Below, piece after piece: positions 1-64,000 of a DNA stretch of 64,000 nucleotides; positions within the stretch are counted from its first letter, which is position 1, and every line of letters starts with the position of its first letter. A model generated the notes under the pieces. That model was given only the letters and a program-made list of their open reading frames with translations. It searched no databases and was not told the origin of the DNA. Position numbers and translations under genes: made by a program. This DNA is from Bacteroidales bacterium (GTDB taxonomy: Bacteria; Bacteroidota; Bacteroidia; Bacteroidales; P3): assembly GCA_017960605.1 (NCBI GenBank), contig JAGCYV010000034.1, positions 7,192 through 71,191 of the forward strand, in the 5' to 3' direction.

Positions 1-912
1 CTTCTCCGAGCGGTCGCCGGTGGCCACCATCGTCTTGCGCTTGGACGAGAGTTCCTCCATGTACTTGTTGTACTCGCGCTCATAGAGACGGGTTCGCAGA
101 ATGGCGATGGCTTTCTCCTTATTCTTGATCTGCGACTTCTGGTCCTGCATGGAGACCACGATACCGGTGGGGATATGGGTCAGACGCACGGCCGAATAGG
201 TGGTGTTCACGCACTGACCGCCGGGACCTGAGGCACAGAAGGTGTCGATACGCACGTCGTTCATGTTGAGTTCCACGTCGAATTCCTCGGCCTCGGGGAG
301 CACCACCACTCCGGCAGCCGAGGTGTGGATGCGACCCTGGGTCTCGGTGGCAGGAACACGCTGCACGCGATGGACGCCGGACTCATACTTCAGGATACCA
401 TAAACCCCTTCGCCAGTGACGGTGAAGGTGATGTCCTTGTAGCCGCCGGAAGTGCCCTCGTTGAAGTCGGTGACCTCCACCTTCCAGTGCTTCTTCTCGC
501 AGAAGCGGGAATACATGCGGAAAAGGTCGCCGGCAAAGATGCAGGCTTCGTCACCGCCCGTACCTCCACGGATTTCCACCACAGCATTCTTCGAGTCCTG
601 CGGGTCGGCGGGGATGAGCAGGAGGCGTATCTCGTCCTCCATAGGCTCACGCCGCTCCTGGGCAGCCACCAGCTCTTCCTTGGCCATCTCGCGCAACTCG
701 GGGTCTTTCTCGTTCTCGAGCAGTTCCTTGCACTCATTGATGGTGTCAAGGAGCGACTTATATTCATGATAGGCTTTGACTACGGGCTTCAGATCCTTGT
801 AGTCCTTACTCAATTTTACATATCGTTTCATGTCCGCAGTGACTTGCGGATTGTTCATTTGTTGTTCAATCTCTTGATAACGAGCGTATATGGCTTCTAA
901 TTTATCTAACAT
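1..912 (-). CDS. prfA: peptide chain release factor 1 (N-terminal 304 codons; C-terminus runs off the left edge)
   Basis: Hand translation of the minus strand from ATG (complement of 910-912) gives MLDKLEAIYARYQEIEQQMNNP... It contains the RF1-type P-A-T tripeptide (HRVQRVPATETQGRIHT) and the GGQ loop (SGPGGQCVNTT). It is absent from the ORF track because no stop codon lies inside the window. Confidence 0.9.
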   Translation of the reverse strand, partial: MLDKLEAIYARYQEIEQQMNNPQVTADMKRYVKLSKDYKDLKPVVKAYHEYKSLLDTINECKELLENEKDPELREMAKEELVAAQERREPMEDEIRLLLIPADPQDSKNAVVEIRGGTGGDEACIFAGDLFRMYSRFCEKKHWKVEVTDFNEGTSGGYKDITFTVTGEGVYGILKYESGVHRVQRVPATETQGRIHTSAAGVVVLPEAEEFDVELNMNDVRIDTFCASGPGGQCVNTTYSAVRLTHIPTGIVVSMQDQKSQIKNKEKAIAILRTRLYEREYNKYMEELSSKRKTMVATGDRSEK

Positions 913-920
913 GGCGGTTG

Positions 921-928
921 CAAAAATA
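921..928 (-). promoter_or_regulatory. candidate Bacteroidota -7 promoter box (TATTTTTG) for prfA
   Basis: The plus-strand sequence CAAAAATA is TAttTTTG on the minus strand, matching the TAnnTTTG consensus. It sits in the 36-nt gap between the upstream stop (949) and the prfA ATG (912). Confidence 0.45.
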
Positions 929-948
929 CGAAAAATATTTGATATGCG

Positions 949-3654
949 TCATCGCAGAAGGGTGACGGTGCCGGTGGCGGAGTAGTAATAGGTGTCGGAG
1001 GTGGCGAGACGGTAGTGGAGGGTATAGACATAGGCTGCCTGGGGCAAAGGCCGGCCATGAGAGTCGGTGCCGTCCCAACGGAAATGGGGGTCGGAAGACT
1101 GATAGACCAGCAGCCCCTGACGATTGAAGATGCTGATGGTGAAGTCGAGCAGCTCACGGTTGGCAAACACCTGGAAGCAGTTGTTGTCGTCATTGAAAGA
1201 AGGGCTGAACACATCGGGAATCCAGAGGCTGGTGGAACCCAACGGCACATGCACCGAAGTATCGGAACAACAGAGCACCTGGTTGCAGGTGCGCATAGTG
1301 AAGTCGATGCCCTCGACCGAAGGCGTCCAGAAGGTGTGCATAGCCCGAGGACCTCCATATTCGGTGCCGTCGGAGAAAGTCCAATAGGTGAATTCGGCCC
1401 CGTCGGTGAGGTCATTGACGGTGATAGAGGGATTGTCGAGGTCGAGTTCCAACGGAGCGTACGACAACTGAGGCACCGGATAGGGCCAGACCTCGATTCT
1501 GACAGAGACATCCTCCAGCTGACAATGGCTCAAAGAGGAAGGATGGAGCGTGTAGGTGCTGGCCACACGGGGCGAGAGTCGGAGAACAGGGCTGCCTTGC
1601 TGTGCCTCAAGGTCGGGGTCGAGCGGTACGACAGACCAATCGAAATAGGTAGAATCTTCGTAGCGGTCATCCCGGAAAGCCGTGAGGGTGAGGGTGTCGC
1701 CCAGACAAAGGTTGCCCGACGAAGGATCGGTCAAGATACGGGGATTTTCATAGACGAAGAAAGAATCAAGGACAGATGCGGAGCAAGGGCAGTAGTTGGT
1801 AGTAAGAAGTTCGACGGTGTGACGACCTTCCTCAAGGTCGTTAAGAATGAGCAAGGTATCACCAACAAGACTATAGTGAGACGAGCTGGCGGAAGCGCCG
1901 GTCAAAGCATGGCCATCGACCTGCCATTCGAGTTGCAGACGTCCGTCGGCCAACCACATACGTGCCACCGAATCGAGCAAGGCCTGGGCCGTGAGGCTCT
2001 CGTCCTCGCAGAGACTGTGGTCGGAGAGATAGATAGGCACCACGCTGGGGCCTTTGACCGAGATAAACCTACGCTTGGCAGCACTGCAGGGTTCCGTCGT
2101 GGAATCCTCGACAGCAATGGCCACATGCTGCTCTACCAGATACGATCGGACCTCGGGGAAAATGTAACGAGCCGTATCTCTATAGACAGTATCAAGTGGA
2201 ACCTCACCATTGAGGTCGTCATAGATGACCCAATAGGTGGCCGAGGGGTCGAGGGAATCACCCGGAGGAGCGGCGGATGTATTGACGAAAGTGATGCCTC
2301 GGTCGCAAGAGTCTTGGGTGGCACAACGCACGATGGGACGGTGATTATAGACATTGACATAGAGCTTCGACGGGAAAGGCTTGGCCGGGTCGAGGGCGCT
2401 GTACATAACACACATGAAGGTCTGCCGCTCGAGGGTGTCGCCATTGAGCACAAAATCTATTACCGACGGACAGAAAACATTACTAGTGGAGTATGGCGAC
2501 AGGCGACGGAAAGGCACCGTATCCATACGTGCATAGTCAAGCAGGTCTTCCTGCGGACCGATGGAAGAGACAAACCACTCGTAACCTTTCATCCCGTCCG
2601 GAGCACGAAGGGTATCGACAAAAGGAGAAGTCCCTTCCGGGCAGCCTGAAGAGGAAAGTATAGGTGACATATAATCACCGACGATATAGGCATAAAGAGG
2701 ATCGACCCCCCAGATGCAGTTGCTGGAATAGAACTCAATGCGCACATCCTGACCGATGAATCTATTCAGATTCACCGCACACTTATTCCATGGTTTATAC
2801 ACATAGGAGCACGGCCATGCTCCACCTTCAGAACCATAGCGCCATGGGCTGCTACTGGTGAGCTCAGTAGTCAGCTGAGGGGCCGAAACCTTGTACCAAA
2901 GACTGTCGTTGATAGGCTCGTTGGCCCATTCTCCTGATGAATCACGCTGGACAATGCGCACCAGAAACTCTCCTGCATCGTAGGCATCATGGTCAAACCG
3001 ACGAGCCACAATGGCATAGTTGATTATCACCAACGCGTTATCATTCGTAATACGCATGGTATAGTAAAGAGACTGAGAACCATAAGTATGCTCTGGGATT
3101 ATCTCTCCATAATTTCCTATTGAACCAAGAATATTCCCTATACTATCTATCAACACACCACGCTGGCTATTCACCATACAACCCAATCGGATAGAATGGG
3201 TATAGCCTGGAGGGATACGCTGCATACCATGACCAAGAGTGTCTGTGGTGAAATTGTCAAGCCCCGCCAAGCTATCCCCAAAAATAAAGAATCGATGGTT
3301 GTTGGCATCCACACCATAATTGCGACAAGTATCCGTAAAAAAATTCAGCGTATCCACATGATAGCCTAAACTGTCGGTAGTGTCGGGAACCGTTTCATAC
3401 GTAGCATTGACCACAATACTCTTAATCACACTGTCGCCCACCAAATCAGGATTATATATACAACTGCTCATCACATGATAACCCGTCGTAGTGTCGTCAA
3501 AAACTCTATCTTGGAAGAGGCGGGCACCAATGCGGGCTGACCAATAATAGAGCGAGTCGCCAGTGTCGAAACTGGTGGTGTTACGGAACTGTGGTTGTGC
3601 AAACGATGTTACAAAACAACAGACCGCAAGTACTATGAGCCCTAGGCGTTTCAC
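949..3654 (-). CDS. T9SS type B C-terminal sorting domain protein (large secreted or cell-surface protein)
   Basis: 901 aa. Signal peptide MKRLGLIVLAVCCFVTSFAQ, with a GTG start. A PKD-like segment (TYWTFSDGTEYGG...CNQVLCCSDTS) is followed by a C-terminus LWIPDVFSPSFNDDNNCF...IFNRQGLLVY...WDGTDSHGRPLPQAAYVY...TGTVTLLR. This matches the gliding-motility-associated C-terminal domain (type B CTD) pattern. Confidence 0.85.
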   Translation of the reverse strand: MKRLGLIVLAVCCFVTSFAQPQFRNTTSFDTGDSLYYWSARIGARLFQDRVFDDTTTGYHVMSSCIYNPDLVGDSVIKSIVVNATYETVPDTTDSLGYHVDTLNFFTDTCRNYGVDANNHRFFIFGDSLAGLDNFTTDTLGHGMQRIPPGYTHSIRLGCMVNSQRGVLIDSIGNILGSIGNYGEIIPEHTYGSQSLYYTMRITNDNALVIINYAIVARRFDHDAYDAGEFLVRIVQRDSSGEWANEPINDSLWYKVSAPQLTTELTSSSPWRYGSEGGAWPCSYVYKPWNKCAVNLNRFIGQDVRIEFYSSNCIWGVDPLYAYIVGDYMSPILSSSGCPEGTSPFVDTLRAPDGMKGYEWFVSSIGPQEDLLDYARMDTVPFRRLSPYSTSNVFCPSVIDFVLNGDTLERQTFMCVMYSALDPAKPFPSKLYVNVYNHRPIVRCATQDSCDRGITFVNTSAAPPGDSLDPSATYWVIYDDLNGEVPLDTVYRDTARYIFPEVRSYLVEQHVAIAVEDSTTEPCSAAKRRFISVKGPSVVPIYLSDHSLCEDESLTAQALLDSVARMWLADGRLQLEWQVDGHALTGASASSSHYSLVGDTLLILNDLEEGRHTVELLTTNYCPCSASVLDSFFVYENPRILTDPSSGNLCLGDTLTLTAFRDDRYEDSTYFDWSVVPLDPDLEAQQGSPVLRLSPRVASTYTLHPSSLSHCQLEDVSVRIEVWPYPVPQLSYAPLELDLDNPSITVNDLTDGAEFTYWTFSDGTEYGGPRAMHTFWTPSVEGIDFTMRTCNQVLCCSDTSVHVPLGSTSLWIPDVFSPSFNDDNNCFQVFANRELLDFTISIFNRQGLLVYQSSDPHFRWDGTDSHGRPLPQAAYVYTLHYRLATSDTYYYSATGTVTLLR

Positions 3655-5159
3655 TGTCTATGTTTCAATCCCTTATCTACAATCTCATTGACTGCCGGCG
3701 ACACCCGCCACACATAGATAACCACAGCCAATGCCGCTGCCAAAACAAGTGTCTTCAACACAGCATCGACCAAAAGTGTGACGAGTGTCTGGTGGTGTGT
3801 AATGACGGGCGTCAACCAGTGGCACCACAGCACGTTGAGGCCGAAGCCGACGGCCATGATAACAACCACTTTGAGTTGTCCGAACGAGAAGAGGCTCACG
3901 CCCAGCCGCCGCCACAGATAAGAGAGTAGCAACAGGAAATAAAGTCCATAGGAGAGCAACGTAGCCGCAGCGGCTCCGTTGATGCCCCACACGCCTATCA
4001 ACCAAGAATTCAGAGCGATAGCCGAAGCGGTAAGCACTCCAATAAAGAGTAGTGCTCGGGGATAATGGCGCGAATAATTGAGCACATCGGTACCGATGGA
4101 GAGGGATGAATTGACCACCTTGGCCAATCCGAGCAGCAGCACCACGCCCATGCCTCCCACATACGAGGCTCCATTGGGAATGAAGGCATAGAGGGTTGGC
4201 AGGTTGATCCAAATGAGATAAAAGATCACCATGCTCACCAAGAACTGATGCAGGCTCACCTGACGCCCCAGGCGATTGACCTCGGTCCAATCGTTGTCCT
4301 TCACCGCTGCCGCCACCACAGGCCGCGAGATGGCACCTAACGAGCGATAGGGTACCTCAACCACATTGGCTATATAAAACGCGATGGTATAGACACCCGT
4401 CAGCGCCAGTCCCGTCTTGACTCCGAGGAATAGAGAGTTGATTAACGGGATGTTGCCGGCCAGCACAGTGGCAGTCATGAAGAGGGTGTAGCGGGCAATC
4501 TCCTTCACACGCTCCCGGGTGAGGAACTGCCAATCGATGCGGAACGAGATGTGTCCCAAACTGATGAGATACATCAGGTTCAAGACCATCGCCAATGCAT
4601 AGCTCCCGCAGAACATCCACACAAAAACATCCAGACTGACAAGCCCGTAGCCGTAAAGCAGGTAGGCTGCCAGATTGAAGAGTCGCACCCCCACCTCGCG
4701 CACCAGTTTGGGCACTGTGATACGCATCAACACCGAAGCATTGGTCTCGAACACCGTCATATACAGTGCGAAGAAGGTCAGCATCGGCAGCAGGTAGAAG
4801 TAGTCGGCCATCAGGGGCGACTTGCTGGCATAGAGGGCCTGCAGCGGATTGTGGAAAATCAAGAATATCAGTGCAAACAACAGGAATCCCGCCAATGGCA
4901 GCAGCAATGAGAGTCCGAAGATACCGTGATTGTCACGGTCATTTCTGAAATGGGGGAAGAAGCGGATGATAGATGCATTGGTACCCAGTTGTGCCAAACC
5001 GGAGAAGAGCATTGCCGCATCCACCATCACCCTCGTCAGACCAATCTCCTCCTCGGTCAGATAGCGGGTCAGCACAAAGAAAGTGATGACGAATCCTATC
5101 GCTACCCCCAAGTAGTTGGCCAACGCTCCTTTGATGCTCTGCCGTGCAATGATTCCCAT
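3651..5159 (-). CDS. polysaccharide biosynthesis / oligosaccharide flippase family membrane protein (Wzx/MOP-like)
   Basis: 502 aa, highly hydrophobic and multi-spanning. The N-terminus IARQSIKGALANYLGVAIGFV is typical of MOP-superfamily flippases. Its stop overlaps the GTG start of the downstream type B CTD gene (GTGA). Confidence 0.7.
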   Translation of the reverse strand: MGIIARQSIKGALANYLGVAIGFVITFFVLTRYLTEEEIGLTRVMVDAAMLFSGLAQLGTNASIIRFFPHFRNDRDNHGIFGLSLLLPLAGFLLFALIFLIFHNPLQALYASKSPLMADYFYLLPMLTFFALYMTVFETNASVLMRITVPKLVREVGVRLFNLAAYLLYGYGLVSLDVFVWMFCGSYALAMVLNLMYLISLGHISFRIDWQFLTRERVKEIARYTLFMTATVLAGNIPLINSLFLGVKTGLALTGVYTIAFYIANVVEVPYRSLGAISRPVVAAAVKDNDWTEVNRLGRQVSLHQFLVSMVIFYLIWINLPTLYAFIPNGASYVGGMGVVLLLGLAKVVNSSLSIGTDVLNYSRHYPRALLFIGVLTASAIALNSWLIGVWGINGAAAATLLSYGLYFLLLLSYLWRRLGVSLFSFGQLKVVVIMAVGFGLNVLWCHWLTPVITHHQTLVTLLVDAVLKTLVLAAALAVVIYVWRVSPAVNEIVDKGLKHRQ

Positions 5160-5212
5160 CGTTTTCAGACAATTATTCTTAAGCGTAACGCATTGCTTTT
5201 TATTTTATTGCA

Positions 5213-5220
5213 CAAATATA
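5213..5220 (-). promoter_or_regulatory. candidate -7 box (TATATTTG) for the flippase gene
   Basis: The plus-strand sequence CAAATATA is TAtaTTTG on the minus strand, 54 nt upstream of the ATG at 5159. Confidence 0.4.
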
Positions 5221-5230
5221 AAATTAATCG

Positions 5231-5238
5231 TACCTTTG
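5231..5238 (+). promoter_or_regulatory. candidate -7 box (TACCTTTG) for aroE
   Basis: Exact TAnnTTTG match ending 10 nt before the aroE ATG at 5249. Confidence 0.45.
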
Positions 5239-5248
5239 CATCATCGTA

Positions 5249-5983
5249 ATGAGACATTTCGCACTTATCGGATACCCATTAAAGCACTCACTCTCAGGTG
5301 AGTTATTCAACGAGCAACACTTCCCCGACGCCGACTACCACATTGAGGAACTGTCGTCGATCGAAAGGTTGCGCCAGTGGGTGGAAATGAAGGCTATCGC
5401 CGGTTTCAACGTCACCATTCCCTACAAACAGGCCATCCTTCCTCTCCTTGACGCACTCGGCTCCGAAGCCAAAGCCATCGGGGCGGTCAATTGTGTGGTC
5501 ATTGAGAACGGGAAACTCATCGGCCACAACACCGATGCCCCCGCCTTCCAACAAAGCTTAGGCGACTTACTAAACGCAAAACACTTAACACCCAACGTCG
5601 CCTTCATTCTCGGCACCGGCGGTGCCGCACATGCAGTGGCCTATGCCCTTCGGCAACTGGGCATCGATTATCAGTTTGTCAGTTGCCACCCCGAACGCCA
5701 TCCCAACGCCATCGGTTATTCTGACCTCGCCGCTCACCTTTCACCTTTCTCCCTGATAATCAATACCACCCCTGTAGGCATGTATCCCGACATAGACAAG
5801 GCTCCCCTCTCACTCCCTTCTCTCTCCCCAATCACTCCCCTTTTGATCTATGACCTCATCTACAACCCCTCTCCCACCCGCCTCCTCCGTGAAGCGGATG
5901 CCCTTGGGGTACAAACCAAGGACGGCTTGGAAATGCTCCGACTCCAAGCCCAACTCAGCTGGCGCCTCTGGCACCTGATTTAA
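5249..5983 (+). CDS. aroE: shikimate dehydrogenase
   Basis: 244 aa. The N-terminus FALIGYPLKHSLSGELFN and the glycine-rich NADP site ILGTGGAAHAVAYAL match the AroE family pattern. Confidence 0.85.
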   Translation: MRHFALIGYPLKHSLSGELFNEQHFPDADYHIEELSSIERLRQWVEMKAIAGFNVTIPYKQAILPLLDALGSEAKAIGAVNCVVIENGKLIGHNTDAPAFQQSLGDLLNAKHLTPNVAFILGTGGAAHAVAYALRQLGIDYQFVSCHPERHPNAIGYSDLAAHLSPFSLIINTTPVGMYPDIDKAPLSLPSLSPITPLLIYDLIYNPSPTRLLREADALGVQTKDGLEMLRLQAQLSWRLWHLI

Positions 5984-5989
5984 AAATAC

Positions 5990-6370
5990 TTACTCTACAG
6001 AAAGCACTTCCGAGACCACATACTGGCTCTGTCCGCGCCACGGAAGCGTGCCCATGTAGCGGTTCCACTTCAGCTCCACATGCTTGCCCGAACAACGCAT
6101 CAATTGCTCTGCCACAGTCTTATCAGTTACCGAAAACTTGAACTCATTGGATCTCAGCGCACCCGTAGTGTTTCCGGTAGCCTTGAATCCACTCTGTATC
6201 ATTTTCCCTTCATAAGTCTTGAAGACAACACCCTGCCGTTGGAAATAGTTAAGATCACCGGCATTGACACCCGAACTATAGACAAAGAAGAAGTGGAAAT
6301 AGACAAACAACGTCAGTGCGAGCACGACAGTCAACGATGCTATCGCGATAACCTTTGCTTTTTTTGACAT
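5990..6370 (-). CDS. hypothetical membrane-anchored protein
   Basis: The ORF track gives 5990..6412. I prefer the ATG at 6370 (MSKKAKVIAIASLTVVLALTLFVYF, one N-terminal TM helix), because the longer 5' extension runs into the hairpin that follows the tRNA genes. No recognisable domain. Confidence 0.5.
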   Translation of the reverse strand: MSKKAKVIAIASLTVVLALTLFVYFHFFFVYSSGVNAGDLNYFQRQGVVFKTYEGKMIQSGFKATGNTTGALRSNEFKFSVTDKTVAEQLMRCSGKHVELKWNRYMGTLPWRGQSQYVVSEVLSVE

Positions 6371-6404
6371 TTTTCCCATATCGGTCTGTATTTTTAATGC
6401 AAGT

Positions 6405-6430
6405 GAGGACAAACCTCTCGATTTGTCCTC
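6405..6430 (-). terminator. hairpin immediately downstream of the tRNA-Leu pair (possible terminator or processing structure)
   Basis: GAGGACAAA (6405-6413) pairs with TTTGTCCTC (6422-6430), giving a 9-bp stem and an 8-nt loop. There is no clear U-run. Confidence 0.35.
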
Positions 6431-6434
6431 TCTT

Positions 6435-6519
6435 TGGTGCCCGGAACAGGACTTGAACCTGCACTCCTCTCGAAATACGCACCTGAAACGTACGCGTCTA
6501 CCAATTCCGCCATCCGGGC
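6435..6519 (-). tRNA. tRNA-Leu (anticodon CAG)
   Basis: The reverse complement GCCCGGATGGCGGAATTGGTAGACGCGTACGTTTCAGGTGCGTATTTCGAGAGGAGTGCAGGTTCAAGTCCTGTTCCGGGCACCA folds by hand as a class II tRNA. It has a 7-bp acceptor stem, a long variable arm, a GGTTCAAGTCC T-arm, the anticodon loop TTCAGGT and an encoded CCA. Confidence 0.9.
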
Positions 6520-6536
6520 TCTCTGTGGTTCTTTTT

Positions 6537-6622
6537 TGGTGCCCAGGACAAGACTTGAACTTGCACCGCCTATGGCGACTACCCCCTCAAAGTAGCGTGT
6601 CTACCAATTCCACCACCTGGGC
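6537..6622 (-). tRNA. tRNA-Leu (anticodon GAG)
   Basis: The reverse complement GCCCAGGTGGTGGAATTGGTAGACACGCTACTTTGAGGGGGTAGTCGCCATAGGCGGTGCAAGTTCAAGTCTTGTCCTGGGCACCA is a class II tRNA with a long variable arm, the anticodon loop TTGAGGG and an encoded CCA. Confidence 0.88.
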
Positions 6623-6654
6623 AAAAAAGTAACTCTGTCTCTCAAAAGCGGGTG

Positions 6655-6685
6655 CAAAAGTACAAACATTTTCCAAACTGGCAAA
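6655..6685 (-). promoter_or_regulatory. candidate promoter of the tRNA-Leu pair (-7 TACTTTTG, -33 TTTG)
   Basis: On the minus strand, TACTTTTG lies at 6655-6662 and TTTG at 6682-6685, 19 nt apart. This is about 33 nt upstream of the tRNA-Leu(GAG) 5' end. Confidence 0.5.
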
Positions 6686-6694
6686 ACTTTTTTT

Positions 6695-6729
6695 CAGTGG
6701 CCAGTGACCAGTGACCAGTGACCAGTGAT
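6695..6729. repeat. tandem heptad array, 5 x CAGTGAC-like units
   Basis: CAGTGGC CAGTGAC CAGTGAC CAGTGAC CAGTGAT, read directly from the sequence. Confidence 0.95.
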
Positions 6730-6767
6730 TGTCAATGTCTTGCATCGGAATAATTTTTCTGACGCAG

Positions 6768-7418
6768 TCAGTTTTTGAAGACGTAACTGACAATGTTCGA
6801 CCCCATTCGGAACGCTTTTTGGCGGGTCGCCTGACTATCGTTGTGCACGTCCATATCTTCCCATCCGTCACCCAAGTCGCACTCCCACGTGAAAAAGCAC
6901 ACCAGCCGACCCTCCCAGATAAGTCCATAGCCTTTGGGGGGCAGGTTGTCGTGCTCGTGAATCTTGGGCAATCCATTGGGAAACTGATATTTCTGGTGAT
7001 AGATAGGATGAGAGAACGGCAACTCCACAAACTCCAGATCGGGGAACACCTTCTTCATCTGGGGCACGATGAACTCCCGCAGCCCATAGTTGTCGTCGAT
7101 ATGCAGGAACCCTCCGCCGATGAGATAGTTGCGCAGGTTCTGTGCCTCACGGTCGCTGAAGACCACGTTTCCGTGACCCGTCATGTGCACCAGCGGATAG
7201 TTGAACAGTTCGCTGCTGCCCACCTCCACCGTGGCCGGCTGCGGGTTGAGGCCCATCTGCTGGTCCTGGTTGCAGAAAGAGATGAGATTGGGCAGTGATG
7301 TGGGGTTGGCATACCAGTCTCCTCCTCCACCATATTTCAGCAACGCTATCTGCGGCTGGGCGCACAAAGTGAAAAGTGAAAAGTAAAAAGATAAAAGTAT
7401 GGACAACGTCTTTTTCAT
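6768..7418 (-). CDS. DUF4159-like secreted protein
   Basis: 216 aa. Signal peptide MKKTLSILLSFYFSLFTLCAQ, then LLKYGGGGDWYANPTSLPNL, which I recall as characteristic of the Bacteroidota DUF4159 family. Its ATG overlaps the rsmE stop (ATGA). Confidence 0.6.
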   Translation of the reverse strand: MKKTLSILLSFYFSLFTLCAQPQIALLKYGGGGDWYANPTSLPNLISFCNQDQQMGLNPQPATVEVGSSELFNYPLVHMTGHGNVVFSDREAQNLRNYLIGGGFLHIDDNYGLREFIVPQMKKVFPDLEFVELPFSHPIYHQKYQFPNGLPKIHEHDNLPPKGYGLIWEGRLVCFFTWECDLGDGWEDMDVHNDSQATRQKAFRMGSNIVSYVFKN

Positions 7419-8128
7419 GAGCGATCGTTGATTAAGTTGAAGGCAGTGACCGCATAGAGGGCGGCGGTCTCGGTGCGCAGACGCGAAGGCCCCAGGCTGA
7501 CGGGTTGGTAGCCATGTTGCAGTGCGAGAGCAATTTCCTCCTCCGAGAAGTCGCCTTCAGGACCTATGAGGATGGTGGTGTTGCGACCAGGTTGCAGAGC
7601 CATCGCCAAAGGTATGCGCGGCTTGTCGGCCTCGCAATGGGCGATGAAAAGCTGTGAGTTGTCGGGAACGGCCACCTCGGTGATGAACTCACGCACCGAC
7701 ATAACCGGCAGAATATCGGGCAGGATACCCCTGAGACTCTGCTTCATGGCACTGACAGCGATGCGTTGCAGGCGGTCGGTTTTCATAAATACCCGCTCCG
7801 AGTGGTCGCCCTGCAAAAGGTAAATCTGATTCACACCCACCTCCACAGCCTTCTCCACCAGCCATTCCATACGCGACGGATTCTTGGTGGGAGCCACAGC
7901 AAGGCACATATTCACAGGAAGCACGTCGGCCACCCTCTCGCCCATCACCTCGACGGTGCAACCCTTCTCCTCGGCTGTGATGATGCGGCACTGGACTATC
8001 TGCCCATGCCCGTCGGAGACATGGATGGCGTCGCCCTCGCGCAAACGCATCACACGCACCGCATGACGGCTCTCCTCAGCGTCGAGGGTGAACATAGGAG
8101 CGATATCGGGACTATAAAACAGCTGCAT
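7415..8128 (-). CDS. rsmE: 16S rRNA (uracil1498-N3)-methyltransferase
   Basis: MQLFYSPDI...ESRHAVRVMRLREGD and a C-terminal LGPSRLRTETAA match RsmE. The ORF-track start at 8137 is a TTG, so I prefer the ATG at 8128. Confidence 0.8.
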   Translation of the reverse strand: MQLFYSPDIAPMFTLDAEESRHAVRVMRLREGDAIHVSDGHGQIVQCRIITAEEKGCTVEVMGERVADVLPVNMCLAVAPTKNPSRMEWLVEKAVEVGVNQIYLLQGDHSERVFMKTDRLQRIAVSAMKQSLRGILPDILPVMSVREFITEVAVPDNSQLFIAHCEADKPRIPLAMALQPGRNTTILIGPEGDFSEEEIALALQHGYQPVSLGPSRLRTETAALYAVTAFNLINDRS

Positions 8129-8133
8129 GGTCT

Positions 8134-9198
8134 TCAAATTATCATTCCGGAAGCCACCACCAGATGGGCATCCTCATCGTAAATCGTGGCATATTGTCCG
8201 GCAGCGATGCCCTGGATACGGTCATCGCTGATGATTTCCACCAGCCCGTCTTCAGTGCGACGCAGCAGGCCCGGATGGAACTCGGGCGTGTGGCGTATCT
8301 TGAACTTGACCTGCTGCTCCTTGAAATCACCCCAGATATCGGCACTGAGATAGCGGAAGCCCATTAGCGTAACGCGGTGGCCGTGGGCGGCATCGGGGTC
8401 GTAACCCTGACTGACATACAACACGTTCTCCTCGATGTCCTTTCTCACCACAAACCAAGGTCCGCCACTGAGATACAATCCCTTGCGCTGCCCGATGGTA
8501 TGAAACCAATAACCTTTGTGGGTACCCAGCACCTTGCCGGTTTCCAACTCTACAATCTTGCCCTCCTTCTCGCCCAAATAACGCTTAATGAAGTCGTTGT
8601 AGTCAATCTTTCCAAGGAAGCAGATGCCCTGCGAGTCCTTGCGGTCGGCGCTGGGCAGGTGGGCGGCATGCGCAATCTCGCGCACCTCGCTCTTCATCAG
8701 CCCGCCGACAGGGAACATTAGCTTGCGTATCTGCCTGTATTCCAACTGTGACAAGAAGTCCGTCTGATCCTTTATCGGATCTTTGGCGGTGGCCAGGAAC
8801 ACCGTTCCCTCGACTTCGTCGGTGGTGGCGTAGTGACCGGTGGCGATACGGTCATAGTCCTTGCCACGACGTTCCTCGAAAGCGCCGAACTTAATCAGCT
8901 TGTTGCACATCACGTCGGGATTGGGAGTCAGACCCTTGCGTACACTCTCGATGGTGTAACTCACCACGTTGTCCCAATACTCCTTGTGTAGGTTCACCTC
9001 CTCAAAGCGACACCCGTATTTCTTTGCAATCCACTGCGTTATCTCAATATCCTCCTCGGCCGGGCAATCGATGTATCCCTCCTTATCCTCCATGCCGATA
9101 CGGATATAGAAGATGTCGGGCGTGAAGCCCTGCTCCTTGAGCAGGTGCACCACCACCGAGCTATCCACGCCTCCCGAAACAAGTGCCGCGATATTCAT
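8134..9198 (-). CDS. mnmA: tRNA 2-thiouridine(34) synthase
   Basis: 354 aa. PP-loop motif [11 protein letters not shown] and the catalytic-region motif DSQGICFLG. Confidence 0.88.
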
Positions 9199-9454
9199 TC
9201 TGCGTCCAATGCTTTCTTCAATTTTTTATTAACGCACCCTCCCTTCGTTTTATTGCACCACACTGTCGAAAAACTGGCCACACAGCATCTAAACCACTCA
9301 TAACCTCCTGATACCAAACCCCGAAGATATTGTGGTTCCATAGATACTCCATAATGACTATATAGTGACTCTTAATAATGAATGGAATTAAAAAGGTATG
9401 GATGGGTAATCAATAAGCAACCTGCACGGTATCAGCGCTTACAGAACAGCTTTC

Positions 9455-10354
9455 CTATTCTCGGCTGCCACCTTTGCGGAGGACAATGATAAAGACAGCG
9501 GCTAGGATGAGAACGATGCCGAGCAGGAGACGCAGAGAGAAGGGCTCGGAAAAGACAAAGATGCCGATGAGGACGGCCGTCAGAGGTTCGAGGGCACCGA
9601 GGATAGCCGTAGGGGTGGAACCCAGATACTTGGCGGCATAGACCATCATCACCAGGGCCATGATGGCGGGCACCACGGCAAGCCAACCCACCCAGAGCCA
9701 AGCACGCGGCGTGGGCGGCAGCATCAAGGACTGGCCGCTGAAGAGGGCAAAGGCCGCCATGCCAAGGGCACAATAAAAGAGCACAAAGAAGTTGATTTTG
9801 AAGGACGACATGGCCAGCGGCGACTTATCGACCACAATGATGTAGAGGGCATAGGTGAGGGCCGAGACCAGTACCAAAATGACCCCTACCGTACTCAAGG
9901 CACCGTCGGCATCGCCCCAATAGAGCAGAAGCACGCCCACAAGGCTGAGGAGGATGGCCGCCACAGTGGCGAAGCTGAGGCGCTCGCGGAAGAAAAGGGT
10001 CATGATGGCTGCCGTCATGACGGGATAGGTGAAAAGGATGGTGGAGGCCACGCCGGCAGGCATGAGGCGAAAACTGAGGTAGAGAGTGAGCGAGGAGAAG
10101 ATGAAGAGAATACCTAAGGCGGTGAGTGTAAAAAACTCGCGTTTGGTCACACGGAGATTCTCCTGTCGGCAAAGCGCACGGACCGTCACCACAGCGGCGA
10201 CAATCAGCCATGCCAAGCCGAAACGATAAAAGAGAACCGAGGGGGTGTTCATCCCCTCGGCGTAAAGGTTCAAGGCCCCCAACGGATTGGTGCCGTAGCA
10301 TACGGCGGCACCGATGGCGCAAAGGATGCCGATGAGTTTCTTATTCACTGGCAA
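9455..10354 (-). CDS. EamA/DMT family transporter
   Basis: 299 aa with about 10 predicted TM helices and a duplicated EamA-like architecture. Only non-ATG starts are available (TTG 10354 or GTG 10348). Confidence 0.7.
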   Translation of the reverse strand: MPVNKKLIGILCAIGAAVCYGTNPLGALNLYAEGMNTPSVLFYRFGLAWLIVAAVVTVRALCRQENLRVTKREFFTLTALGILFIFSSLTLYLSFRLMPAGVASTILFTYPVMTAAIMTLFFRERLSFATVAAILLSLVGVLLLYWGDADGALSTVGVILVLVSALTYALYIIVVDKSPLAMSSFKINFFVLFYCALGMAAFALFSGQSLMLPPTPRAWLWVGWLAVVPAIMALVMMVYAAKYLGSTPTAILGALEPLTAVLIGIFVFSEPFSLRLLLGIVLILAAVFIIVLRKGGSRE

Positions 10355-10718
10355 CAGACTCTTTCTTCACTAAGCGAATGGTATGGCAGTAACTCCAATA
10401 GCCCCACTCGTACCAGCCACTCGACCATTCGTCGCCTTCCTGATGGAATTCGGGGAAGGAAGGGTGGCTGTGGTGACTCAGGTCGGGAGCGTCATATACC
10501 TGAAGGACAACCTTCTCCTTGTCGCAAGATTTCACATAGACGGAGCATTCATTTCTTCCCCCTGATAGCGGCTTCCAATCAATCCAGTCACCATCCTTGT
10601 AGTTCGAGACAGGAAGCGACACAAACTTCTTCTCACCTCCCATCATTTCTCCTGTCACTTCGTTCTCCTTGCTGCTGTTGTCTGCGAGCAGGAACAGATA
10701 GTCACTCCACTTATCCAT
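10341..10718 (-). CDS. hypothetical protein (125 aa, Trp-rich, no signal peptide)
   Basis: Intact ORF between ftsZ and the EamA gene. Its 3' end overlaps the EamA start by 14 nt. No recognisable motif. Confidence 0.45.
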   Translation of the reverse strand: MDKWSDYLFLLADNSSKENEVTGEMMGGEKKFVSLPVSNYKDGDWIDWKPLSGGRNECSVYVKSCDKEKVVLQVYDAPDLSHHSHPSFPEFHQEGDEWSSGWYEWGYWSYCHTIRLVKKESVASE

Positions 10719-10747
10719 CAGTATTCGGTATTACTTACGGGAATAAA

Positions 10748-12403
10748 TCAGTCGGCCTGGTCGCGGAAATAGGGGTTCTGCTGCATGCGGCCGTCGGGAC
10801 GCATGGAGGAGGAGGAAGACTCGCGTACATCGGAAGCACGTCCCTCGTAGAGCATGTCGGCTGCGATGTCGGCCGTCGTCATACCCTGCACGATTTCGGC
10901 GCCGTTAGCGGAGTTGCGGAGCAGTTCATGGATGTGCTTAATGCGATCGGCCACGGTTGAGAGGTCGTTGTCGCTCTCAAAGGCGCTGCGGCGGACAGGA
11001 GCCTCAACGGTCTTGGGTTCGGGAACCACGACGGCTTCAGGCTGTATTTCATGCACCTCGGCAGGTTCCATGATATGGATGTCATCGACCAGCAGGTCGG
11101 CCTCGGCACGGCGCTCGACGAGTTTGGCCTGGGTAACCTGATGGGCATCCTCCTGGACAGGCTCGTCATCCTCCAGGTAGAGGATACGTTTCTCGCCGGA
11201 CACAGCCTCGGCAGCCTGGGCTGCGGTGAGGACCGGCTGCTCGAAAGCCAGGAAGGAGTCGGCTCGTTCGGTATTGACAGGAGCATCGCGATGGATGAGT
11301 TCCATCCCCTCATCGTCGGTGGCATCAACGGGGGCGGGCTTGGGATCCTCCTTAGGACTGTCTGAAGGAAGCACAAAGGTCTTGGGCTCCTCGGGGGTGA
11401 ACTTCGAATTCTCGAAACCAGTAGCAATGAGAATCACCTTCAATTCATCGCCGAGACTCTCGTCGGGACCGGCGCCCCAGATGATGTCGGCGGTGCCGTT
11501 GGTGCGCTCGAGGACAAAGTCGGTGATTTCGGCCTGCTCATCCATGGTCATCTCATGCTCTGTGGAGTAGGTGAAGTAAAGCAGCACATTCTTGGCTCCG
11601 GAAATATCACTGTTGTCAAGGAGCACACTGGTGGTGGCAGCCTCGATGGCATCGTGGGCGCGATTCTCGCCACGGCCACTACCGGTACCCATGAGAGCGG
11701 TGCCGCTGTGCTCCATGACGGTGTTCACATCCTGGAAGTCACGATTGACATAGGCGCTTTCAGTGATAATCTCGGCGATACCCTTGGCGGCAGTGAGCAG
11801 CACATCGTCGGCCATACCGAAAGCCTCGGAAATACGCATATTGCCGAAGGAGCGGAGCTTGTCATTATTGATAACGATAATGGAATCGACATGCTTGCGG
11901 AGCTCCTCAATGCCAGCCTCGGCCTGCTCGCGACGGCGCTTACCCTCGAAACTGAAGGGGCGGGTAACGATAGCCACAACAAGGATTTTCTTGTTCTCGT
12001 CGTTGTCGAGGTCAATACTCTTGGCAATCTCGGCGATAACAGGAGCAGCCCCAGTGCCGGTACCGCCACCCATACCGGCGGTGATGAAGAGCATCTGAGT
12101 GTTATGGCTCAGCGTCTCGCGGATATCGTCGGCCTTGGCCATGGCAGCTTGACGGGCACGCTCGGGTTTGTTACCTGCACCGAGCCCGAGGTCTCCCAGC
12201 GGGATTTTGTTGGGTACAGGGCTCGAATTGAGGGCCTTCATATCAGTGTTACACACGATGAAATCGACCCCTTCGATGCCTTTGTCAAACATGTGATTCA
12301 CAGCGTTGCCGCCACCGCCGCCAACACCGATGACTTTGATGTAGGACGACTGACCTTTGGGGGAATCAAAGGTAAAAAAAGTGGAGTTTGTGCTTTCTTC
12401 CAT
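10748..12403 (-). CDS. ftsZ: cell division protein FtsZ (long C-terminal linker)
   Basis: 551 aa. Tubulin signature GGGTGTGAAP. A linker of about 200 aa rich in acidic and Pro residues precedes a conserved C-terminal peptide (NPYFRDQAD). Confidence 0.95.
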   Translation of the reverse strand: MEESTNSTFFTFDSPKGQSSYIKVIGVGGGGGNAVNHMFDKGIEGVDFIVCNTDMKALNSSPVPNKIPLGDLGLGAGNKPERARQAAMAKADDIRETLSHNTQMLFITAGMGGGTGTGAAPVIAEIAKSIDLDNDENKKILVVAIVTRPFSFEGKRRREQAEAGIEELRKHVDSIIVINNDKLRSFGNMRISEAFGMADDVLLTAAKGIAEIITESAYVNRDFQDVNTVMEHSGTALMGTGSGRGENRAHDAIEAATTSVLLDNSDISGAKNVLLYFTYSTEHEMTMDEQAEITDFVLERTNGTADIIWGAGPDESLGDELKVILIATGFENSKFTPEEPKTFVLPSDSPKEDPKPAPVDATDDEGMELIHRDAPVNTERADSFLAFEQPVLTAAQAAEAVSGEKRILYLEDDEPVQEDAHQVTQAKLVERRAEADLLVDDIHIMEPAEVHEIQPEAVVVPEPKTVEAPVRRSAFESDNDLSTVADRIKHIHELLRNSANGAEIVQGMTTADIAADMLYEGRASDVRESSSSSMRPDGRMQQNPYFRDQAD

Positions 12404-12566
12404 TGTGCCTGTATGTTTCTATCTTGCTGATAAAGATACCGTTAAACAATAATTTTCACTCTATTTGGTTTTGTAAAAATACTAATTTATCCGCGGACGC
12501 AAGCAAGTGTTACTCATTAGTTTTCAACCAGTTTTCAACATCGGTTCGAAGGACTGCATCAAACCG

Positions 12567-13952
12567 CTATTCGATGTCCTCGTTGAACACCCGGTTAAAG
12601 AAGCGCGACACCGCATTCCCGAAAGCGTCGTCCTTGGCTTTCTTGTCGGCTTTCTTCGCGGGAACCACCTCAGATTCAACCTTTTGTTCGGTTGCAGGGG
12701 GAAACTTATCCATATCGGCGAAGATATCCACATGGTCGCCTTTGCTACCATTGGCAACCTCTTCCTCCACATCCTCGTCGGCCGGACGCTCGGATTGTTC
12801 GAAGCCGTAGAGTACCAGACCAATGCCGGTAGCATACATGGGGTGCATCAACTCGGTATAATTGACGCTGTCAGGTTCAAGATGCTCATTGGGGATACCA
12901 ATACGGGTGTCGGTAGCGGTGATGAGCGCACTGAGTTCCTTGATATGCTTTAACTGGGCGCCGCCGCCGGTGAGCACAACTCCGGCAATGAGCTTCTTGG
13001 CGTAACCCGAAAGTTTGATTTCGTAATCCACCTGTTCAAGAATCATCTTGGCACGGGCGTTGATAATGCCGGCCAGGGTCTTGACATAAATCTCACGCGG
13101 AGCCTGGCTACGGATACCGGGAATGGCGATGACGTCATTCTCGGAAACTGCCTGCACCAGACACGATCCGAACTTCACTTTGAGGCTCTCGGCCTGTTTC
13201 TTGAGGATATTGCACCCCTCGCGAATATCGTTGGTAATGGCGTTGCCGGCCAAGGGAAGCACGGAAGTATGGCGGATGATGCCGTCGTAGAAGATGGCGA
13301 TGTCGGTGGTACCGCCGCCGATATCGACCATTGCCACGCCGGCGTCGCGGTCGCTGTCGTCCAGCACTGCCTTGGAGGAGGCCACGGGCTCGAGTACCAC
13401 GCCGGCAATCTTGAGACCTGCACGCTCAACGGCGAGCTTGATGTACTGGAGGTTCTGTACATTGCCAGTGACCATATGGAAGTCGGCCATCAGCACCTTG
13501 CCAGCCACACCCACAGGAGGTACGTCACGGCTAAGAGGCTCGCGATCGACATAGAACAACTGCGGGAAGATATGGATAATCTCCTCGCCAGGCTCGAGCA
13601 TGGTGTTGTACTGGTCGTGAATCAGACGATCCACATCCTCCTGCTCGATAAGTTCATGCTCGGGCGGAATCATCACACTGCCTTGGCTGGGACGGGACTT
13701 GATGTGCTGTCCGGCAATACCCACCCACACCTCGTCGATATCGACGTTGGCCTGTTCCGACGCCTCATCGACAGCCCTGCGGATGGCCTCGGAGGTGTCC
13801 TTGATGTTTTTCACCACCCCATGCTCCACGCCCGAAGAATCGGTCTTACCGAAGCCGAGGATTTTTACTCTGTCATTCTCGCCACGGATACCCACGAAGC
13901 AAGCGATCTTCGTCGTTCCGATGTCAAGTCCTACGATAATTTCAGTTGCCAT
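12567..13952 (-). CDS. ftsA: cell division protein FtsA
   Basis: 461 aa. Actin-like ATPase motifs (GLDIGTTKI, VDIGGGTTD) and a C-terminal amphipathic segment. Confidence 0.93.
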   Translation of the reverse strand: MATEIIVGLDIGTTKIACFVGIRGENDRVKILGFGKTDSSGVEHGVVKNIKDTSEAIRRAVDEASEQANVDIDEVWVGIAGQHIKSRPSQGSVMIPPEHELIEQEDVDRLIHDQYNTMLEPGEEIIHIFPQLFYVDREPLSRDVPPVGVAGKVLMADFHMVTGNVQNLQYIKLAVERAGLKIAGVVLEPVASSKAVLDDSDRDAGVAMVDIGGGTTDIAIFYDGIIRHTSVLPLAGNAITNDIREGCNILKKQAESLKVKFGSCLVQAVSENDVIAIPGIRSQAPREIYVKTLAGIINARAKMILEQVDYEIKLSGYAKKLIAGVVLTGGGAQLKHIKELSALITATDTRIGIPNEHLEPDSVNYTELMHPMYATGIGLVLYGFEQSERPADEDVEEEVANGSKGDHVDIFADMDKFPPATEQKVESEVVPAKKADKKAKDDAFGNAVSRFFNRVFNEDIE

Positions 13953-13968
13953 AATGTATCAGTTTTTG

Positions 13969-14721
13969 TTATTTCGTTTCATTCTTGGTACAGACTACCT
14001 GATTGTGGTATTTGAGGCTGATGCGGGAGTAGGTGTCCCATCCGGCCCGTGGCATACCTTTTCGATAGAAAGTCAGCAGGTTGGAGAACTTCTCGTCGAG
14101 GTTCTCCACATGGCCCAGTTCCACCACATGGTTACCCAACTTAGGCACCATCATCACGTCTCGGTCACTCTCAATGAATATTTGGTCAATCAGACATCCA
14201 TATTTCTCCTCTCTGTCGAGGAAAGAGGCCAACTGCAGCAGGTCAATCATCTGAGCGTTCAGGCTGTCGGGGCGCAGCGGTTCCGTGAAGTCACCGCCTG
14301 CCACCAACACATTGCAACTTCCTGTGGCCGGCATCAAAGATCCTTCTGCATCGAAATAAAGCTCCTTGGCATTGTAGTAAAGCCGCGCAATGGGTCGGCG
14401 CTGACGGGCCCGTACCACCACCTTGCCGCTGACGCTCATGGAAGCCTGCACATCCTTCAGATAAGGTACCCTCGCGGCAGCCTCGGCCACCTCCTGACGG
14501 TCAACCCGACCCACCTGCTGCTGCATCAAGGCAGGAATGGCAGTCAGAATGCTGTCGCGCACCGTCTGTCCATTGACAAGCTCGGGCACACGGCCATAGC
14601 GGATATTCACCTCAATGCCACGCACCGTGGCCCGCGAGCGAGTAACATTGGCCACCACCACAAGCACCGCCAGTGCGACAGCACCCAGAAGGATGATCAG
14701 TATTTTGACAGGTCGTTTCAT
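13969..14721 (-). CDS. ftsQ: cell division protein FtsQ
   Basis: 250 aa with a single N-terminal TM helix (ILIILLGAVALAVLVVVA). It sits between murC and ftsA, and its ATG overlaps the murC stop (ATGA). Confidence 0.75.
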   Translation of the reverse strand: MKRPVKILIILLGAVALAVLVVVANVTRSRATVRGIEVNIRYGRVPELVNGQTVRDSILTAIPALMQQQVGRVDRQEVAEAAARVPYLKDVQASMSVSGKVVVRARQRRPIARLYYNAKELYFDAEGSLMPATGSCNVLVAGGDFTEPLRPDSLNAQMIDLLQLASFLDREEKYGCLIDQIFIESDRDVMMVPKLGNHVVELGHVENLDEKFSNLLTFYRKGMPRAGWDTYSRISLKYHNQVVCTKNETK

Positions 14722-16127
14722 AGCACTTGTTCTCTTAACACATTCTCCAACCGCGGCACCAGCCGGTCAATATCGCCGGCACCGAGGGTAACCACCACAT
14801 CCGGACACAGGGCGGGCACCAGTTCGAGCACCTGGTCGGGGGTGCAAAGGTACTTCGACATGCCCGGCACCTTACGCAACACCATACTCGAAGTCACCCC
14901 GGCAATAGGTTTCTCCCGAGCAGGATAGATGGGCATCATCACAAGTTCATCGAGAGTACCCAGCACCTCGGCAAATCCGTCGGCTAGATCGCGTGTGCGG
15001 GTGTAGAGGTGCGGCTGGAAAATACCCACCACCCGTTTGCCGGGATAGAGGTAACGGATAGACTCCAGCGTGGAACGTATCTCCTGTGGATGGTGCGCGT
15101 AATCGTCGATATAGACCAACTCCTTCTCGCGAATACGGTAATCGAAACGACGACGCACTCCCGTAAAACTTTTCAGGCCGCTGCGCAACTGGTACTGATC
15201 CAGGCCGCAACTGAGCGCCACCGCCGAAGCCACCACGGCGTTCTCGACATTGTAGAGCGCCGTGCCGTCGAGTTCAAGATCGAAGAACACACCGTCGGGC
15301 GTGCGCAGGTCAAAGAAGAGGTTGCCGTTGTAAGTGCGCACGTTGATGGCATAGTAATCAGCCTCGATGCCATGGGCGGTATAGGTGGAGTATTGGGCAT
15401 TCAGCGTTAAGTGTTTAGTCTCCCCATGATGGTGGTGCTCATGGCCGTATTCGACAAACTCCTCGCCGTCGAGGGTACGGAAGATACCCTCCTTCAGGAA
15501 CAGGTGCCCGTCGGGGTCGGTCTGGTTAGCAAACTGGAGATAGGCCTCCATCATGTGCTCGTGGTCGCCATAGATGTCCAAGTGGTCGGGGTCTGTGGCG
15601 GTGATGACAGTCATGTGGGGATGCAGTTGCAGGAAGGAACGGTCGTACTCATCGGCCTCCACCACCATATATTCACTCTTGTGGTCGATATGCAGGTTGC
15701 TTCCGAAGTTCTTGCTGATGCCGCCCAGAAAGGCCGAACACCCGCACGGAGCCTTGCTCAGCAGGTGGGAGATCATGGCGGAGGTTGTGGTCTTGCCGTG
15801 CGTACCTGCCACTGCAATGCATTTCTTACCATGGGTCAGCTCGCCGAGTACCTGCGAACGCTTCTCCATCTTCACACCTCGCTTTTTCAGCTCCTGAAAC
15901 TCATTCAACTCTTGAGGCACAGCAGGAGTATAGACCACCAGGTCGATGCCATCGGGCAGCAAGTCGGGGCGATCCTCGTAGTGGATACCGATGCCTTCGG
16001 CCTCGAGTTCAGCCGTAAGGGGCGACGGCGTTCGGTCGTAGCCGCTCACCGTGTCGCCACGCTGGTGGAAGAAGCGCGCCAAAGCGCTCATGCCGATGCC
16101 TCCTATGCCGAGAAAGTAATATCTCAT
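14718..16127 (-). CDS. murC: UDP-N-acetylmuramate--L-alanine ligase
   Basis: 469 aa. FLGIGGIGMSALA N-terminus and the Mur ligase P-loop GTHGKTTT. Confidence 0.93.
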   Translation of the reverse strand: MRYYFLGIGGIGMSALARFFHQRGDTVSGYDRTPSPLTAELEAEGIGIHYEDRPDLLPDGIDLVVYTPAVPQELNEFQELKKRGVKMEKRSQVLGELTHGKKCIAVAGTHGKTTTSAMISHLLSKAPCGCSAFLGGISKNFGSNLHIDHKSEYMVVEADEYDRSFLQLHPHMTVITATDPDHLDIYGDHEHMMEAYLQFANQTDPDGHLFLKEGIFRTLDGEEFVEYGHEHHHHGETKHLTLNAQYSTYTAHGIEADYYAINVRTYNGNLFFDLRTPDGVFFDLELDGTALYNVENAVVASAVALSCGLDQYQLRSGLKSFTGVRRRFDYRIREKELVYIDDYAHHPQEIRSTLESIRYLYPGKRVVGIFQPHLYTRTRDLADGFAEVLGTLDELVMMPIYPAREKPIAGVTSSMVLRKVPGMSKYLCTPDQVLELVPALCPDVVVTLGAGDIDRLVPRLENVLREQVL

Positions 16128-17230
16128 TTCACAAGTCTCTCTATCTGATCCACAATCTTGTCGGCCGCTCCGCGCACAGCCAGTTTCTGTATGGCGGTGC
16201 TCATGGCCTCGCGACGGCTGCTGTCATCGAACAGTTCCTGCACACGCGGCAAGCACTGGTTGTCACAATCCACGTCGCGCACCATCAACGCGGCTCCCTT
16301 ATCTACCAGGGCCAAAGCGTTCTTGGTCTGATGATCCTCGGCCACATTGGGCGACGGCACCAGTACCACAGGCTTGCCCACCAGGCACAACTCGCTGATG
16401 GCGATGGCACCTGCACGCGAAATCACCACGTCGGCAGCGGCATAGGCCATGTCCATACGCGAGATGAACTGGTGCACCTTCACCCACTCGCCCACTCCAG
16501 CGTTCTCGACGGCACGCACCGCCTCGTCGTACATCCAACGGCCCGTCTGCCACAATATCTGAATCCGCTTCTCGCGAAAGTAGTGCAAATGGTTCAACAC
16601 CATCTGATTGATGGTACGTGCACCCAGACTGCCACCCACCGATAGCAGCACCCTGCCCTCGGGGTTCAGTCCGAAATGGGCACGCCCCTCGGCCGTGGTA
16701 ATGTTCATGTTCTCGATGTCGGCCCGCACTGGGTTGCCGGTAAACACGATACGTTCGGCGGGGAAGAAGCGGTCCATGCCGTCGTAGGCCACACAGATGG
16801 TCTTGGCATCCTTGGCTAGCACCTTGTTGGTCAGGCCGGCATAGGAGTTCTGCTCCTGCAACAAGGTCGTGAAACCCATGTCGGCGGCGGCCTTGAGGGT
16901 AGGTTCGCTGGCGAAACCGCCCACACCCACCACGATGTCGGGTTGGAAGTCACGCAGTATCTGCTTCACCATGCGGCGGCTCTTCAGTATGCGGAAGGGC
17001 AGCTGCAGGTTTTTGACGATATTCGCCGGCGTCAGCTTGCGCTGCAAGCCTGCAATCGGCAGACCCTTGATGGGATAGCCCGCCGCAGGCACCTTTTCCA
17101 TCTCCATACGTCCTTCAGCACCGACAAACAATATGTCGGCATCGGGCCAACGTTTCTTCACGGCATTGGCGATTGCCACCGCCGGGAATATGTGACCACC
17201 TGATCCTCCGCCACTTATAATCGCTTTCAT
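16124..17230 (-). CDS. murG: undecaprenyldiphospho-muramoylpentapeptide beta-N-acetylglucosaminyltransferase
   Basis: 368 aa with the GGSGGHIFPA motif. In the expected dcw position. Confidence 0.93.
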   Translation of the reverse strand: MKAIISGGGSGGHIFPAVAIANAVKKRWPDADILFVGAEGRMEMEKVPAAGYPIKGLPIAGLQRKLTPANIVKNLQLPFRILKSRRMVKQILRDFQPDIVVGVGGFASEPTLKAAADMGFTTLLQEQNSYAGLTNKVLAKDAKTICVAYDGMDRFFPAERIVFTGNPVRADIENMNITTAEGRAHFGLNPEGRVLLSVGGSLGARTINQMVLNHLHYFREKRIQILWQTGRWMYDEAVRAVENAGVGEWVKVHQFISRMDMAYAAADVVISRAGAIAISELCLVGKPVVLVPSPNVAEDHQTKNALALVDKGAALMVRDVDCDNQCLPRVQELFDDSSRREAMSTAIQKLAVRGAADKIVDQIERLVK

Positions 17231-17300
17231 ATCTTGTTTTGTTATATCTTTTGTAATATCGGTTCCTTTCTTATCTATCCATCAACCCCTTGTCCATAAT

Positions 17301-17355
17301 TCCTTCGTTTCACCTCCGTCTCACCTCCGTTGACCGACGGAGGTGAGACGGTGGG
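17301..17355. repeat. palindromic element built from CACCTCCGTCT-like 11-mers (REP-like), copy 1
   Basis: CCGTCTCACCTCCGT ... ACGGAGGTGAGACGG forms a perfect 15-bp stem with a 6-nt loop. It lies between the ftsW stop (17357) and the murG start (17230). About 24 nt are identical to the element at 31750-31855. Confidence 0.9.
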
Positions 17356-17356
17356 A

Positions 17357-18538
17357 TTACGTTGTTGTATCAGAGGGGGTGTCTTGTATCTGCTTGGCTT
17401 CCGCCTCCTTATTATACACGTCGGCCGCAACCGACTGAATGATACCCAATCCGCACCCCATGAAGAGATAGGCCGTACCTCCATAGGAGATGAAAGGCAG
17501 CGTCTGTCCCGTGACAGGCAGCACACCCACGGCAACGCACATATTCACAAGGGCTTGGAGATAAATCACCGTACCGAGACCCGCCACCGTCAAGGCCCCG
17601 AAGCGGCCCTTGCAGCGCCAGGCCAGACGGACACAGCGGAAGTAGAGGATGCCATAGAGGGCAAAGACGATGATGCCGCCCAACATGCCTGTTTCCTCGA
17701 TGATGACAGCATAGATGAAGTCGTTATGCGCCTGCGTCATCAGACGGGCGTGAACCGTGTTTCCAATGCCAGTTCCTAACACACCACCACGGGCGATGGC
17801 CATGCGAGACATATTCTCCTGCGTCAGTTCGTCGGGGTTGGGGTTAATCCACGAATAGACACGGTGGCCCCAAGTGTCTTGACGCTCGAACATCTGCTCT
17901 TGAGTCTGGCCGGTGGTCAGCGTGCGCTCATAGCGGAAGTAGTTGATAGCCAAAAATGCCACTACTGCTACCAAGCCTATCAGCAGCAGACGCCACCACC
18001 ACTTGCGGTTCACGCCACCGAAATACATCATCACATAGCAGGCCAGGAATATCAATGCGGCGGTGGAGAAGTTGGTCGGGAACACCAGCGCCACCACCAG
18101 CACCATGTATATCATCAGTTGCAGGAAGGTCCCTATCTCGTTCAGATGGTCTTTCTTCAATGCCAACATGCGAGCGATGAACACTATCAAGACTATCTTG
18201 GCAATCTCGGAGGGCTGGAACTGGCCGATGACAGGAATCCTGATCCAGCGGCCGAACGCCAACGCCACCACCAGCAATACCAGAGCCACCCAATAACCCA
18301 GCAAGGCAAACCGCGAGAAGAACCTGTAATTGACCCTCGATAGGAGGATGACGGCCACATAGGTGACCACCACAATGATAAGATGGCGTAGGAAGAGCGA
18401 TGTGGGGGTCTTGGTGGAGAAGAAGGAATAGGCATATAGCCCTATGGAGCTATAGACTTCAACCAACGAGAAGATGCTGAGCAGCAGAAACACCACCCAG
18501 ATTACCTTATCTCCCCTGAACAACCTTCCCGTTTTCAT
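17357..18538 (-). CDS. ftsW: FtsW/RodA/SpoVE family peptidoglycan glycosyltransferase
   Basis: 393 aa, polytopic membrane protein, in the expected dcw position. Its ATG overlaps the stop of the upstream ORF (ATGA). Confidence 0.88.
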   Translation of the reverse strand: MKTGRLFRGDKVIWVVFLLLSIFSLVEVYSSIGLYAYSFFSTKTPTSLFLRHLIIVVVTYVAVILLSRVNYRFFSRFALLGYWVALVLLVVALAFGRWIRIPVIGQFQPSEIAKIVLIVFIARMLALKKDHLNEIGTFLQLMIYMVLVVALVFPTNFSTAALIFLACYVMMYFGGVNRKWWWRLLLIGLVAVVAFLAINYFRYERTLTTGQTQEQMFERQDTWGHRVYSWINPNPDELTQENMSRMAIARGGVLGTGIGNTVHARLMTQAHNDFIYAVIIEETGMLGGIIVFALYGILYFRCVRLAWRCKGRFGALTVAGLGTVIYLQALVNMCVAVGVLPVTGQTLPFISYGGTAYLFMGCGLGIIQSVAADVYNKEAEAKQIQDTPSDTTT

Positions 18539-19077
18539 AGTTCATTGACCTCGTGACGGAACATAGCACCCTGTTCCTGTGTACTATGGCCGTTGTAGCA
18601 TGCCGGAGAATAGACAACCCTCACTTCGTCTTCGGACTCATAGTGATAGGCACGCTGCAGGGCTTCGGCCATGGTGGAGCAGCAGACGATGGAAGGAATG
18701 ATGCCCCGGAAAGTGTAATGCATGCGGTCTTCGACATCGCCGACCACAAGGAGCATCCTCACCTTACGCAACGCCGGAGGCACGAGACGGCTGTAGTCGG
18801 CCGTCTGGTCGTTGGCGTCGGCTATCCAGACAAGTCCGCCTTGCAGGGAGTCGAGCGAATACCACGAAGCGTTGATGGTACGTGCGGCGGCATCGTTGAT
18901 GTACTCGCGTCCACGGACACGGGCCACAAACTCCAGACGATAGCGAGTGTCTTCCAAGCGGTTGAAGCATGCCCTGAGACTGGCGTCACGCATGCTCTTC
19001 AAACGCTGCACGTCGATGCCCGCCAGCCCGGGATGGATTCTGTCACGGCCCTGTTTAGCCAATGTTTCAATAGTCAT
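18535..19077 (-). CDS. MurD C-terminal-domain-only protein (truncated homolog of UDP-N-acetylmuramoylalanine--D-glutamate ligase)
   Basis: 180 aa in the murD slot. YRLEFVARVRGREYINDAAARTIN...LLVVGDVED...VVYSPAC aligns by eye to MurD domain 3 (E. coli HRFEVV..GVRWINDSKATN...LLLGGDGK...LLSPACAS). There is no Rossmann domain and no GxxGKT P-loop domain. Only 24 nt separate it from the mraY stop, so no room exists for the missing ~265 codons. Confidence 0.7.
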   Translation of the reverse strand: MTIETLAKQGRDRIHPGLAGIDVQRLKSMRDASLRACFNRLEDTRYRLEFVARVRGREYINDAAARTINASWYSLDSLQGGLVWIADANDQTADYSRLVPPALRKVRMLLVVGDVEDRMHYTFRGIIPSIVCCSTMAEALQRAYHYESEDEVRVVYSPACYNGHSTQEQGAMFRHEVNEL

Positions 19078-19101
19078 TATTCAGTCTGTATTATTTTGTT
19101 T

Positions 19102-20280
19102 CTATCTGATTTTCAAAGTCGAGAGGGTAAAGACCGCCAACAGGATGGCGATGATGACAAAACGCATGACCACCTTCTCCTCGGCCACGCCCTTCTTCTG
19201 ATAATGATGATGTAAAGGCGACATGAGGAAGGGGCGCTTCTCCACCGGCACCGGCACTCCGACGGGGAGTTTGTGCTTGCGGCGGTAGCGTTTGCAGCCC
19301 GCGGTCTGGATAATCACCGAGAGGTCTTCGACAAGATAGATGCCGCAGAGCAACGGAAGGAGTAACTCCTTACGAATCAGCACTGCAAAAACAGCAATAA
19401 TGCCGCCGATGGCCAGCGAACCCGTGTCGCCCATAAAGATTTCAGCAGGGTGGGTGTTGTACCATAGGAAGCCCAGCGTGGCTCCCACAAAGGCGGTGCT
19501 GAAGACAGCCAGTTCACCGATATTGGGCAGGTAAATGATATTCAAGTATCCGGACATGATGATGTTGCCGCTCACCCATGCCAGCAGTGCCAGAGCACCG
19601 CCATTGACAGCCGCCACACCAGTGGCGATACCGTCGATGCCGTCGGTGAGGTTCGAAGCGTTGCTAACAGCGGTGACAATGAAAATGACAATTAGGACAA
19701 AGACAACCCAAGCATAGTCGGCGGCCCACGGACCCATCCACGACACCAGACACGTGTAGTCAAATTCGTTGTTCTTCACAAAGGGGATAGTGGTCTTCAT
19801 GGGGTCGGTGATGTCGGGATGGAAGGTGATGAGCAGTCCCACCGCCAGGCCCAACAATATTTGGCCAAAGACCTTATACTTGCCTGGCAGACCAGCCTTG
19901 CCACGGGTCTTTTTCAGATAGTCGTCGAGGAAGCCCACCATGCCCATCCACACCGTGGTGCCAATCATAATCAGCACATAGATATTGTCCAACTTGGCAA
20001 AGAGCAGTGTTGGGATGACAATGGCCGCCAGAATGAGCAGACCGCCCATCGTGGGTGTCTTGGCTTTGCGTTCGGCACCTTCAAGTCCCAACTCCATACG
20101 CACCTCGTCCATTATTCCCAGCCTGTTCTGAATCCAGCGGATGAACGGTTTTCCCAGCACCAGCATGATGAATAACGAGGTGATGATGCTGGCCGCCGAA
20201 CGGAACGAGATGTACTGAAAGACACCCGCGCCAGGCACTCCCAGACTATTATGCAACCAATCAAACAGATAATATAACAT
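19102..20280 (-). CDS. mraY: phospho-N-acetylmuramoyl-pentapeptide-transferase
   Basis: 392 aa. Motifs GFLDDYLK, NLTDGIDGIA and MGDTGSLAIGG. Confidence 0.95.
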   Translation of the reverse strand: MLYYLFDWLHNSLGVPGAGVFQYISFRSAASIITSLFIMLVLGKPFIRWIQNRLGIMDEVRMELGLEGAERKAKTPTMGGLLILAAIVIPTLLFAKLDNIYVLIMIGTTVWMGMVGFLDDYLKKTRGKAGLPGKYKVFGQILLGLAVGLLITFHPDITDPMKTTIPFVKNNEFDYTCLVSWMGPWAADYAWVVFVLIVIFIVTAVSNASNLTDGIDGIATGVAAVNGGALALLAWVSGNIIMSGYLNIIYLPNIGELAVFSTAFVGATLGFLWYNTHPAEIFMGDTGSLAIGGIIAVFAVLIRKELLLPLLCGIYLVEDLSVIIQTAGCKRYRRKHKLPVGVPVPVEKRPFLMSPLHHHYQKKGVAEEKVVMRFVIIAILLAVFTLSTLKIR

Positions 20281-20292
20281 AACTTTAAAACT

Positions 20293-21747
20293 CTATTTCT
20301 CTATTACGTTCAGTTCTTTCTCCAGTTCCTCCACATCGTCGAAGTGACTGCGCACCCCATTCACTTCCTGATATTTCTCATGGCCTTTACCTGCCACCAG
20401 CACAATGTCGCCCTCTTTAGCCATCATGCAGGCTGTGCGGATGGCCTGACGACGGTCGGTGATGCGCACCGTGTGACTCAACTGCTCGGCAGTAAGACCG
20501 GCCTCCATCTCGTCAAGAATGGCATCGGGATTCTCCGTGCGGGGATTGTCGCTGGTAAGTACCAGCTTATCACTTCCTTCCGAAGCAATTTTGGCCATCT
20601 CTGGACGTTTGGTGCGGTCGCGATCACCACCGCAACCTACTACGGTGATGAGTTGCTGGGTGGGACGACGGATGCCATCAATGGTAGAGATGACATTCTG
20701 CAAAGCATCTGGGGTATGGGCATAATCGACGATGGCGGTAATTCCTCGGCCATTGACATACTGGAATCTTCCGGGAGCAGCCTCCAACATACTCAGCAGC
20801 CGCAATACTTCGTCCTTCTCCACCCCGCAAAGCACGGCGGCGGCATAGATGGCAGTCAGATTGTAGGCATTGAAACGACCCACCAATCGGCACCACAACT
20901 CGCTGCCGTTAATGGAAAGGTGCATACCCTCGAAAGTATTCTCTATCAGACGGCTACGGAAATCAGCATTGTACTGCAACCCATAGGTATAAACCTTGGC
21001 GCGGGTGTTCTGCACCATCACGCGTCCGTTCTTGTCATCCACATTTACCAACGCCCACGCTTCCTTGGAAAGACCGTCGAAGAACCCCTTCTTGGCAGCG
21101 ATGTAGCTGGCCATAGTCTTGTGGAAGTCCAGGTGGTCATGGGTAATATTGCTAAAGATGGCGCCGGCAAACTCCACACCCGCAATGCGATGCTGCACCA
21201 CTGCATGACTGCTCACTTCCATGAACGCATATTGGCAGCCGGCATCCACCATACGGCGTAGCAGTTGATTGAGTTCCAAAGCGTCGGGGGTGGTATGGCC
21301 CGTAGGCAGTTCCTCCTCGTCAATCTTATTGACGATGGTGGAGATTAGTCCCACATGGAAGCCCAACATACGGAACATCCGGTGCAGGAGGGTAACGGTG
21401 GTGGTCTTGCCGTTGGTGCCGGTGATACCGATGAGTTTTATCTGCTCCGACGGATGACCGTAGAAGTTGGCCGCCATCAGTCCAAGGGCGACACTGCTGT
21501 CAGGCACCTTCACGTAGGTCACGCCTTGTGCCAATGTGCCGGGCAACTCCTCGCACACCACGGCCACAGCCCCTTTCTCCACGGACGACGCTATGTAGTT
21601 ATGGCCATCGACCTTCGTGCCGCGCTGAGCGACAAAGAGCGTACCCGGCTCGACCCCTCGTGAATCAAATTGAAGAGCTTTCACCTCCACCTGTTCCGAG
21701 CCGGTCACCTCAGCCGCTATTCCTTTTAATATATCTTTCAGCTTCAT
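20293..21747 (-). CDS. murE: UDP-N-acetylmuramoyl-L-alanyl-D-glutamate--2,6-diaminopimelate ligase
   Basis: 484 aa. P-loop GITGTNGKTT and a DNPR motif (TSDNPRTE). Confidence 0.93.
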   Translation of the reverse strand: MKLKDILKGIAAEVTGSEQVEVKALQFDSRGVEPGTLFVAQRGTKVDGHNYIASSVEKGAVAVVCEELPGTLAQGVTYVKVPDSSVALGLMAANFYGHPSEQIKLIGITGTNGKTTTVTLLHRMFRMLGFHVGLISTIVNKIDEEELPTGHTTPDALELNQLLRRMVDAGCQYAFMEVSSHAVVQHRIAGVEFAGAIFSNITHDHLDFHKTMASYIAAKKGFFDGLSKEAWALVNVDDKNGRVMVQNTRAKVYTYGLQYNADFRSRLIENTFEGMHLSINGSELWCRLVGRFNAYNLTAIYAAAVLCGVEKDEVLRLLSMLEAAPGRFQYVNGRGITAIVDYAHTPDALQNVISTIDGIRRPTQQLITVVGCGGDRDRTKRPEMAKIASEGSDKLVLTSDNPRTENPDAILDEMEAGLTAEQLSHTVRITDRRQAIRTACMMAKEGDIVLVAGKGHEKYQEVNGVRSHFDDVEELEKELNVIEK

Positions 21748-21755
21748 CTGTAACT

Positions 21756-24041
21756 TTATCTAAGAGTCAATTCCACCCGTGTTCCATGCTTCGCGTTGGT
21801 ACCAGCCTTGGGCGTTTGCGACAGCACGCGTCCGTAGCCATTCACCTTTGCACGGTAACCCATCTCCTGTAGCAACTCCACGGCATCCTTGGCTGTCATT
21901 CCGTTGCAGTTGGGAATCCGTCCGTGGGCAGGTTCATAAGGATAATACTGCGCTGGAGTGCTGTCAGTCGCTTCCCGATAGACCACCCAGCGAGCCATCG
22001 TGTCGGCAGTACGGTACGGCTGACGCAAGGTCTTGTAAAGTTTTCGCATCTGGCTTTGGTCGGCACGCTCCGCCGTGGGACGTTGCAGAGCCATCGCACT
22101 GTCTTCTTCCAACTTCGGCCACACCGATTTCACCGCCCCATCGCTCAATCTCTTATCCACGGCCACCACACAGTCGCTGATGGCTTTGAACACCGTGGCT
22201 GCCTGACGGCCATAGTACGGGATGTTTTCCAACACCACCAGACAGGTGTAACGCGGATTCTCCGAGGGGAAGAAACCCGCAAAGGAGGCATTGTATCGCT
22301 TGACATTGGCATAACTGTGTACTGCCGTACCAGTCTTTCCAGCAATGCCGTAGGTGTTATTCTTGATATTGTTGCCCGTACCGTGCTCCACCACACCCTC
22401 CAGCATGGTACGCATCATGCGGGCACTCTCGCGGCTACACATCCTCGGATTGAGCACGACAGGTTTGTTTTCAATCAATCGGTCACCGTCCAACACACCT
22501 TTGCAGAATATCGGCTTCACCATACGTCCATCGGCGGCCAAGCCATTATAGAAGGTGATGAGTTGCAGTGCACTGACACGGGTGGAATAACCGTAACAGA
22601 AATTCAGAAAGTCTCGGTTAGAAGCATGCAGGTTGTTGATACGCGAGTCGTACTCACGGGCTTTTACGTCGGGATGCAGCTTCTCGTAGGGGAACATGCG
22701 CTCCACCAAATGGCGTAGCGTATCGCGTCGGTCGGCATAGAGACGCCAGCCCAAGTCACTCATACCCACGTTCGACGATTGCTCGATAACCTCTCGTACA
22801 TTCAGCGAGTCGCGACCTGCCAACGTGTGGTCGTCCTTGATTTCACCATACTTTCCACCAAAGTTCTTGTAACCCGAGGCAAGCATCATGGCGGTGTCAA
22901 TCTTGATGGAGGGATCGTTGAGCATGGCAGTGAGAATGACGGTCTTAAAGGTAGAACCAGGCTCATATACGTCACTCACTGCCACATTGCGGTCACGTAC
23001 CTCCAGATAGTCACGCAAGGAAGTGTCCACAGCCAAATTAGCACACGCCAGCACATAGCCCGTCTGCATCTCCATCAGTATGGCACATCCTGCCGAGCCG
23101 CCGTATTGCCGCAACGCCCTCCGCAACTCGCTCTCGGCAATGTCCTGATAGCGGGTGTCAATGGTGGAGACAATGCTGCGTCCATTCACCTTGCCCTGCA
23201 ACACGATGGTATCCACCTTGTCCAGGTCGGTACGCACCGGCACCTCTTTCCTCACATGCTGTTCCTCTGGCAGCCAGATACCCTTGGTCAGGCGGCGGCA
23301 GCGGAACAACCCGTCCTGGCCACGCAAGATACTGTCGTATGCCCCTTCCAAACCCGTGTAAGTAGAACTCTCACGTTGGTTCTGGAATCCAATGGTGTTG
23401 CCAGCCATATTGCCGTAAATATGGGCACGCTCTTGATGCACCACACTCTGGCCATCGACCTGACGCACCACCCCTCGACTCCACCCCGGCAGATGGCAGA
23501 TCTGCAGCCACACTGAGTAGGGCACATGACGCTCTACCAAAAAGCAGCGGCGAGGCTTCTCTTTGACGCGCTCGCCCGCGAGGCGGTCACGGTAATATTG
23601 AGCCGTCTTCTGTGGCATCGCCTCCGACAACAGAGTGCACATACTGTCGAGATAAGTATAGAAATTGGTATCAGTGATGGGACCGCTCTCAATGGGCAGG
23701 CCTTTCCTGTCATACTTCGGATGGCCGTACTCGTCAAGTTCCACAACATTGTGAAGATCCAAGTACAGGTCGCATTCGGTGACGTTGGTAGCCAGTATCT
23801 TGCCGTCACTGGAGTAAATATTGCCCCTTCGGGCAGGGTCTGTCCGAACATCGGCCTCGCGCTTCTCGCCTCGGGTCCTCCATTCGTCGCCGTGCACCCA
23901 TTGTATATTGATGATGCCGGCCACAATAGCCACTCCCACACCCAAAGTGAGCAGTAGGTAGAGCACCGTCGTGCCGACCTTCATTCTCTTATCATTATTA
24001 TTATGTTCCTGTTCTTTCAATTTACGACTTTCAAATTTCAA
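21756..24041 (-). CDS. ftsI: penicillin-binding protein (FtsI-type transpeptidase with a C-terminal PASTA-like domain)
   Basis: 761 aa from a TTG at 24041. The first ATG is at 23984 (MKVGTTVLYLLLTLGV, TM helix). Transpeptidase motifs STFK (EPGSTFKTV), SSN (EQSSNVG) and KTGT (AGKTGTA). The C-terminus NGMTAKDAVELLQEMGYRAKVNGYGRVLSQTP is PASTA-like. Confidence 0.88.
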   Translation of the reverse strand: MKFESRKLKEQEHNNNDKRMKVGTTVLYLLLTLGVGVAIVAGIINIQWVHGDEWRTRGEKREADVRTDPARRGNIYSSDGKILATNVTECDLYLDLHNVVELDEYGHPKYDRKGLPIESGPITDTNFYTYLDSMCTLLSEAMPQKTAQYYRDRLAGERVKEKPRRCFLVERHVPYSVWLQICHLPGWSRGVVRQVDGQSVVHQERAHIYGNMAGNTIGFQNQRESSTYTGLEGAYDSILRGQDGLFRCRRLTKGIWLPEEQHVRKEVPVRTDLDKVDTIVLQGKVNGRSIVSTIDTRYQDIAESELRRALRQYGGSAGCAILMEMQTGYVLACANLAVDTSLRDYLEVRDRNVAVSDVYEPGSTFKTVILTAMLNDPSIKIDTAMMLASGYKNFGGKYGEIKDDHTLAGRDSLNVREVIEQSSNVGMSDLGWRLYADRRDTLRHLVERMFPYEKLHPDVKAREYDSRINNLHASNRDFLNFCYGYSTRVSALQLITFYNGLAADGRMVKPIFCKGVLDGDRLIENKPVVLNPRMCSRESARMMRTMLEGVVEHGTGNNIKNNTYGIAGKTGTAVHSYANVKRYNASFAGFFPSENPRYTCLVVLENIPYYGRQAATVFKAISDCVVAVDKRLSDGAVKSVWPKLEEDSAMALQRPTAERADQSQMRKLYKTLRQPYRTADTMARWVVYREATDSTPAQYYPYEPAHGRIPNCNGMTAKDAVELLQEMGYRAKVNGYGRVLSQTPKAGTNAKHGTRVELTLR

Positions 24042-24505
24042 TTTTCAATTTCATACGGCGGTCCGCTGGTGATGCCCACGCCCGTTTCTTTCAAGTCCTC
24101 GGCAATTTGTGAAATCTTCACGCTCTGCTGGTATTGTTTTTGCATCTGTATGCGATGCTCGCGCAGGTAGTTGATGCGTTCCTCTGTAGCGGCCTTCTCA
24201 CGACTCAGGCTCTCCACACGATAGCGGTTGCTCACTATCAGCAGCAGATACACCAGACAGAGCAGCACCAACGGTATTTGTTTCAGCACCAACTTGTCAG
24301 CCAGAACATCGCCACCCAACACTTTGCCGATACCTCGGGCCGCCTTGTCGGATGGTCTCACCTTCCCCTCCTTCTCTTCGGGTGTGAGGGATGTGGCCGT
24401 TTCGACAGACTCAACCTGCTCCTCTCTCTTTTCTAAAGAGGGCTCGGGGGTGGAACTATTTTCCAGTCCTTCCTCTACCACCTTTTCTCTGAACCTGTTT
24501 CCCAT
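24038..24505 (-). CDS. ftsL: FtsL-like cell division protein
   Basis: 155 aa between rsmH and ftsI. An acidic N-terminal tail, one TM helix (IPLVLLCLVYLLLIV) and a coiled-coil-like C-terminus. Confidence 0.65.
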   Translation of the reverse strand: MGNRFREKVVEEGLENSSTPEPSLEKREEQVESVETATSLTPEEKEGKVRPSDKAARGIGKVLGGDVLADKLVLKQIPLVLLCLVYLLLIVSNRYRVESLSREKAATEERINYLREHRIQMQKQYQQSVKISQIAEDLKETGVGITSGPPYEIEN

Positions 24506-24525
24506 ATTAACTTAACACTAAACAC

Positions 24526-25470
24526 TTAGCACTTAACACTCATTTTCTCCCCTACCCTCAACATCGCACTGCGGGCACGGCTGTTCCGAGACACCTCCTC
24601 CTCCGAGGCGGTGCATTTCTTCACCTGGCGCATCGGCGACAACGGGTTGCCGTAGAAATCCTTCTCCACCTTGCCCTCGAAGTTGCCGCTCCGCATGAAG
24701 TTCTTCACCAGACGGTCTTCCAACGAGTGGTAGCTGATTACCACCAGACGGCCACCATCCTCCATCAACTCGGCAGCCTGCTGCAACATCACTTTCAAGG
24801 CCTCCAACTCTCCGTTCACCTCGATACGCAAAGCCTGGAAAAGCATCGCCAAATACTTGTTTTCCATTCCACGAGGCAGATGCTTCGACACGGCCGCCTT
24901 CAGGTCGCCTGTGGTCACTATCTCTGCTTCCGCTCTCCACTTCACTATGGCACGGGCCATCTGCCTAGCATTCGGCAACTCGCCGTAGAGACGCAGCAAC
25001 CGGCACAATTCCTCCTCGTCGCTGTTGTTCACCAATTCGCGAGCCGACAGCGACGCCTGTCGGTTCATACGCATATCCAACTCGCCGTCGAGACGGGTTG
25101 AAAAACCCCGCTCAGCCGTGTCAAACTGATGGCTGCTCACCCCCAGGTCGGCCAGCACACCATCCACCCTCCGCACCCCGTGCAACCGCAGGAAAGCCTT
25201 CAAATGGCTGAAATTCTCATTGATGAACGTAAACGAAGGCCCACCACCGACGCATTCACGCATCAACGCACTTGCACACTCTGCCGCGTCCCCGTCCTGG
25301 TCGAAGGCATAAAGCCTGCCCCCGGAACCGAGCGCCTTGAGGATGGCACGCGAATGGCCGCCGCCGCCGAAGGTCACATCCACATAGATGCCTTCAGGAC
25401 GTATGGCGAGACCCTCGACGGCCTCGGCAAGCATCACCGGTGTATGGTACTCATTGGTCATTCGTCGCAA
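24526..25470 (-). CDS. rsmH: 16S rRNA (cytosine1402-N4)-methyltransferase
   Basis: 314 aa. YHTPVML and DVTFGGGGHS motifs. An alternative ATG lies 9 nt downstream. Confidence 0.93.
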   Translation of the reverse strand: MRRMTNEYHTPVMLAEAVEGLAIRPEGIYVDVTFGGGGHSRAILKALGSGGRLYAFDQDGDAAECASALMRECVGGGPSFTFINENFSHLKAFLRLHGVRRVDGVLADLGVSSHQFDTAERGFSTRLDGELDMRMNRQASLSARELVNNSDEEELCRLLRLYGELPNARQMARAIVKWRAEAEIVTTGDLKAAVSKHLPRGMENKYLAMLFQALRIEVNGELEALKVMLQQAAELMEDGGRLVVISYHSLEDRLVKNFMRSGNFEGKVEKDFYGNPLSPMRQVKKCTASEEEVSRNSRARSAMLRVGEKMSVKC

Positions 25471-25930
25471 CCGACCCCTCTACGCGAGGATGCGCCCCGA
25501 GCAACTCCTCCGCACGAAGTGCAAAGTCGCCACCCGAAGAGTTCATCTTGTCGTAGGCCTCCCGGCCCCAGAGCTCTATGAACTTACCAGTCGATTGCAA
25601 CACAATCTCTTTCGCCTTGGCTATCACATGCTTCTGCTCGGCAGGCACCAGCAGGCGGTCGTTCGAGTCCAGCTCGATGATGTTGCCTTCGGTGAGTTTG
25701 CGCAGCAGCTCGCGGTCGGTGCGGCGATAGGGATTCAGTTTTTCCTGGAGTTTCTCCACTTCCTCCCTGAAACTGGCATAGGTCCACAACTCCAAACACT
25801 CGGCATAGACACTCTGGCGGATCACGAAACGCCCGTCCTCCGTCTCCAACTGCCTCTTCAAGGCAATCGGAAACTTGAAACGGCCGTTCGAATCGACCTT
25901 ACAGTACTCTTTACCAAGTATTAACGCCAT
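25451..25930 (-). CDS. mraZ: division/cell wall cluster transcriptional regulator MraZ
   Basis: 159 aa with two SpoVT/AbrB-like halves (KVDSNGRFKFP and ELDSNDRLLVP). It is the first gene of the dcw cluster. Confidence 0.9.
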   Translation of the reverse strand: MALILGKEYCKVDSNGRFKFPIALKRQLETEDGRFVIRQSVYAECLELWTYASFREEVEKLQEKLNPYRRTDRELLRKLTEGNIIELDSNDRLLVPAEQKHVIAKAKEIVLQSTGKFIELWGREAYDKMNSSGGDFALRAEELLGAHPRVEGSVATNDQ

Positions 25931-26120
25931 TTTAGCCTACTATTTTTCAGGTTGTAAAATTACGAAGAAATTCCCAATTATTACCAAAAAAATACTTTTT
26001 TTGCCTTTTTTAACCAATTTTTGTTGTTCATAACCCTTAACGCAGTTCTGCAGAAAATGTTTCAAAAAAAATCAAAAATATTATCCAAACATCATACAAT
26101 CAGTCCTCCAACCTACTGGA

Positions 26121-26162
26121 CACTGGTCACCGACCACCGGTCACCGACCACACTGTCACCTG
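26121..26162. repeat. tandem heptad array, 6 units (CACTGGT CACCGAC CACCGGT CACCGAC CACACTG TCACCTG)
   Basis: Read directly. It lies in the mraZ / T9SS-gene divergent intergenic region. A candidate minus-strand -7 box (TATTTTTG) is at 26073-26080. Confidence 0.9.
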
Positions 26163-26223
26163 TTGAAAACTTTCCACCGTACCTCACACAATCCTCTGGC
26201 GTCAAGCCTTGAATCCCCTTTAA

Positions 26224-26263
26224 CCTTATAGAACCCTTATAGAAACCTTATAGTGCCTATATA
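26224..26263. repeat. tandem 11-bp array, CCTTATAG at 26224, 26235 and 26246, plus a degenerate CCTATATA at 26256
   Basis: Read directly. Three exact 8-mers at 11-bp spacing, about 125-160 nt upstream of the ATG at 26386. Confidence 0.9.
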
Positions 26264-26385
26264 CAGCATATATTGTCACAGCGATGATTGGGCTTAATTT
26301 GGAAGCAACAATTAGAGAATCAATGCTGTCTCATCGGTAAAAGGGGATATCCTCACAATAAATCACGGATGCGCGCGTTAATCTG

Positions 26386-28890
26386 ATGTTGTCAATGAAG
26401 AAACTACAAATCATACTCAGCCTCCTGTCGCTGCTCCTGCCCGCCACAGCGCAGCAGAACAATCAAGCCTATGAAGGGCGCGACTTCTGGGTGGGATTTA
26501 TTGCAGATGGCGGCAGCGAGCAACCGAAACAGTTGAGTCTGATAGCCTACGGTGACACAGCCTGTACCATCACAGCCAACAACCCTCTGATGGGCTGGCA
26601 ACAAACAATCTCACTCTCGGCGGGTTCTAGTGTCGCCATCACCCTGCCTGTTTCCGCCCAGCCCGAACATTACTCATCCACCGAAACCAAGGGATTCCAT
26701 ATCACCTCCACGGCCCACATCCACCTCATTGCCCAGCTTGGCTCGCTTGCCTCGCGCGGAGTTTCGAGCATTCTTCGCACCGAAGCCCTAAGAACCCGTT
26801 ATATCGTACTCGACTATCCGTCCGATCCCACCCTAATTAATTACACTGGCGCTTCTGTTTGCATCGTGGCCACAGAGAACAATACCACCATCGAGTTCAC
26901 CCCGCCATGCAACCTGTACGCCCTGTCAGGCGACCCTACCGCACCCACTGCCAACTCTCCTACCACCCACACTTTCGCCACTGCCGGACAAACACTAACC
27001 CTCATGGCCAACAGTGCCAATGCCACCCTCAGCGGCATGGAAATCACTTCAGACAAACCCATTGCCGTCTTTCAAGGGAACCGGCTAACCGGCGTACCCC
27101 ATTCAACCCCCAGTGGCGATCTTTTGTATGACCAAACAATACCTGTAGAACAATGGGGCCAAAGTTATGCGCTGGTACCCACCCGAGGACGCTCCGTTGG
27201 CGACCGGGTGCGTGTGGTGGCCGACTCAGCCTGCACCGTTACTCTCAGCACCGGTAGTTCCTACACCCTGACCAGTCATGGAGCGACAGAATTCGACCTG
27301 CCTGCCAACCAACCCTGCATCCTCACCTCCACCAAACCTGTTAGCGTGGGCCTCTGCTCCAAAGGTTCAACCTATGGCGGAGAGCTTGGAGACGGGTCGC
27401 TGGTCATGCTGACTCCTATGGAACATACTGTAACCCAGGGTCGATTTATCACCTTCGCCTCACAACGAATCAACAGTTGGTTTGTGACCGTCACGACCAA
27501 CCAGCCCTCCACCATGACGCTTGATGGGAGCAACATTTATTCCCAATTCGGTTCTATTGGCTCCACCGGCTATAGCTACGCCCGCATCAACATAACAAAC
27601 GGAGTCCATTCACTTGCGAACAGCGCCGGTTCCTTCACAGCCTGGACCTACGGCATTGGCAATGTGGAGAGTTACATATACAACGTCGGTTTCGCACTCG
27701 ACTCCATTCCACCACAAGTGCACGACACCGTAGAATACTACGACACCGTGTGTAAAGGGGAGGCTTACAACAGGTACGGGTTCATCATCAACGAAGCCCT
27801 GACCGCAAATGTTGGAACCTTTACCCACCAAAGAGTTGCCTCCACGGAAGACACACTATTTCACCATGTGCTTCACCTCACCGTGCTGCCCGTGCCGGAA
27901 GAGACACACCTGACAGAGAACATCGTCATCGGCGACACGCTGTCCTATGCCGATACCCTGCTGACCACAGCGGGCACCTACATGTTCCATCTCACCGCAG
28001 CCAACGGATGCGACTCCGTCGTAACCCTACAACTGACCGTTCATCTGCCCCAAGACACGGTGGAATACTACGACACTCTCTGCCTTGGCGAGAGCTACGA
28101 CAGCCTCGGTTTCAGCGCCACCCCCAACGTCTCCGGCCCCATTCTCTTTGAACGTAACTCGGTAACCGACAGCGTCATCACCCACATTGAGCTACACCTG
28201 CAAGTGTGGCCCACCTACGATATCGAGGTCACCCAGACCCTCACCGGCGGTGAGGCCCTGCACTTCGCCGACACCCTTATCTACACGGCAGGTGAATACC
28301 TATTCCATTTCCTCACCGTACATGGCTGCGACTCTGTGGTCACACTGAAAGTCATCGACTGCTCTGAAGCAAGAAGACCTTGTGTGAACCTGAACCGCGA
28401 CTTTGTGGATTACGACACCCCGGTGCTGGTCCTCTCCGACTGCACCGACGGCAGCACCTCGTCGCTGTGGAGCTTCGACGACGGTGTCAATATCCGACTG
28501 CCGCGGGCACGCCGACAGTTCCATCCCCCACTACCTGACAGTGTCTCCATCAACCTGCACACCTGCGACTCCATCGGTTGCTGCACCGATACCACATTCA
28601 GCATCCCCTGCCGCATCCGCTCCGTATGGTTCCCCAACGTTTTCACCCCCGATGCCGAAAACAACAACCGCTTCGGCTGCCACACCTCGATGGATGTCGT
28701 CGAATTCGAACTCTACATCTACAACCGCCTCGGCCTACTGGTCTATAGCACCAACGACATCAACGCTCCCTGGGACGGCTCCCACGACGGAACTCCCTTG
28801 CCGCAAGCCACCTATGCATACCGATGGCACCTGCGCGACCAGTACAACGACATCCACTTCGGCACTGGTACAGTCACTCTTCTCAGATGA
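26386..28890 (+). CDS. T9SS type B C-terminal sorting domain protein (IgGFc-binding-like N-domain, 2 x 110-aa Cys modules, PKD-like segment, CTD)
   Basis: 834 aa. Signal peptide MKKLQIILSLLSLLLPATAQ. The N-terminal ~440 aa starts YEGRDFWVGF and ends ...SYIYNVGFAL, which resembles the IgGFc-binding N-terminal domain family. Two tandem DTVEYYDT-C...GCDSVVTL modules follow. The C-terminus VWFPNVFTPDAENNNRF...IYNRLGLLVY...WDGSHDGTPLPQATYAY...GTGTVTLLR is a type B CTD. Confidence 0.85.
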   Translation: MLSMKKLQIILSLLSLLLPATAQQNNQAYEGRDFWVGFIADGGSEQPKQLSLIAYGDTACTITANNPLMGWQQTISLSAGSSVAITLPVSAQPEHYSSTETKGFHITSTAHIHLIAQLGSLASRGVSSILRTEALRTRYIVLDYPSDPTLINYTGASVCIVATENNTTIEFTPPCNLYALSGDPTAPTANSPTTHTFATAGQTLTLMANSANATLSGMEITSDKPIAVFQGNRLTGVPHSTPSGDLLYDQTIPVEQWGQSYALVPTRGRSVGDRVRVVADSACTVTLSTGSSYTLTSHGATEFDLPANQPCILTSTKPVSVGLCSKGSTYGGELGDGSLVMLTPMEHTVTQGRFITFASQRINSWFVTVTTNQPSTMTLDGSNIYSQFGSIGSTGYSYARINITNGVHSLANSAGSFTAWTYGIGNVESYIYNVGFALDSIPPQVHDTVEYYDTVCKGEAYNRYGFIINEALTANVGTFTHQRVASTEDTLFHHVLHLTVLPVPEETHLTENIVIGDTLSYADTLLTTAGTYMFHLTAANGCDSVVTLQLTVHLPQDTVEYYDTLCLGESYDSLGFSATPNVSGPILFERNSVTDSVITHIELHLQVWPTYDIEVTQTLTGGEALHFADTLIYTAGEYLFHFLTVHGCDSVVTLKVIDCSEARRPCVNLNRDFVDYDTPVLVLSDCTDGSTSSLWSFDDGVNIRLPRARRQFHPPLPDSVSINLHTCDSIGCCTDTTFSIPCRIRSVWFPNVFTPDAENNNRFGCHTSMDVVEFELYIYNRLGLLVYSTNDINAPWDGSHDGTPLPQATYAYRWHLRDQYNDIHFGTGTVTLLR

Positions 28891-31730
28891 AACACCGATG
28901 CCCAATACTAATATTTCTGCTGCTGCCACTCCTTGCGGCGGCACAAGTCAGCTGTCCTCCTTTGGCATTGCCGTGGTTCGAGGACTTCGAAACGGGCTTC
29001 ACTCAGAACGGCGGATGGATCAACACCACCCTCGACAGCACCTACCACTACGACGACCACTGCTGGACACACTGCCTGCTCCACTATCCCGGCTGGCGCA
29101 GCATGACCACCTTCGAATACCTCTCCGTTACGCCTCCCGTCGTACGCAACAACTTGTTGCACATTGAGAAATCCTACTGGGACTTCAACGGCACAGAGCC
29201 CGGCGAACTCACTGCCGTCACGCCTCCATTGACCGCACCTCCTGTGGCGGTGCGTTTCCATGCCTATTGCATCATGGCCTGTGTCCACGGTCCAACCATC
29301 ACCGACCAGCTGCATGACACCGTCTTTGCCGACGGGGTGCCGGTGGCTATCGGCTATATCACCGACAACAACGACCCGATGGGCAGTTATATCCCTTTGG
29401 ACACGGTCTATGTCCGCAGTTATGACTTCCTCAACAAGAGCGTGGTATGCTCCGACCTGCACGGCATCACCATCCCCCCGCCACGGCGGCTGATATTCCG
29501 TGTAGCCGAACCGATGGCCGACTGGCGCGGCAACGTCATGATTTATATCGACAGCCTGACCGTCAGTAACGACACGCTAAACTGCGACAACTACCACCGT
29601 CCAACCACCTGCGACAATATCACCCTCGGACGTGAATTCTGGGGCATGAACCTGTGGAACACTGGATGGCGGGGAAGTATGCAATACCGTGAAGTGACCG
29701 CCATCCGACGCAACAGCCTCACCCTCACCATCGAAGACGTGGATGGACTCACCTTCACCGCCAACTACGCCTATCCCTCAGGCTTTGATTCCTATATTTC
29801 TTTTGGCATCCAAAACGTCATCCCCTCCGTTCAGACTCTCGGAGTACCCTACGACGGTGGTTTCCGCGTCCTTGCCGACAGTGATATCGAAGTAGTGGCC
29901 CACAGCTACGACAAGGGTAACTTCGAAACCTCCAAGCTGTTGGACATCTCCGCTCTCGACACGCACTATATCATCCAAGACTATCCTCCCTCCGACCCCT
30001 GCCGCACACAGGTGGGCTTTGTGGCCACCGAGGACAGCACGGTGCTCACAATGACCCTGCCCTGCGAGACCGAGAACAGCGCCGGCGACCCCTATCCTGC
30101 CGGCACCACGCTGACCACCACCCTCATGCGGCGACAGAGCCTGCTGCTGGTCAGCCGTAGCACCAACGCTTCCTACTCTGGCATGGAAGTACGCTCCAAC
30201 GGCAAGCCTTTCGCCGCCTTCTCCGGTGCCGTGTGGACCGCCGTGCCCAACACAGCGACAAATGCCGACCGCGACCACCTCTTCGAGCAAATCATCCCCG
30301 TCAAATACTGGGGACGCGAGTTCGTGGTGGCGGGAGCGTCGGCACAACAGGGCTACAACCGCCTGCGCATCACCTCGTCGGCCGACGGCTGCATCGTGGC
30401 CGTCGATGGAGTGGTCATCGACATCCTGGCCCGCGGTGCCACCTGCGACCACACCCTGCCGGCGCAGAGCCAGGTGCTCATCACCTCCACCCAGCCCGTG
30501 CTCGTGACCCTCTACCTTGACAGCTACAGCCTCAGCGGAAACATCGGCAATCCCGCCTCGGTCACCATACCGCCCGTCAATCGCGGCATCTGCCGCAGTC
30601 TCTTCCTCAACTTCCATAACGAGCAACCTCTGCAACACTACCTCATTATCGTCTGCGACACAGCCTACGACTCCGCTTTGCTCCTCGACTCACTGCCCCT
30701 CCCCTCCTCCGACTCCGTCGCCACCATCAATCACTATCGCGTGCACCGCATTCCCGTCTCCAGCGTTCTCCATTATGGTTACCACAGCATCGAGACCTCC
30801 GGCGGCGAGCCCTTTGTCGGCTACGTCTATGGTGTGGGCGACCATGAAAGTTACGCCTTCATGCTGGGATTCAACCCCGTACCGCAACTCGACACCGTCA
30901 CTCTCACCGACACCGCCTGCCAGCACCAAGCCTATCGGCGCGGTCCGTTCGACCTGCCGGCCAGGGCCCTGTCCGATGTCGGGACCTTCCTCTTCACCGC
31001 CGAGATGAGCACTGAAGAGGAGAACAGCCTCTACTGCCTGCAACTCACCGTGTTGCCGTCGCCCCACATCCACCTCCATGACACCCTCATACCCGGGGAT
31101 ACCCTGTGGGTAGGCGACAGCGCCTTGACGCAACCCGGCACCTACACCCTCCGCCTCACAGCCACCAACGGATGCGACAGCGTCGTCACCGTCAGCCTCG
31201 CCTCCTGCCTGCCCGAGGCCTGCTACAGCCTCAGCCGACCCTTCATCGACTACGACCATCCCGTGGTCACCTTCACCGACTGCACCGAGGGCGCCACCCT
31301 GAGCCAATGGCTCTTCAGCGACGGCAGCACCTACACGGGCTCGCCCCTGAGGCACCAGTTCCGCCACCAGCTTCCCGACAGCCTCAACGTGACCCTCCAC
31401 ACCTGCAACCGTCTCGGCTGCTGTGCCGACACCACCTTCCCATTGCCGTTACAGATCCGCTCCGTATGGTTCCCCAACACCTTCACACCCAGTGCCGAGA
31501 GCAACAACCGCTTCGGAGCCGTGACCTCGATGGAAGTATCCGAATACGAACTCGTTGTCTTCAACCGACGTGGACAGGAGGTCTTCCACACCACCGACAT
31601 CCGCATCCTGTGGGACGGCACCTTTGGCGGCACACCCCTGCCTCAGGGCTCCTACGTCTATCGCTGGAATCTGCGCGACACCACCGACCTGCAGCAGCAT
31701 GGCACCGGTACCGTCACCCTGCTGCGATGA
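28887..31730 (+). CDS. T9SS type B C-terminal sorting domain protein (paralog of the upstream gene with an extra N-terminal domain)
   Basis: I prefer the ATG at 28887 (MKHRCPILIFLLLPLLAAAQ). It overlaps the upstream TGA (ATGA). The N-domain begins LPWFEDFETGF, which is choice-of-anchor-J-like. Next come GREFWGMNLW (IgGFc-binding-like), one ...NGCDSVVTVSL module, a PKD-like segment and the type B CTD (VWFPNTFTPSAESNNRF...GTGTVTLLR). Confidence 0.85.
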   Translation: MKHRCPILIFLLLPLLAAAQVSCPPLALPWFEDFETGFTQNGGWINTTLDSTYHYDDHCWTHCLLHYPGWRSMTTFEYLSVTPPVVRNNLLHIEKSYWDFNGTEPGELTAVTPPLTAPPVAVRFHAYCIMACVHGPTITDQLHDTVFADGVPVAIGYITDNNDPMGSYIPLDTVYVRSYDFLNKSVVCSDLHGITIPPPRRLIFRVAEPMADWRGNVMIYIDSLTVSNDTLNCDNYHRPTTCDNITLGREFWGMNLWNTGWRGSMQYREVTAIRRNSLTLTIEDVDGLTFTANYAYPSGFDSYISFGIQNVIPSVQTLGVPYDGGFRVLADSDIEVVAHSYDKGNFETSKLLDISALDTHYIIQDYPPSDPCRTQVGFVATEDSTVLTMTLPCETENSAGDPYPAGTTLTTTLMRRQSLLLVSRSTNASYSGMEVRSNGKPFAAFSGAVWTAVPNTATNADRDHLFEQIIPVKYWGREFVVAGASAQQGYNRLRITSSADGCIVAVDGVVIDILARGATCDHTLPAQSQVLITSTQPVLVTLYLDSYSLSGNIGNPASVTIPPVNRGICRSLFLNFHNEQPLQHYLIIVCDTAYDSALLLDSLPLPSSDSVATINHYRVHRIPVSSVLHYGYHSIETSGGEPFVGYVYGVGDHESYAFMLGFNPVPQLDTVTLTDTACQHQAYRRGPFDLPARALSDVGTFLFTAEMSTEEENSLYCLQLTVLPSPHIHLHDTLIPGDTLWVGDSALTQPGTYTLRLTATNGCDSVVTVSLASCLPEACYSLSRPFIDYDHPVVTFTDCTEGATLSQWLFSDGSTYTGSPLRHQFRHQLPDSLNVTLHTCNRLGCCADTTFPLPLQIRSVWFPNTFTPSAESNNRFGAVTSMEVSEYELVVFNRRGQEVFHTTDIRILWDGTFGGTPLPQGSYVYRWNLRDTTDLQQHGTGTVTLLR

Positions 31731-31749
31731 CACCCCTTTGACAAACCAT

Positions 31750-31855
31750 CAACTCCGTATCAACTCCGTTGCCCCTCCGTCTCACCTCCGTCTCACCTCC
31801 GTTGACGGACGGAGGAAGGACGGTGAGTGGACGTAGCGGGAACGGAGGGGGTGGC
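31750..31855. repeat. long imperfect palindrome built from CA[AC]CTCCGT-type 11-mers (REP-like), copy 2
   Basis: Five direct 11-mers (CAACTCCGTAT CAACTCCGTTG CCCCTCCGTCT CACCTCCGTCT CACCTCCGTTG) are followed by about 4.5 inverted units (ACGGACGGAGG AAGGACGGTGA ...). It starts 20 nt after the stop at 31730 and could also act as a terminator. Confidence 0.9.
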
Positions 31856-31914
31856 TCGGGACTGCTTCGTGACTGCAAAATCTCTTTTCCTCTTGCGGAG
31901 TCAAGATTTTTTTG

Positions 31915-31922
31915 TATCTTTG
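31915..31922 (+). promoter_or_regulatory. candidate -7 box (TATCTTTG) for the S46 peptidase gene
   Basis: Exact TAnnTTTG match, 48 nt upstream of the ATG at 31970. Confidence 0.5.
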
Positions 31923-31969
31923 CATCGTGATAAGGAATTCAAATTATAAATTATTAAAACAATAAAACA

Positions 31970-34132
31970 ATGAAACTTCGTACTTTAGTGATTGCAATGG
32001 TCCTTACGGTGATGCTTCCCAGCGTGGCACGCGCCGACGAGGGCATGTGGCTCCTGTCCCTAATTGGGAAGAACTACGACGACATGCGGCGCGCCGGCTT
32101 CCAGCTAACGCCCGAGGACATCTACAGCGTGAACCAAAGCTGCCTGAAAGACGCCATCGTGGGTCTCGGCAACGCCGGCAGCCCATTCTGGCACTTCTGC
32201 ACCGGTGAAATTATCTCGTCGAAAGGCCTGGTGAGCACCAACCACCACTGCGGCTACGGCAAGCTGCAAGAGCACTCCACCGTGGAACACGACTACCTGC
32301 GCGACGGCTTCTGGGCCTACACCATGGAGCAGGAGTTGCCCAACCCGGGCCTGACGGCCTCCATCCTGGTGCGCATGGAAGATGTGACCGCCAAGGTGAA
32401 GGAATCGCTGCGCGACGACATGAGCGAGGGCGACCGCGAGGCGGCCATCAAGAAGGTATGCTCCCAGATCGAGGAGGAAGCCGTGGAAGGCACCAAGTAT
32501 GCCGCCAAGGTGAAACCCATGTTCAACGGCAACCAGTTCTTCCTGTTCGTACATATCATCTACCGCGACGTACGTCTGGTGGGAGCTCCCCCGAGCTCGA
32601 TGGGCAAATTCGGCGGCGACACCGACAACTGGAGCTGGCCGCGCCACACCTGCGACTTCTCCATGTTCCGCATCTACACCGACAAGGACGGCAACCCCGC
32701 CGACTACAGCCAGGACAACATCCCCCTCGAACCCAAACACCACCTGCCCGTGAGCGCCGGCGAGTTAAACGACGGCGACTTCGCCATGGTGATGGGCTTC
32801 CCTGGCACCACCGACCGCTTCCTGACCAGCTACGGCCTCGAGGAGACGATGGACATCACCAACAAACTGCGCTATGAACTGCGCACCGTGAAAATCAACA
32901 TCTTGCGCGAAGAGATGGCCGCCGACCAGGCCACCCGCATCAAATACGCCTCCAAGTATGCTTCCTGCTCCAACTACTGGAAATACAGCAACGAGCAGAA
33001 CAAAGCCCTGAAGAACCTGAACACCATGGGTGTGAAAAAAGAGGTGGAGAAGGAATTCAACAACTGGGCCCGCTTCCAACGCAGCCCCAAATACAGCAAC
33101 GCACTGGGCCTCATCAAGAAAGGTTACGCTGCCCGCCGCAGTGCGGAGGAAGCCAACATGTATGTGCTGGAGGGCCTGCTGACCGGCCCCGAGGCTCCGA
33201 TGTTCGCCACCCGCCTGTGCCGCTCGTTCCAACGCGACCTCGAGAAGGACAAGGAGGCCGACCTGAGCCGCTACGAGGCCTATGCCGCCAACTTCTTCAA
33301 AGACTATGACGAGCGCGTCGATCGCCGTCTGTCGGCTGCATTCTTCGAGTATGTATATACCCACATGAATCCCGACATCTGCCCGAATTTCCTCAAGGAT
33401 GCCCATAAAAAATACAAAGGCAACTGGGAGAAATATGTGAACGACCTCTACAGCAAGAGCATCTTCTCCAACCAGGAGAACCTCGGAAAATTCCTCCTCA
33501 AACCCAACGCCAAGCAATTGGAGAAAGACCCGCTGGCCGCCGCCGGCATGGAGGCCATGGACATCTACTTCGGCCTCGACGCCTCGGTGTCGCAGGAATC
33601 CAAAGACGAGCTGCAACGCGGCATACGCGACTTCACCGACGGTGTGCTGCAAATCAACGAGGGCAAGAAACTGATGGCTCCCGACGCCAACTCGACCATC
33701 CGCCTCACCTATGGCAACGTGATGAGCTACGAGCCCAAGGACGGCCTCATCGCCAAACACTACACCACCATGAAGGGAGTCATCGACAAGGAAGGCCCCG
33801 TGGGAACCGAGTTTGAAGTGCCTGAGCACCTGAAGGAGCTCTACGCCCAGAAGAACTTCGGCAACTATACCAACCGCCGCGGTGAGATGCCCACCTGCTT
33901 CATCACCAACAACGACATCACTGGTGGCAACAGCGGATCTCCCGTCATCAACGGCAAGGGTGTACTCATCGGACTGGCCTTCGACGGCAACAGCGAGGCC
34001 ATGAGCGGCGACATCGACTTCGAGGAGAACCTACAACGCTGCATCTGCCTCGACAGCCGCTACATGCTGTGGGTCATCGACGTCTATGCCGGTGCCCGCA
34101 ACCTCATTGAGGAAATGGATATCGTAAGATAA
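31970..34132 (+). CDS. S46 family dipeptidyl-peptidase (DPP7/DPP11-like)
   Basis: 720 aa. Signal peptide, then ADEGMWLL...TNHHCGY (catalytic His region) and a C-terminal GGNSGSPV (catalytic Ser). These are characteristic of peptidase family S46. Confidence 0.88.
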   Translation: MKLRTLVIAMVLTVMLPSVARADEGMWLLSLIGKNYDDMRRAGFQLTPEDIYSVNQSCLKDAIVGLGNAGSPFWHFCTGEIISSKGLVSTNHHCGYGKLQEHSTVEHDYLRDGFWAYTMEQELPNPGLTASILVRMEDVTAKVKESLRDDMSEGDREAAIKKVCSQIEEEAVEGTKYAAKVKPMFNGNQFFLFVHIIYRDVRLVGAPPSSMGKFGGDTDNWSWPRHTCDFSMFRIYTDKDGNPADYSQDNIPLEPKHHLPVSAGELNDGDFAMVMGFPGTTDRFLTSYGLEETMDITNKLRYELRTVKINILREEMAADQATRIKYASKYASCSNYWKYSNEQNKALKNLNTMGVKKEVEKEFNNWARFQRSPKYSNALGLIKKGYAARRSAEEANMYVLEGLLTGPEAPMFATRLCRSFQRDLEKDKEADLSRYEAYAANFFKDYDERVDRRLSAAFFEYVYTHMNPDICPNFLKDAHKKYKGNWEKYVNDLYSKSIFSNQENLGKFLLKPNAKQLEKDPLAAAGMEAMDIYFGLDASVSQESKDELQRGIRDFTDGVLQINEGKKLMAPDANSTIRLTYGNVMSYEPKDGLIAKHYTTMKGVIDKEGPVGTEFEVPEHLKELYAQKNFGNYTNRRGEMPTCFITNNDITGGNSGSPVINGKGVLIGLAFDGNSEAMSGDIDFEENLQRCICLDSRYMLWVIDVYAGARNLIEEMDIVR

Positions 34133-34191
34133 TCCATAACCTATATTATTGGATATCGTAAGATAATCCATAACCTATGTTATTGGATATC
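34117..34191. repeat. 34-bp tandem duplication (2.2 copies) spanning the last codons and stop of the S46 gene
   Basis: GGATATCGTAAGATAATCCATAACCTAT[A/G]TTATT occurs at 34117-34150 and 34151-34184, with a partial third copy at 34185-34191. One mismatch. Confidence 0.95.
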
Positions 34192-34196
34192 TACCA

Positions 34197-36455
34197 ATGA
34201 AACAAGTCCAGCGACAGCAACTGCAACAGAAGTTCTCGCCTCAGCAGATACAGCTGATGCGGCTGTTGCAGTTGCCTGTCACCGACTTGGAACAGGCCAT
34301 CAAAGAAGAAATCGAGAAGAATCCGTTGCTTGAGGCCGAAACACAGGACGAACAGCCACTGCCCGACAACGACCACAGCGACTGGGATGCCGACGAGGAG
34401 GACGATTTCGGCTACGACTATCGCGAACACCTGGAGAGCGACCCCAACGCAATGAGACGCGAGTTTGTGGTGAGCGACAACCAGTCGGCCAACGAACGGC
34501 TGATGCAACAACTTTCCCTGCGTCCCCTCTCCGAACGACAACGCCTGATAGCCACAGAAATTATCGGCACCCTCGACGATGCCGGCTATTTAGGCCGCAG
34601 CCTGGACCTGATTGCCAACGACATGGCTTTCCGGCAAGGCATCGAGGCCACAGTGTCGGAGGTGGAAGAAGCCCTGGGCATCGTGCAAAGCCTCGACCCT
34701 GCCGGCATCGGCGCTCGCTCGCTGCAAGAGTGTCTGTTGCTGCAACTGGGAAGGAATTCAGAACTCAACATTCAAGATTCAACCCGTACAATCGCCACTG
34801 CAATTGTACGCGACCTCTTCGACGACTTTGCCAACCACCGCTACGAACGCATCTGCGAGAGCCTCGACATCAGCGAGGAAGAGTTTGAAGAAGCCGCCGA
34901 CATCATCCGCCACCTAAACCCCAAGCCCGGCGGCTCCTCGGCAGCCGACAACGACGGCGCCACTGCTGTCATCCCCGACATCGTAGTCACCCAACACGAC
35001 GGACAGTTGCAGTTCTACTTGAACGATAGTCATCTGCCGCGGTTGAGCCTGAACACCTACTATACCGAGATGCTGCATGAGATGGAACAACAGCAAGGTG
35101 CCGACCGCTCCACATTGCAGTTCCTCCGCTCCAAACAGGCCGATGCGCAAGGCTTTATCGACCTGCTCCAGCAACGCCACGACACCATTGTTCGCATCAT
35201 GCGCTACCTTGCGAAGCACCAAAGGAGATTCCTGCTCACAGGAGACCCCGACCAGATGGTGCCCCTGAGACAACGCGAGGTGGCCGAAGCCACAGGACTG
35301 GACATCAGCACCGTGAGCCGTATGGCCAACAGCAAATACTTGCGAACCGACTTCGGCACCATCGCCCTCAAAGAATGCTTCTCCAAGGGCATGGCCACCG
35401 ACAACGGAGAAGAAGTGGCCATCGATACCATCAAGCAACGATTGTCGGACCTCATTGATAAAGAAGACAAACAAAATCCGCTGTCGGACGATGCAATAGC
35501 CAAACTGCTCAACCAACAGGGGCTTCCCTTGGCTCGCCGCACAGTGGCAAAATACCGTGAACAACTGGGGCTGCCGGTGGCTCGCCTGCGTCGCACACTG
35601 ACGATTCTGCTCATGTTGTTCCTGCCCTGCTTCATGCAGGCCCAGATGTCGTACTACGACTCCATTATCGCAGTACGCCTGCGAACCACCGAGAAGAAAG
35701 CCGAGCCAAAACAACAGGAGAAACACAAAGCACCGGAAGCAAAAGCAGAAAAGAAAACCGCCGTTCCCACAACCGAGCCCATAGCAATCACCAAACTGGA
35801 GAGCTATATGGTTCCGGCTTGGTACGACGCTTTTCCGCATAACCGTGTCAATCCGCTAGGCCGCACCAAAGTGGATATGCTGCCGGATGAGATCAACTTG
35901 AAACTGGCGGCCGACACCTCGGACTTCTGCTTCCCTGTGCGCAATCGCAAAACCAGCAACTATGGGTGGCGATGGAACCGAGGTCACCACGGGGTGGATA
36001 TCGCCCTGCGGGTGGGAGACCCCGTGCATGCAGCTTTCAGCGGCACCGTTCGCATAGCCTCACGCATGGGCGGTTATGGGAACTGCGTGGTACTGCGGCA
36101 CGCCAACGGATTGGAAACCCTCTACGGTCACCTGTCGAAAATCAACGTCAAACGAGGCCAACAGGTGAATGTCGGCGACATCATCGGCCAAGGAGGGAAC
36201 ACCGGCAACAGCACAGGTCCGCACCTGCACTTCGAATGCAGGTTCCTCTACCAACCCTTCGACCCTGAATGGATACTTGACTTCGAACGCTACAACCTGC
36301 GCACCCGCAGGCTGCACCTCGACAAGAGCTATTTCGGCATCCGTCAGCCACGAAAGGGAGAAAAAATGGAATACAAGGCCGACAACAGCATCATTCGCGA
36401 GACCAAGAAACGTCCCAAGAACCAGCCGACCACCATCAATAGCAAAGACTTTTAA
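34197..36455 (+). CDS. rpoN: RNA polymerase sigma-54 factor fused in frame to a TM/signal-like segment and an M23 metallopeptidase domain
   Basis: 752-aa uninterrupted ORF. Roughly residues 1-466 are a complete RpoN (MKQVQRQQLQQKFSPQQIQLMRLLQLP...; HTH; RpoN box ARRTVAKYREQLGLPVARLRR). Then come TLTILLMLFLPCFMQAQ, a Lys/Glu/Pro-rich linker and an M23 domain with intact HHGVD and GPHLHFE motifs. I checked the junction codon by codon (35520-35650) and found no stop. In-frame candidate internal starts are GTG 35577 and ATG 35613. Confidence 0.8.
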   Translation: MKQVQRQQLQQKFSPQQIQLMRLLQLPVTDLEQAIKEEIEKNPLLEAETQDEQPLPDNDHSDWDADEEDDFGYDYREHLESDPNAMRREFVVSDNQSANERLMQQLSLRPLSERQRLIATEIIGTLDDAGYLGRSLDLIANDMAFRQGIEATVSEVEEALGIVQSLDPAGIGARSLQECLLLQLGRNSELNIQDSTRTIATAIVRDLFDDFANHRYERICESLDISEEEFEEAADIIRHLNPKPGGSSAADNDGATAVIPDIVVTQHDGQLQFYLNDSHLPRLSLNTYYTEMLHEMEQQQGADRSTLQFLRSKQADAQGFIDLLQQRHDTIVRIMRYLAKHQRRFLLTGDPDQMVPLRQREVAEATGLDISTVSRMANSKYLRTDFGTIALKECFSKGMATDNGEEVAIDTIKQRLSDLIDKEDKQNPLSDDAIAKLLNQQGLPLARRTVAKYREQLGLPVARLRRTLTILLMLFLPCFMQAQMSYYDSIIAVRLRTTEKKAEPKQQEKHKAPEAKAEKKTAVPTTEPIAITKLESYMVPAWYDAFPHNRVNPLGRTKVDMLPDEINLKLAADTSDFCFPVRNRKTSNYGWRWNRGHHGVDIALRVGDPVHAAFSGTVRIASRMGGYGNCVVLRHANGLETLYGHLSKINVKRGQQVNVGDIIGQGGNTGNSTGPHLHFECRFLYQPFDPEWILDFERYNLRTRRLHLDKSYFGIRQPRKGEKMEYKADNSIIRETKKRPKNQPTTINSKDF

Positions 36456-36472
36456 ATACATTATAATATATT

Positions 36473-36961
36473 ATGAAAAAGACCAACCTCTCCGACTACG
36501 ACCCGACGGCAGTCCCCGACGGCAGTCTTTATACTGTCGCCGTAGTCGCTGCCGAATGGAATCCGGAAGTGACTGGCGCCATGCTCAACGGAGCCGTCAG
36601 TACCCTGCGTGAGCATGGGGTCAAAGAGGAGAATATCATCGTGAGGCATGTGCCCGGCACCTTCGAACTGACCACCGCCGCCGACCTGCTGCTTGGCAGC
36701 GACCCCTCGTTGAATGCTGTCATCTGTATTGGATGCGTCATCCAAGGAGAAACTCGTCATTTTGAATTCATCTGCCAAGCGGTTTCCCAGGGACTTAGCA
36801 ACGTTGCCATCAAACACAGCCGTCCAGTCATCTTCAGCGTTCTCACTTGCGACACCATGCAGCAGGCCCTTGACCGTGCCGGTGGACGTCACGGGAACAA
36901 AGGTGTGGAAGGAGCCGTCACCGCCTTGAAGATGTGCAAATTCAAAGACCAATGCGAGTAG
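36473..36961 (+). CDS. ribH: 6,7-dimethyl-8-ribityllumazine synthase
   Basis: 162 aa. Lumazine synthase pattern (VAVVAAEWNPEVT...VPGTFELT...GCVIQGETRHFEF). Confidence 0.9.
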   Translation: MKKTNLSDYDPTAVPDGSLYTVAVVAAEWNPEVTGAMLNGAVSTLREHGVKEENIIVRHVPGTFELTTAADLLLGSDPSLNAVICIGCVIQGETRHFEFICQAVSQGLSNVAIKHSRPVIFSVLTCDTMQQALDRAGGRHGNKGVEGAVTALKMCKFKDQCE

Positions 36962-37890
36962 TCTATTTCGGCACTCCCGACTTTGCCGTCGAAAGTCTCG
37001 ACGCCATCATGCAATCGTCGCGACATGAGATGGCGGCTGTGGTCACCGTGCCCGACCGGCAAGCAGGCCGTGGCCAGAAGGTGGTCTATAGTCCTGTGAA
37101 ACAATATGCCCTCGACCACCAGCTGCCTCTGCTGCAACCGGAGAAACTACGCGACACACAGTTTCTCGAGGACCTGCAAGCCATCAAGGCCGACATCTTT
37201 GTCGTTGTAGCTTTCCGCATGCTGCCCGAGGCAGTATGGGCGATGCCCCCCCACGGGACTTTTAACCTCCACGCCTCCCTGCTGCCGCGCTACCGTGGCG
37301 CCGCCCCCATCAACTGGGCAATCATCAACGGCGAACAAGAAACCGGAGTAACAACATTCCTATTGAATCATCAGATAGACGAGGGGAATTTGCTCTTACA
37401 GGAATCCACTCCGATAAGCACTCGAGAGACTGCCGGGAGTCTGCACGACCGATTGGCTGCCATGGGACGCTCGCTGGTGGTCCGTACACTCGATGCTTTG
37501 GCCGATGGAACAGTTACTCCCCGTCCTCAAATCGGAGAAGCCTGTCCAGCCCCAAAAATATTCAAAGATGACTGCCGTATTGACTTTTCGCACACCTCCC
37601 AAGAAATAGATTGCTTTATCCGAGGTCTCTGCCCCTACCCCGCAGCCACCCTCACCTTAATTAATCCCAAAGGGGAATCTATTCCATTTAAAATATTGGC
37701 CGCTGAATCCATGTCGGAGATGCACGAATACCCTTGCGGCACACTGATTTGCGATGGAAAAAGAGTGCTAAAAATCGCCACAGCAGATGGTTTTATCCGC
37801 ATTTTAGAGCTCCAAATGGCTGGAAAAAAGAAAAATAACGTTGAGGACTTCCTTCGCGGAAACAATATAACAAACTGGAAATTAGTATAA
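36952..37890 (+). CDS. fmt: methionyl-tRNA formyltransferase
   Basis: MRVVYFGTPDFAV start (ATG 36952; the ORF track extends to 36934) and the HASLLPRYRGAAPINWAI motif. Confidence 0.9.
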   Translation: MRVVYFGTPDFAVESLDAIMQSSRHEMAAVVTVPDRQAGRGQKVVYSPVKQYALDHQLPLLQPEKLRDTQFLEDLQAIKADIFVVVAFRMLPEAVWAMPPHGTFNLHASLLPRYRGAAPINWAIINGEQETGVTTFLLNHQIDEGNLLLQESTPISTRETAGSLHDRLAAMGRSLVVRTLDALADGTVTPRPQIGEACPAPKIFKDDCRIDFSHTSQEIDCFIRGLCPYPAATLTLINPKGESIPFKILAAESMSEMHEYPCGTLICDGKRVLKIATADGFIRILELQMAGKKKNNVEDFLRGNNITNWKLV

Positions 37891-37903
37891 TATAAAAATA
37901 GTT

Positions 37904-37966
37904 AAAAAAAATCTAAAAAAATTCTAAAAAAAATTTGGTTCATACTAAAAATTTTTCATACATTTG
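37904..37966 (+). promoter_or_regulatory. HU promoter: three A-tracts phased at 11 bp, then -33 TTTG (37934-37937) and -7 TACATTTG (37959-37966)
   Basis: AAAAAAAATCT AAAAAAATTCT AAAAAAAATTT is followed by TTTG, 21 nt of spacer and TAcaTTTG. The ATG is at 38024. Confidence 0.55.
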
Positions 37967-38023
37967 CAGCGTAAAAAGTTAGAGGATAACAAGTAACATT
38001 ATAACCCCTTAAAATCAAACAAA

Positions 38024-38311
38024 ATGAACAAAACCGAACTTGTCAACGCCATCGCCGCCAAGACCGGCATGACGAAAGTTGCCTCTAAGGCTGCCATGAA
38101 TGCCTGCTTCAACAGCATTCAGGAGAAACTGAACAAAGGCGAGAAAGTGACCCTGATCGGCTTCGGTACCTTCAGTGTCGTCGAGCGCAAAGCCCGCACC
38201 GCCAAGAACCCGCAGACTGGCAAGGCCGTTAAGGTTCCCGCCAAGAAAGTTGCCAAATTCAAAGCCGGCAGCAATCTTCTTGCCAAGAAGAAAACCGCCA
38301 AGAAGAAATAA
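38024..38311 (+). CDS. HU family DNA-binding protein
   Basis: 95 aa. MNKTELVNAIA...GFGTFSVVERKARTAKNPQTGK, with a Lys-rich tail. Confidence 0.93.
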   Translation: MNKTELVNAIAAKTGMTKVASKAAMNACFNSIQEKLNKGEKVTLIGFGTFSVVERKARTAKNPQTGKAVKVPAKKVAKFKAGSNLLAKKKTAKKK

Positions 38312-38330
38312 GGGTTTCCTTAATCTACAG

Positions 38331-38361
38331 AAAAGTGTCCCAAATTTGGGACACTTTTTTT
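38331..38361 (+). terminator. rho-independent terminator after the HU gene
   Basis: GTGTCCC-AAATTT-GGGACAC hairpin followed by a run of 7 T. Confidence 0.75.
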
Positions 38362-38439
38362 GTTTCCCTAACCTTTGCCCCCTATTATGCATTAACTTCC
38401 TTTAACAGTCTTTTGTTATCAAATGTGAAATAAATGTTG

Positions 38440-38447
38440 TATCTTTG
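38440..38447 (+). promoter_or_regulatory. candidate -7 box (TATCTTTG) for gpsA
   Basis: Exact TAnnTTTG match, 40 nt upstream of the ATG at 38487. A TTTG lies at 38412-38415. Confidence 0.5.
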
Positions 38448-38486
38448 CAAACTCATTTCACCTCGCCTCGACGAGGCTGATCGAAA

Positions 38487-39503
38487 ATGAACGAACACAA
38501 AAACAGAATGATAGGAGTTATAGGCAGTGGCAGCTGGGCCACTGCATTAGTGAAAATATTGCTCGAAAAAAAGGGATTTAGCATCAACTGGTGGGTAAGA
38601 AACGCGGAGGCAAGACAGTCGCTTGCCTCCACTGGACACAATTCCCGCAGGCTCTCCGAACTTTATCTTGACCCAAGCCGATTGAATCTTAGCGGCGAGT
38701 TGGCCGAAATAGTGTCTTCAAGCGATTTATTGCTATTGGCCGTCCCTTCAGCCTATTTGGGGCAAACCCTGTTCTCTTTATCAGCAAAAGACTACGAAGG
38801 GAAACGGTTTGTTTCTGCAGTAAAAGGCACCATTCCAGACTGCTGCATGAGTATTTCGGACTATCTGGAGCAGGTATTACATATCGCAAAAGAAAACATT
38901 TGCGTTGTAAGCGGACCAAGTCACGCCGAAGAAGTGGCTACCGGCATGGCCACATTCCTTACCGTGGCATCCACCAACAATTCCTTCGCGAAAGAAGTGG
39001 CAGAAATGCTGCATTGCTCCTACTGTCATACCTCCACAACCCAAGATATCGTCGGCATCGAACACTTTGTACTGGCCAAAAACATCTACGCCATTGCCGC
39101 TGGCATCTGCCAAGGACTGGGATATGGAGACAACCTAAATGCCGTTCTCACATGTGCTGCTATTCGTGAAATCAAGGTGCAACTGGATAAATACCTCCCC
39201 CTTGAAGGACGGCATATGGACAATTATTGTTACCTGGGCGACTTGATGGTAACCTGCTGGTCTTCACACAGCCGCAACCGTGCATTAGGCGTGGCTGTAG
39301 CTCACGGGGAGAAGCCACAAGAGGTGTTTGAACGTACAGGAAGTGTGGCCGAAGGATACTATTCGGTGAAAAACATGCACACCATTTATGAACGCCTTGG
39401 AAACACCGACAGCATTCCCATATCCGAAGCGGTCTATCGCGTTCTCTATTGTGACGCCGACCCCAAGAGCGAGATGGATTATCTGATAGACCATGTTTTT
39501 TGA
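38487..39503 (+). CDS. gpsA: NAD(P)H-dependent glycerol-3-phosphate dehydrogenase
   Basis: 338 aa. N-terminal dinucleotide fold IGVIGSGSWATAL. Confidence 0.88.
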   Translation: MNEHKNRMIGVIGSGSWATALVKILLEKKGFSINWWVRNAEARQSLASTGHNSRRLSELYLDPSRLNLSGELAEIVSSSDLLLLAVPSAYLGQTLFSLSAKDYEGKRFVSAVKGTIPDCCMSISDYLEQVLHIAKENICVVSGPSHAEEVATGMATFLTVASTNNSFAKEVAEMLHCSYCHTSTTQDIVGIEHFVLAKNIYAIAAGICQGLGYGDNLNAVLTCAAIREIKVQLDKYLPLEGRHMDNYCYLGDLMVTCWSSHSRNRALGVAVAHGEKPQEVFERTGSVAEGYYSVKNMHTIYERLGNTDSIPISEAVYRVLYCDADPKSEMDYLIDHVF

Positions 39504-40591
39504 TGGAGCAGTTTGACGACATACGTCCCTACACAGACGAAGAGTTGCCTGCAGCCCTGCGACGGATTACAGAGTGGAAAGATTTTCCCCAGGCCATCAA
39601 ATTCATCTACCCTAATGGCAACATCACTGAGATCAAAGAACGGCTACTGAATATCAAAACGGCACACGAATTTCAGGCCACACTAATGAACGATGCCATT
39701 GGACGCATCATCAACACCACCACCGACGGGTTCACTCACTCCGGACTCAACCACCTGAGGCGTGGCGTTGCATATTTGTTTGTATCCAACCACCGCGATA
39801 TCACCCTCGACGCGTTTTTGTTACAACGATTATTGATTGAACATCGAGGTGACACCTCCCATATCGTCTTCGGGCAAAACCTTCTAAGCATCCCCGTTAT
39901 GGAAGATTTGTTCCGCAGCAATAAACTCATACGCATGGAACGCGGGGGCTCTCCAAGAGCCTTTTATGACAGCCTGCATCATCTTTCCGAATTCCTCAAC
40001 CACCTTGTTATCAATCAGCGCCAGTCGGTTTGGATTGCCCAGAAAAACGGTCGCGCAAAAGATGGAAACGATACAACAGCACCTGCCATGATTAAGATGC
40101 TTTGCTTGGGCTGTCAGAACGACCCTTTGCAACGACTAACTGACTTGCACTTGGTACCAGTCAGTATCAGCTATGAATGGGATCCCTGTGACCTGATGAA
40201 AGCCAATGAACTTTACCAAAGCCAAAAGGGAGAGTATCAGAAAGCCCCGGACGAGGATATTAAATCTGTCGTTTCAGGCATCATTGGCCCCAAAGGGAAA
40301 GTACATCTGACCATTGGTGCACCGCTCTCTAAGCGTGAGTTAACACCAGCCGACGGAGAAGATCTATTTGAACACGTAGCCACACTACTCGACCATCGCA
40401 TACGCGGAAACTACCGCCTGATGCCCACCAACTATGCTGCTTATGCACTCCTAACAGGGCAGCATACAACAGGACGCTATACACAACACACCATTGACGG
40501 ACTGAAAGCCAGGATGTCCTCACTTCCCCACGGGGAGATGCGCCGACTATTGCTTGAGAACTACGCCAACCCTGTTTTCAACAGTCGGTGA
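39503..40591 (+). CDS. 1-acyl-sn-glycerol-3-phosphate acyltransferase family protein
   Basis: About 362 aa. Acyltransferase HX4D motif (SNHRDITLD). The ATG at 39503 shares a base with the gpsA TGA. The ORF-track start at 39500 is a TTG. Confidence 0.65.
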   Translation: MEQFDDIRPYTDEELPAALRRITEWKDFPQAIKFIYPNGNITEIKERLLNIKTAHEFQATLMNDAIGRIINTTTDGFTHSGLNHLRRGVAYLFVSNHRDITLDAFLLQRLLIEHRGDTSHIVFGQNLLSIPVMEDLFRSNKLIRMERGGSPRAFYDSLHHLSEFLNHLVINQRQSVWIAQKNGRAKDGNDTTAPAMIKMLCLGCQNDPLQRLTDLHLVPVSISYEWDPCDLMKANELYQSQKGEYQKAPDEDIKSVVSGIIGPKGKVHLTIGAPLSKRELTPADGEDLFEHVATLLDHRIRGNYRLMPTNYAAYALLTGQHTTGRYTQHTIDGLKARMSSLPHGEMRRLLLENYANPVFNSR

Positions 40592-42023
40592 CATCACCGA
40601 AAAACTGACCAGAGAATCCCAACAAATAAATCCGCTCAGTGGCACGTGTAAATGCCGTATAGAGCCATCGTAGCCAGTCGCGGTCGAGCGTCATGTCGGG
40701 AGGCAAAAAACCTTGATCCAAAATGACCGTACGCCATTGGCCGCCTTGCGTCTTGTGGCAGGTCAACGCATATGAAAATTTGACCTGCAAGGCATTATAA
40801 TAAGGATTCTGTCGAAGTTCCCGCATACGGTCGGCCTTGTGTGGCAAGTCGTCATAATCCTCCATAACAGATTCATAAAGCTTCCCATGCTCTTCGGTGG
40901 TGAGCGAAGGTGACTCGCTATAAAGTGTTGAAAGCATCAGTTTACAATCAAGAGGCTGTTCATCGGGATAATCGACAAAACGCACCGTGGCATCTGCAAA
41001 ACGAAAGCCATATACTTCTTGTATATTTCTTACACTAAGTACTTCCACGATATCTCCATTGGCAATAAATCCAACCGTACTATCATTGTCAAGCCAGAAG
41101 TAGTTGTTTTTTACCACCATCAAATAATCCCCTGCGTTCACCTCTTCCTCCCTGAAAAGGATAGTATTCCGAATACCTTGGTTGAATAGGTTAGCCCGCT
41201 TGTTGCTTCGCGTAATCACTACCACATCCTCAAGATTGTATGATGAATACTCTCGATAAAGTGTTTCCATCAAATCCGCAGGAGCAAGTTTGACAACATC
41301 GACCTCCGCGTGGAACAAAGGCAAATGGACTTTTTCTCCAGGGAAGAGTGATGTGATTTGATTACGCAAGTCCGTGGCATTCGATAAAATACCTGACAAT
41401 TGCTGCTGACGTACCACCTCTGTAAGCTCACCTTCAATCACATTCAAATTAAACGATGCCGCCAGATAACGGCTATCCAGGGCCGGACTCTCACTTTGAC
41501 CAACTGGAGGCAACTGAGCCATGTCTCCTATGAGCATCAAGCGACAATGGGTTCCATCATATACATACTCCACCAAATCCTCCAGAAGGCTTAGTCTTGT
41601 ACCAGTAGGCTCCAGACCAATCATCGATGCCTCATCGACAATGAACAAAGTATAGGCATGACGATTCACGGCACGCACCATTCTCATAACTCCAGAGGCG
41701 TCAGTGGCTGTCATGTATATCTTCTTGTGAATAGTGTATGCAGACCGGTGAGAATAACCACTAAGCACCTTGGCTGCACGTCCTGTAGGAGCCAACAAGA
41801 CACAATTCACACGCAACTGAGGAAGTACCTGGATGAGGGCTGACACCAACGTTGTCTTACCCGTACCGGCATAGCCACGTAAGAGGAATGCCGAACGAGG
41901 ATCGTTGTCATAGAGAAATTTAGACATGGAAACACACACTTCCCTTTGTCCGTCAGTGGGCACATGGGGGAAGTGTGTGTGAATAAGGCTAACTACCGAT
42001 TGTTCTACACCCGGCGAAGCCAC
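40578..42023 (-). CDS. RecD/Pif1-like ATP-dependent DNA helicase (AAA ATPase with a UvrD-like C-terminal domain)
   Basis: 481 aa. Walker A GYAGTGKTT, Walker B FIVDEASM and the C-terminal motif LTCHKTQGGQW. GTG start. Confidence 0.75.
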   Translation of the reverse strand: MASPGVEQSVVSLIHTHFPHVPTDGQREVCVSMSKFLYDNDPRSAFLLRGYAGTGKTTLVSALIQVLPQLRVNCVLLAPTGRAAKVLSGYSHRSAYTIHKKIYMTATDASGVMRMVRAVNRHAYTLFIVDEASMIGLEPTGTRLSLLEDLVEYVYDGTHCRLMLIGDMAQLPPVGQSESPALDSRYLAASFNLNVIEGELTEVVRQQQLSGILSNATDLRNQITSLFPGEKVHLPLFHAEVDVVKLAPADLMETLYREYSSYNLEDVVVITRSNKRANLFNQGIRNTILFREEEVNAGDYLMVVKNNYFWLDNDSTVGFIANGDIVEVLSVRNIQEVYGFRFADATVRFVDYPDEQPLDCKLMLSTLYSESPSLTTEEHGKLYESVMEDYDDLPHKADRMRELRQNPYYNALQVKFSYALTCHKTQGGQWRTVILDQGFLPPDMTLDRDWLRWLYTAFTRATERIYLLGFSGQFFGDVTDC

Positions 42024-42026
42024 TGC

Positions 42027-42356
42027 TTACTGCTGATCGGCTGTGGGCACCGATGTGGTGATGGGACTGGCGGCCTGCACAGGATCCGCATTGCCAGCAG
42101 TCACCTCGGTATTGAGGGCGTTGTTATTGCTGCGATGAGGGATGGACACAGTAGCCGCCAAGCAGAGAACCACAAGAATGACTGCCAGCCACCATGTGGC
42201 CTTTTCAAGGAAATCTGCCGTTTGGCGGACACCCATCACCTGAGTAGGGGCAGAGAAGTTAGCAGCCAAACCGCCACCTTTGGAGTTCTGTACAAGAACC
42301 ACCAATGCAAGCAGCACACAAACTACAAGAATCAGAATTACGATAAAGGTGTACAT
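42027..42356 (-). CDS. secG: preprotein translocase subunit SecG
   Basis: 109 aa. MYTFIVILILVVCVLLALVVLVQNSKGGGLA and a second TM helix. Confidence 0.85.
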   Translation of the reverse strand: MYTFIVILILVVCVLLALVVLVQNSKGGGLAANFSAPTQVMGVRQTADFLEKATWWLAVILVVLCLAATVSIPHRSNNNALNTEVTAGNADPVQAASPITTSVPTADQQ

Positions 42357-42371
42357 GTTTATTATTTGTTA

Positions 42372-42956
42372 TTATTGATTCAACAACGTTTTCAAATGCT
42401 CAATTCGGGGTGCAAAATTACTACTTTTTTCGGGATTATGGGCCAACAAATTCTCATAAATCGCCAACGCCTTGTCATACTTGCCTTGTTTTTCAAGTAT
42501 AACAGCAAGAGTCTCAGTACCCAACGAGATATCGGCACGTAGGCTTTTTTTATTTTTTGTTTCTGCCTGAGCGAATTCATTGGTTGCAGGTTCTGCAGCA
42601 TCTGCGGTGGCAATTTGAAGGAAATTAGACAAAATAACACTCTTGGGAGCCGTCTTGAAAGAGACCTCCTGAAAAGTATTTATTTCACTAAGAATGTCAA
42701 TGTTCTGCACCTCGGACGCCGATTGGGCCGCATTAGCAAGTAGTACATTGAGTGCATGCGGATTGCACATGGCCAACGCCGTAGCACGTCGTTCCTCTGG
42801 TGTATCAAAATCAAAAGCATGGTCGGCAAGCAGTGCCAATAACCTAACCACCGATGAATGGGGATATTTAGCCAACACCGCCCGAAGCCATCCTCTTTCC
42901 TGGGAAGTGAACTTACCAGGTTGGCTTACCATCTTGGTAAAGTCGTTTCTATCCAT
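42372..42956 (-). CDS. hypothetical protein (C-terminal TPR-like motif)
   Basis: 194 aa, no signal peptide. The C-terminus LEKQGKYDKALAIYENLL is TPR-like. Confidence 0.5.
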   Translation of the reverse strand: MDRNDFTKMVSQPGKFTSQERGWLRAVLAKYPHSSVVRLLALLADHAFDFDTPEERRATALAMCNPHALNVLLANAAQSASEVQNIDILSEINTFQEVSFKTAPKSVILSNFLQIATADAAEPATNEFAQAETKNKKSLRADISLGTETLAVILEKQGKYDKALAIYENLLAHNPEKSSNFAPRIEHLKTLLNQ

Positions 42957-43150
42957 CTACTATCACTTCTTTTTTAAATGCAATTTAACATCTTTTAGCA
43001 TCACAAATCGGATTTGCAAAGGTACAGATTTTTTTTTAATTGACGAAAAAAGAATTTAATTTCTTTTTCTTAAACACTCATAAACAGCCGTTTAAGCATT
43101 AATATTCTACTCTATAATGATTTTTTTATTGTCATATTGATTTTTTTGTG

Positions 43151-43158
43151 TACTTTTG
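43151..43158 (+). promoter_or_regulatory. candidate -7 box (TACTTTTG) for rpmH
   Basis: Exact TAnnTTTG match, 61 nt upstream of the rpmH ATG. Confidence 0.5.
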
Positions 43159-43218
43159 CACTTCCAATTTTGAGAGGAAATCCTACCTAAAAGATAACAA
43201 ATAAAAGAACGATATACC

Positions 43219-43365
43219 ATGAAGAGAACATTCCAACCCTCGACGAGAAAAAGAGTCAACAAGCACGGTTTCCGCAAGAGAATGGCTACCGCCAATGGCA
43301 GAAAAGTGCTGGCTGCCCGCCGTCGTAAAGGCCGCAAGAGACTGACCGTCTCCGACGAGCGTTAA
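43219..43365 (+). CDS. rpmH: 50S ribosomal protein L34
   Basis: Hand translation gives [48 protein letters not shown] (48 aa). It is below the ORF-track size cutoff. The track instead lists a spurious antisense ORF at 43107..43337. Confidence 0.93.
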
Positions 43366-43387
43366 GATGTAACGGCATCGCTGAACA

Positions 43388-43418
43388 AAAGAAGTACCGG
43401 AAGATACTTCTTTTTTTT
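43388..43418 (+). terminator. rho-independent terminator after rpmH
   Basis: GAAGTA...TACTTC hairpin followed by a run of 8 T. Confidence 0.6.
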
Positions 43419-43435
43419 ATATCCAAACAATCGTT

Positions 43436-44872
43436 ATGAGTCGTAGAAACAAAGAATTACCCCTGTTGAGTGGTGTAGAAATCACCGATGCCGGATCCGA
43501 AGGTATGGCGGTAGCACGCCACGAAGGAATGGTGATCTTTGTCCCGTTTGTTGTTCCTGGTGATATTGCTGACATTCAGCTCTATAAAAAGAAAAAAAAC
43601 TACGCCGAAGGGCGCGCCGTCCGTATCCTCAAAGAGTCTCTCCTCCGCGTACCCCCCTCATGCCCTCATTTCGGAGTGTGTGGAGGTTGTAAATGGCAAA
43701 CAATGAGCTATGAGGCTCAACTTGAAGCCAAGCAGCGCCAAGTGAGAGACAACCTGATGCGTCTCGGCAACATCGACTGCTCTGAAATGCGTCCCATTTG
43801 TGGTTCCGACAACATTTTTCACTATCGCAACAAACTGGAATTCACCTTCTCTACACGTGCATGGCGCACAACTGATCAGATGGCCGCCAATGAAACGGTC
43901 CCTATTCGAGGTGCATTGGGATTTCATATTCCGCAACTTTTCGACAAGGTGCTGTCTATCGAACATTGTGTACTGCAGGCCGAACCCAGCAATGCTATCC
44001 GACTGGCCGTTCGCGACTATGCCGAAACCCACCAACTCCCCTTCTACGACATCCGCAACCACACTGGTTTTCTGCGCAATCTAGTGATTCGCAACACCTC
44101 TACTGGCCATTGGATGGTAATACTCATCGTCGCCGAAGACTCTACCGAACGTCTCTTTCCCCTATTAGACATGCTGCATGACCGCTTCCCGGAAATCACC
44201 TCGCTGCAATACATCATCAACACCAAGATGAACGACTCCTATTCAGACCTTGATGTGCATACCTATCTGGGCAGCGAACACATCGAGGAATGCATGGCAC
44301 CCTGGCATCCTGAGAAGCAGAAAGACCTACACTTTATCATCAACCCAAAATCATTCTACCAGACCAATTCTGCCCAAGCACAACGGCTCTATAGTTTTGT
44401 CGCCGAACTCGCTGAACTTCAACCAGAAGACAATCTTTACGATCTCTATACAGGAACCGGCACCATCGCTCTTTTCCTTGCATCACAGGCCAAACAGGTA
44501 GTGGGTATCGAATATGTCGAGGAGGCCATCGCCGATGCCCGCATCAATGCCCGCCTCAATGGGTTTGACAACACCGCCTTTTATGCAGGCGACATGGCCA
44601 AAGTACTCACCTCGGAGTTTATCGATGCCAACGGCCGTCCTGATGTGGTGGTCACCGACCCTCCCCGAGCCGGCATGCATGAGAGTGTCGTTCGCCAACT
44701 CCTTGAAACGGCTCCTCGCAAGATTGTCTATGTCAGTTGCAACCCAGCCACCCAGGCCCGCGACCTGCACATGCTCAGTGAGCGATATGAGGTACGTCGC
44801 ATCCAACCCGTTGACATGTTTCCCCACACCCAGCATGTTGAAAACATCGCCGAACTTGTCCTTGTTAGATAA
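43436..44872 (+). CDS. rlmD: 23S rRNA (uracil-C5)-methyltransferase RlmD/RumA family
   Basis: 478 aa. TRAM-like N-terminus, Fe-S cysteines (CPHFGVCGGCKWQ) and the C-terminal MTase motifs DPPRAG and VSCNPAT. Confidence 0.88.
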   Translation: MSRRNKELPLLSGVEITDAGSEGMAVARHEGMVIFVPFVVPGDIADIQLYKKKKNYAEGRAVRILKESLLRVPPSCPHFGVCGGCKWQTMSYEAQLEAKQRQVRDNLMRLGNIDCSEMRPICGSDNIFHYRNKLEFTFSTRAWRTTDQMAANETVPIRGALGFHIPQLFDKVLSIEHCVLQAEPSNAIRLAVRDYAETHQLPFYDIRNHTGFLRNLVIRNTSTGHWMVILIVAEDSTERLFPLLDMLHDRFPEITSLQYIINTKMNDSYSDLDVHTYLGSEHIEECMAPWHPEKQKDLHFIINPKSFYQTNSAQAQRLYSFVAELAELQPEDNLYDLYTGTGTIALFLASQAKQVVGIEYVEEAIADARINARLNGFDNTAFYAGDMAKVLTSEFIDANGRPDVVVTDPPRAGMHESVVRQLLETAPRKIVYVSCNPATQARDLHMLSERYEVRRIQPVDMFPHTQHVENIAELVLVR

Positions 44873-44921
44873 AAAAAAGGCTGTTTTTCAACAAAAAAGT
44901 ATCCAATTAAAAAAAAATTAC

Positions 44922-44929
44922 TATCTTTG
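44922..44929 (+). promoter_or_regulatory. candidate -7 box (TATCTTTG) for the 45035 gene
   Basis: Exact TAnnTTTG match, 106 nt upstream of the ATG. Confidence 0.45.
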
Positions 44930-45034
44930 CATGTTCTTCCCTAATTCCCTTGAGGCAGAGGAGAAGAGTGCAATGATTTAATACATAAAGCGATACACTA
45001 AAATTAGATAATAATAATAAAATATACAAACAAG

Positions 45035-47170
45035 ATGAAAAAAGCATTATTGAGTCTGCTCGTGGCCTTTGTTGCTCTGCCGATGTTCGGCCAATCTCCG
45101 GCCGGTCAAACTGTCAAGCAGGAAGACACCATTATGTGTACTCCGCTTACTTGGCGTGATGGCGTTACCTATAGCACCGACACCACGGTCATGTATGTCA
45201 CCCCCGACACCATCTTTGTGCTTACCTACACCCGTCATTCCGCCTATGACAACACCTCCGATACGATTGATGTCAATGGTGAATGCACCGCCACTTGGAA
45301 TAACAAGGTCTGGCGTACTCCCGGTGTTTTTATCGACACATTGAAAACCGTGGCCGGTTGCGATAGTTTGGTGAGTATCAACGTCGTTCTCTCGAAAACC
45401 ATCGTCGAAGAGACCGTCACCGTCACTGCCGACTGCTTCTACCTCTGGAGCAACGATACCATCCGCGACTTCAACGTGCATAACAAGACCTTTACTGCCG
45501 CCAACGGTTGCGACAGTATCGTCCATTTGTCTGTCTCCGCTTACAGCGGTTCGATGACCGACTCCGTTGAAATCGTCGCTTGCGACACCTTTTTCACCAA
45601 GACTTATCTATCTTCCTGGGTTGACACCGTTGTCGCTTCCGGCGTCGTCTCCCACACCGCCAACTACGGCACCTACCATGTAGATTCCGTCACCACCAAC
45701 GCCTGTAGCCGCACCAGCGTTCTTGATGTTACCATCGTGAGCAGCAACCGCGACTCCAGCAGCATCACCCCGGTATCCATCGCCGATGCCGGCTGCTTCT
45801 ATCTCTGGGCGGGTGACACTATCACCGACAACAACGTCCATTACCACATTTTTGCCACCGCCGTCGGTGGCTGCGACAGCATCGCCGCCATCCAAATCGC
45901 CAACTTTACTGGCGTTCAGCACGACACCACCGTCGCCAGAATCTGTGGCAAGAACTACAAATGGGTCAACAACGCCTTTACGGGTCTTCCCAACTACAAC
46001 AACGGCTTCACCTTCACCAAAGACACCGTGGCCAACATCACCATCCCCGACACTACGACAGGCTGCACTTGGAACTATACCCTCGACCTTAATTTCTACA
46101 TCAAACACGACACTGTCGAAAAGAAAGCTTGCGACATCTATCGCACCGATGATCAAAACGATCTCTTTTCCTACCGTATCTACAATCCCACCACGGGTAA
46201 CTATTCCCTCGGTCCCGTATCTTCCTTTGACTCCACTGGCTACTACGAGGTCAATCACAATAACGACAGTATGTACACAGTCAGCAACAACTGTGCCACC
46301 CGCAAGACCCTCCATGTCACCATCAAGAATTCTGAGAAGCGCTACCGCAGCACCGACACCCTCTATGTGGATACTTGCGATTCCTACCGTTTCCGCCTCA
46401 ACGCCTCCACCAAGACCATCAGCCACTCTTGCGACACTGCTGTTGTCAGCAAGAATACCGACTATGAGTCCTGCTTTGACTCTATCCTGCTCCTGAGCCT
46501 TAACATCAGAAAGAGCACTTCCCGCGATTTACCTGTCCATGCTTGCGACAGTTACACTTGGGATGAGAACGGAGAAACCTACACCTACAACGTCACCAAG
46601 TCGGTCAAGGTGCCGGGCGGCAATGCTGCAGGTTGCGACTCCAACCTAACCCTCAAACTCACAGTTGATAAGACTCCCGTCATCACCATCTCTGGCGAAT
46701 GGGTTCTCCTGCCCGGTGGCAGCACCGTGCTCCATGCCGAGTCCAACCTCCCCATCAGCACCTATAAATGGTATCTCAACAACTCCAATACAGTCAGTTC
46801 CACTGCCGACAGCATCGCTCTCAACAACGTGAACAGCAACACCGACGTGCGTCTTGATGTGGTCAGCACCAAGAACTGCCCTGCCACCAGTTGGATTACT
46901 GTCACCGCTACTTTGGGCATCGACGACATCAACGCCCTCCAGGCCAACCTCTACCCTAATCCCACCTCGCGGTTCCTCAACATTGAAAGCCCCGAGACCA
47001 TCAGCATGGTGGAGGTCTTTAATACCGTAGGCCAACAGGTCATCATGCGCCAAGTCAACAGCAACAGCATGCAACTCGACCTTGGCTCCCTGGGTACCGG
47101 CAGCTACACGCTCCGCATCCTCGGCGAGAACGGTCAGCAAACCACCCGCAGATTCATTGTCAACAAATAA
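45035..47170 (+). CDS. T9SS type A C-terminal sorting domain protein with repeated two-Cys 'GCDS' modules
   Basis: 711 aa. Signal peptide MKKALLSLLVAFVALPMFGQ. At least four modules end in GCDS-x3-[LI]-x-[VLI] (GCDSLVSINVV, GCDSIVHLSVS, GCDSIAAIQIA, GCDSNLTLKLTV). The C-terminus LYPNPTSRFLNIE...GSYTLRILGENGQQTTRRFIVNK matches the Por secretion tail. Confidence 0.85.
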   Translation: MKKALLSLLVAFVALPMFGQSPAGQTVKQEDTIMCTPLTWRDGVTYSTDTTVMYVTPDTIFVLTYTRHSAYDNTSDTIDVNGECTATWNNKVWRTPGVFIDTLKTVAGCDSLVSINVVLSKTIVEETVTVTADCFYLWSNDTIRDFNVHNKTFTAANGCDSIVHLSVSAYSGSMTDSVEIVACDTFFTKTYLSSWVDTVVASGVVSHTANYGTYHVDSVTTNACSRTSVLDVTIVSSNRDSSSITPVSIADAGCFYLWAGDTITDNNVHYHIFATAVGGCDSIAAIQIANFTGVQHDTTVARICGKNYKWVNNAFTGLPNYNNGFTFTKDTVANITIPDTTTGCTWNYTLDLNFYIKHDTVEKKACDIYRTDDQNDLFSYRIYNPTTGNYSLGPVSSFDSTGYYEVNHNNDSMYTVSNNCATRKTLHVTIKNSEKRYRSTDTLYVDTCDSYRFRLNASTKTISHSCDTAVVSKNTDYESCFDSILLLSLNIRKSTSRDLPVHACDSYTWDENGETYTYNVTKSVKVPGGNAAGCDSNLTLKLTVDKTPVITISGEWVLLPGGSTVLHAESNLPISTYKWYLNNSNTVSSTADSIALNNVNSNTDVRLDVVSTKNCPATSWITVTATLGIDDINALQANLYPNPTSRFLNIESPETISMVEVFNTVGQQVIMRQVNSNSMQLDLGSLGTGSYTLRILGENGQQTTRRFIVNK

Positions 47171-47173
47171 TAG

Positions 47174-48214
47174 ATGACCTTGAAACAGCACCCCTCAAGC
47201 GTTCGGCACCTCCGTGTCGGACGCTTTCTTTTTTGCCTCCTGCCGCTGACGCTTACCCTTTCCTGTCACCGGCCCGACAAGTCCGTGCAACTCTTCGGAC
47301 AAGCGCAAGGTTCATACTACAGCATCCAGTACTTCGACCCGCAGCACCGCAACCTCCAACCTCAGATTGACTCGCTCCTCGTCGCCTTTGACCAGTCGGC
47401 CTCCCTGTGGGTTGACAGTTCCCTGCTGCGCTGCCTCAACGCCAACCTCACTGACAGCCTCGACCCCGTGCTTGACAGCCTCCTTCTATATTCATTATAT
47501 ATGTACCAATACACCGGCGGTGCTTTCGACTGCCGTGTAGGGCGCCTCGTGCAGGCTTGGGGCTTCAGTTTCCGTGAGCGCAACGAACCCGACAGTCGTA
47601 CGCTGCACCGACTGCTGTATGCCGCCCATGCCCCCGTCAGCATCTACAACGGACGCCTCGTCAAAACCAATCCCGACACCGAGCTCGACTTCAACGCCAT
47701 AGCCCAAGGCTACGCCTCCGACCTTGTGGGGCGCCTGTTCGACAGCCTGGGCATCCACTCCTACCTCATCGACATTGGCGGCGAGGTGGTGGCTCGTGGC
47801 AGCAAACCTGGCGGCAAACCTTGGGTAGTCGGCATTGAGCGTCCCTCCGCCGACTCGCTCAGCGCCCCTGTGGTACAGACCGCCATCGCTCTGCACGATG
47901 CCTCGGTGGTCACCTCGGGCAGCTATCGCAAATACTATGAGCGCGACGGTCTCCGCTACTCCCACACCATCGATCCCTCTACCGGACGGCCGGTACAACA
48001 CACCCTCCTCAGCGTCTCTGTAGTCGATTCCACCGCCTGGCTCGCCGATGCCATGGCCACCGCCTACATGGTGATGGGCCTCGACCGTGCACGCCAGTTC
48101 ATCGACTCCCATCCCAACGCTCCCGGCACCGGTGCCGTCTATTTCATCTACGACGACCACGGCGCCCTCGCCACCTATGCCACCGAACCATTCAAGAAAC
48201 TAATGATACAATAA
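47174..48214 (+). CDS. apbE: FAD:protein FMN transferase (ApbE family lipoprotein)
   Basis: 346 aa. Lipobox-like LTLSC and ApbE-like motifs (FNAIAQGYASD, GSYRKYYERDGLRYSHTIDPSTGRP). Confidence 0.85.
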   Translation: MTLKQHPSSVRHLRVGRFLFCLLPLTLTLSCHRPDKSVQLFGQAQGSYYSIQYFDPQHRNLQPQIDSLLVAFDQSASLWVDSSLLRCLNANLTDSLDPVLDSLLLYSLYMYQYTGGAFDCRVGRLVQAWGFSFRERNEPDSRTLHRLLYAAHAPVSIYNGRLVKTNPDTELDFNAIAQGYASDLVGRLFDSLGIHSYLIDIGGEVVARGSKPGGKPWVVGIERPSADSLSAPVVQTAIALHDASVVTSGSYRKYYERDGLRYSHTIDPSTGRPVQHTLLSVSVVDSTAWLADAMATAYMVMGLDRARQFIDSHPNAPGTGAVYFIYDDHGALATYATEPFKKLMIQ

Positions 48215-48215
48215 T

Positions 48216-49091
48216 ATGAAATCCATGACCGGCTATGCCAAGGTGCAAAGCACTTTGGCCAACAAGAAAGTAAACATCGAAATCAAGACCCTCAACAGCA
48301 AGCAGCTCGACCTCATCGTCAAGTTGCCTGCCGCCTACCGCAGCCATGAGCTGGACATCCGCAACCTTCTCTCCCGCCTCGAACGCGGCAAGGTGGAGTG
48401 CATCCTCAGCGAAGAGAACAGCCTCGCCGCCGCGGCCGGCTTCAATCAGGAGCTCCTTCTGACCCGATTCCGTGCACTCTACCCTGTGGCCGACAGCCTC
48501 GCAGCCATCGACCTCGACAGCCGCCCAGCCCTCTTCAACACTCTGGTCGCCATGCCCGACATCTGGAACAGTGCCGATGACAGCGAGGTGAGCGACAGCG
48601 ACTGGGCCATCCTCTCAGCCGACCTCGAGCGGGCCATCGACCTCACCGACCAGTTCCGCAGCCATGAGGGCGACGTTCTCGAACGCGACTTCCACCGCCA
48701 CATCGACCTCATCGAGCAGATGCTCGGCGAAATACCCCAGTATGAATCCCTGCGCATCGACACTGCAAAGGACCGCATCCGTCGGTGGATGGCCGAAGCC
48801 GACATCAAGGCAGTGGATGAGAACCGCTTCGAGCAGGAACTCATCTACTACCTCGAGAAACTCGATATCACCGAGGAGAAGGTACGCCTACAGAAACACA
48901 TCGACTATTTCCGCCAAACTATGGTCAACGAACCCTCCTGTGGCAAGAAGCTCGGCTTTGTCGCCCAGGAGATGGGGCGCGAAATCAACACCACCGGTTC
49001 CAAAGCCAACCACGTGGAAATCCAACGTCTGGTGGTGGTGATGAAAGACGAGCTTGAGAAAATCAAGGAACAGCTCGGCAACGTGCTTTGA
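48216..49091 (+). CDS. yicC: YicC family stress-induced protein
   Basis: 291 aa. MKSMTGYA N-terminus and the C-terminal EMGREINTTGSKAN motif. Confidence 0.85.
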   Translation: MKSMTGYAKVQSTLANKKVNIEIKTLNSKQLDLIVKLPAAYRSHELDIRNLLSRLERGKVECILSEENSLAAAAGFNQELLLTRFRALYPVADSLAAIDLDSRPALFNTLVAMPDIWNSADDSEVSDSDWAILSADLERAIDLTDQFRSHEGDVLERDFHRHIDLIEQMLGEIPQYESLRIDTAKDRIRRWMAEADIKAVDENRFEQELIYYLEKLDITEEKVRLQKHIDYFRQTMVNEPSCGKKLGFVAQEMGREINTTGSKANHVEIQRLVVVMKDELEKIKEQLGNVL

Positions 49092-49104
49092 TAAATAACA
49101 AATA

Positions 49105-49139
49105 AAAAGAGAGGCTCCCGCATGGGAGCCTCTCTTTTT
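49105..49139. terminator. bidirectional rho-independent terminator between convergent genes
   Basis: AAAAGAGAGGCTCCC-GCAT-GGGAGCCTCTCTTTT is a perfect 15-bp stem flanked by A and T runs on both sides. Confidence 0.8.
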
Positions 49140-49158
49140 GTGATATCATCAAATCCAA

Positions 49159-52086
49159 TTAGCGGACGATGAGTTTCTCAACCTTGCTGAAGCTGTCGTT
49201 CGTGATGCGCACGAAGTAGGCACCGGCGGGAACGCCGTTCAGGCTGATCACATGGTCGGTCTCGGGAGCGAGGTCGGCGTTGTAAATCACGCGGCCGCTC
49301 ATGTCGATGATGTTGCAGTTCACCTTGCCGCTCACACCGCTCACGTTCAGTTTCACCTGAGAAGTGGCGGGGTTGGGAGCAAGATGCAGCTGCACCTCAG
49401 GAGCGATATCCTGGATGCTCAGAGGATGCCACGAGGCAACGGCACGGATACTGTGGTTCTCCTGGATATCCTGCAGATAGACGCGATACCATTTACGCTC
49501 GAGCAGAACGGGCCAAACTTCTTCATTGTTGGGCTGGTTGTTGTCATCATAACCATCGTGGAGGGTATTCACCACGCTGTAGTCGCCGTAGCTGATCAGG
49601 GGGTTGTTATCCATAGCTTCCTCGTCCAGATTCAGGGGGTCCTCATCAATGTAGATGGCGTCGATCACGCTGTGGCTGAAGTAGGTGGTATCAACCATAG
49701 TACCCATGCTGTCGCTCTCGCCGGGATAACCGGGCAGGATGTAATAACCATAGGTACCACCCTTGGCCACATTGTCAACATCGTCGCAGAGGTCATTCCT
49801 GAGGTCGCGGGTCACCCAGTAGGAAGCCACTTGCTCGCCCTCGCCAAACTCGGTGCAAGTAATGCTCACCTGAGCCTTGGGCAGGTCGCGCTTCGGACCC
49901 ACAATCATGCGGATCATCGGGTTCCATTTCCAGTAGCCACCAGGCAGGACGTTATTCTCACCAGCGGTGGGATCCTCCAGCCAGCCAGTATAATACGTAC
50001 CCTCGGGGGTAATCTGATGTACGAACTCGGCAAGAGCCGGAATCTCCTCATAATCGACGTGCTTGAACTGGCCACCCACATTCTCAAGGGATTGGCCACG
50101 CTGACGGGCAGGGGCAAACTTACCACCCTGGTTGACATAACCGAACAGGAAGTTCATGTTAGGCTCGATGGCAGGCTGGGCGGGGAAGGGAATGTTGACG
50201 GCATTGTAACGCACGGTGCCGTTGTAGTCGGGCAGATAATAACCAGCCGAGTCACCGGGCAGACGACCAGAAACGGAGCTGATGATGTGGCCCGAGTTGC
50301 CGAAGTAAGGATCGGCATAGAATCCATAGAGTCCGAAGTTATTGTTGGCACCGGGTTTGCACCATCTCATATAATCAATGGCGATATTGACACCGCTGAT
50401 GTCGTGTGAGTCAAGGTATGTGGAGGTCACGATTTCCATGCCGCGGAACACCCAAGGCACTTCCTCGCCGTAGGTCTCGGAAGTCTCGTCAGGATCGACA
50501 GCCATGGGGATGGTGTCGGGAGTGACAAAGCGGGCATAGGCCGCATAACCGTTCTGGTAGGTATGGCCTTCATTCTCGGAGGTGTAATATTGTTCGCCGT
50601 CCTCGAAAACAAACTGATAGGTAAACTCCGAGCCGCCGGGGATAACACCGTTGTCAAGAGCCCAACGGTAGCCGGGGACGGTGAGACCCATCTCGGCGTC
50701 GTCCGTGCTGCCGCCAATCATCTTGGTGACAAAGTAAGGCACAGTGTCCAGTCCTTTCACCATGGCGCCGCTGTTGGCAGAGGCCACAAGGATGAAGCGG
50801 TGCTTGCCAACCTGGTCGGTGGGCAGGCCACGATAGGTCCAGCGGCTACGGTCGATACCGTAATCAAAGTTTTCAGAAGTCCAGTCGGTCTTGCCATAGC
50901 CTGGCCAATAGTGAGGCGTACCCGCATTGTTGGGGGAGCTTGAGCTTCCAAAGCCCCAGTTGAGGGTATCCGCATGGAAACCGCGCTCGTTGATGCGCAG
51001 GCGTGTGGTGGTGCTGCCGACAGGGATGTCCTTGGGAGCGGTCGTGAAGACCTCTTCCTCAGCGCCCCAGGCGCCGTTGCTCCAGTACTGGTGCTTCACG
51101 GTAATCACGGCATCGTTCAGGGGCAGGTCACCGGTGTTGCGGACATTCACCACATAGGAGAGGGGCAGATTGAAGCCCTGAGGAACCTGGCCATAGAAAC
51201 CATCAACATAACCCGGGGTGTTGAACTCCCAGCGGGCAACGCCGCTCATGGCAGTCAGCTGGATCTCGTCAACAGCCCAGAGATAGCCGTGCTCGCTTGC
51301 AGGGCCGAGGTTGGTGGCGCAATAGCGGAAGCGGAGCGAAAGGGTACCCTGTGCGCAGGCGCTGGGCAGGGTGACACTAATCTGGTCGGCAGGTGCGTTG
51401 TTAAGAGACACATCAACACCGGCAACATTGACCTCGAAGGAATACCACTGATTGTTGGTATCTTTGTAGTCGATGAAGTTTTTCTCATAACGCTTGGCGC
51501 TGTTGAACTGATGAAAGCTGACATCAACCATCGTGGCGCCGGTGGGCACGGTCACGGGCTCAAGGGCGAACCAAGCGTTGATGTACTTGTCGTTGTCGGC
51601 AGTGCTTGCCCAGCAGTCCATGGCGTCCAGCACCATAAAGCCGTTGTCGGTGGTGATACCGTGCTGGGGACCCATAAAGGCAGCGATAAGGCTGTCGTTT
51701 CTGTAGAGAGCAGGATAGTCATCATAGATAGCGACGGAGTCGCTCAACTCGGCACGGTTGGCAAAGCGTTTCCACTGCGAAGCCTGATTCAAGTTGGCAT
51801 GGGCGTGGGCGTTGGCAGCAGTGTCGTCAATCACGTCGGTGATGGAAAGAACACCCATGGTCACCGTCTCGGTCGAGGCGAAGGTGTAGGTCTTGAAGAC
51901 ATTCGCATCTTTCGTCTGATGATTGAAGATGGAAGCCTTGTAATCGACCCGGCTTTTCTCGATGGAAGGTGCGCTCTGAATCAGACGCATCTGCTCACCA
52001 TTCAGCGAGGGGCCGAGCTTGGCGATCTGCGCGAAGGCACCCGAAGTGCACAGGGCGAGACCAGCAATCAATAGTACTTTTTTCAT
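49159..52086 (-). CDS. T9SS type A C-terminal sorting domain protein (large secreted protein, N-domains unassigned)
   Basis: I prefer the ATG at 52086 (MKKVLLIAGLALCTSGAFAQ); the ORF track extends to 52167. The C-terminus LAPNPATSQVKLNV...GAYFVRITNDSFSKVEKLIVR matches the Por secretion tail. Confidence 0.82.
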   Translation of the reverse strand: MKKVLLIAGLALCTSGAFAQIAKLGPSLNGEQMRLIQSAPSIEKSRVDYKASIFNHQTKDANVFKTYTFASTETVTMGVLSITDVIDDTAANAHAHANLNQASQWKRFANRAELSDSVAIYDDYPALYRNDSLIAAFMGPQHGITTDNGFMVLDAMDCWASTADNDKYINAWFALEPVTVPTGATMVDVSFHQFNSAKRYEKNFIDYKDTNNQWYSFEVNVAGVDVSLNNAPADQISVTLPSACAQGTLSLRFRYCATNLGPASEHGYLWAVDEIQLTAMSGVARWEFNTPGYVDGFYGQVPQGFNLPLSYVVNVRNTGDLPLNDAVITVKHQYWSNGAWGAEEEVFTTAPKDIPVGSTTTRLRINERGFHADTLNWGFGSSSSPNNAGTPHYWPGYGKTDWTSENFDYGIDRSRWTYRGLPTDQVGKHRFILVASANSGAMVKGLDTVPYFVTKMIGGSTDDAEMGLTVPGYRWALDNGVIPGGSEFTYQFVFEDGEQYYTSENEGHTYQNGYAAYARFVTPDTIPMAVDPDETSETYGEEVPWVFRGMEIVTSTYLDSHDISGVNIAIDYMRWCKPGANNNFGLYGFYADPYFGNSGHIISSVSGRLPGDSAGYYLPDYNGTVRYNAVNIPFPAQPAIEPNMNFLFGYVNQGGKFAPARQRGQSLENVGGQFKHVDYEEIPALAEFVHQITPEGTYYTGWLEDPTAGENNVLPGGYWKWNPMIRMIVGPKRDLPKAQVSITCTEFGEGEQVASYWVTRDLRNDLCDDVDNVAKGGTYGYYILPGYPGESDSMGTMVDTTYFSHSVIDAIYIDEDPLNLDEEAMDNNPLISYGDYSVVNTLHDGYDDNNQPNNEEVWPVLLERKWYRVYLQDIQENHSIRAVASWHPLSIQDIAPEVQLHLAPNPATSQVKLNVSGVSGKVNCNIIDMSGRVIYNADLAPETDHVISLNGVPAGAYFVRITNDSFSKVEKLIVR

Positions 52087-52199
52087 GTTGTTTGAATTTT
52101 GGTGATTAATATTTTCTTTTCTCGTTATTTGTTTATCTCTTTGGTTCTCAATGCCTACAGGATACAATCTACCCTTTTGGACACACTCTTTTTACGATG

Positions 52200-52207
52200 C
52201 AAATATA
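52200..52207 (-). promoter_or_regulatory. candidate -7 box (TATATTTG) for the 49159-52086 gene
   Basis: The plus-strand sequence CAAATATA is TAtaTTTG on the minus strand, about 114 nt upstream of the ATG at 52086. Confidence 0.4.
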
Positions 52208-52290
52208 CCCATTTTTTCCAACACCACAAGTTTTTTTTGATTTTTTAACCTCTTCAATCTTCAATCCCTCCCTCAATCCAGTTCCATAGT

Positions 52291-52345
52291 CATACTTGAA
52301 CCATACTTGAGTCATACTTGAACCACACTTGAGTCATACCGGAAC
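52291..52345. repeat. tandem 11-bp array, 5 units (CATACTTGAAC CATACTTGAGT CATACTTGAAC CACACTTGAGT CATACCGGAAC)
   Basis: Read directly. It is effectively a 22-bp doublet repeated 2.5 times. Two CTTCAAT heptads precede it at 52252-52265. Confidence 0.95.
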
Positions 52346-52403
52346 TAAAAATATACCTGTGCACACAATAAAAAACGAGGTTTGCTGTTATAGGTGAGTA
52401 ACC

Positions 52404-54053
52404 ATGAGAAGTATCAGGAACATACTATTGCTGGCCGCGGCGTTGCTGGCCGCGGGATGCGGCAGCCGCCGTGCGGCGGTGACCACCGCAGCGCCGTCGC
52501 CCTACGAGCGCAAACCCATCACCGAGGTAACCGAGGAGCAACTCAAAGAGGACAGCCAACTGATTGATGCCCTGACGCTTCAAGAAACTGGCCGCATGGA
52601 CGAGGCTTTGACGGCCTTTGCCCGCCTGACCGCCGAACGGCCGCAATGCGCCGCCGCCTGGTACGGCCAAGGGCAACTGCTGATGCAGCGCGGATGGACC
52701 GACAGCGCCCTGCACTGCACCGAACGCGCCGTAGCCCTGCAAGGCGACAATGTGTGGTACCTGCTGGCGATGGCGCAATGTCACAGCCGCAGCGGCAACG
52801 CCCGCGGTTTGGTGGCCGACTGGGAACGCATCGTGAAGCTGCAACCGTCTGTGACAGAACACTATTATGAACTGTCGAACGCCTACCTCGCGGCGGGCGA
52901 CCTGGAGGGTGCCGTCGAGGTGCTGAACCGACTGGAGCGCCGAGTGGGAGTGACCGAGCCGGTGTCGCTGCAGAAACAGCGCATCTGGGAAGCCGCCGGC
53001 AGGGCCGACAAAGCCGCCAAAGAACTTGAGACTCTGGCCCGTAGCCTGCCGAAGGAGAAACGCTACAGCGCCATCCTCGCGGAGCAATACATGAAGCAGA
53101 AGAAATACGCCAAGGCGAAGCAGTGGTACGACCGCGTGCTGCAAGCCGACCCCGACGACGAATACATTCATATTCAACTGGCTGAATACTACAAGGAAAC
53201 CAACCATCCCGCCGAAGCCGACAGCGAACTGGTGCGAGCCTTCGCCAACCCGAAACTCGACACCCGCACCAAGATACAGCTACTGGCGTCGTTCTACAAG
53301 GAGGAAGAGTTCTACGGCAGCCACTCGCAGACGGCGTTCCGACTGCTGGAACAAACCGTCAAGGAGAGCAGCAACCCGTCGGAGTACGCCCTCTTCTACG
53401 GCGACGTGCTGATGCGCCAGCGGCGCTACGCCGAAGCGGCACAACAGCTGGAAGCGGCCTTGAAACAGGACAGCTCGCGATACGAGGTGTGGGAAGGACT
53501 GCTGATATGCCTCACGGAAGTGAAAGAGCGCGAGGACGATATGGCGGCCTACGCCCGTCGTGCCGCACGCCTTTTCCCCACGCACACCTTGCCGCTCTAC
53601 CTGCAAGGATTCTACGACCTGCGTCACGAGCGCTACACCGAGGCCCTGGTTCCTTTGGAACAGGCCGCCAAATGGGGCTTCCGCAACGGATACCTCGAGG
53701 CCGAAACCCGCGGCCTGATGGCCGAATGCTACTACCGCACCGGTCAGTACGAAAAAGCCTGGAAGGCTTTCGACCAGTACCTGACTCTCCGGCCCGACGA
53801 CATCGGGACGTTGAACAACTACGCCTACTACCTGTCGGAGCAGAATACCAACCTCAAGAAAGCCAAGGAGATGAGCGGCCGCACCCTCGACGAAGAGCCC
53901 GAGAACGCTACCTACCTGGACACCTACGGCTGGATTCTGCACCGGATGGGCTTCGACGAGGAGGCCCTGCCCTATCTGCAAAAGGCCGTGCACCTGGAGC
54001 CCGACAACGAGACGCTGCAACAGCACCTGAAGGAGGTGAAAAGTAAAAACTGA
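52404..54053 (+). CDS. tetratricopeptide repeat protein (lipoprotein-like signal)
   Basis: 549 aa. The N-terminus LLLAAALLAAGC is lipobox-like, and multiple TPR-like A/Y/L-rich repeats run throughout. Confidence 0.75.
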   Translation: MRSIRNILLLAAALLAAGCGSRRAAVTTAAPSPYERKPITEVTEEQLKEDSQLIDALTLQETGRMDEALTAFARLTAERPQCAAAWYGQGQLLMQRGWTDSALHCTERAVALQGDNVWYLLAMAQCHSRSGNARGLVADWERIVKLQPSVTEHYYELSNAYLAAGDLEGAVEVLNRLERRVGVTEPVSLQKQRIWEAAGRADKAAKELETLARSLPKEKRYSAILAEQYMKQKKYAKAKQWYDRVLQADPDDEYIHIQLAEYYKETNHPAEADSELVRAFANPKLDTRTKIQLLASFYKEEEFYGSHSQTAFRLLEQTVKESSNPSEYALFYGDVLMRQRRYAEAAQQLEAALKQDSSRYEVWEGLLICLTEVKEREDDMAAYARRAARLFPTHTLPLYLQGFYDLRHERYTEALVPLEQAAKWGFRNGYLEAETRGLMAECYYRTGQYEKAWKAFDQYLTLRPDDIGTLNNYAYYLSEQNTNLKKAKEMSGRTLDEEPENATYLDTYGWILHRMGFDEEALPYLQKAVHLEPDNETLQQHLKEVKSKN

Positions 54054-54055
54054 AC

Positions 54056-54580
54056 GTGAAAAGCAAAAAATACATCCTCTTGCTGGCGGGAGCCCTGCTG
54101 ATGGCAGGATGCCACGTGACCCGCAAGGCGACGGAACCCACACCGGCCACGACTGCTCAACCCGAAGAGTCCCCGGAACCCGTGTCCGCTCCTCACCGCA
54201 CCTACACCGTGATGAACTTCACCGGCGAGGCCGAGGGCATCACGGTGGCTGGCCAACTGCGTGTAGCCGAGGACAGTGCGATGTGGATGTCTATGAGCAA
54301 AATCATCGAGGTGGGGCGTGCTTTGGCCACACAAGACTCCCTCTTCCTGCGGGCCCCGATGCTGGGCTACGACGTAGCCACCGACTACGCCGCCCTGAGC
54401 CGGCGACTGAAGCGCAAGGTAACCTACGACGACCTGCAAGCCATTGCCCTGAGCGACAACGCCGAAGAACAGATAGCCCGACTGGCGCAACAGATGGGAT
54501 TTTCCGTGACGATACGCATCACACGCCGCCGACAGGTGGAGAGCCTCTCATTCCCGTTCCCTAAAAATCCTATGCCATGA
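54056..54580 (+). CDS. hypothetical lipoprotein
   Basis: 174 aa with a GTG start. The signal (M)KSKKYILLLAGALLMAGC contains a lipobox. Coupled to both neighbours. Confidence 0.55.
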   Translation: MKSKKYILLLAGALLMAGCHVTRKATEPTPATTAQPEESPEPVSAPHRTYTVMNFTGEAEGITVAGQLRVAEDSAMWMSMSKIIEVGRALATQDSLFLRAPMLGYDVATDYAALSRRLKRKVTYDDLQAIALSDNAEEQIARLAQQMGFSVTIRITRRRQVESLSFPFPKNPMP

Positions 54581-55326
54581 AAAAGAGACTTCTGACGCTG
54601 CTCCTACTGCTGCCCGCCTGCCTGTGGGCACAGAAGGCATCGACCGACACCGCCGAGATGCTGGTGCAGCGCTACATCCGCATGCTCAACTACGACGCGT
54701 TGCCCAAAGACAGCATGCTGGTGATGGAGACCACGGTGAGCTACCTCGGCTTGCCCGACACCTTCGTCATGCGGCGCTGGTACGCCTACCCCGACATGCT
54801 GCGCGTGGAAGTGTGGCAGGATGACACCCTGACCCACGGCTTCTGCACCAACGGCACTGACCGCTACCGCGAATATGTACAACACCACGGCTGGTGGGAG
54901 GACCTCTTCTCCAAAGAATTCCTCCGTAGGGTGAAGCCCTACGACTTCCATTGCCCCCTCTACGACTGGACCCCCGACGGGGATATGAAAATCACCTACA
55001 CCGGTACCAGCGAACTCAAAGGACAGGCCCTAAAGACCGTACGCGTGGAGCAGAAAGACATGTATATCCGCCACTTCCTGTTCGAAGAGCAGAGCGGGCT
55101 GCTGCTGTTCATCTTCGTCAGCGACCAGCTGACCGAGGGCAGCTCTGGGATTGAATACATGCATACCAGCTGGAAAGCGTTCCATGAATACCTGCCCGTG
55201 GGCGGAAGCCTGATAGCCTCGGAAGAGAGCTTCATGCGCAACGGCACGCTGACCATCCAGCGCACCCAGGCGCACTTCGAGGCGGTGGATCTCATGCTCT
55301 TCAACCAAGACACACCGAAAAGATGA
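54577..55326 (+). CDS. hypothetical secreted protein
   Basis: 249 aa. Signal peptide MKKRLLTLLLLLPACLWAQ. ATGA overlaps at both ends. Confidence 0.55.
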   Translation: MKKRLLTLLLLLPACLWAQKASTDTAEMLVQRYIRMLNYDALPKDSMLVMETTVSYLGLPDTFVMRRWYAYPDMLRVEVWQDDTLTHGFCTNGTDRYREYVQHHGWWEDLFSKEFLRRVKPYDFHCPLYDWTPDGDMKITYTGTSELKGQALKTVRVEQKDMYIRHFLFEEQSGLLLFIFVSDQLTEGSSGIEYMHTSWKAFHEYLPVGGSLIASEESFMRNGTLTIQRTQAHFEAVDLMLFNQDTPKR

Positions 55327-55769
55327 GCATCTTCGACAATCCGGACGAATACTACATGCGTGAGGCGCTACGCGAAGCCCGTGCTGCTGCGGCAGAAGGA
55401 GAGGTACCCATCGGGGCCGTCATCGTCTGTGGCGACCGCGTCATTGCCCGTGCTCACAACCAGACAGAGTTGCTGCACGATGTGACCGCCCACGCCGAGA
55501 TGCTGGCCTTCACGGCCGCCAGCGAGGGCATCGGAGCCAAATACCTGACCGACTGCACGCTCTACGTCACCGTGGAACCCTGCCCCATGTGTGCCGGCGC
55601 GGCAGGATGGACGCAGGTGGGGCGCATCATCTATGGAGCCAAAGACCCCAAACGGGGCTACAGCCTGCTCTCAGGACCGGTGCTACATCCCAAGACCGAA
55701 GTCACCGGCGGCGTGCTGGCCGACGAATGCGAAACCCTCATGAAAGAATTCTTTAAACACAAACGATAA
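55323..55769 (+). CDS. tadA: tRNA adenosine(34) deaminase
   Basis: 148 aa. Zinc-binding motifs HAEMLA and PCPMCAGA. Confidence 0.9.
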   Translation: MSIFDNPDEYYMREALREARAAAAEGEVPIGAVIVCGDRVIARAHNQTELLHDVTAHAEMLAFTAASEGIGAKYLTDCTLYVTVEPCPMCAGAAGWTQVGRIIYGAKDPKRGYSLLSGPVLHPKTEVTGGVLADECETLMKEFFKHKR

Positions 55770-55770
55770 T

Positions 55771-56661
55771 ATGAAACCAACATTACTTGTTCTGGCTGCC
55801 GGCATGGGCAGCCGCTACGGCGGATTGAAACAGATGGACGGCGTAGGCCCAAACGGGGAGATTATCTTGGACTACAGCGTGATGGACGCTATCCGCGCCG
55901 GTTTCGGCAAGGTGGTCTTCGTCATCCGCGGATCCTTCGCCGAGCAGTTCAAGGCCCGCATCAATGCCGAACACTATGGCAACAAGATTGCCGTGGAGTA
56001 TGTCTATCAGGAACTCGACAAGCTGCCCGAAGGCTTCACCGTGCCCGAAGGACGCGAGAAACCCTGGGGCACCAACCACGCCATTCTCATGGCAAAAGAC
56101 GTTATCCATGAACCCTTTGCCATCATCAATGCTGACGACTTCTATGGCCGCGACGCCTTCGAGGTGATGGCCCGCCACCTGGAGACACTCGGCAATGCCG
56201 ACGGGAAATACTGTATGGTGGGCTACCGGCTGGAGAACACGCTGAGTGAGAACGGCACCGTGAGTCGCGGCGTATGTGAGACCTCGGCCGACGGACTGCT
56301 CATCGGCATGACCGAACGCACCAGCATCGGCCGCACCGAGAACGGCATTGAATACAAGGACACCGACGGCAGCATGCATCCCCTGCCCGCCGACGCAACG
56401 GTAAGCATGAACCTCTTCGGCTTCACTCCCGACTACTTCGCCAAGAGCGAAAAACTCTTCGTCGATTTCCTCAAGGAGCACGGCCAAGAGCTCAAGTCGG
56501 AGTACTATATTCCCTTCGCTGTCAATACCTTCATCCATAACGGAACCGCCACGATGACCGTGCTCAAGACCACAGCACAGTGGTTCGGCGTGACCTACAA
56601 GGAAGACCGCCCTATGGTGGTGGCCCGCCTGAAAGCCCTCCATGACCAGGGAGTGTATTGA
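55771..56661 (+). CDS. sugar-phosphate nucleotidyltransferase family protein
   Basis: 296 aa. N-terminal LVLAAGMGSRYGGLKQ signature. Confidence 0.7.
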   Translation: MKPTLLVLAAGMGSRYGGLKQMDGVGPNGEIILDYSVMDAIRAGFGKVVFVIRGSFAEQFKARINAEHYGNKIAVEYVYQELDKLPEGFTVPEGREKPWGTNHAILMAKDVIHEPFAIINADDFYGRDAFEVMARHLETLGNADGKYCMVGYRLENTLSENGTVSRGVCETSADGLLIGMTERTSIGRTENGIEYKDTDGSMHPLPADATVSMNLFGFTPDYFAKSEKLFVDFLKEHGQELKSEYYIPFAVNTFIHNGTATMTVLKTTAQWFGVTYKEDRPMVVARLKALHDQGVY

Positions 56662-57832
56662 TTTCATCAAAGCCCACAAGGACGACGATACCGCGAGGCT
56701 GCTGCTCAGTGCCTCGCGGTATCCTGATATAGACCTGCCTCTGATAGCCAACCAGATAGAAAGTCTGCGGATGGCCAAGGAGAAATGGCAGTCATTGGCG
56801 GCTTGCGAGGAGTACGAGTATCCTCCCAGGCTCAACCGTGAGCAAGCTTCTTCGGAAGCCACCGCACTGTACAAGGCCTCATTAGCGGTCAGTGGTCAGT
56901 GGACAGTGGACAGAGTTGCCGACCTTACCGGCGGCATGGGCATCGACACGTTGGCACTGGCCAAGGTGGCAGAGTATGTGGATTATGTGGAACGCGACCC
57001 CGCACTCTGCACCCTCATGGAGAGGAATTGCAAGGCATTGGGCGTGAACAACGTCACCGTGCATTGTGCCGACTGCATGGAGTGGCTGCAACAATTCAAA
57101 ATTCAAAATTCAAAATTCGATATTTTCTTCATCGACCCCGCTCGGCGAGCAGCATCCGGCCGCAAGGTGGCCGCCTTCGAGGACTGCACGCCCGACATCC
57201 TCCAACACCTCGACCTGCTGCAAAGCCTCTGCCAGCGCCTCATGGCCAAAGCCTCGCCGATGATTGACATCAATCTGGCGGTAAAGCAGTTGGAACACGT
57301 GACAGAGGTGCATGTGGTAGCGGTGAGAGGCGAATGCAAGGAGGTGCTGTTCCTGTGCGGCAATCCTACGGAAGAGGCTGTTATCCATTGCGTGAACATC
57401 ACGTCTGACGGCAACGCCGACTTTTCCTTCCGTCGCAGCGAAGAGCAGGCCGCCGAGGCCAAGTATTGCACGACCGTCGGCCGCTACCTCTACGACCCCC
57501 ATGCCGCCTTGCGCAAAGGTGGTTGTTTCCGCCTGATAGCGCAACGCTATGGACTGCCAATGCTGGCTCCCGGCACCCACCTCTACTCCTCCGACAAGCT
57601 GCAGCCCGACTTCCCTGGCCGTATTTTCGAGGTGTTGCAGGAGGTGACACTCAACCGGAAATTCCTGAAGACCATCGTTCCGAACGGGAAAGCCCATGTG
57701 GTGGTGCGCAACTTCCCCACCGAAGCCTCGGCTTTGCAGAAACAACTGGGACTCAGCGAAGGGGGCGCCCTCTTCATTGTAGTTTGTACCGTCGGCAACC
57801 GTCGCACGGGATTCCTCTGCAAGCAGATATAA
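56642..57832 (+). CDS. class I SAM-dependent methyltransferase (substrate unknown)
   Basis: 396 aa. SAM motif I-like DLTGGMGIDTLALA and FIDPARR. It contains two short heptad tracts (56887-56914 and 57094-57121). Confidence 0.65.
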   Translation: MTRECIDFIKAHKDDDTARLLLSASRYPDIDLPLIANQIESLRMAKEKWQSLAACEEYEYPPRLNREQASSEATALYKASLAVSGQWTVDRVADLTGGMGIDTLALAKVAEYVDYVERDPALCTLMERNCKALGVNNVTVHCADCMEWLQQFKIQNSKFDIFFIDPARRAASGRKVAAFEDCTPDILQHLDLLQSLCQRLMAKASPMIDINLAVKQLEHVTEVHVVAVRGECKEVLFLCGNPTEEAVIHCVNITSDGNADFSFRRSEEQAAEAKYCTTVGRYLYDPHAALRKGGCFRLIAQRYGLPMLAPGTHLYSSDKLQPDFPGRIFEVLQEVTLNRKFLKTIVPNGKAHVVVRNFPTEASALQKQLGLSEGGALFIVVCTVGNRRTGFLCKQI

Positions 57833-57872
57833 AAAAGATGAAGGGGTTCGGCGGTGCAGGCCGAACCCCTTC
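57832..57872 (-). terminator. rho-independent terminator after nrdJ (hairpin shared with the convergent methyltransferase gene)
   Basis: GAAGGGGTTCGGC (57840-57852) pairs with GCCGAACCCCTTC (57860-57872), a 13-bp stem. On the minus strand a T-rich run follows it. Confidence 0.7.
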
Positions 57873-57924
57873 GGGTGAATATGTTGTGCTTGCTATATTT
57901 TCTATAGCCAATAACTTATAACCC

Positions 57925-60519
57925 TTACGAACACTTGCTCCATCCGCACTGCGGGCAGCTCTTGCAGCCGCCGGTATAGATGAGCTTGCTGCCACAGTCG
58001 GGGCAGACCTCACCGGTCTCGGTACCATCCTTGATATAGCGTTTAAGCGCACGGGCCACACCATTACTCCAAGTGGTGATGCTGTCGGTGTCGAAGTTCA
58101 GCTTGCCGATGAGTTCCACCACATTGGGGATGGGCATACCGTGACGCAGGATACCCGAGATGAGTTTGGCGTAGTTCCAGTACTCCTTGCGGAACATGCG
58201 CGACAGCCCCTCCATGGTAATGTGGTAGCCATCCTGGTCGGTAAACTGGAAGTCGTAGCGGGCATGCTCCTGCCCTTTCTCTTTGACACGGATGACCCAA
58301 CCTTTCTCGACCCACTTGGGCAGGAGGAAATTCTCGGCGCGACCGGTGAATATCTCATACGGACGGCCTTCATACATGCCTACGACGGCAATCCAGTCTT
58401 CCTTCTCGTTCTTGAAGCGCACAACCTCGGCCTCGAGCTTCTTGGGACGCTTGGGAGCCTTGCTTTCACCGAAGCAGGGATTGTCGTCCTTCTTGCCTTC
58501 CGAGGTGGAGACGAGAACACCGGTACGCGAACCGTCGCGATAGATGGTGCAGCCCTTGCAGCCGCTCTCCCATGCCGTCTCGTAAATCTTGCTCACCACC
58601 TCCTTGGTGGTCTCCTTGGGGATATTGACCGTGACCGAGATGCTGTGATCCACCCACTTCTGGATGGCACCCTGCATCTTCACCTTGGCCACCCAGTCGA
58701 TGTCGGCGCTGGTGGCATGGAAGTAGGGGCTCTTCTCGACGACCTTCTGGAGGTCGGCGTCGTTCATGTGCATCACCTCTTCGACATCATAACCATTGAC
58801 CTTTGCCCAGTCGAGGAACTTGGGATGGAACACGTTGTACTCCTCGAAGTAGTCGCCGTTCTCGTCCTTGATGATATTGTGGTTACCCAAGGCAGCGTTC
58901 GCCTGTTCTCCCGAGTCGGGACGGTTGATTTTCTTGCGGCGCTTGTAGCTGACGAGGAACACTGGCTCAATGCCACTGGTGGTTTGGGTGCAGATGCTGA
59001 CGGTACCGGTGGGGGCGATGGTCAGCAGGGCGATGTTACGGCGGCCGTACTTGGTCATCTCGGCATAGAGCTCGGGGTCGGCCTTGCGGATACGCTGAAT
59101 CAGGGGGTTGTTCTCCTCGCGCTTGGCGCTGTAGATGGGGAACGTGCCGCGCTCGCGGGCCATCACCACGCTGGAGCGGTAGGCACTGCAGCAAAGCGTC
59201 TGCTGCACCTTGACGGCGAAATCGGTAGCCTCGTCGCTGCCGTACTGCAACCCCAAGGCGGCCAGCATATCGCCCTCGGCCGTGATGCCGAAGCCGCTGC
59301 GACGGCCTTCCATGCACTTCATCTTGATGTTCAGCCACAGGTTGTGCTCCACCATCTTGATTTCGTCGCTCTCGGGGTCGGACTCTATCTTCTTGAGAAT
59401 CTGCTCCACCTTCTCCAGCTCGAGGTCGATCAGGTCGTCCATCAGGCGCTGACCCATCATCACATGCTTCTTGAAGAGGTCGAAGTTGAACTTGGCCTTC
59501 TTGGTGAAGGGATGCTCGACATAGCTGTAGAGGTTGATGGCCTGCAAACGGCAACTATCATAGGGACAGAGCGGTATCTCACCGCAGGGGTTCGTCGAGA
59601 CGGTGCGGTAGCCGTAGTCGGCATAGCAGTCGGGCACGCTCTCGCGGATGATGGTGTCCCAGAAAAGCACGCCAGGCTCAGCGCTGCTCCACGCGTTGGC
59701 GATAATCTTGTTCCATAACGCGCGCGCGTCAATAGTTTTGGTATATATGGGATTGGGCGAGTCGATGGGGTACTGCTGCACGAAGGGCTTGCCCTCCATA
59801 GCGCAGTGCATGAACTCGTCGGTAATCTTCACACTCACATTGGCACCCGTGATTTTGCCCTGCTCGAGTTTGGCATCGATAAAGTTCTCCGAATCAGGAT
59901 GCTTGATGCTGATGGAGAGCATCAATGCACCGCGACGGCCGCCCTGGGCCACCTCGCGGGTGGTGTTGCTGTAGCGCTCCATGAAAGGCACGATGCCTGT
60001 GGAGGAAAGCGCGGCGTTCTTCACCGGGCTCCCGCCGGGACGTATGTGGCTCAGGTCGTGACCCACACCGCCGCGACGCTTCATCAGCTGCACCTGCTCC
60101 TGGTCAATCTTCATGATGCCGCCATAGGAGTCGCTGTTTCCCTGGTTGCCAATGACAAAGCAATTGCTCAGCGACACCACCTGGAAATTGTTGCCGATGC
60201 CGCTCATGGGGCTGCCCTGCGGCACAATGTAGCGGAAGTCCTTCAGCAACTGATAGATCTCCTCCTCACTCATCGGGTTAGGGTACTTCTTCTCGATGCG
60301 GGCATACTCCTTGGCCAGACGACGGTGCATCATGTCGGGGTTCAACTCATAGATGTGGTCGTCGTCGCGCAGGGCATACTTGTTCATCCACACATTGGCA
60401 GCCAACTCATCGCCATCGAAATACTTCACCGACGAGCGCATGATTTCCTCGGTGGTGTATTGCTTCTTCTCTTGGGGCTGCTCCACGGGTTCAGCTGCAG
60501 AAAATAAATCGCCTTGCAT
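57925..60519 (-). CDS. nrdJ: adenosylcobalamin-dependent (class II) ribonucleotide reductase
   Basis: 864 aa, single-chain RNR. Active-site region STNPCGEIPL and a C-terminal Cys cluster (CPDCGSKLIYTGGCKSCPQCG). There is no adjacent beta-subunit gene. Confidence 0.85.
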   Translation of the reverse strand: MQGDLFSAAEPVEQPQEKKQYTTEEIMRSSVKYFDGDELAANVWMNKYALRDDDHIYELNPDMMHRRLAKEYARIEKKYPNPMSEEEIYQLLKDFRYIVPQGSPMSGIGNNFQVVSLSNCFVIGNQGNSDSYGGIMKIDQEQVQLMKRRGGVGHDLSHIRPGGSPVKNAALSSTGIVPFMERYSNTTREVAQGGRRGALMLSISIKHPDSENFIDAKLEQGKITGANVSVKITDEFMHCAMEGKPFVQQYPIDSPNPIYTKTIDARALWNKIIANAWSSAEPGVLFWDTIIRESVPDCYADYGYRTVSTNPCGEIPLCPYDSCRLQAINLYSYVEHPFTKKAKFNFDLFKKHVMMGQRLMDDLIDLELEKVEQILKKIESDPESDEIKMVEHNLWLNIKMKCMEGRRSGFGITAEGDMLAALGLQYGSDEATDFAVKVQQTLCCSAYRSSVVMARERGTFPIYSAKREENNPLIQRIRKADPELYAEMTKYGRRNIALLTIAPTGTVSICTQTTSGIEPVFLVSYKRRKKINRPDSGEQANAALGNHNIIKDENGDYFEEYNVFHPKFLDWAKVNGYDVEEVMHMNDADLQKVVEKSPYFHATSADIDWVAKVKMQGAIQKWVDHSISVTVNIPKETTKEVVSKIYETAWESGCKGCTIYRDGSRTGVLVSTSEGKKDDNPCFGESKAPKRPKKLEAEVVRFKNEKEDWIAVVGMYEGRPYEIFTGRAENFLLPKWVEKGWVIRVKEKGQEHARYDFQFTDQDGYHITMEGLSRMFRKEYWNYAKLISGILRHGMPIPNVVELIGKLNFDTDSITTWSNGVARALKRYIKDGTETGEVCPDCGSKLIYTGGCKSCPQCGWSKCS

Positions 60520-60625
60520 AGCAAAAACTTTTACTTATTCTTCTATACTACAATATTTTAATCAAAGAAACGGGAATCCGTTTTCGTTTGCTAAATTAGA
60601 CAGAAAATGGCAATCGGCGACAAAT

Positions 60626-60695
60626 AGTTATCAACAAAAAGTGAACCGCCGGCGGCCATTTACAAGCCCTTTGGGCGGTTGCGAGGTTGATAACT
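60626..60695 (-). other. nested inverted repeat in the presumed nrdJ leader/promoter region
   Basis: Outer arms AGTTATCAAC (60626-60635) and GTTGATAACT (60686-60695) are a perfect 10-bp pair. Inner arms are AACCGCC (60644-60650) and GGCGGTT (60674-60680). Confidence 0.6.
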
Positions 60696-60747
60696 CTCAG
60701 CCCCCGCTTCGCCGCCATCGGTTTGCCTTTTACCTTTGACAAGCGCT

Positions 60748-60846
60748 TGCCTAAAGTTTGCCTAAAGTTTACCTAAAGGTTGCCTAAAGGTTACCTACGG
60801 GTTACCTACGGGTTACCTACGGCTTAACAAGGGAGTAACAAGGGAC
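60748..60846. repeat. tandem 11-bp array, 9 units with stepwise divergence
   Basis: TGCCTAAAGTT x2, TACCTAAAGGT, TGCCTAAAGGT, TACCTACGGGT x2, TACCTACGGCT, TAACAAGGGAG, TAACAAGGGAC. Indexed base by base. Confidence 0.95.
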
Positions 60847-60957
60847 CTCCACCCGCCTTCAATCGGGAAGGATTACACAAAACACAGAATATCAAACAAA
60901 TACATTCGAAATAAAAAACTTAACAAAAACGTAACAATTCCGTAGCACTAACCTGCG

Positions 60958-60965
60958 TACCTTTG
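60958..60965 (+). promoter_or_regulatory. candidate -7 box (TACCTTTG) for the Na/Pi cotransporter gene
   Basis: Exact TAnnTTTG match, 27 nt upstream of the ATG at 60992. Confidence 0.5.
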
Positions 60966-60991
60966 CAGCGTCAAACGAAACAAACAAAAAC

Positions 60992-62704
60992 ATGGATATA
61001 CAGAATATCTTATTGGTAATCTTGAAGTTGGCTGGTGCATTGGCCGTATTCCTCTTCGCCATGAAACTGATGAGCGAAGGCCTTCAGAAGTATGCGGGCT
61101 CGAAACTGCGCCACATCCTGACCAAAGTGACCGGCAAGCCTCTGAGCGGCATCCTAGCCGGTACGGGCGTGACGGCCATCATCCAGAGCTCGACGGCCAC
61201 CACCGTGATGACCGTGGGCTTCGCTGGGGCAGGCCTGCTGACCTTGGCCGGCGCCATCGCTGTGGTGATGGGCGCCAACATCGGCACTACGGTCACCGCA
61301 TGGATTATCACCCTCTTCGGCCTTGGTGGCGGTGGCACTGAGGACAAAGTGCCCCTGATGCCAATGGTCATTGCCGCCATCAGCCTCTTCTTCATTTTCA
61401 GCAAGAAGAACAAGATGCAGTACCTCGGCCAAACCATCGTCGGTTTGGCGCTGCTCATCCTCGGCTTGGGCCTGATGGGCGACTCGGTGCCGCCGCTCGA
61501 CGAGGACGTTGCCCACTCCATCGCCTCCCTCGGCCAATGGGGTTACTGGTCTGTTCTACTGTTTATTGTAATTGGTGCCATCCTCTGCATCATCCTTCAA
61601 ACCTCGTCGGCTATGACGGCAGTCATCCTGCTGATGGCTAGCCAGGGATGGATAGACTTCCCGACCTCGATGGCGTTGGTGATTGGCCAGAACCTCGGCA
61701 CCACGCTGACCGCCCAGGTGGTGGCAATGACCACCGGCACCACCGGCAAGCGCACCGCCCGCGCCCACTTGGTGTTCAACGTGGCCGGTGCCCTCATCTT
61801 CCTCATTCCCTTCTATCCCATTTGCAACGCCGTGATGTTCGTCAGCGAAAGACTCGACCACCTGCTCCCCTCCATACCACTCATCCCATTGGCTATCACC
61901 GTCTTCCATACACTCTTCAACGTGGTCACCACCATCATTCTGGCCTTCTTCATCCCTCAGATTGTGAAGATTGTCACCTGGATGGTGCCTGAGAAGAAAG
62001 AGGAGGGCGAGGAGGAGTTCCGCCTTACCTATCTGGAACCCAACCTGCTCAGCACCGCCGAGCTCAACCTGCAGAGCGCCAAGAGCGAGATTGAGGAATT
62101 CTCGAAACGCGTGCTGCGCATGTACACCTTCCTGCCCGGCCTGCGCACCGCCAAAAAAGACGAGGAGTTCGACGCCATCATGGCTCGTATTGCCAAGTAT
62201 GAAGGCATCACCGACCGGATGGAAATGGAAATCTCGAAGTTCCTCACCCGTGTGGGTTCCGGTGACATCTCGGAGCATGGCTCCGAGCGCATCAGCACCA
62301 TGCTCCGCATCATCGACAACCTTGAGAGCATCGGCGATACGATTTACCAGATAGCCATGACTCGTCAAACCAAGCGTGAGGACGCGGTGCACTTCGATGC
62401 CGGCCTCAACGCCAACCTCGAGGAGATGCGCCAGCTGGTGCAGAAAGCCCTCGACGTGATGGACAGCAACCTGCACGACTACGACCATGTGGATCTCGAT
62501 GCCGCATACGCCGCCGAGCACGCCATCAACGCCTGCCGCGACCGGCTGCGTGCCCAGCACCTCGACGCATTGAAGTTGGGTGTCTATAACTACGCCATCG
62601 GTAACGCCTACAGCAGCCTCTACGCTCTGTACGAGAAGCTTGGCGACTACGTCATCAATGTCTCGGAGGCCATCGACGGCTCACGCAAACACGCCGACGA
62701 CTAA
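60992..62704 (+). CDS. Na/Pi cotransporter family protein with a C-terminal PhoU-like domain
   Basis: 570 aa. The N-terminal half is polytopic with a duplicated QSSTATT / QTSSAMT motif. The C-terminal ~220 aa is soluble and helical (PhoU-like). Confidence 0.8.
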   Translation: MDIQNILLVILKLAGALAVFLFAMKLMSEGLQKYAGSKLRHILTKVTGKPLSGILAGTGVTAIIQSSTATTVMTVGFAGAGLLTLAGAIAVVMGANIGTTVTAWIITLFGLGGGGTEDKVPLMPMVIAAISLFFIFSKKNKMQYLGQTIVGLALLILGLGLMGDSVPPLDEDVAHSIASLGQWGYWSVLLFIVIGAILCIILQTSSAMTAVILLMASQGWIDFPTSMALVIGQNLGTTLTAQVVAMTTGTTGKRTARAHLVFNVAGALIFLIPFYPICNAVMFVSERLDHLLPSIPLIPLAITVFHTLFNVVTTIILAFFIPQIVKIVTWMVPEKKEEGEEEFRLTYLEPNLLSTAELNLQSAKSEIEEFSKRVLRMYTFLPGLRTAKKDEEFDAIMARIAKYEGITDRMEMEISKFLTRVGSGDISEHGSERISTMLRIIDNLESIGDTIYQIAMTRQTKREDAVHFDAGLNANLEEMRQLVQKALDVMDSNLHDYDHVDLDAAYAAEHAINACRDRLRAQHLDALKLGVYNYAIGNAYSSLYALYEKLGDYVINVSEAIDGSRKHADD

Positions 62705-62710
62705 AGAAGC

Positions 62711-63376
62711 TCAACGCCAACGGAGCGTCTCGACGAGGTGCTCAATGTCGGCCTCAATATAATTGATTACAGGCGCGAGCGAATCATTATTAGGAGTTCG
62801 GTTGAGGTAGAGGGCACCGCGCAGGAAGTGGCTGGTGCTGTCGGTGAGCCAGAACTGGCAGGTGGAAGCCACCTTGTTGCCTTTCAGATAATAGACGGTG
62901 CCATAGACCTTGTGCTCACGGTCCTCATAGGACTGTTCCTCGATACCGGAACTGAACTGATAGTGCTGCTCCAGGAAGCGCGACGAGGTATCCACTTGGG
63001 CTCGCATGTCATCGGAACCGGACAAATGCTTGTAAGTAAGAAACACCACCCCGTCCCACTGCGGGTAGTTGAGGTCGAGCCACACTTCGTCGTACTTGAC
63101 GCGATCGGGCTTGATGCTGCCGTCGGCTTTGAATGTGCATACTTGGCGCGGTTTCTTGAGCGTCAGTTCGACGCTGTCGTTGGCCTCGAAGAAAAACGGC
63201 AACGTTATGCCGGGCATGGGCTGCCCTTCGACGCTCATCGGCAGGGTGTCGACGAGCCAGTAGTTATGCTCCGGAAGGTCGATGCGCAGGTAGGCATAGG
63301 GCTTGGGAGTATAGTCGTTACGGCAGGAGGAAAGAGAAAATGCCAAGAACAGGCAGGGTATCAACAACTTCTTCAT
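62711..63376 (-). CDS. GldD-like lipoprotein
   Basis: I prefer the ATG at 63376 (MKKLLIPCLFLAFSLSSC, with a lipobox); the ORF-track start at 63382 is a TTG. The segment after the lipobox, PKPYAYLRIDLPEH, resembles the GldD N-terminus as I remember it. This assignment is tentative. Confidence 0.5.
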   Translation of the reverse strand: MKKLLIPCLFLAFSLSSCRNDYTPKPYAYLRIDLPEHNYWLVDTLPMSVEGQPMPGITLPFFFEANDSVELTLKKPRQVCTFKADGSIKPDRVKYDEVWLDLNYPQWDGVVFLTYKHLSGSDDMRAQVDTSSRFLEQHYQFSSGIEEQSYEDREHKVYGTVYYLKGNKVASTCQFWLTDSTSHFLRGALYLNRTPNNDSLAPVINYIEADIEHLVETLRWR

Positions 63377-63378
63377 CG

Positions 63379-64000
63379 TCAAATAACTTTACCGTTCAAC
63401 ATAGGGACAAAACTATAGGTACCGAAGCGTTCGGTCTGCCACTCGCTCCGATCCTCGCCGTGCTTGGTGATGCGGAGCATCTCCTGCTCGCCGTCGCCCA
63501 AGGGAATGACCATGATGCCGCCCACTTTGAGCTGACGCATCAGTGCTTCAGGCACTTCCGGAGCTCCACAAGTAACGATGATGCGGTGATACTCGCCAGG
63601 CAGCCCCTGGAAGCCGTCGCCATAGAAGCATTGGGCACGATAGCCCAACTCGCGGAGCAGCTGCGAGGTCTTGTTGTAAAGGTCTTTCTGCCGCTCGATG
63701 GTGAACACCGTGGCCCCCAAGGTGCTGAGCACCGCAGTCTGATAGCCGCTACCGGTGCCGATTTCCAACACCTTCATGCGAGGATGCACGTCGAGCAACT
63801 GGGTCTGCATGGCCACCGTCGAAGGGTGCGAGATGGTCTGCTCACAGTCAATCATCAGTGCCACATCGTCATAGGCCCTGCTTTCGAGAGCGGTGCCGAT
63901 GAAGAGATGGCGGGGTACCGTGTTCATGGCCTCGAGCACCGTCTTGTCTGTGATGCCCTTCTTCTGCAGCGCAGCGACCATCTGCCGGCGCAACCCTTGG
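63379..64000 (-). CDS. pcm: protein-L-isoaspartate O-methyltransferase (N-terminus probably continues beyond the right edge)
   Basis: SAM motif VLEIGTGSGYQTAVL. The frame stays open to the window end (..GLRRQMVAAL), so the ATG at 63993 may be internal. Confidence 0.85.
   Translation of the reverse strand, partial: QGLRRQMVAALQKKGITDKTVLEAMNTVPRHLFIGTALESRAYDDVALMIDCEQTISHPSTVAMQTQLLDVHPRMKVLEIGTGSGYQTAVLSTLGATVFTIERQKDLYNKTSQLLRELGYRAQCFYGDGFQGLPGEYHRIIVTCGAPEVPEALMRQLKVGGIMVIPLGDGEQEMLRITKHGEDRSEWQTERFGTYSFVPMLNGKVI

Follow-up and report, generated by a model that had tools for sequence, protein, structure and literature searches.

MurD is generally held to be universal, essential and made as a single polypeptide; it is a drug target, and it is among the marker genes with which bacterial genomes are placed phylogenetically and checked for quality. 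It acts on the product of MurC, and MurE in turn uses the product of MurD. In the window analysed here, which is the whole stretch of 64,000 nucleotides from contig JAGCYV010000034.1 of a Bacteroidales bacterium, the position where MurD is usually encoded holds an ORF of only 180 amino acids. This raises the questions of what the short gene is and of where the missing step of the pathway is encoded. The original prediction described the ORF as a remnant of the MurD C-terminal domain, and proposed that it is either a non-catalytic domain kept for scaffolding or regulation while a full murD exists elsewhere, or an artefact of deletion or assembly.

A short gene between mraY and ftsW

A complete dcw cluster of the Bacteroidales type lies on the minus strand of the window, in the order mraZ, rsmH, ftsL, ftsI, murE, mraY, the short ORF, ftsW, murG, murC, ftsQ, ftsA and ftsZ. 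The short ORF thus lies in the interval between mraY and ftsW that is the usual dcw slot of MurD, and its base composition is that of the neighbouring genes. The sequence confirms the layout first described, with an ATG-started ORF of 180 amino acids, a gap of 24 nucleotides to mraY and an ATGA overlap with ftsW. The features of the locus are as follows.

18535..19077, minus strand: stand-alone MurD C-domain-like gene, 180 amino acids plus stop codon, ATG start
18940..19077, minus strand: N-terminal tail of the short gene, residues 1–46 (alignment to full-length MurD; pLDDT <50)
18538..18939, minus strand: Mur ligase C-terminal domain fold, residues 47–180 (AlphaFold2, Foldseek, residue map)
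18535..18538, minus strand: ATGA overlap of the short-gene stop codon (TGA) with the ftsW start codon (ATG at 18538-18536) (sequence)
19078..19101, minus strand: A-rich spacer of 24 nt from mraY to the short gene (sequence)
19102..20280, minus strand: mraY, upstream neighbour (TIGR00445, 281 bits, over the cut-off)
17357..18538, minus strand: ftsW, downstream neighbour (best match TIGR02614 ftsW, 236 bits; rodA, 210 bits)
20293..21747, minus strand: murE, meso-DAP type (NF001126, 618 bits, over the cut-off)
14718..16127, minus strand: murC (TIGR01082, 380.6 bits; cut-off 335.1)
21756-24041, minus strand: ftsI (dcw cluster)
25451-25930, minus strand: mraZ (dcw cluster)

Because the ftsW and rodA scores of the downstream gene are both under their cut-offs, the name ftsW is based on where it lies in the dcw cluster. 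The spacer of 24 nucleotides between mraY and the short gene is too small for more MurD coding sequence. No terminator-like site was found at the junction of mraY with the short gene or at that of the short gene with ftsW.

Homology to MurD and predicted fold

The short protein matches the NCBIfam model for MurD (TIGR01087) with E = 1.1e-16, but only at profile positions 297–419 of 441, and its score of 61 bits against the curated cut-off of 211.95 does not identify it as a MurD equivalog. The Pfam model PF02875 (Mur_ligase_C) aligns over positions 2–127 of 127 at 19.8 bits (E = 0.0015), which is under the gathering threshold of 28.4 bits; several close homologs of the short protein carry a precomputed match to this model. 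Alignments to MurD chains in the PDB (3lk7, 7sy9, 8dp2 and 4buc, E about 1e-4) run from about residue 267 to the end.

In an AlphaFold2 model built with 33 homologs as input, residues 47–180 form the six-stranded Rossmann-like fold of the Mur ligase C-domain. A Foldseek search of the PDB gives MurD for each of the first 33 matches, and the best-superposed of these have a TM-score (query) of about 0.6 with an rmsd of 2.3–3 Å over about 141–146 residues. Structure prediction had been suggested as a check on homology to MurD domain 3, and its outcome agrees with the profile and PDB matches in placing the homology in the C-terminal part of MurD, as had been read from the sequence at the outset.

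Residues 1–46, which have pLDDT values below 50 in the AlphaFold2 monomer model, are homologous to the strand-helix unit with which the central domain of MurD ends, together with the hinge. Published limits of the MurD domains are 94–298 and 299–437 (PMC3527612). Judged by these alignments, the short protein covers the final strand-helix unit of the MurD central domain, followed by the hinge and the complete D-Glu-binding domain. It resembles the full-length enzyme in its homology of sequence and fold to residues about 262–437, in its dcw slot and in two retained residues, R302 and D317. However, at about 40% of the length of MurD, it is not a three-domain protein: the P-loop, the N-terminal UDP-binding domain and the central ATPase domain with its GxxGKT motif are all absent from the 180 amino acids, and here too the first reading was correct.

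Replacement of ligand-binding residues

Residues are numbered here according to E. coli MurD, in a sequence that reproduces the published positions K115, N268, N271, R302, D317, K319, T321, K348, S415 and F422. Seven residues that contact ATP or D-Glu are replaced in the window protein (H267 by D12, N268 by R13, N271 by P16, H301 by Y46, K319 by A64, T321 by R66 and K348 by Q91), and the segment S415–F422 is replaced by YNGH with a deletion of three residues. In the tail, the ATP motif HN..N has accordingly become DR..P. The protein therefore has neither N268 and N271, which we take to be invariant across the Mur ligase superfamily, nor the D-Glu residues T321, K348, S415 and F422. R302 and D317 are kept, as R47 and D62, and their equivalents are invariant throughout the whole short family. 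Variability within the protein is highest in the loop matching GGxDKG. In MurD the carboxylates of D-Glu are held by K348, T321, S415 and F422 (PMC3527612), and R302 is a hinge residue that contacts the ADP phosphate (PMC4816537).

The original observation that substrate-binding residues had been replaced stands, but the alignment on which it was based needs correction. INDSKATNVN and INDAAARTIN are equally long and align without an insertion; in the alignment of GGVDKGNDY with ADANDQTADY, a Gln takes the position of Lys348. As far as can be told from sequence, the short protein alone cannot be a D-Glu ligase, because the P-loop and the UDP-binding domain are missing and the ligand residues are replaced.

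Conservation and selection in close relatives

A search of 5.8 billion proteins returned 252 relatives of the short protein. The 120 relatives listed are 146–181 amino acids long (nearly all 172–181) and 63–94% identical, and those with names are from uncultured Bacteroidales MAGs. Annotation of these short proteins is misleading, with NCBI entering them as 'hypothetical protein' and JGI as MurD. The gene order of the window is found identically in three independent ENA assemblies. A scan of GTDB species representatives, from which the best 80 loci were returned, gave at least 75 loci (the window and L001 included) with an ATG-started ORF of 176–180 amino acids, which is intact in all 75. Their sources are rumen and gut 'Bacteroidales bacterium' MAGs (RUG, RGIG and UBA series), Candidatus Colimorpha pelethequi, HGM05376, and 'bacterium P3', which is presumably a BS11 genome and the namesake of GTDB family P3.

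Comparison of dcw clusters across relatives, another check that had been proposed, shows that the short gene is recurrent. It lies directly upstream of ftsW in 73 of the 75 loci. The four-nucleotide ATGA overlap is present in 20 of these 73, most others having gaps of 1–30 nucleotides, and the spacer that follows mraY varies from 1 to 144 nucleotides. In two independent Colimorpha-type MAGs (L029 and L030) the short gene is located instead at the junction of ftsL and ftsI, and mraY abuts ftsW. The short gene thus behaves as an autonomous gene, yet one that remains among division genes.

The median dN/dS of the short gene is 0.121 (Nei-Gojobori, 159 pairs from 27 closer genomes), compared with 0.107 for murE, 0.072 for mraY, 0.109 for murG, 0.096 for murC, 0.16 for ftsW and 0.20 for ftsI. 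The gene is under strong purifying selection, and this value together with the intact ORFs bears out the earlier argument against recent random decay. The tail shows no less conservation than the folded domain, with a mean top-residue frequency of 0.70 for residues 1–46 versus 0.63 for the domain (74 sequences).

A wider family of stand-alone MurD C-domain genes

A profile search of 1.84 billion representatives identified many further clusters of proteins, about 178–184 amino acids long, that align end to end at 28–45% identity. The order mraY, short gene, ftsW was confirmed by genomic context in L004 (GC 40%, 'MTLEQLAKQGRRT' type), L005/L006 (GC 57%, mouse gut), L007/L008 (GC 33%), L011 (GC 36%), L091, L096–L098, L108 (GC 32%) and L173 (GC 37%). 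We call such lineages, among them L096–L098, short-only, and they are as distant from each other as they are from Flavobacteriia (MurE 51–58% identical). The window gene shares the following features of this family: it is a complete ORF (about 157–182 amino acids across the family) with its own start codon, corresponds only to the C-terminal third of MurD, and is located inside the dcw cluster directly upstream of ftsW. Full-text literature searches turned up no account of a MurD C-domain protein that is short or stands alone, and a family of this kind beside ftsW is apparently undescribed so far.

Degeneration within the family is graded. Every catalytic motif, including GKHN..N, is kept in L011 and L091; some motifs are gone in L007 and L096–L098, and most are gone in the family of the window, L004 and L005. 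The intact motifs of the short-only L011 and L091 form a counterpoint to a scaffold role and would better fit a working enzyme fragment.

Many database entries of 182 or about 281 amino acids that have fully canonical motifs and come from short contigs are probably ordinary genes truncated at the 5' end and called from the first Met; only cases confirmed by genomic context were used. Three candidate intermediates (P0361/L009, P0560/L010 and P0481/L017) proved to be an ordinary murD split by a frameshift or in assembly, the N-terminal ORF still lying next to it. Descent of all short forms from one ancient truncation was set aside as unproven: in a rough distance tree L007, L011 and L091 group with canonical C-domains, and the paralog of L128, which follows an intact murD, groups with short-only forms.

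MurD C-domain genes beside an intact murD

In nine loci from five lineages (L128/L136, L159, L141/L143, L133/L172 and L018/L099) we found the order murD, MurD C-domain ORF, ftsW, with mraY preceding murD wherever the contig reaches that far upstream. The full-length genes score 388–411 bits on TIGR01087 in L128, L159, L133 and L172, above the cut-off; murD is cut short in L018, L143 and L136, is off the contig in L099 and is unscored in L141. The adjoining ORFs encode 157–182 amino acids and score 103–167 bits on the C-terminal part of TIGR01087 only. They are 32–46% identical to the C-domain of their own neighbouring MurD, so low an identity that the duplications must be old. Despite the intact MurD next to them, these paralogs retain NDSKAT and the Lys equivalent to Lys348, and motif retention is therefore no proof of catalysis.

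The tandem paralogs resemble the window protein in matching only the C-terminal part of MurD and in lying directly upstream of ftsW, and the L128-type paralog, with 182 amino acids, has the same architecture, tail included. In contrast to the window protein, they have a canonical murD alongside and keep more ligand motifs, and they are only 22–35% identical to it. A rough distance tree with long branches groups the L128 paralog with the short-only L096 and L098, and places the family of the window in a long-branch cluster with other degenerate forms.

Since a MurD C-domain gene can coexist with a full-length murD, we read the window ORF as belonging to a paralog family able to coexist with MurD, and not simply as a broken murD. 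The original term 'remnant' is too narrow, as the MurD C-domain genes that stand alone make up a wide family, some members of which lie beside an intact murD.

Location of full-length MurD

When nine N-terminal regions of MurD were compared by tblastn with the 64-kb window, neither an N-terminal nor a central domain of MurD was found, the matches being to MurC and MurE only. The same was true of about 90 short-form loci, searched up to 10 kb from the short gene. A phmmer search with MurC and MurE found no other Mur ligase in the window besides these two. Because a canonical MurC and a meso-DAP-type MurE flank the missing step of the pathway, we infer that the catalytic full-length MurD of this organism is encoded outside the dcw cluster.

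Alternative explanations

An assembly collapse, or a recent deletion peculiar to the genome of the window, would account for the unusual length of the gene and for nothing else. This second option of the original prediction is refuted, and its probability is negligible: the same short gene is present in three independent ENA assemblies and the 75 loci, always intact, and the structure recurs in independent ENA, Logan, JGI and NCBI assemblies as well as in 75 GTDB species representatives, whereas real splits of murD (L009, L010, L017) still show the N-terminal ORF. It is also very improbable, and largely refuted, that the gene is a functionless remnant that acts only as a spacer or is kept for the coupling or expression of ftsW. 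The ATGA overlap with ftsW and the loss of catalytic residues would be compatible with such a remnant. However, a dN/dS of 0.12 indicates selection on the amino acid sequence, none of the 75 genomes has a disrupted ORF, the coupling overlap occurs in only 20 of 73 loci, and the gene persists away from ftsW in Colimorpha.

We consider two further explanations unlikely. The short protein could be the C-terminal piece of a split MurD whose N-terminal fragment (domain 1 and most of domain 2) is encoded elsewhere, in which case the tail would complete the central domain of that fragment and the pair would attach the second stem-peptide residue. Consistent with a split enzyme, the tail corresponds to the missing last strand-helix of domain 2 and is conserved no less than the folded domain though disordered in the monomer model, and no full-length MurD lies near any short-only locus searched. 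In addition, the R302 and D317 equivalents are invariant family-wide, and L011 and L091 keep all catalytic motifs despite an overall divergence of 18–33%, at a rate equal to that of their neighbours. However, in the family of the window the equivalents of N268 and N271 and the D-Glu contacts K319, T321, K348 and S415–F422 are replaced, no gene for an N-terminal fragment was seen in the window or the roughly 90 loci searched, and NDSKAT and the Lys are also retained by the tandem paralogs, which have an intact MurD as their neighbour. For BS11/P3-type Bacteroidales and other short-only lineages as a whole, it is similarly unlikely that a conventional full-length MurD is lacking and that the second stem-peptide residue is added by a two-piece enzyme that includes the short protein, or by another ligase to which it lends specificity or docking. 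Alternatively, the domain might be a sensor that binds nucleotide, D-Glu or UDP-MurNAc-peptide and tunes FtsW or MraY to the supply of precursors. The Rossmann-like C-domain fold with its R302 and D317 equivalents, co-expression with ftsW, and the NDSKAT motif and Lys348 equivalent of less degenerate relatives speak for a sensor, but all known residues that hold D-Glu are changed in the family of the window, and the GGxDKG-equivalent loop is the most variable.

A putative accessory role at the division machinery

On balance, we think it somewhat more likely than not that the window ORF is a stand-alone, catalytically inactive paralog of the MurD C-domain that assists the machinery of division and cell-wall synthesis, and that the catalytic MurD is encoded at another locus. 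The first option of the original prediction, a retained non-catalytic domain, is thus favoured by purifying selection, the loss of ligand residues and the relocation in Colimorpha, its scaffold role being the inferred part. The short gene is transcribed with the dcw operon and translationally coupled to ftsW, as it also is in many of the related genomes. Its protein would act through contacts with other proteins, as suggested by a tail that is conserved yet unstructured and by the fidelity of the gene to the neighbourhood of ftsW, ftsL and ftsI. The unstructured but conserved tail of 46 residues, together with the surface of the C-domain, could let it serve as an accessory subunit, an adaptor or a regulator linking the synthesis of precursors in the cytoplasm (the Mur ligases, MraY and MurG) to the FtsW/FtsI/FtsL division synthase. 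Such a protein may have arisen by subfunctionalisation, if the MurD C-domain both binds D-Glu and docks on the membrane or division machinery and the paralog keeps the docking role.

Natural MurD-FtsW fusion proteins, as well as complexes of Mur ligases, provide a precedent (PMC10214165). As in the fusions, the C-terminal end of MurD is tied to FtsW, here by translational coupling and adjacency. However, the fusions contain full-length enzymes (PMC10214165), whereas the protein described here is a separate inactive domain. The combination of a retained fold, lost catalytic residues and continuing purifying selection is also seen in pseudoenzyme paralogs of metabolic enzymes. We know of no described Mur ligase pseudoenzyme paralog, and literature searches found no example of a Mur ligase pseudoenzyme.

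Implications

An abundant group of rumen and gut Bacteroidales has, in the murD slot, a protein that is under selection and appears to be an inactive MurD C-domain, which would be a natural example of a Mur ligase domain turned pseudoenzyme. In many other Bacteroidota a protein of this kind is present alongside murD. The short-only genomes raise a testable question about the site of their MurD activity. The family may also be an overlooked link from precursor synthesis to the FtsW division synthase.

Tandem and relocated forms of the short gene

Stand-alone ORFs resembling the MurD C-terminal domain were located at two positions in related loci, either following murD and preceding ftsW, or between ftsL and ftsI:

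L128:6446-6994, tandem paralog, 182 aa
L136:6130-6678, tandem paralog, 182 aa
L029:1769-2308, short gene between ftsL and ftsI, Candidatus Colimorpha-type MAG
L030:2253-2792, short gene between ftsL and ftsI, Candidatus Colimorpha-type MAG

Both tandem paralogs retain EHRLE, NDSKATN and the equivalent of Lys348 (E. coli numbering) and have lost the GKHN..N motif. They are possibly intermediates linking a catalytic domain to the degenerate form. The two Colimorpha-type MAGs, which are independent, carry no short gene between mraY and ftsW, and ftsW directly abuts mraY.

An ORF of 220 aa in the window (18553-19215, + strand) lies antisense to the short gene and to the end of mraY, overlapping both. 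It is probably an artefact, the mirror frame of a GC-rich coding strand. MurC (14718-16127, - strand) carries a His-rich insertion, EYGHEHHHHGETKH, at residues ~225-240.

A murD fragment on a phage contig

Part of the murD central domain (residues ~126-264) is present at L012:281-985, on a phage contig (IMG/VR IMGVR_UViG_3300032087_001466) that also encodes terminase and portal genes. The fragment forms an in-frame fusion with a phage ORF and ends one to two residues short of the conserved Met at which the stand-alone ORFs start. This end point is a possible hint of a hotspot for recombination or integration at the boundary.

Apparent short MurD proteins

Protein database matches include an excess of entries of exactly 182 aa and of ~281 aa that have canonical MurD motifs and lie on short contigs. 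These are likely 5'-cut genes whose start was assigned to the first conserved Met inside the coding sequence, and apparent counts of short MurD proteins are inflated for this reason. In three further loci (L009, L010, and L017) an ordinary murD appears to be broken into two ORFs, with mraY joined to its N-terminal part in L009 and with ftsI and murG fragmented as well in L010. We rejected all three as true short forms and attribute them to frameshift or assembly errors. Splits of this type can look like truncated MurD in protein databases.

Follow-up and report, generated by a model that had tools for sequence, protein, structure and literature searches.

An in-frame fusion of sigma-54, an internal signal peptide-like segment and an M23 peptidase in uncultured Bacteroidales: an old gene fusion and candidate natural polyprotein

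Organization of the fused rpoN locus

The 64-kb window, which is the whole stretch of DNA analysed here, carries at its rpoN locus an open reading frame that runs from sigma-54 to the end of an M23 peptidase with no stop or frameshift inside it (Table 1). The in-frame joining of sigma-54, a hydrophobic segment and a peptidase domain, as proposed in the first-pass annotation, is borne out by Pfam and TIGR02395 alike, and the same protein occurs in identical form on three contigs in public assemblies. For the sigma-54 part, the TIGR02395 (rpoN) model aligns end to end over residues 7-466 with 400.7 bits against a cutoff of 277, PF00309, PF04963 and PF04552 each score above their cutoffs, and Foldseek returns a probability of 1.0 to sigma-54 chains over ~455 residues (PDB 9msg, 8f1j, 7qv9, 5nwt). 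The core-binding domain is modelled by AF2 with pLDDT >90, its Foldseek matches are sigma-54 chains in RNAP complexes, and region I is almost invariant among the 81 fused homologues compared. After the RpoN box the protein reads EQLGLPVARLRR and then TLTILLMLFLPCFMQA/Q (aa 467-483), without the stop that normally ends RpoN. In the AF2 model two modules fold independently, with a helix (462-499) and a disordered linker between them, and there is no break in composition at the junction between sigma-54 and M23.

Table 1. Features of the fused rpoN locus and its downstream neighbours (positions in the window)
Feature	Position	Strand	Remarks
ORF including stop, 752 aa	34197..36455	+	sigma-54, predicted signal peptide, linker, M23 peptidase
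Sigma-54 region I (activator-interacting domain), aa 2-46	34200..34334	+	PF00309 (Sigma54_AID), E 5.7e-13
Sigma-54 core-binding domain (CBD), aa 91-289	34467..35063	+	PF04963, E 5.5e-56
Sigma-54 DNA-binding domain (DBD), aa 308-466	35118..35594	+	PF04552, E 2.1e-46; TIGR02395 full length
RpoN box ARRTVAKYR, aa 446-454	35532-35558	+	inside DNA-binding domain
In-frame GTG (V461)	35577..35579	+	proposed internal start; not conserved
ARLRR, aa 462-466	35580..35594	+	basic C-terminal tail of RpoN; doubles as putative positively charged n-region
Hydrophobic h/c-region TLTILLMLFLPCFMQA, aa 467-482	35595..35642	+	16 residues
Predicted signal peptidase I site, A482/Q483	35642/35643	+	conserved Ala at -1, Gln at +1
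Conserved mature peptidase N-terminus (predicted) QMSYYDSIIAVRL..., aa 483-500	35643..35696	+	SYYDS (near-)invariant in fused forms
Variable Lys/Glu/Pro/Ala-rich linker, aa 501-536	35697..35804	+	dN/dS 0.70; AF2 pLDDT <50 over 502-542
M23 peptidase module, aa 537-752	35805..36452	+	N-extension VPxWYDAFPxNRVNP conserved
Pfam Peptidase_M23 domain, aa 596-690	35982-36266	+	PF01551, E 4.9e-33
HxxxD (GHHGVD, 597-601)	35985-35999	+	intact
HxH (HLH, 676-678)	36222-36230	+	intact
ribH	36473-36961	+	syntenic, downstream of fused ORF
fmt	36934-37890	+	syntenic, downstream of ribH

The peptidase part scores 113.6 bits against PF01551 (cutoff 28.7), and Foldseek matches its fold to StM23, Csd1, NMB0315 and ShyA, with an rmsd of 1.8 Å over 123 alignment columns for StM23 (9gy1). 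Both metal-binding motifs are intact, as first noted, and residues H597, D601, H645, H676 and H678 are invariant across the 81 homologues. The presence of the fold, the Zn ligands of HxxxD and HxH and the catalytic His predicts a catalytically competent LytM-type M23 peptidase. From the ribH and fmt genes that follow, the locus is recognizable as the orthologous rpoN-(PAP2)-M23-ribH-fmt-HU block.

Recurrence and conservation of the fusion

The architecture is common to at least 239 protein clusters, 50-100% identical and all from uncultured Bacteroidales. All of the best 120 clusters for the window protein (67-100% identity, 723-781 aa) contain the three sigma-54 domains together with M23, and with the divergent fused protein P0126 as query, 119 of the 120 clusters listed, which include the query itself and P0124, are fused (782-846 aa, 50-100% identity). 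Other fused representatives are P0123, P0125, P0127, P0128 and P0144. The junction is read through without a stop in 11 independently assembled DNA loci; at least one fused locus (L093) came from a metagenome scan, and a genome scan yielded at least three fused species representatives. The dN/dS values of 0.19 for RpoN and 0.11 for M23, compared with 0.86 for the h-region and 0.70 for the linker, indicate that both halves are under purifying selection, and since synonymous sites are near saturation (pS 0.57-0.65) the fusion is ancient.

That the fusion is an artefact of assembly or sequencing, or a decaying rpoN pseudogene joined to its neighbour by chance, is extremely improbable. The fusion data do derive from metagenome assemblies only, which would favour an artefact, but one and the same junction is recovered from many studies and assemblers as well as in the 11 DNA loci, and composition does not change across it. 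Decay of rpoN is likewise at odds with the purifying selection on this half and with an essentially invariant region I and RpoN box. Sequencing error, one of three options raised at the outset, and recent loss of a stop are both ruled out by the recurrence among clusters and the DNA of the 11 loci. The gene fusion is genuine, old and evolutionarily stable, and lies at the canonical rpoN locus in a large clade of uncultured Bacteroidales, mostly from rumen and gut.

Origin of the fusion

The expectation that RpoN normally stops soon after its RpoN box was confirmed in a sample of 161 unfused Bacteroidota copies with 69 distinct tails, in which the stop lies nearly always 22-23 residues past the start of RRTVAKYR and the commonest C-terminal end is ARLRKEL. 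The window protein runs 286 residues beyond this usual end. In the fused tails K20 is changed to R, and the acidic E21 is found in 0 of the 66 distinct tails of the window clade.

Alignment of rpoN and its downstream gene across relatives shows that fusions recur and that unfused relatives do have the stop. In unfused loci (L082-L085, L091/L092) the order is rpoN, a 206-aa gene, M23/LysM, ribH and fmt, and in fused loci it is rpoN::M23, ribH, fmt and HU. The 206-aa gene is a member of the PAP2 superfamily, is predicted from its sequence to encode a PAP2-like membrane phosphatase, and is the next gene after rpoN in most unfused Bacteroidota loci. The ancestral order rpoN-PAP2-M23 is found in Bacteroidales relatives only. 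Simple stop loss between adjacent genes was rejected as a phylum-wide route, as no M23 gene lies within 4 kb of rpoN in 77 unfused Bacteroidota loci. A deletion took out the rpoN stop and the PAP2-like gene together with the start and n-region of a secreted M23 (LytM-type) peptidase, and the basic C-terminal tail of RpoN has taken the place of the n-region in the peptidase's signal peptide. The first-pass annotation had suggested a recent loss of the rpoN stop; the loss itself stands as the step that created the fusion, but the near-saturation of synonymous sites shows that it is not recent, and the PAP2-like gene and the n-region were deleted along with the stop.

The fusion arose at least twice, with the same kind of junction each time. 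The fused protein P0144 clusters with unfused relatives in both the RpoN tree and the M23 tree (100% bootstrap), its nearest RpoN relatives (~63-65% identity) are all unfused, and its junction RLRK/GFFLALF parallels the signal peptide MAKKGFAFLIL of the unfused P0134. A ratchet rather than a benefit could explain why the fusion has persisted, because reversion requires a new stop and a new start together. The locus is an example of fusion lock-in, in which the RpoN tail became an n-region and splitting the gene would demand both changes simultaneously.

The hydrophobic segment as a signal peptide

The hydrophobic segment of the fused relatives is 15-21 residues long (median 16), is preceded by RLR[RK] and has a mean Kyte-Doolittle hydropathy of 2.6. 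Position -1 is Ala in 112/119 (94%) and position +1 is Gln in 119/120 (99%). In Bacteroidetes, a Q-rule places Gln at +1 after the signal peptidase I site (PMC5837995, PMC10653852), and the segment, with its n-region, h-region, small -1 residue and Gln at +1, fits a Bacteroidota Sec/signal peptidase I signal peptide. The near-invariance of -1 Ala and +1 Gln amid otherwise free variation marks a segment under selection for cleavage by signal peptidase. Standalone orthologues have a signal peptide of the same length with the same ...A/Q site, and in the standalone P0129 the sequence QSYFDSIV matches the SYYDS of the fused mature N-terminus. The sharing of codons between the RpoN C-terminus and the signal peptide, as noticed at first pass, holds in the form of the ARLRR tail serving as putative n-region. 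The placement is atypical, as the segment starts at residue 462 of 752 rather than at the N-terminus, and a signal peptide 466 residues from the N-terminus is usual for signal-anchors and unusual for cleavable signal peptides. A lipoprotein signal was considered and rejected, since the h-region Cys (LFLPC) found here is absent from most relatives.

Internal initiation and membrane tethering as alternatives

One alternative is that rpoN and the peptidase gene overlap, with most of the peptidase preprotein translated from a start inside the 3′ portion of rpoN and the read-through chain tolerated as a by-product and then cleaved or degraded. Candidate starts would be GTG 35577 in the window and an ATG at RpoN-box position 10/11 in the second fused family. 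The GTG is in frame and encodes V461, as the first-pass annotation stated, and this codon is GTG in four of eight window-clade loci; Met at box position 10/11 is found in 65% of the second fused family, and in the independent fusion P0144, versus 6% of unfused RpoN, and M-K, M-L-K or TTG-K lies exactly at the junction in P0125, P0126 and P0128. A GTG in the RpoN box (RRTV) is also present in 8/11 loci and, together with the Met of the second family, means that part of the peptidase could be made separately. The proposed role of GTG 35577 as a start is not upheld, however. Its equivalents are ACA in L004, ACG in L175 and ATT/ATC in L173/L174, and position 461 is V in 110, I in 6, T in 2 and M in 1 of 119 relatives, so that a conserved internal GTG start is rejected for the window clade (replaced in 9/119), although codons offer only a weak test here, V461 being equally conserved in all RpoN, unfused forms included, and GTG being frequent among Val codons. 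In L174 there is no ATG, GTG or TTG from after the RpoN-box GTG to beyond the cleavage site, and in L173 only a TTG deep in the h-region; no conserved internal start codon is found in the window clade among the loci and 119 relatives compared. The Bacteroidetes -7 promoter motif TAnnTTTG is absent from the + strand at 34000-36500, and hence from inside the ORF. A programmed +1/-1 frameshift that would end RpoN was likewise rejected, as the +1-frame stop, which lies 0-7 codons past RLRR in 7/11 loci and 16-89 codons away in the other four, is not conserved. The chief point against overlapping genes is that an rpoN without a stop cannot yield sigma-54 free of the extension, whether an internal start is used or not, and the overlap is on balance an unlikely explanation.

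A second alternative takes the protein as a stable, membrane-tethered bifunctional sigma-54, in which signal peptidase leaves the hydrophobic segment uncut as a type II signal-anchor, M23 lies in the periplasm, and sigma-54 is active or held inactive at the membrane. Its release or activity would respond to the condition of the envelope or peptidoglycan, in the manner of regulated intramembrane proteolysis. The continuous and conserved ORF agrees with such a tether, as do the location of RLRR on the cytoplasmic side, which satisfies the positive-inside rule, the single continuous helix in the AF2 model and the matching junction of independently arisen fusions; the membrane-protein gene that follows rpoN phylum-wide in unfused genomes hints at an envelope link. 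Against it, the segment, polar c-region included, is short for a stable anchor, often has Pro, Gly or Ser, and is of the same length as the cleaved signal peptides of standalone orthologues, its -1 and +1 residues are held nearly constant with the remainder varying freely, and the RpoN box would lie ~12 residues from the membrane, a sterically difficult position for a DNA-bound holoenzyme. Of the tethered sigma-54 suggested in the first-pass annotation, compatibility with the ORF and the topology is thus retained, but since the length and the A/Q site are those of a cleavable signal peptide, a processed polyprotein is likelier than a permanent tether, and the latter is judged improbable.

Proposed processing and implications

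Taken together, the reading that we favour, and consider reasonably probable as a whole, is that of a natural polyprotein, an old fusion whose product is exported through Sec and split by signal peptidase. Full translation, export, cleavage and the fate of sigma-54 are inferred from sequence comparison. The whole ORF would be translated as a single chain, with the sigma-54 part folding in the cytoplasm and the internal signal peptide entering the membrane N-in/C-out through Sec. Cleavage by signal peptidase I at the conserved A/Q would then free active peptidase, probably with a pyroglutamate N-terminus, to the periplasm, and sigma-54 would retain a hydrophobic tail of ~16 residues in the inner membrane. 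A site-2 or signal-peptide peptidase, or extraction, may then free sigma-54 from the membrane, or sigma-54 may work tethered. The clearing of remnant signal peptides by E. coli RseP is a precedent for tail removal (PMC8144685, PMC10470546). No GAFTGA-type activators (bEBP) are encoded in the window or the fused loci, and matches to the sigma-54 promoter TGGCAC-N5-TTGC are no commoner than chance in the window.

A more far-reaching version, which we regard as doubtful, is that sigma-54 here is a membrane-anchored pro-sigma factor that becomes competent only after Sec translocation of the peptidase, signal-peptidase cleavage and intramembrane clipping of the tail, or that acts on membrane-proximal DNA only. 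If so, the sigma-54 regulon would be coupled, both stoichiometrically and conditionally, to secretion and the status of the envelope, and sigma-54 would be controlled in a way that differs from activation by bEBPs.

The usual picture of sigma-54 is of a soluble protein under the sole control of AAA+ activators. Should hundreds of Bacteroidales species be able to produce it solely as the N-terminal portion of a precursor exported by Sec, one of two things would hold: either signal peptidase divides a polyprotein encoded on the chromosome, giving a transcription factor in the cytoplasm and an enzyme in the periplasm, or sigma-54 can be membrane-tethered or activated by proteolysis, in which case the production of sigma-54 and of a cell-wall hydrolase would also be fixed at 1:1. 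We found neither outcome described for sigma-54. Public databases list the fused proteins plainly as 'RNA polymerase factor sigma-54', and surveys of rumen and gut MAGs that rely on functional annotation therefore miss the peptidase.

Comparison with known systems

The first-pass annotation took the architecture to be undescribed, and our literature search agrees, with no description found of sigma-54 fused to M23 or to a transmembrane segment. The fused protein shares with canonical RpoN (E. coli, K. pneumoniae) the three domains, region I, the RpoN box and an orthologous rpoN locus, but canonical RpoN is soluble and ends at most ~15 residues after the RpoN box, whereas the window protein continues through the predicted signal peptide into a putative periplasmic enzyme. 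The standalone Bacteroidales M23/LysM peptidases P0129 and P0136 contain the orthologous module (51-57% identity) downstream of rpoN, with the same mature N-terminus (Q..SY[YF]DS), an h/c-region ending in A/Q and ribH-fmt-HU synteny; they differ in having their own start codon and Met-Lys/Arg n-region and a PAP2-like gene between them and rpoN, and the window clade has lost their C-terminal LysM domain. P0129 and P0136 are annotated as 'peptidoglycan DD-metalloendopeptidase family protein'.

The flavivirus C-prM and hepatitis C virus core-E1 polyproteins are split by host signal peptidase, after which signal peptide peptidase frees the core. They resemble the arrangement proposed here in that an internal signal peptide and an exported protein come after a cytoplasmic protein that binds nucleic acid, and in that this first protein keeps a membrane-embedded tail, although they are eukaryotic ER and viral systems. 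We know of no bacterial chromosomal counterpart of such a polyprotein that involves a sigma factor.

Among bacterial sigma factors, ECF sigma factors with fused C-terminal transmembrane or anti-sigma-like extensions have been reviewed (PMC8103513). These are also covalently joined to a membrane-spanning C-terminal extension, but they belong to the sigma-70 family, are unrelated to sigma-54, and carry regulatory extensions rather than a cleavable signal peptide and an enzyme. Pro-sigma-K and pro-sigma-E of B. subtilis are membrane-associated sigma precursors activated by SpoIVFB or SpoIIGA (PMC6242693, PMC12632252), and the need for proteolysis of such a precursor makes them a functional analogy only. 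They are sigma-70 family members that lack an exported domain and whose pro-sequence is short and N-terminal, whereas the extension in the window fusion is C-terminal, includes a predicted Sec signal peptide and carries a putative periplasmic enzyme. The RseA/RseP system is alike in its N-in topology, as predicted here, with a cytoplasmic sigma-related domain, a single membrane segment and a periplasmic domain, and in that a periplasmic and then an intramembrane cut would free the cytoplasmic part. The membrane protein in that system is, however, an anti-sigma factor that binds sigma non-covalently (PMC8144685, PMC10470546), while in the fusion sigma itself would be the substrate, with signal peptidase I in the site-1 role.

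The sigma-54/M23 fusion is conserved

The window protein is encoded by a single uninterrupted frame of 752 codons, and the features that the first-pass annotation had listed for it are all present by translation, Pfam and NCBIfam. Residues 7-466 match NCBIfam TIGR02395 (rpoN, equivalog) end to end at 400.7 bits (cutoff 277), and the RpoN box is followed by EQLGLPVARLRR, by TLTILLMLFLPCFMQA/QMSYYDS (the slash marks the putative cleavage site), by a Lys/Glu/Pro-rich stretch and by an M23 domain with intact HHGVD and HLH motifs. In Foldseek searches the N-terminal part aligns with sigma-54 chains of RNA polymerase complexes (9msg_M, E 2e-32), and the M23 enzymes StM23, Csd1, NMB0315 and ShyA are matches for the C-terminal part. 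The AF2 model (81-sequence alignment, mean pLDDT 79, pTM 0.43) shows sigma-54 and the M23 domain as confident modules that do not pack against each other, with one helix (462-499) and a disordered linker (502-542) between them.

The best 120 clusters (90% identity) retrieved with the whole window protein are 67-100% identical to it and 723-781 aa long, and all 120 combine three sigma-54 domains with M23. Named clusters are labelled 'MAG: RNA polymerase factor sigma-54 [Bacteroidales bacterium]', and a protein identical to the window's is present on three contigs. When the last 287 residues are used to search representatives at 50% identity, far more divergent fused proteins appear (P0123-P0128 and P0144, 760-839 aa), and with one of these, P0126, as query for its own family (family 2), 119 of the 120 listed clusters are fused (782-846 aa, 50-100% identical, P0126 itself and P0124 counted). 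The fusion occurs in at least three species-representative genomes, the rumen MAGs RUG13693, RUG11969 and RGIG3667. A sequencing or assembly error, which the first-pass annotation had considered, is ruled out by at least 239 fused clusters (120 from the window query and 119 from the P0126 query), by a junction that is open in the DNA of 11 of 11 loci from different assemblies, and by GC content that is continuous across the junction, with no break. The sole non-fused entry listed for P0126 is P0400 (500 aa, 2.4-kb ENA contig), a family-2 variant with RpoN, the signal peptide and a stop 12 residues past A/Q (...AQAQTPQKATKERIVC); a frameshift, pseudogenisation or misassembly may explain it.

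Pairwise Nei-Gojobori comparison of eight coding sequences from the window clade, the fused proteins close to the window's, gives median dN/dS values of 0.19 for RpoN (aa 1-466), 0.86 for the h-region, 0.30 for the conserved SYYD segment, 0.70 for the linker and 0.11 for the M23 module. Purifying selection maintains both the RpoN and M23 modules, and the clade is old, since synonymous differences are near saturation (pS 0.57-0.65). Region I, the RpoN box and the metal-binding and catalytic M23 residues H597, D601, H645, H676 and H678 vary little or not at all in an alignment of 81 fused proteins that are 39-88% identical to the window's.

Coordinates of the fused gene, its domains and neighbouring features
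Feature	Position	Remark
Fused ORF	window 34197-36455 (+)	
Sigma54_AID	aa 2-46	Pfam
Sigma54_CBD	aa 91-289	Pfam
Sigma54_DBD	aa 308-466	Pfam
RpoN box	aa 446-454	ARRTVAKYR
V461 codon	window 35577	GTG
Peptidase_M23	aa 596-690	Pfam
Tandem repeat	window 34116-34191	34-bp unit
dcw-type cluster and IgGFc_binding/CHU_C genes	window 8134-25470 (-) and 26386-31730 (+)	
PAP2-like gene, unfused loci	L082 4373-4993; L091 4384-5004	directly 3' of rpoN
Cas13a gene and CRISPR array	L089 1-5000	GCA_031260565.1, JAISLH010000025.1

Origin of the fusion

Among standalone proteins, P0129 (354 aa, 51% identity, M23 and LysM) is the peptidase's closest relative, and it begins with a signal peptide of the normal kind, MSRKNKTLHIIPANIARYAITFILCMVASYTCCA/QKKKKQSYFDSIV. 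Its loci (L082-L085) have the order rpoN (483 aa), a 206-aa gene, M23/LysM, ribH, fmt and HU, identical to that of another unfused lineage (P0136, loci L091/L092). In every fused locus examined, the window included, rpoN::M23 is followed by ribH, fmt and, where the contig reaches, HU. The 206-aa product is a polytopic membrane protein and a divergent PAP2-superfamily phosphatase: of 14 family members, 12 match PF01569, the best at E-value 1.2e-6, and LpxE and PgpB are weak matches in a profile search of the PDB. In most of the unfused Bacteroidota loci compared, rpoN has a gene of this type as its immediate 3' neighbour, and all fused loci examined lack it; the rpoN-PAP2 pair is conserved across the phylum, and we know of no description of it. 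In most unfused loci (L005-L081, L093-L172) this neighbour encodes a PAP2-like protein of about 200 aa with about six transmembrane segments. Taken together, the gene orders and the signal peptide of the standalone peptidase indicate that the fusion arose by a deletion, within a conserved neighbourhood, that cost rpoN its stop and the peptidase gene its start and n-region and took out the PAP2-like gene between them. The fused copy is the orthologue of canonical rpoN and not an extra paralogue.

Neighbour-joining trees (200 bootstraps) built separately for M23 and RpoN both cluster P0144 with unfused relatives, apart from the other fused proteins, at 100%. The P0144 locus has the upstream genes NTP_transferase and tRNA-synt_2 in common with unfused L091, its nearest RpoN relatives (about 63-65% identity, about 476 aa) are all unfused, and its junction, RLRK/GFFLALFLF...FG/QK, is of the same kind as the main group's and aligns with the signal peptide of an unfused relative, P0134 (MAKKGFAFLILILVIGLVTMA/Q). 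These features argue that the fusion arose at least twice. The window clade and family 2, one group in the RpoN tree (99.5%), appear to share an ancient origin, and P0144 is a young singleton, resting on one contig. Further fusion events may have occurred, as the unfused P0129 peptidase nests among fused peptidases in the M23 tree, a distance tree with long branches.

The fusion is located in the core chromosome. Upstream of it lie a dcw-type cell-division and cell-wall cluster (RsmH/MraW; a PBP transpeptidase with PASTA domain) and, adjoining this, two large IgGFc_binding and CHU_C (type IX secretion) proteins. A 34-bp unit (TGGATATCGTAAGATAATCCATAACCTATATTAT), tandemly repeated 2.2 times at 97% identity, duplicates the end of the upstream S46 peptidase gene, final codons and stop included (..MDIVR-stop), into the intergenic region just before the rpoN start. 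The 64-kb window contains no second rpoN, PAP2-like gene or bEBP, and its -24/-12 consensus matches are at chance level. C-terminal LysM domains occur in standalone P0129 and P0136 (weak in P0136) and as an extra domain in most of P0123-P0128 and P0144; window-clade peptidases are without LysM in precomputed Pfam and end in ...INxKDF. A LysM match is recorded for a minority of the clusters listed for P0126, suggesting that within family 2 its retention is patchy or the domain divergent. In L089, a Bacteroidales MAG locus, the place of rpoN ahead of the standalone M23-ribH-fmt-HU block is taken by a gene for Cas13a and by a long CRISPR array, whose periodicity is visible in translations of all three frames.

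The junction as a putative signal peptide

Almost all unfused RpoN chains among 161 Bacteroidota copies (69 distinct tails) end 22-23 residues beyond the start of RRTVAKYR, most commonly as ...PVARLRKEL, and fused proteins have ...PVARLRR-x-[LIV] at the equivalent positions before the chain runs on. Because these positions align with the unfused ends, the RpoN part is complete, with the extension beginning at its last residues. At tail position 20, Lys (64 of the 69 unfused tails) gives way to Arg (64 of 66 tails in the window clade), and the acidic Glu found at position 21 in 47 of the 69 occurs in none of the window clade, changes that fit recruitment of the RpoN tail as the n-region of a signal peptide.

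The segment between RLR[RK] and the -1 residue, measured in 119 of 120 window-clade proteins, spans 15-21 residues (median 16) that vary freely yet remain hydrophobic (mean Kyte-Doolittle hydropathy 2.6), with Pro, Gly or Ser frequent. Position -1 holds Ala in 112 of the 119 and Ser, Gly or Thr in the others, and Gln occupies +1 in 119 of 120. Family 2 follows the same pattern (RLRR-x-L-K, 15-20 hydrophobic residues, A/Q-QPxKESY[YF]DS), and N-terminal signal peptides of comparable length in standalone P0129, P0130, P0132, P0133, P0134 and P0136 also end in ...A/Q. Signal peptidase I substrates of Bacteroidetes follow a 'Q-rule', with a small -1 residue and Gln at +1, and their new N-terminal Gln is cyclised to pyroglutamate (PMC5837995, PMC10653852). 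Its length, its -1 and +1 residues, the same site in standalone orthologues and the Q-rule identify the segment, at the level of sequence, as homologous to a cleavable Sec/SPI signal peptide, with its shape retained and not lengthened towards a typical membrane anchor.

Possible separate synthesis of the two modules

The first-pass annotation had raised, as one possibility, that the peptidase is still made from an internal start at V461. The GTG is present and encodes V461, but is not conserved as a start: the residue is Val in 110 of 119 window-clade proteins and Ile (6), Thr (2) or Met (1) in the other nine, with ACA in locus L004 and ACG in L175. Conservation of this Val is uninformative on start function, since it is just as conserved in unfused RpoN. 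L174 has no ATG, GTG or TTG from after the RRTV GTG to beyond the cleavage site, the sole candidate in L173 is a TTG deep in the h-region, and the fused ORF contains no TAnnTTTG, the -7 promoter motif of Bacteroidetes. Separate initiation is unsupported by sequence in the window clade, though it may still occur there. Elsewhere, Met replaces Gln at RpoN-box position 10 or 11 (KYREMLGIP) in 65% of distinct family-2 sequences (P0288-P0405); the frequency is 6% in unfused RpoN and 5% in the window clade. This Met is also present in P0144, the independent fusion, and M-K, M-L-K or TTG-K stands exactly at the junction in P0125, P0126 and P0128, making separate initiation plausible in some lineages. 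The family-2 Met, about 12 codons upstream of RLRR, may be an internal ATG start for a peptidase preprotein. A programmed frameshift ending RpoN is not supported, the +1-frame stop lying 0-7 codons after RLRR in seven loci and 16-89 in four. As there is no stop codon, every ribosome translating rpoN continues into the signal peptide and peptidase, and no sigma-54 can be made that lacks the extension, whether or not an internal start is used.

Proposed processing and comparison with known systems

Most likely, the whole ORF would be translated as one chain, sigma-54 would fold in the cytoplasm, and the internal signal peptide would be targeted to Sec and inserted N-in/C-out with RLRR cytoplasmic. 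Signal peptidase I would then cut between A482 and Q483, freeing the M23 peptidase, its catalytic residues intact, into the periplasm, and sigma-54 would keep a C-terminal tail, about 16 hydrophobic residues long, embedded in the inner membrane. Remnant signal peptides of this kind are eliminated in E. coli by the site-2 protease RseP (PMC8144685, PMC10470546); comparable clipping of the tail would free sigma-54, which would otherwise remain tethered, a possibility that the first-pass annotation had raised.

Stability over hundreds of species-level clusters and the convergence of the second origin on the same junction argue that the arrangement is cheap and the junction constrained by both functions. 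The fusion may also persist simply because reversion needs a new stop and a new start together. The fused proteins are already in public databases, labelled sigma-54 only, and full-text searches turned up no account of a sigma-54 joined to an M23 peptidase or to a transmembrane or signal segment. The domains and signal peptide are ordinary; the novelty lies in the architecture and its implication for how sigma-54 is made. Viral polyproteins offer the closest working analogy, for example hepatitis C virus core-E1, which is cut by signal peptidase before signal peptide peptidase frees core. Among sigma factors, the closest analogy is B. subtilis pro-sigma-K (PMC6242693).
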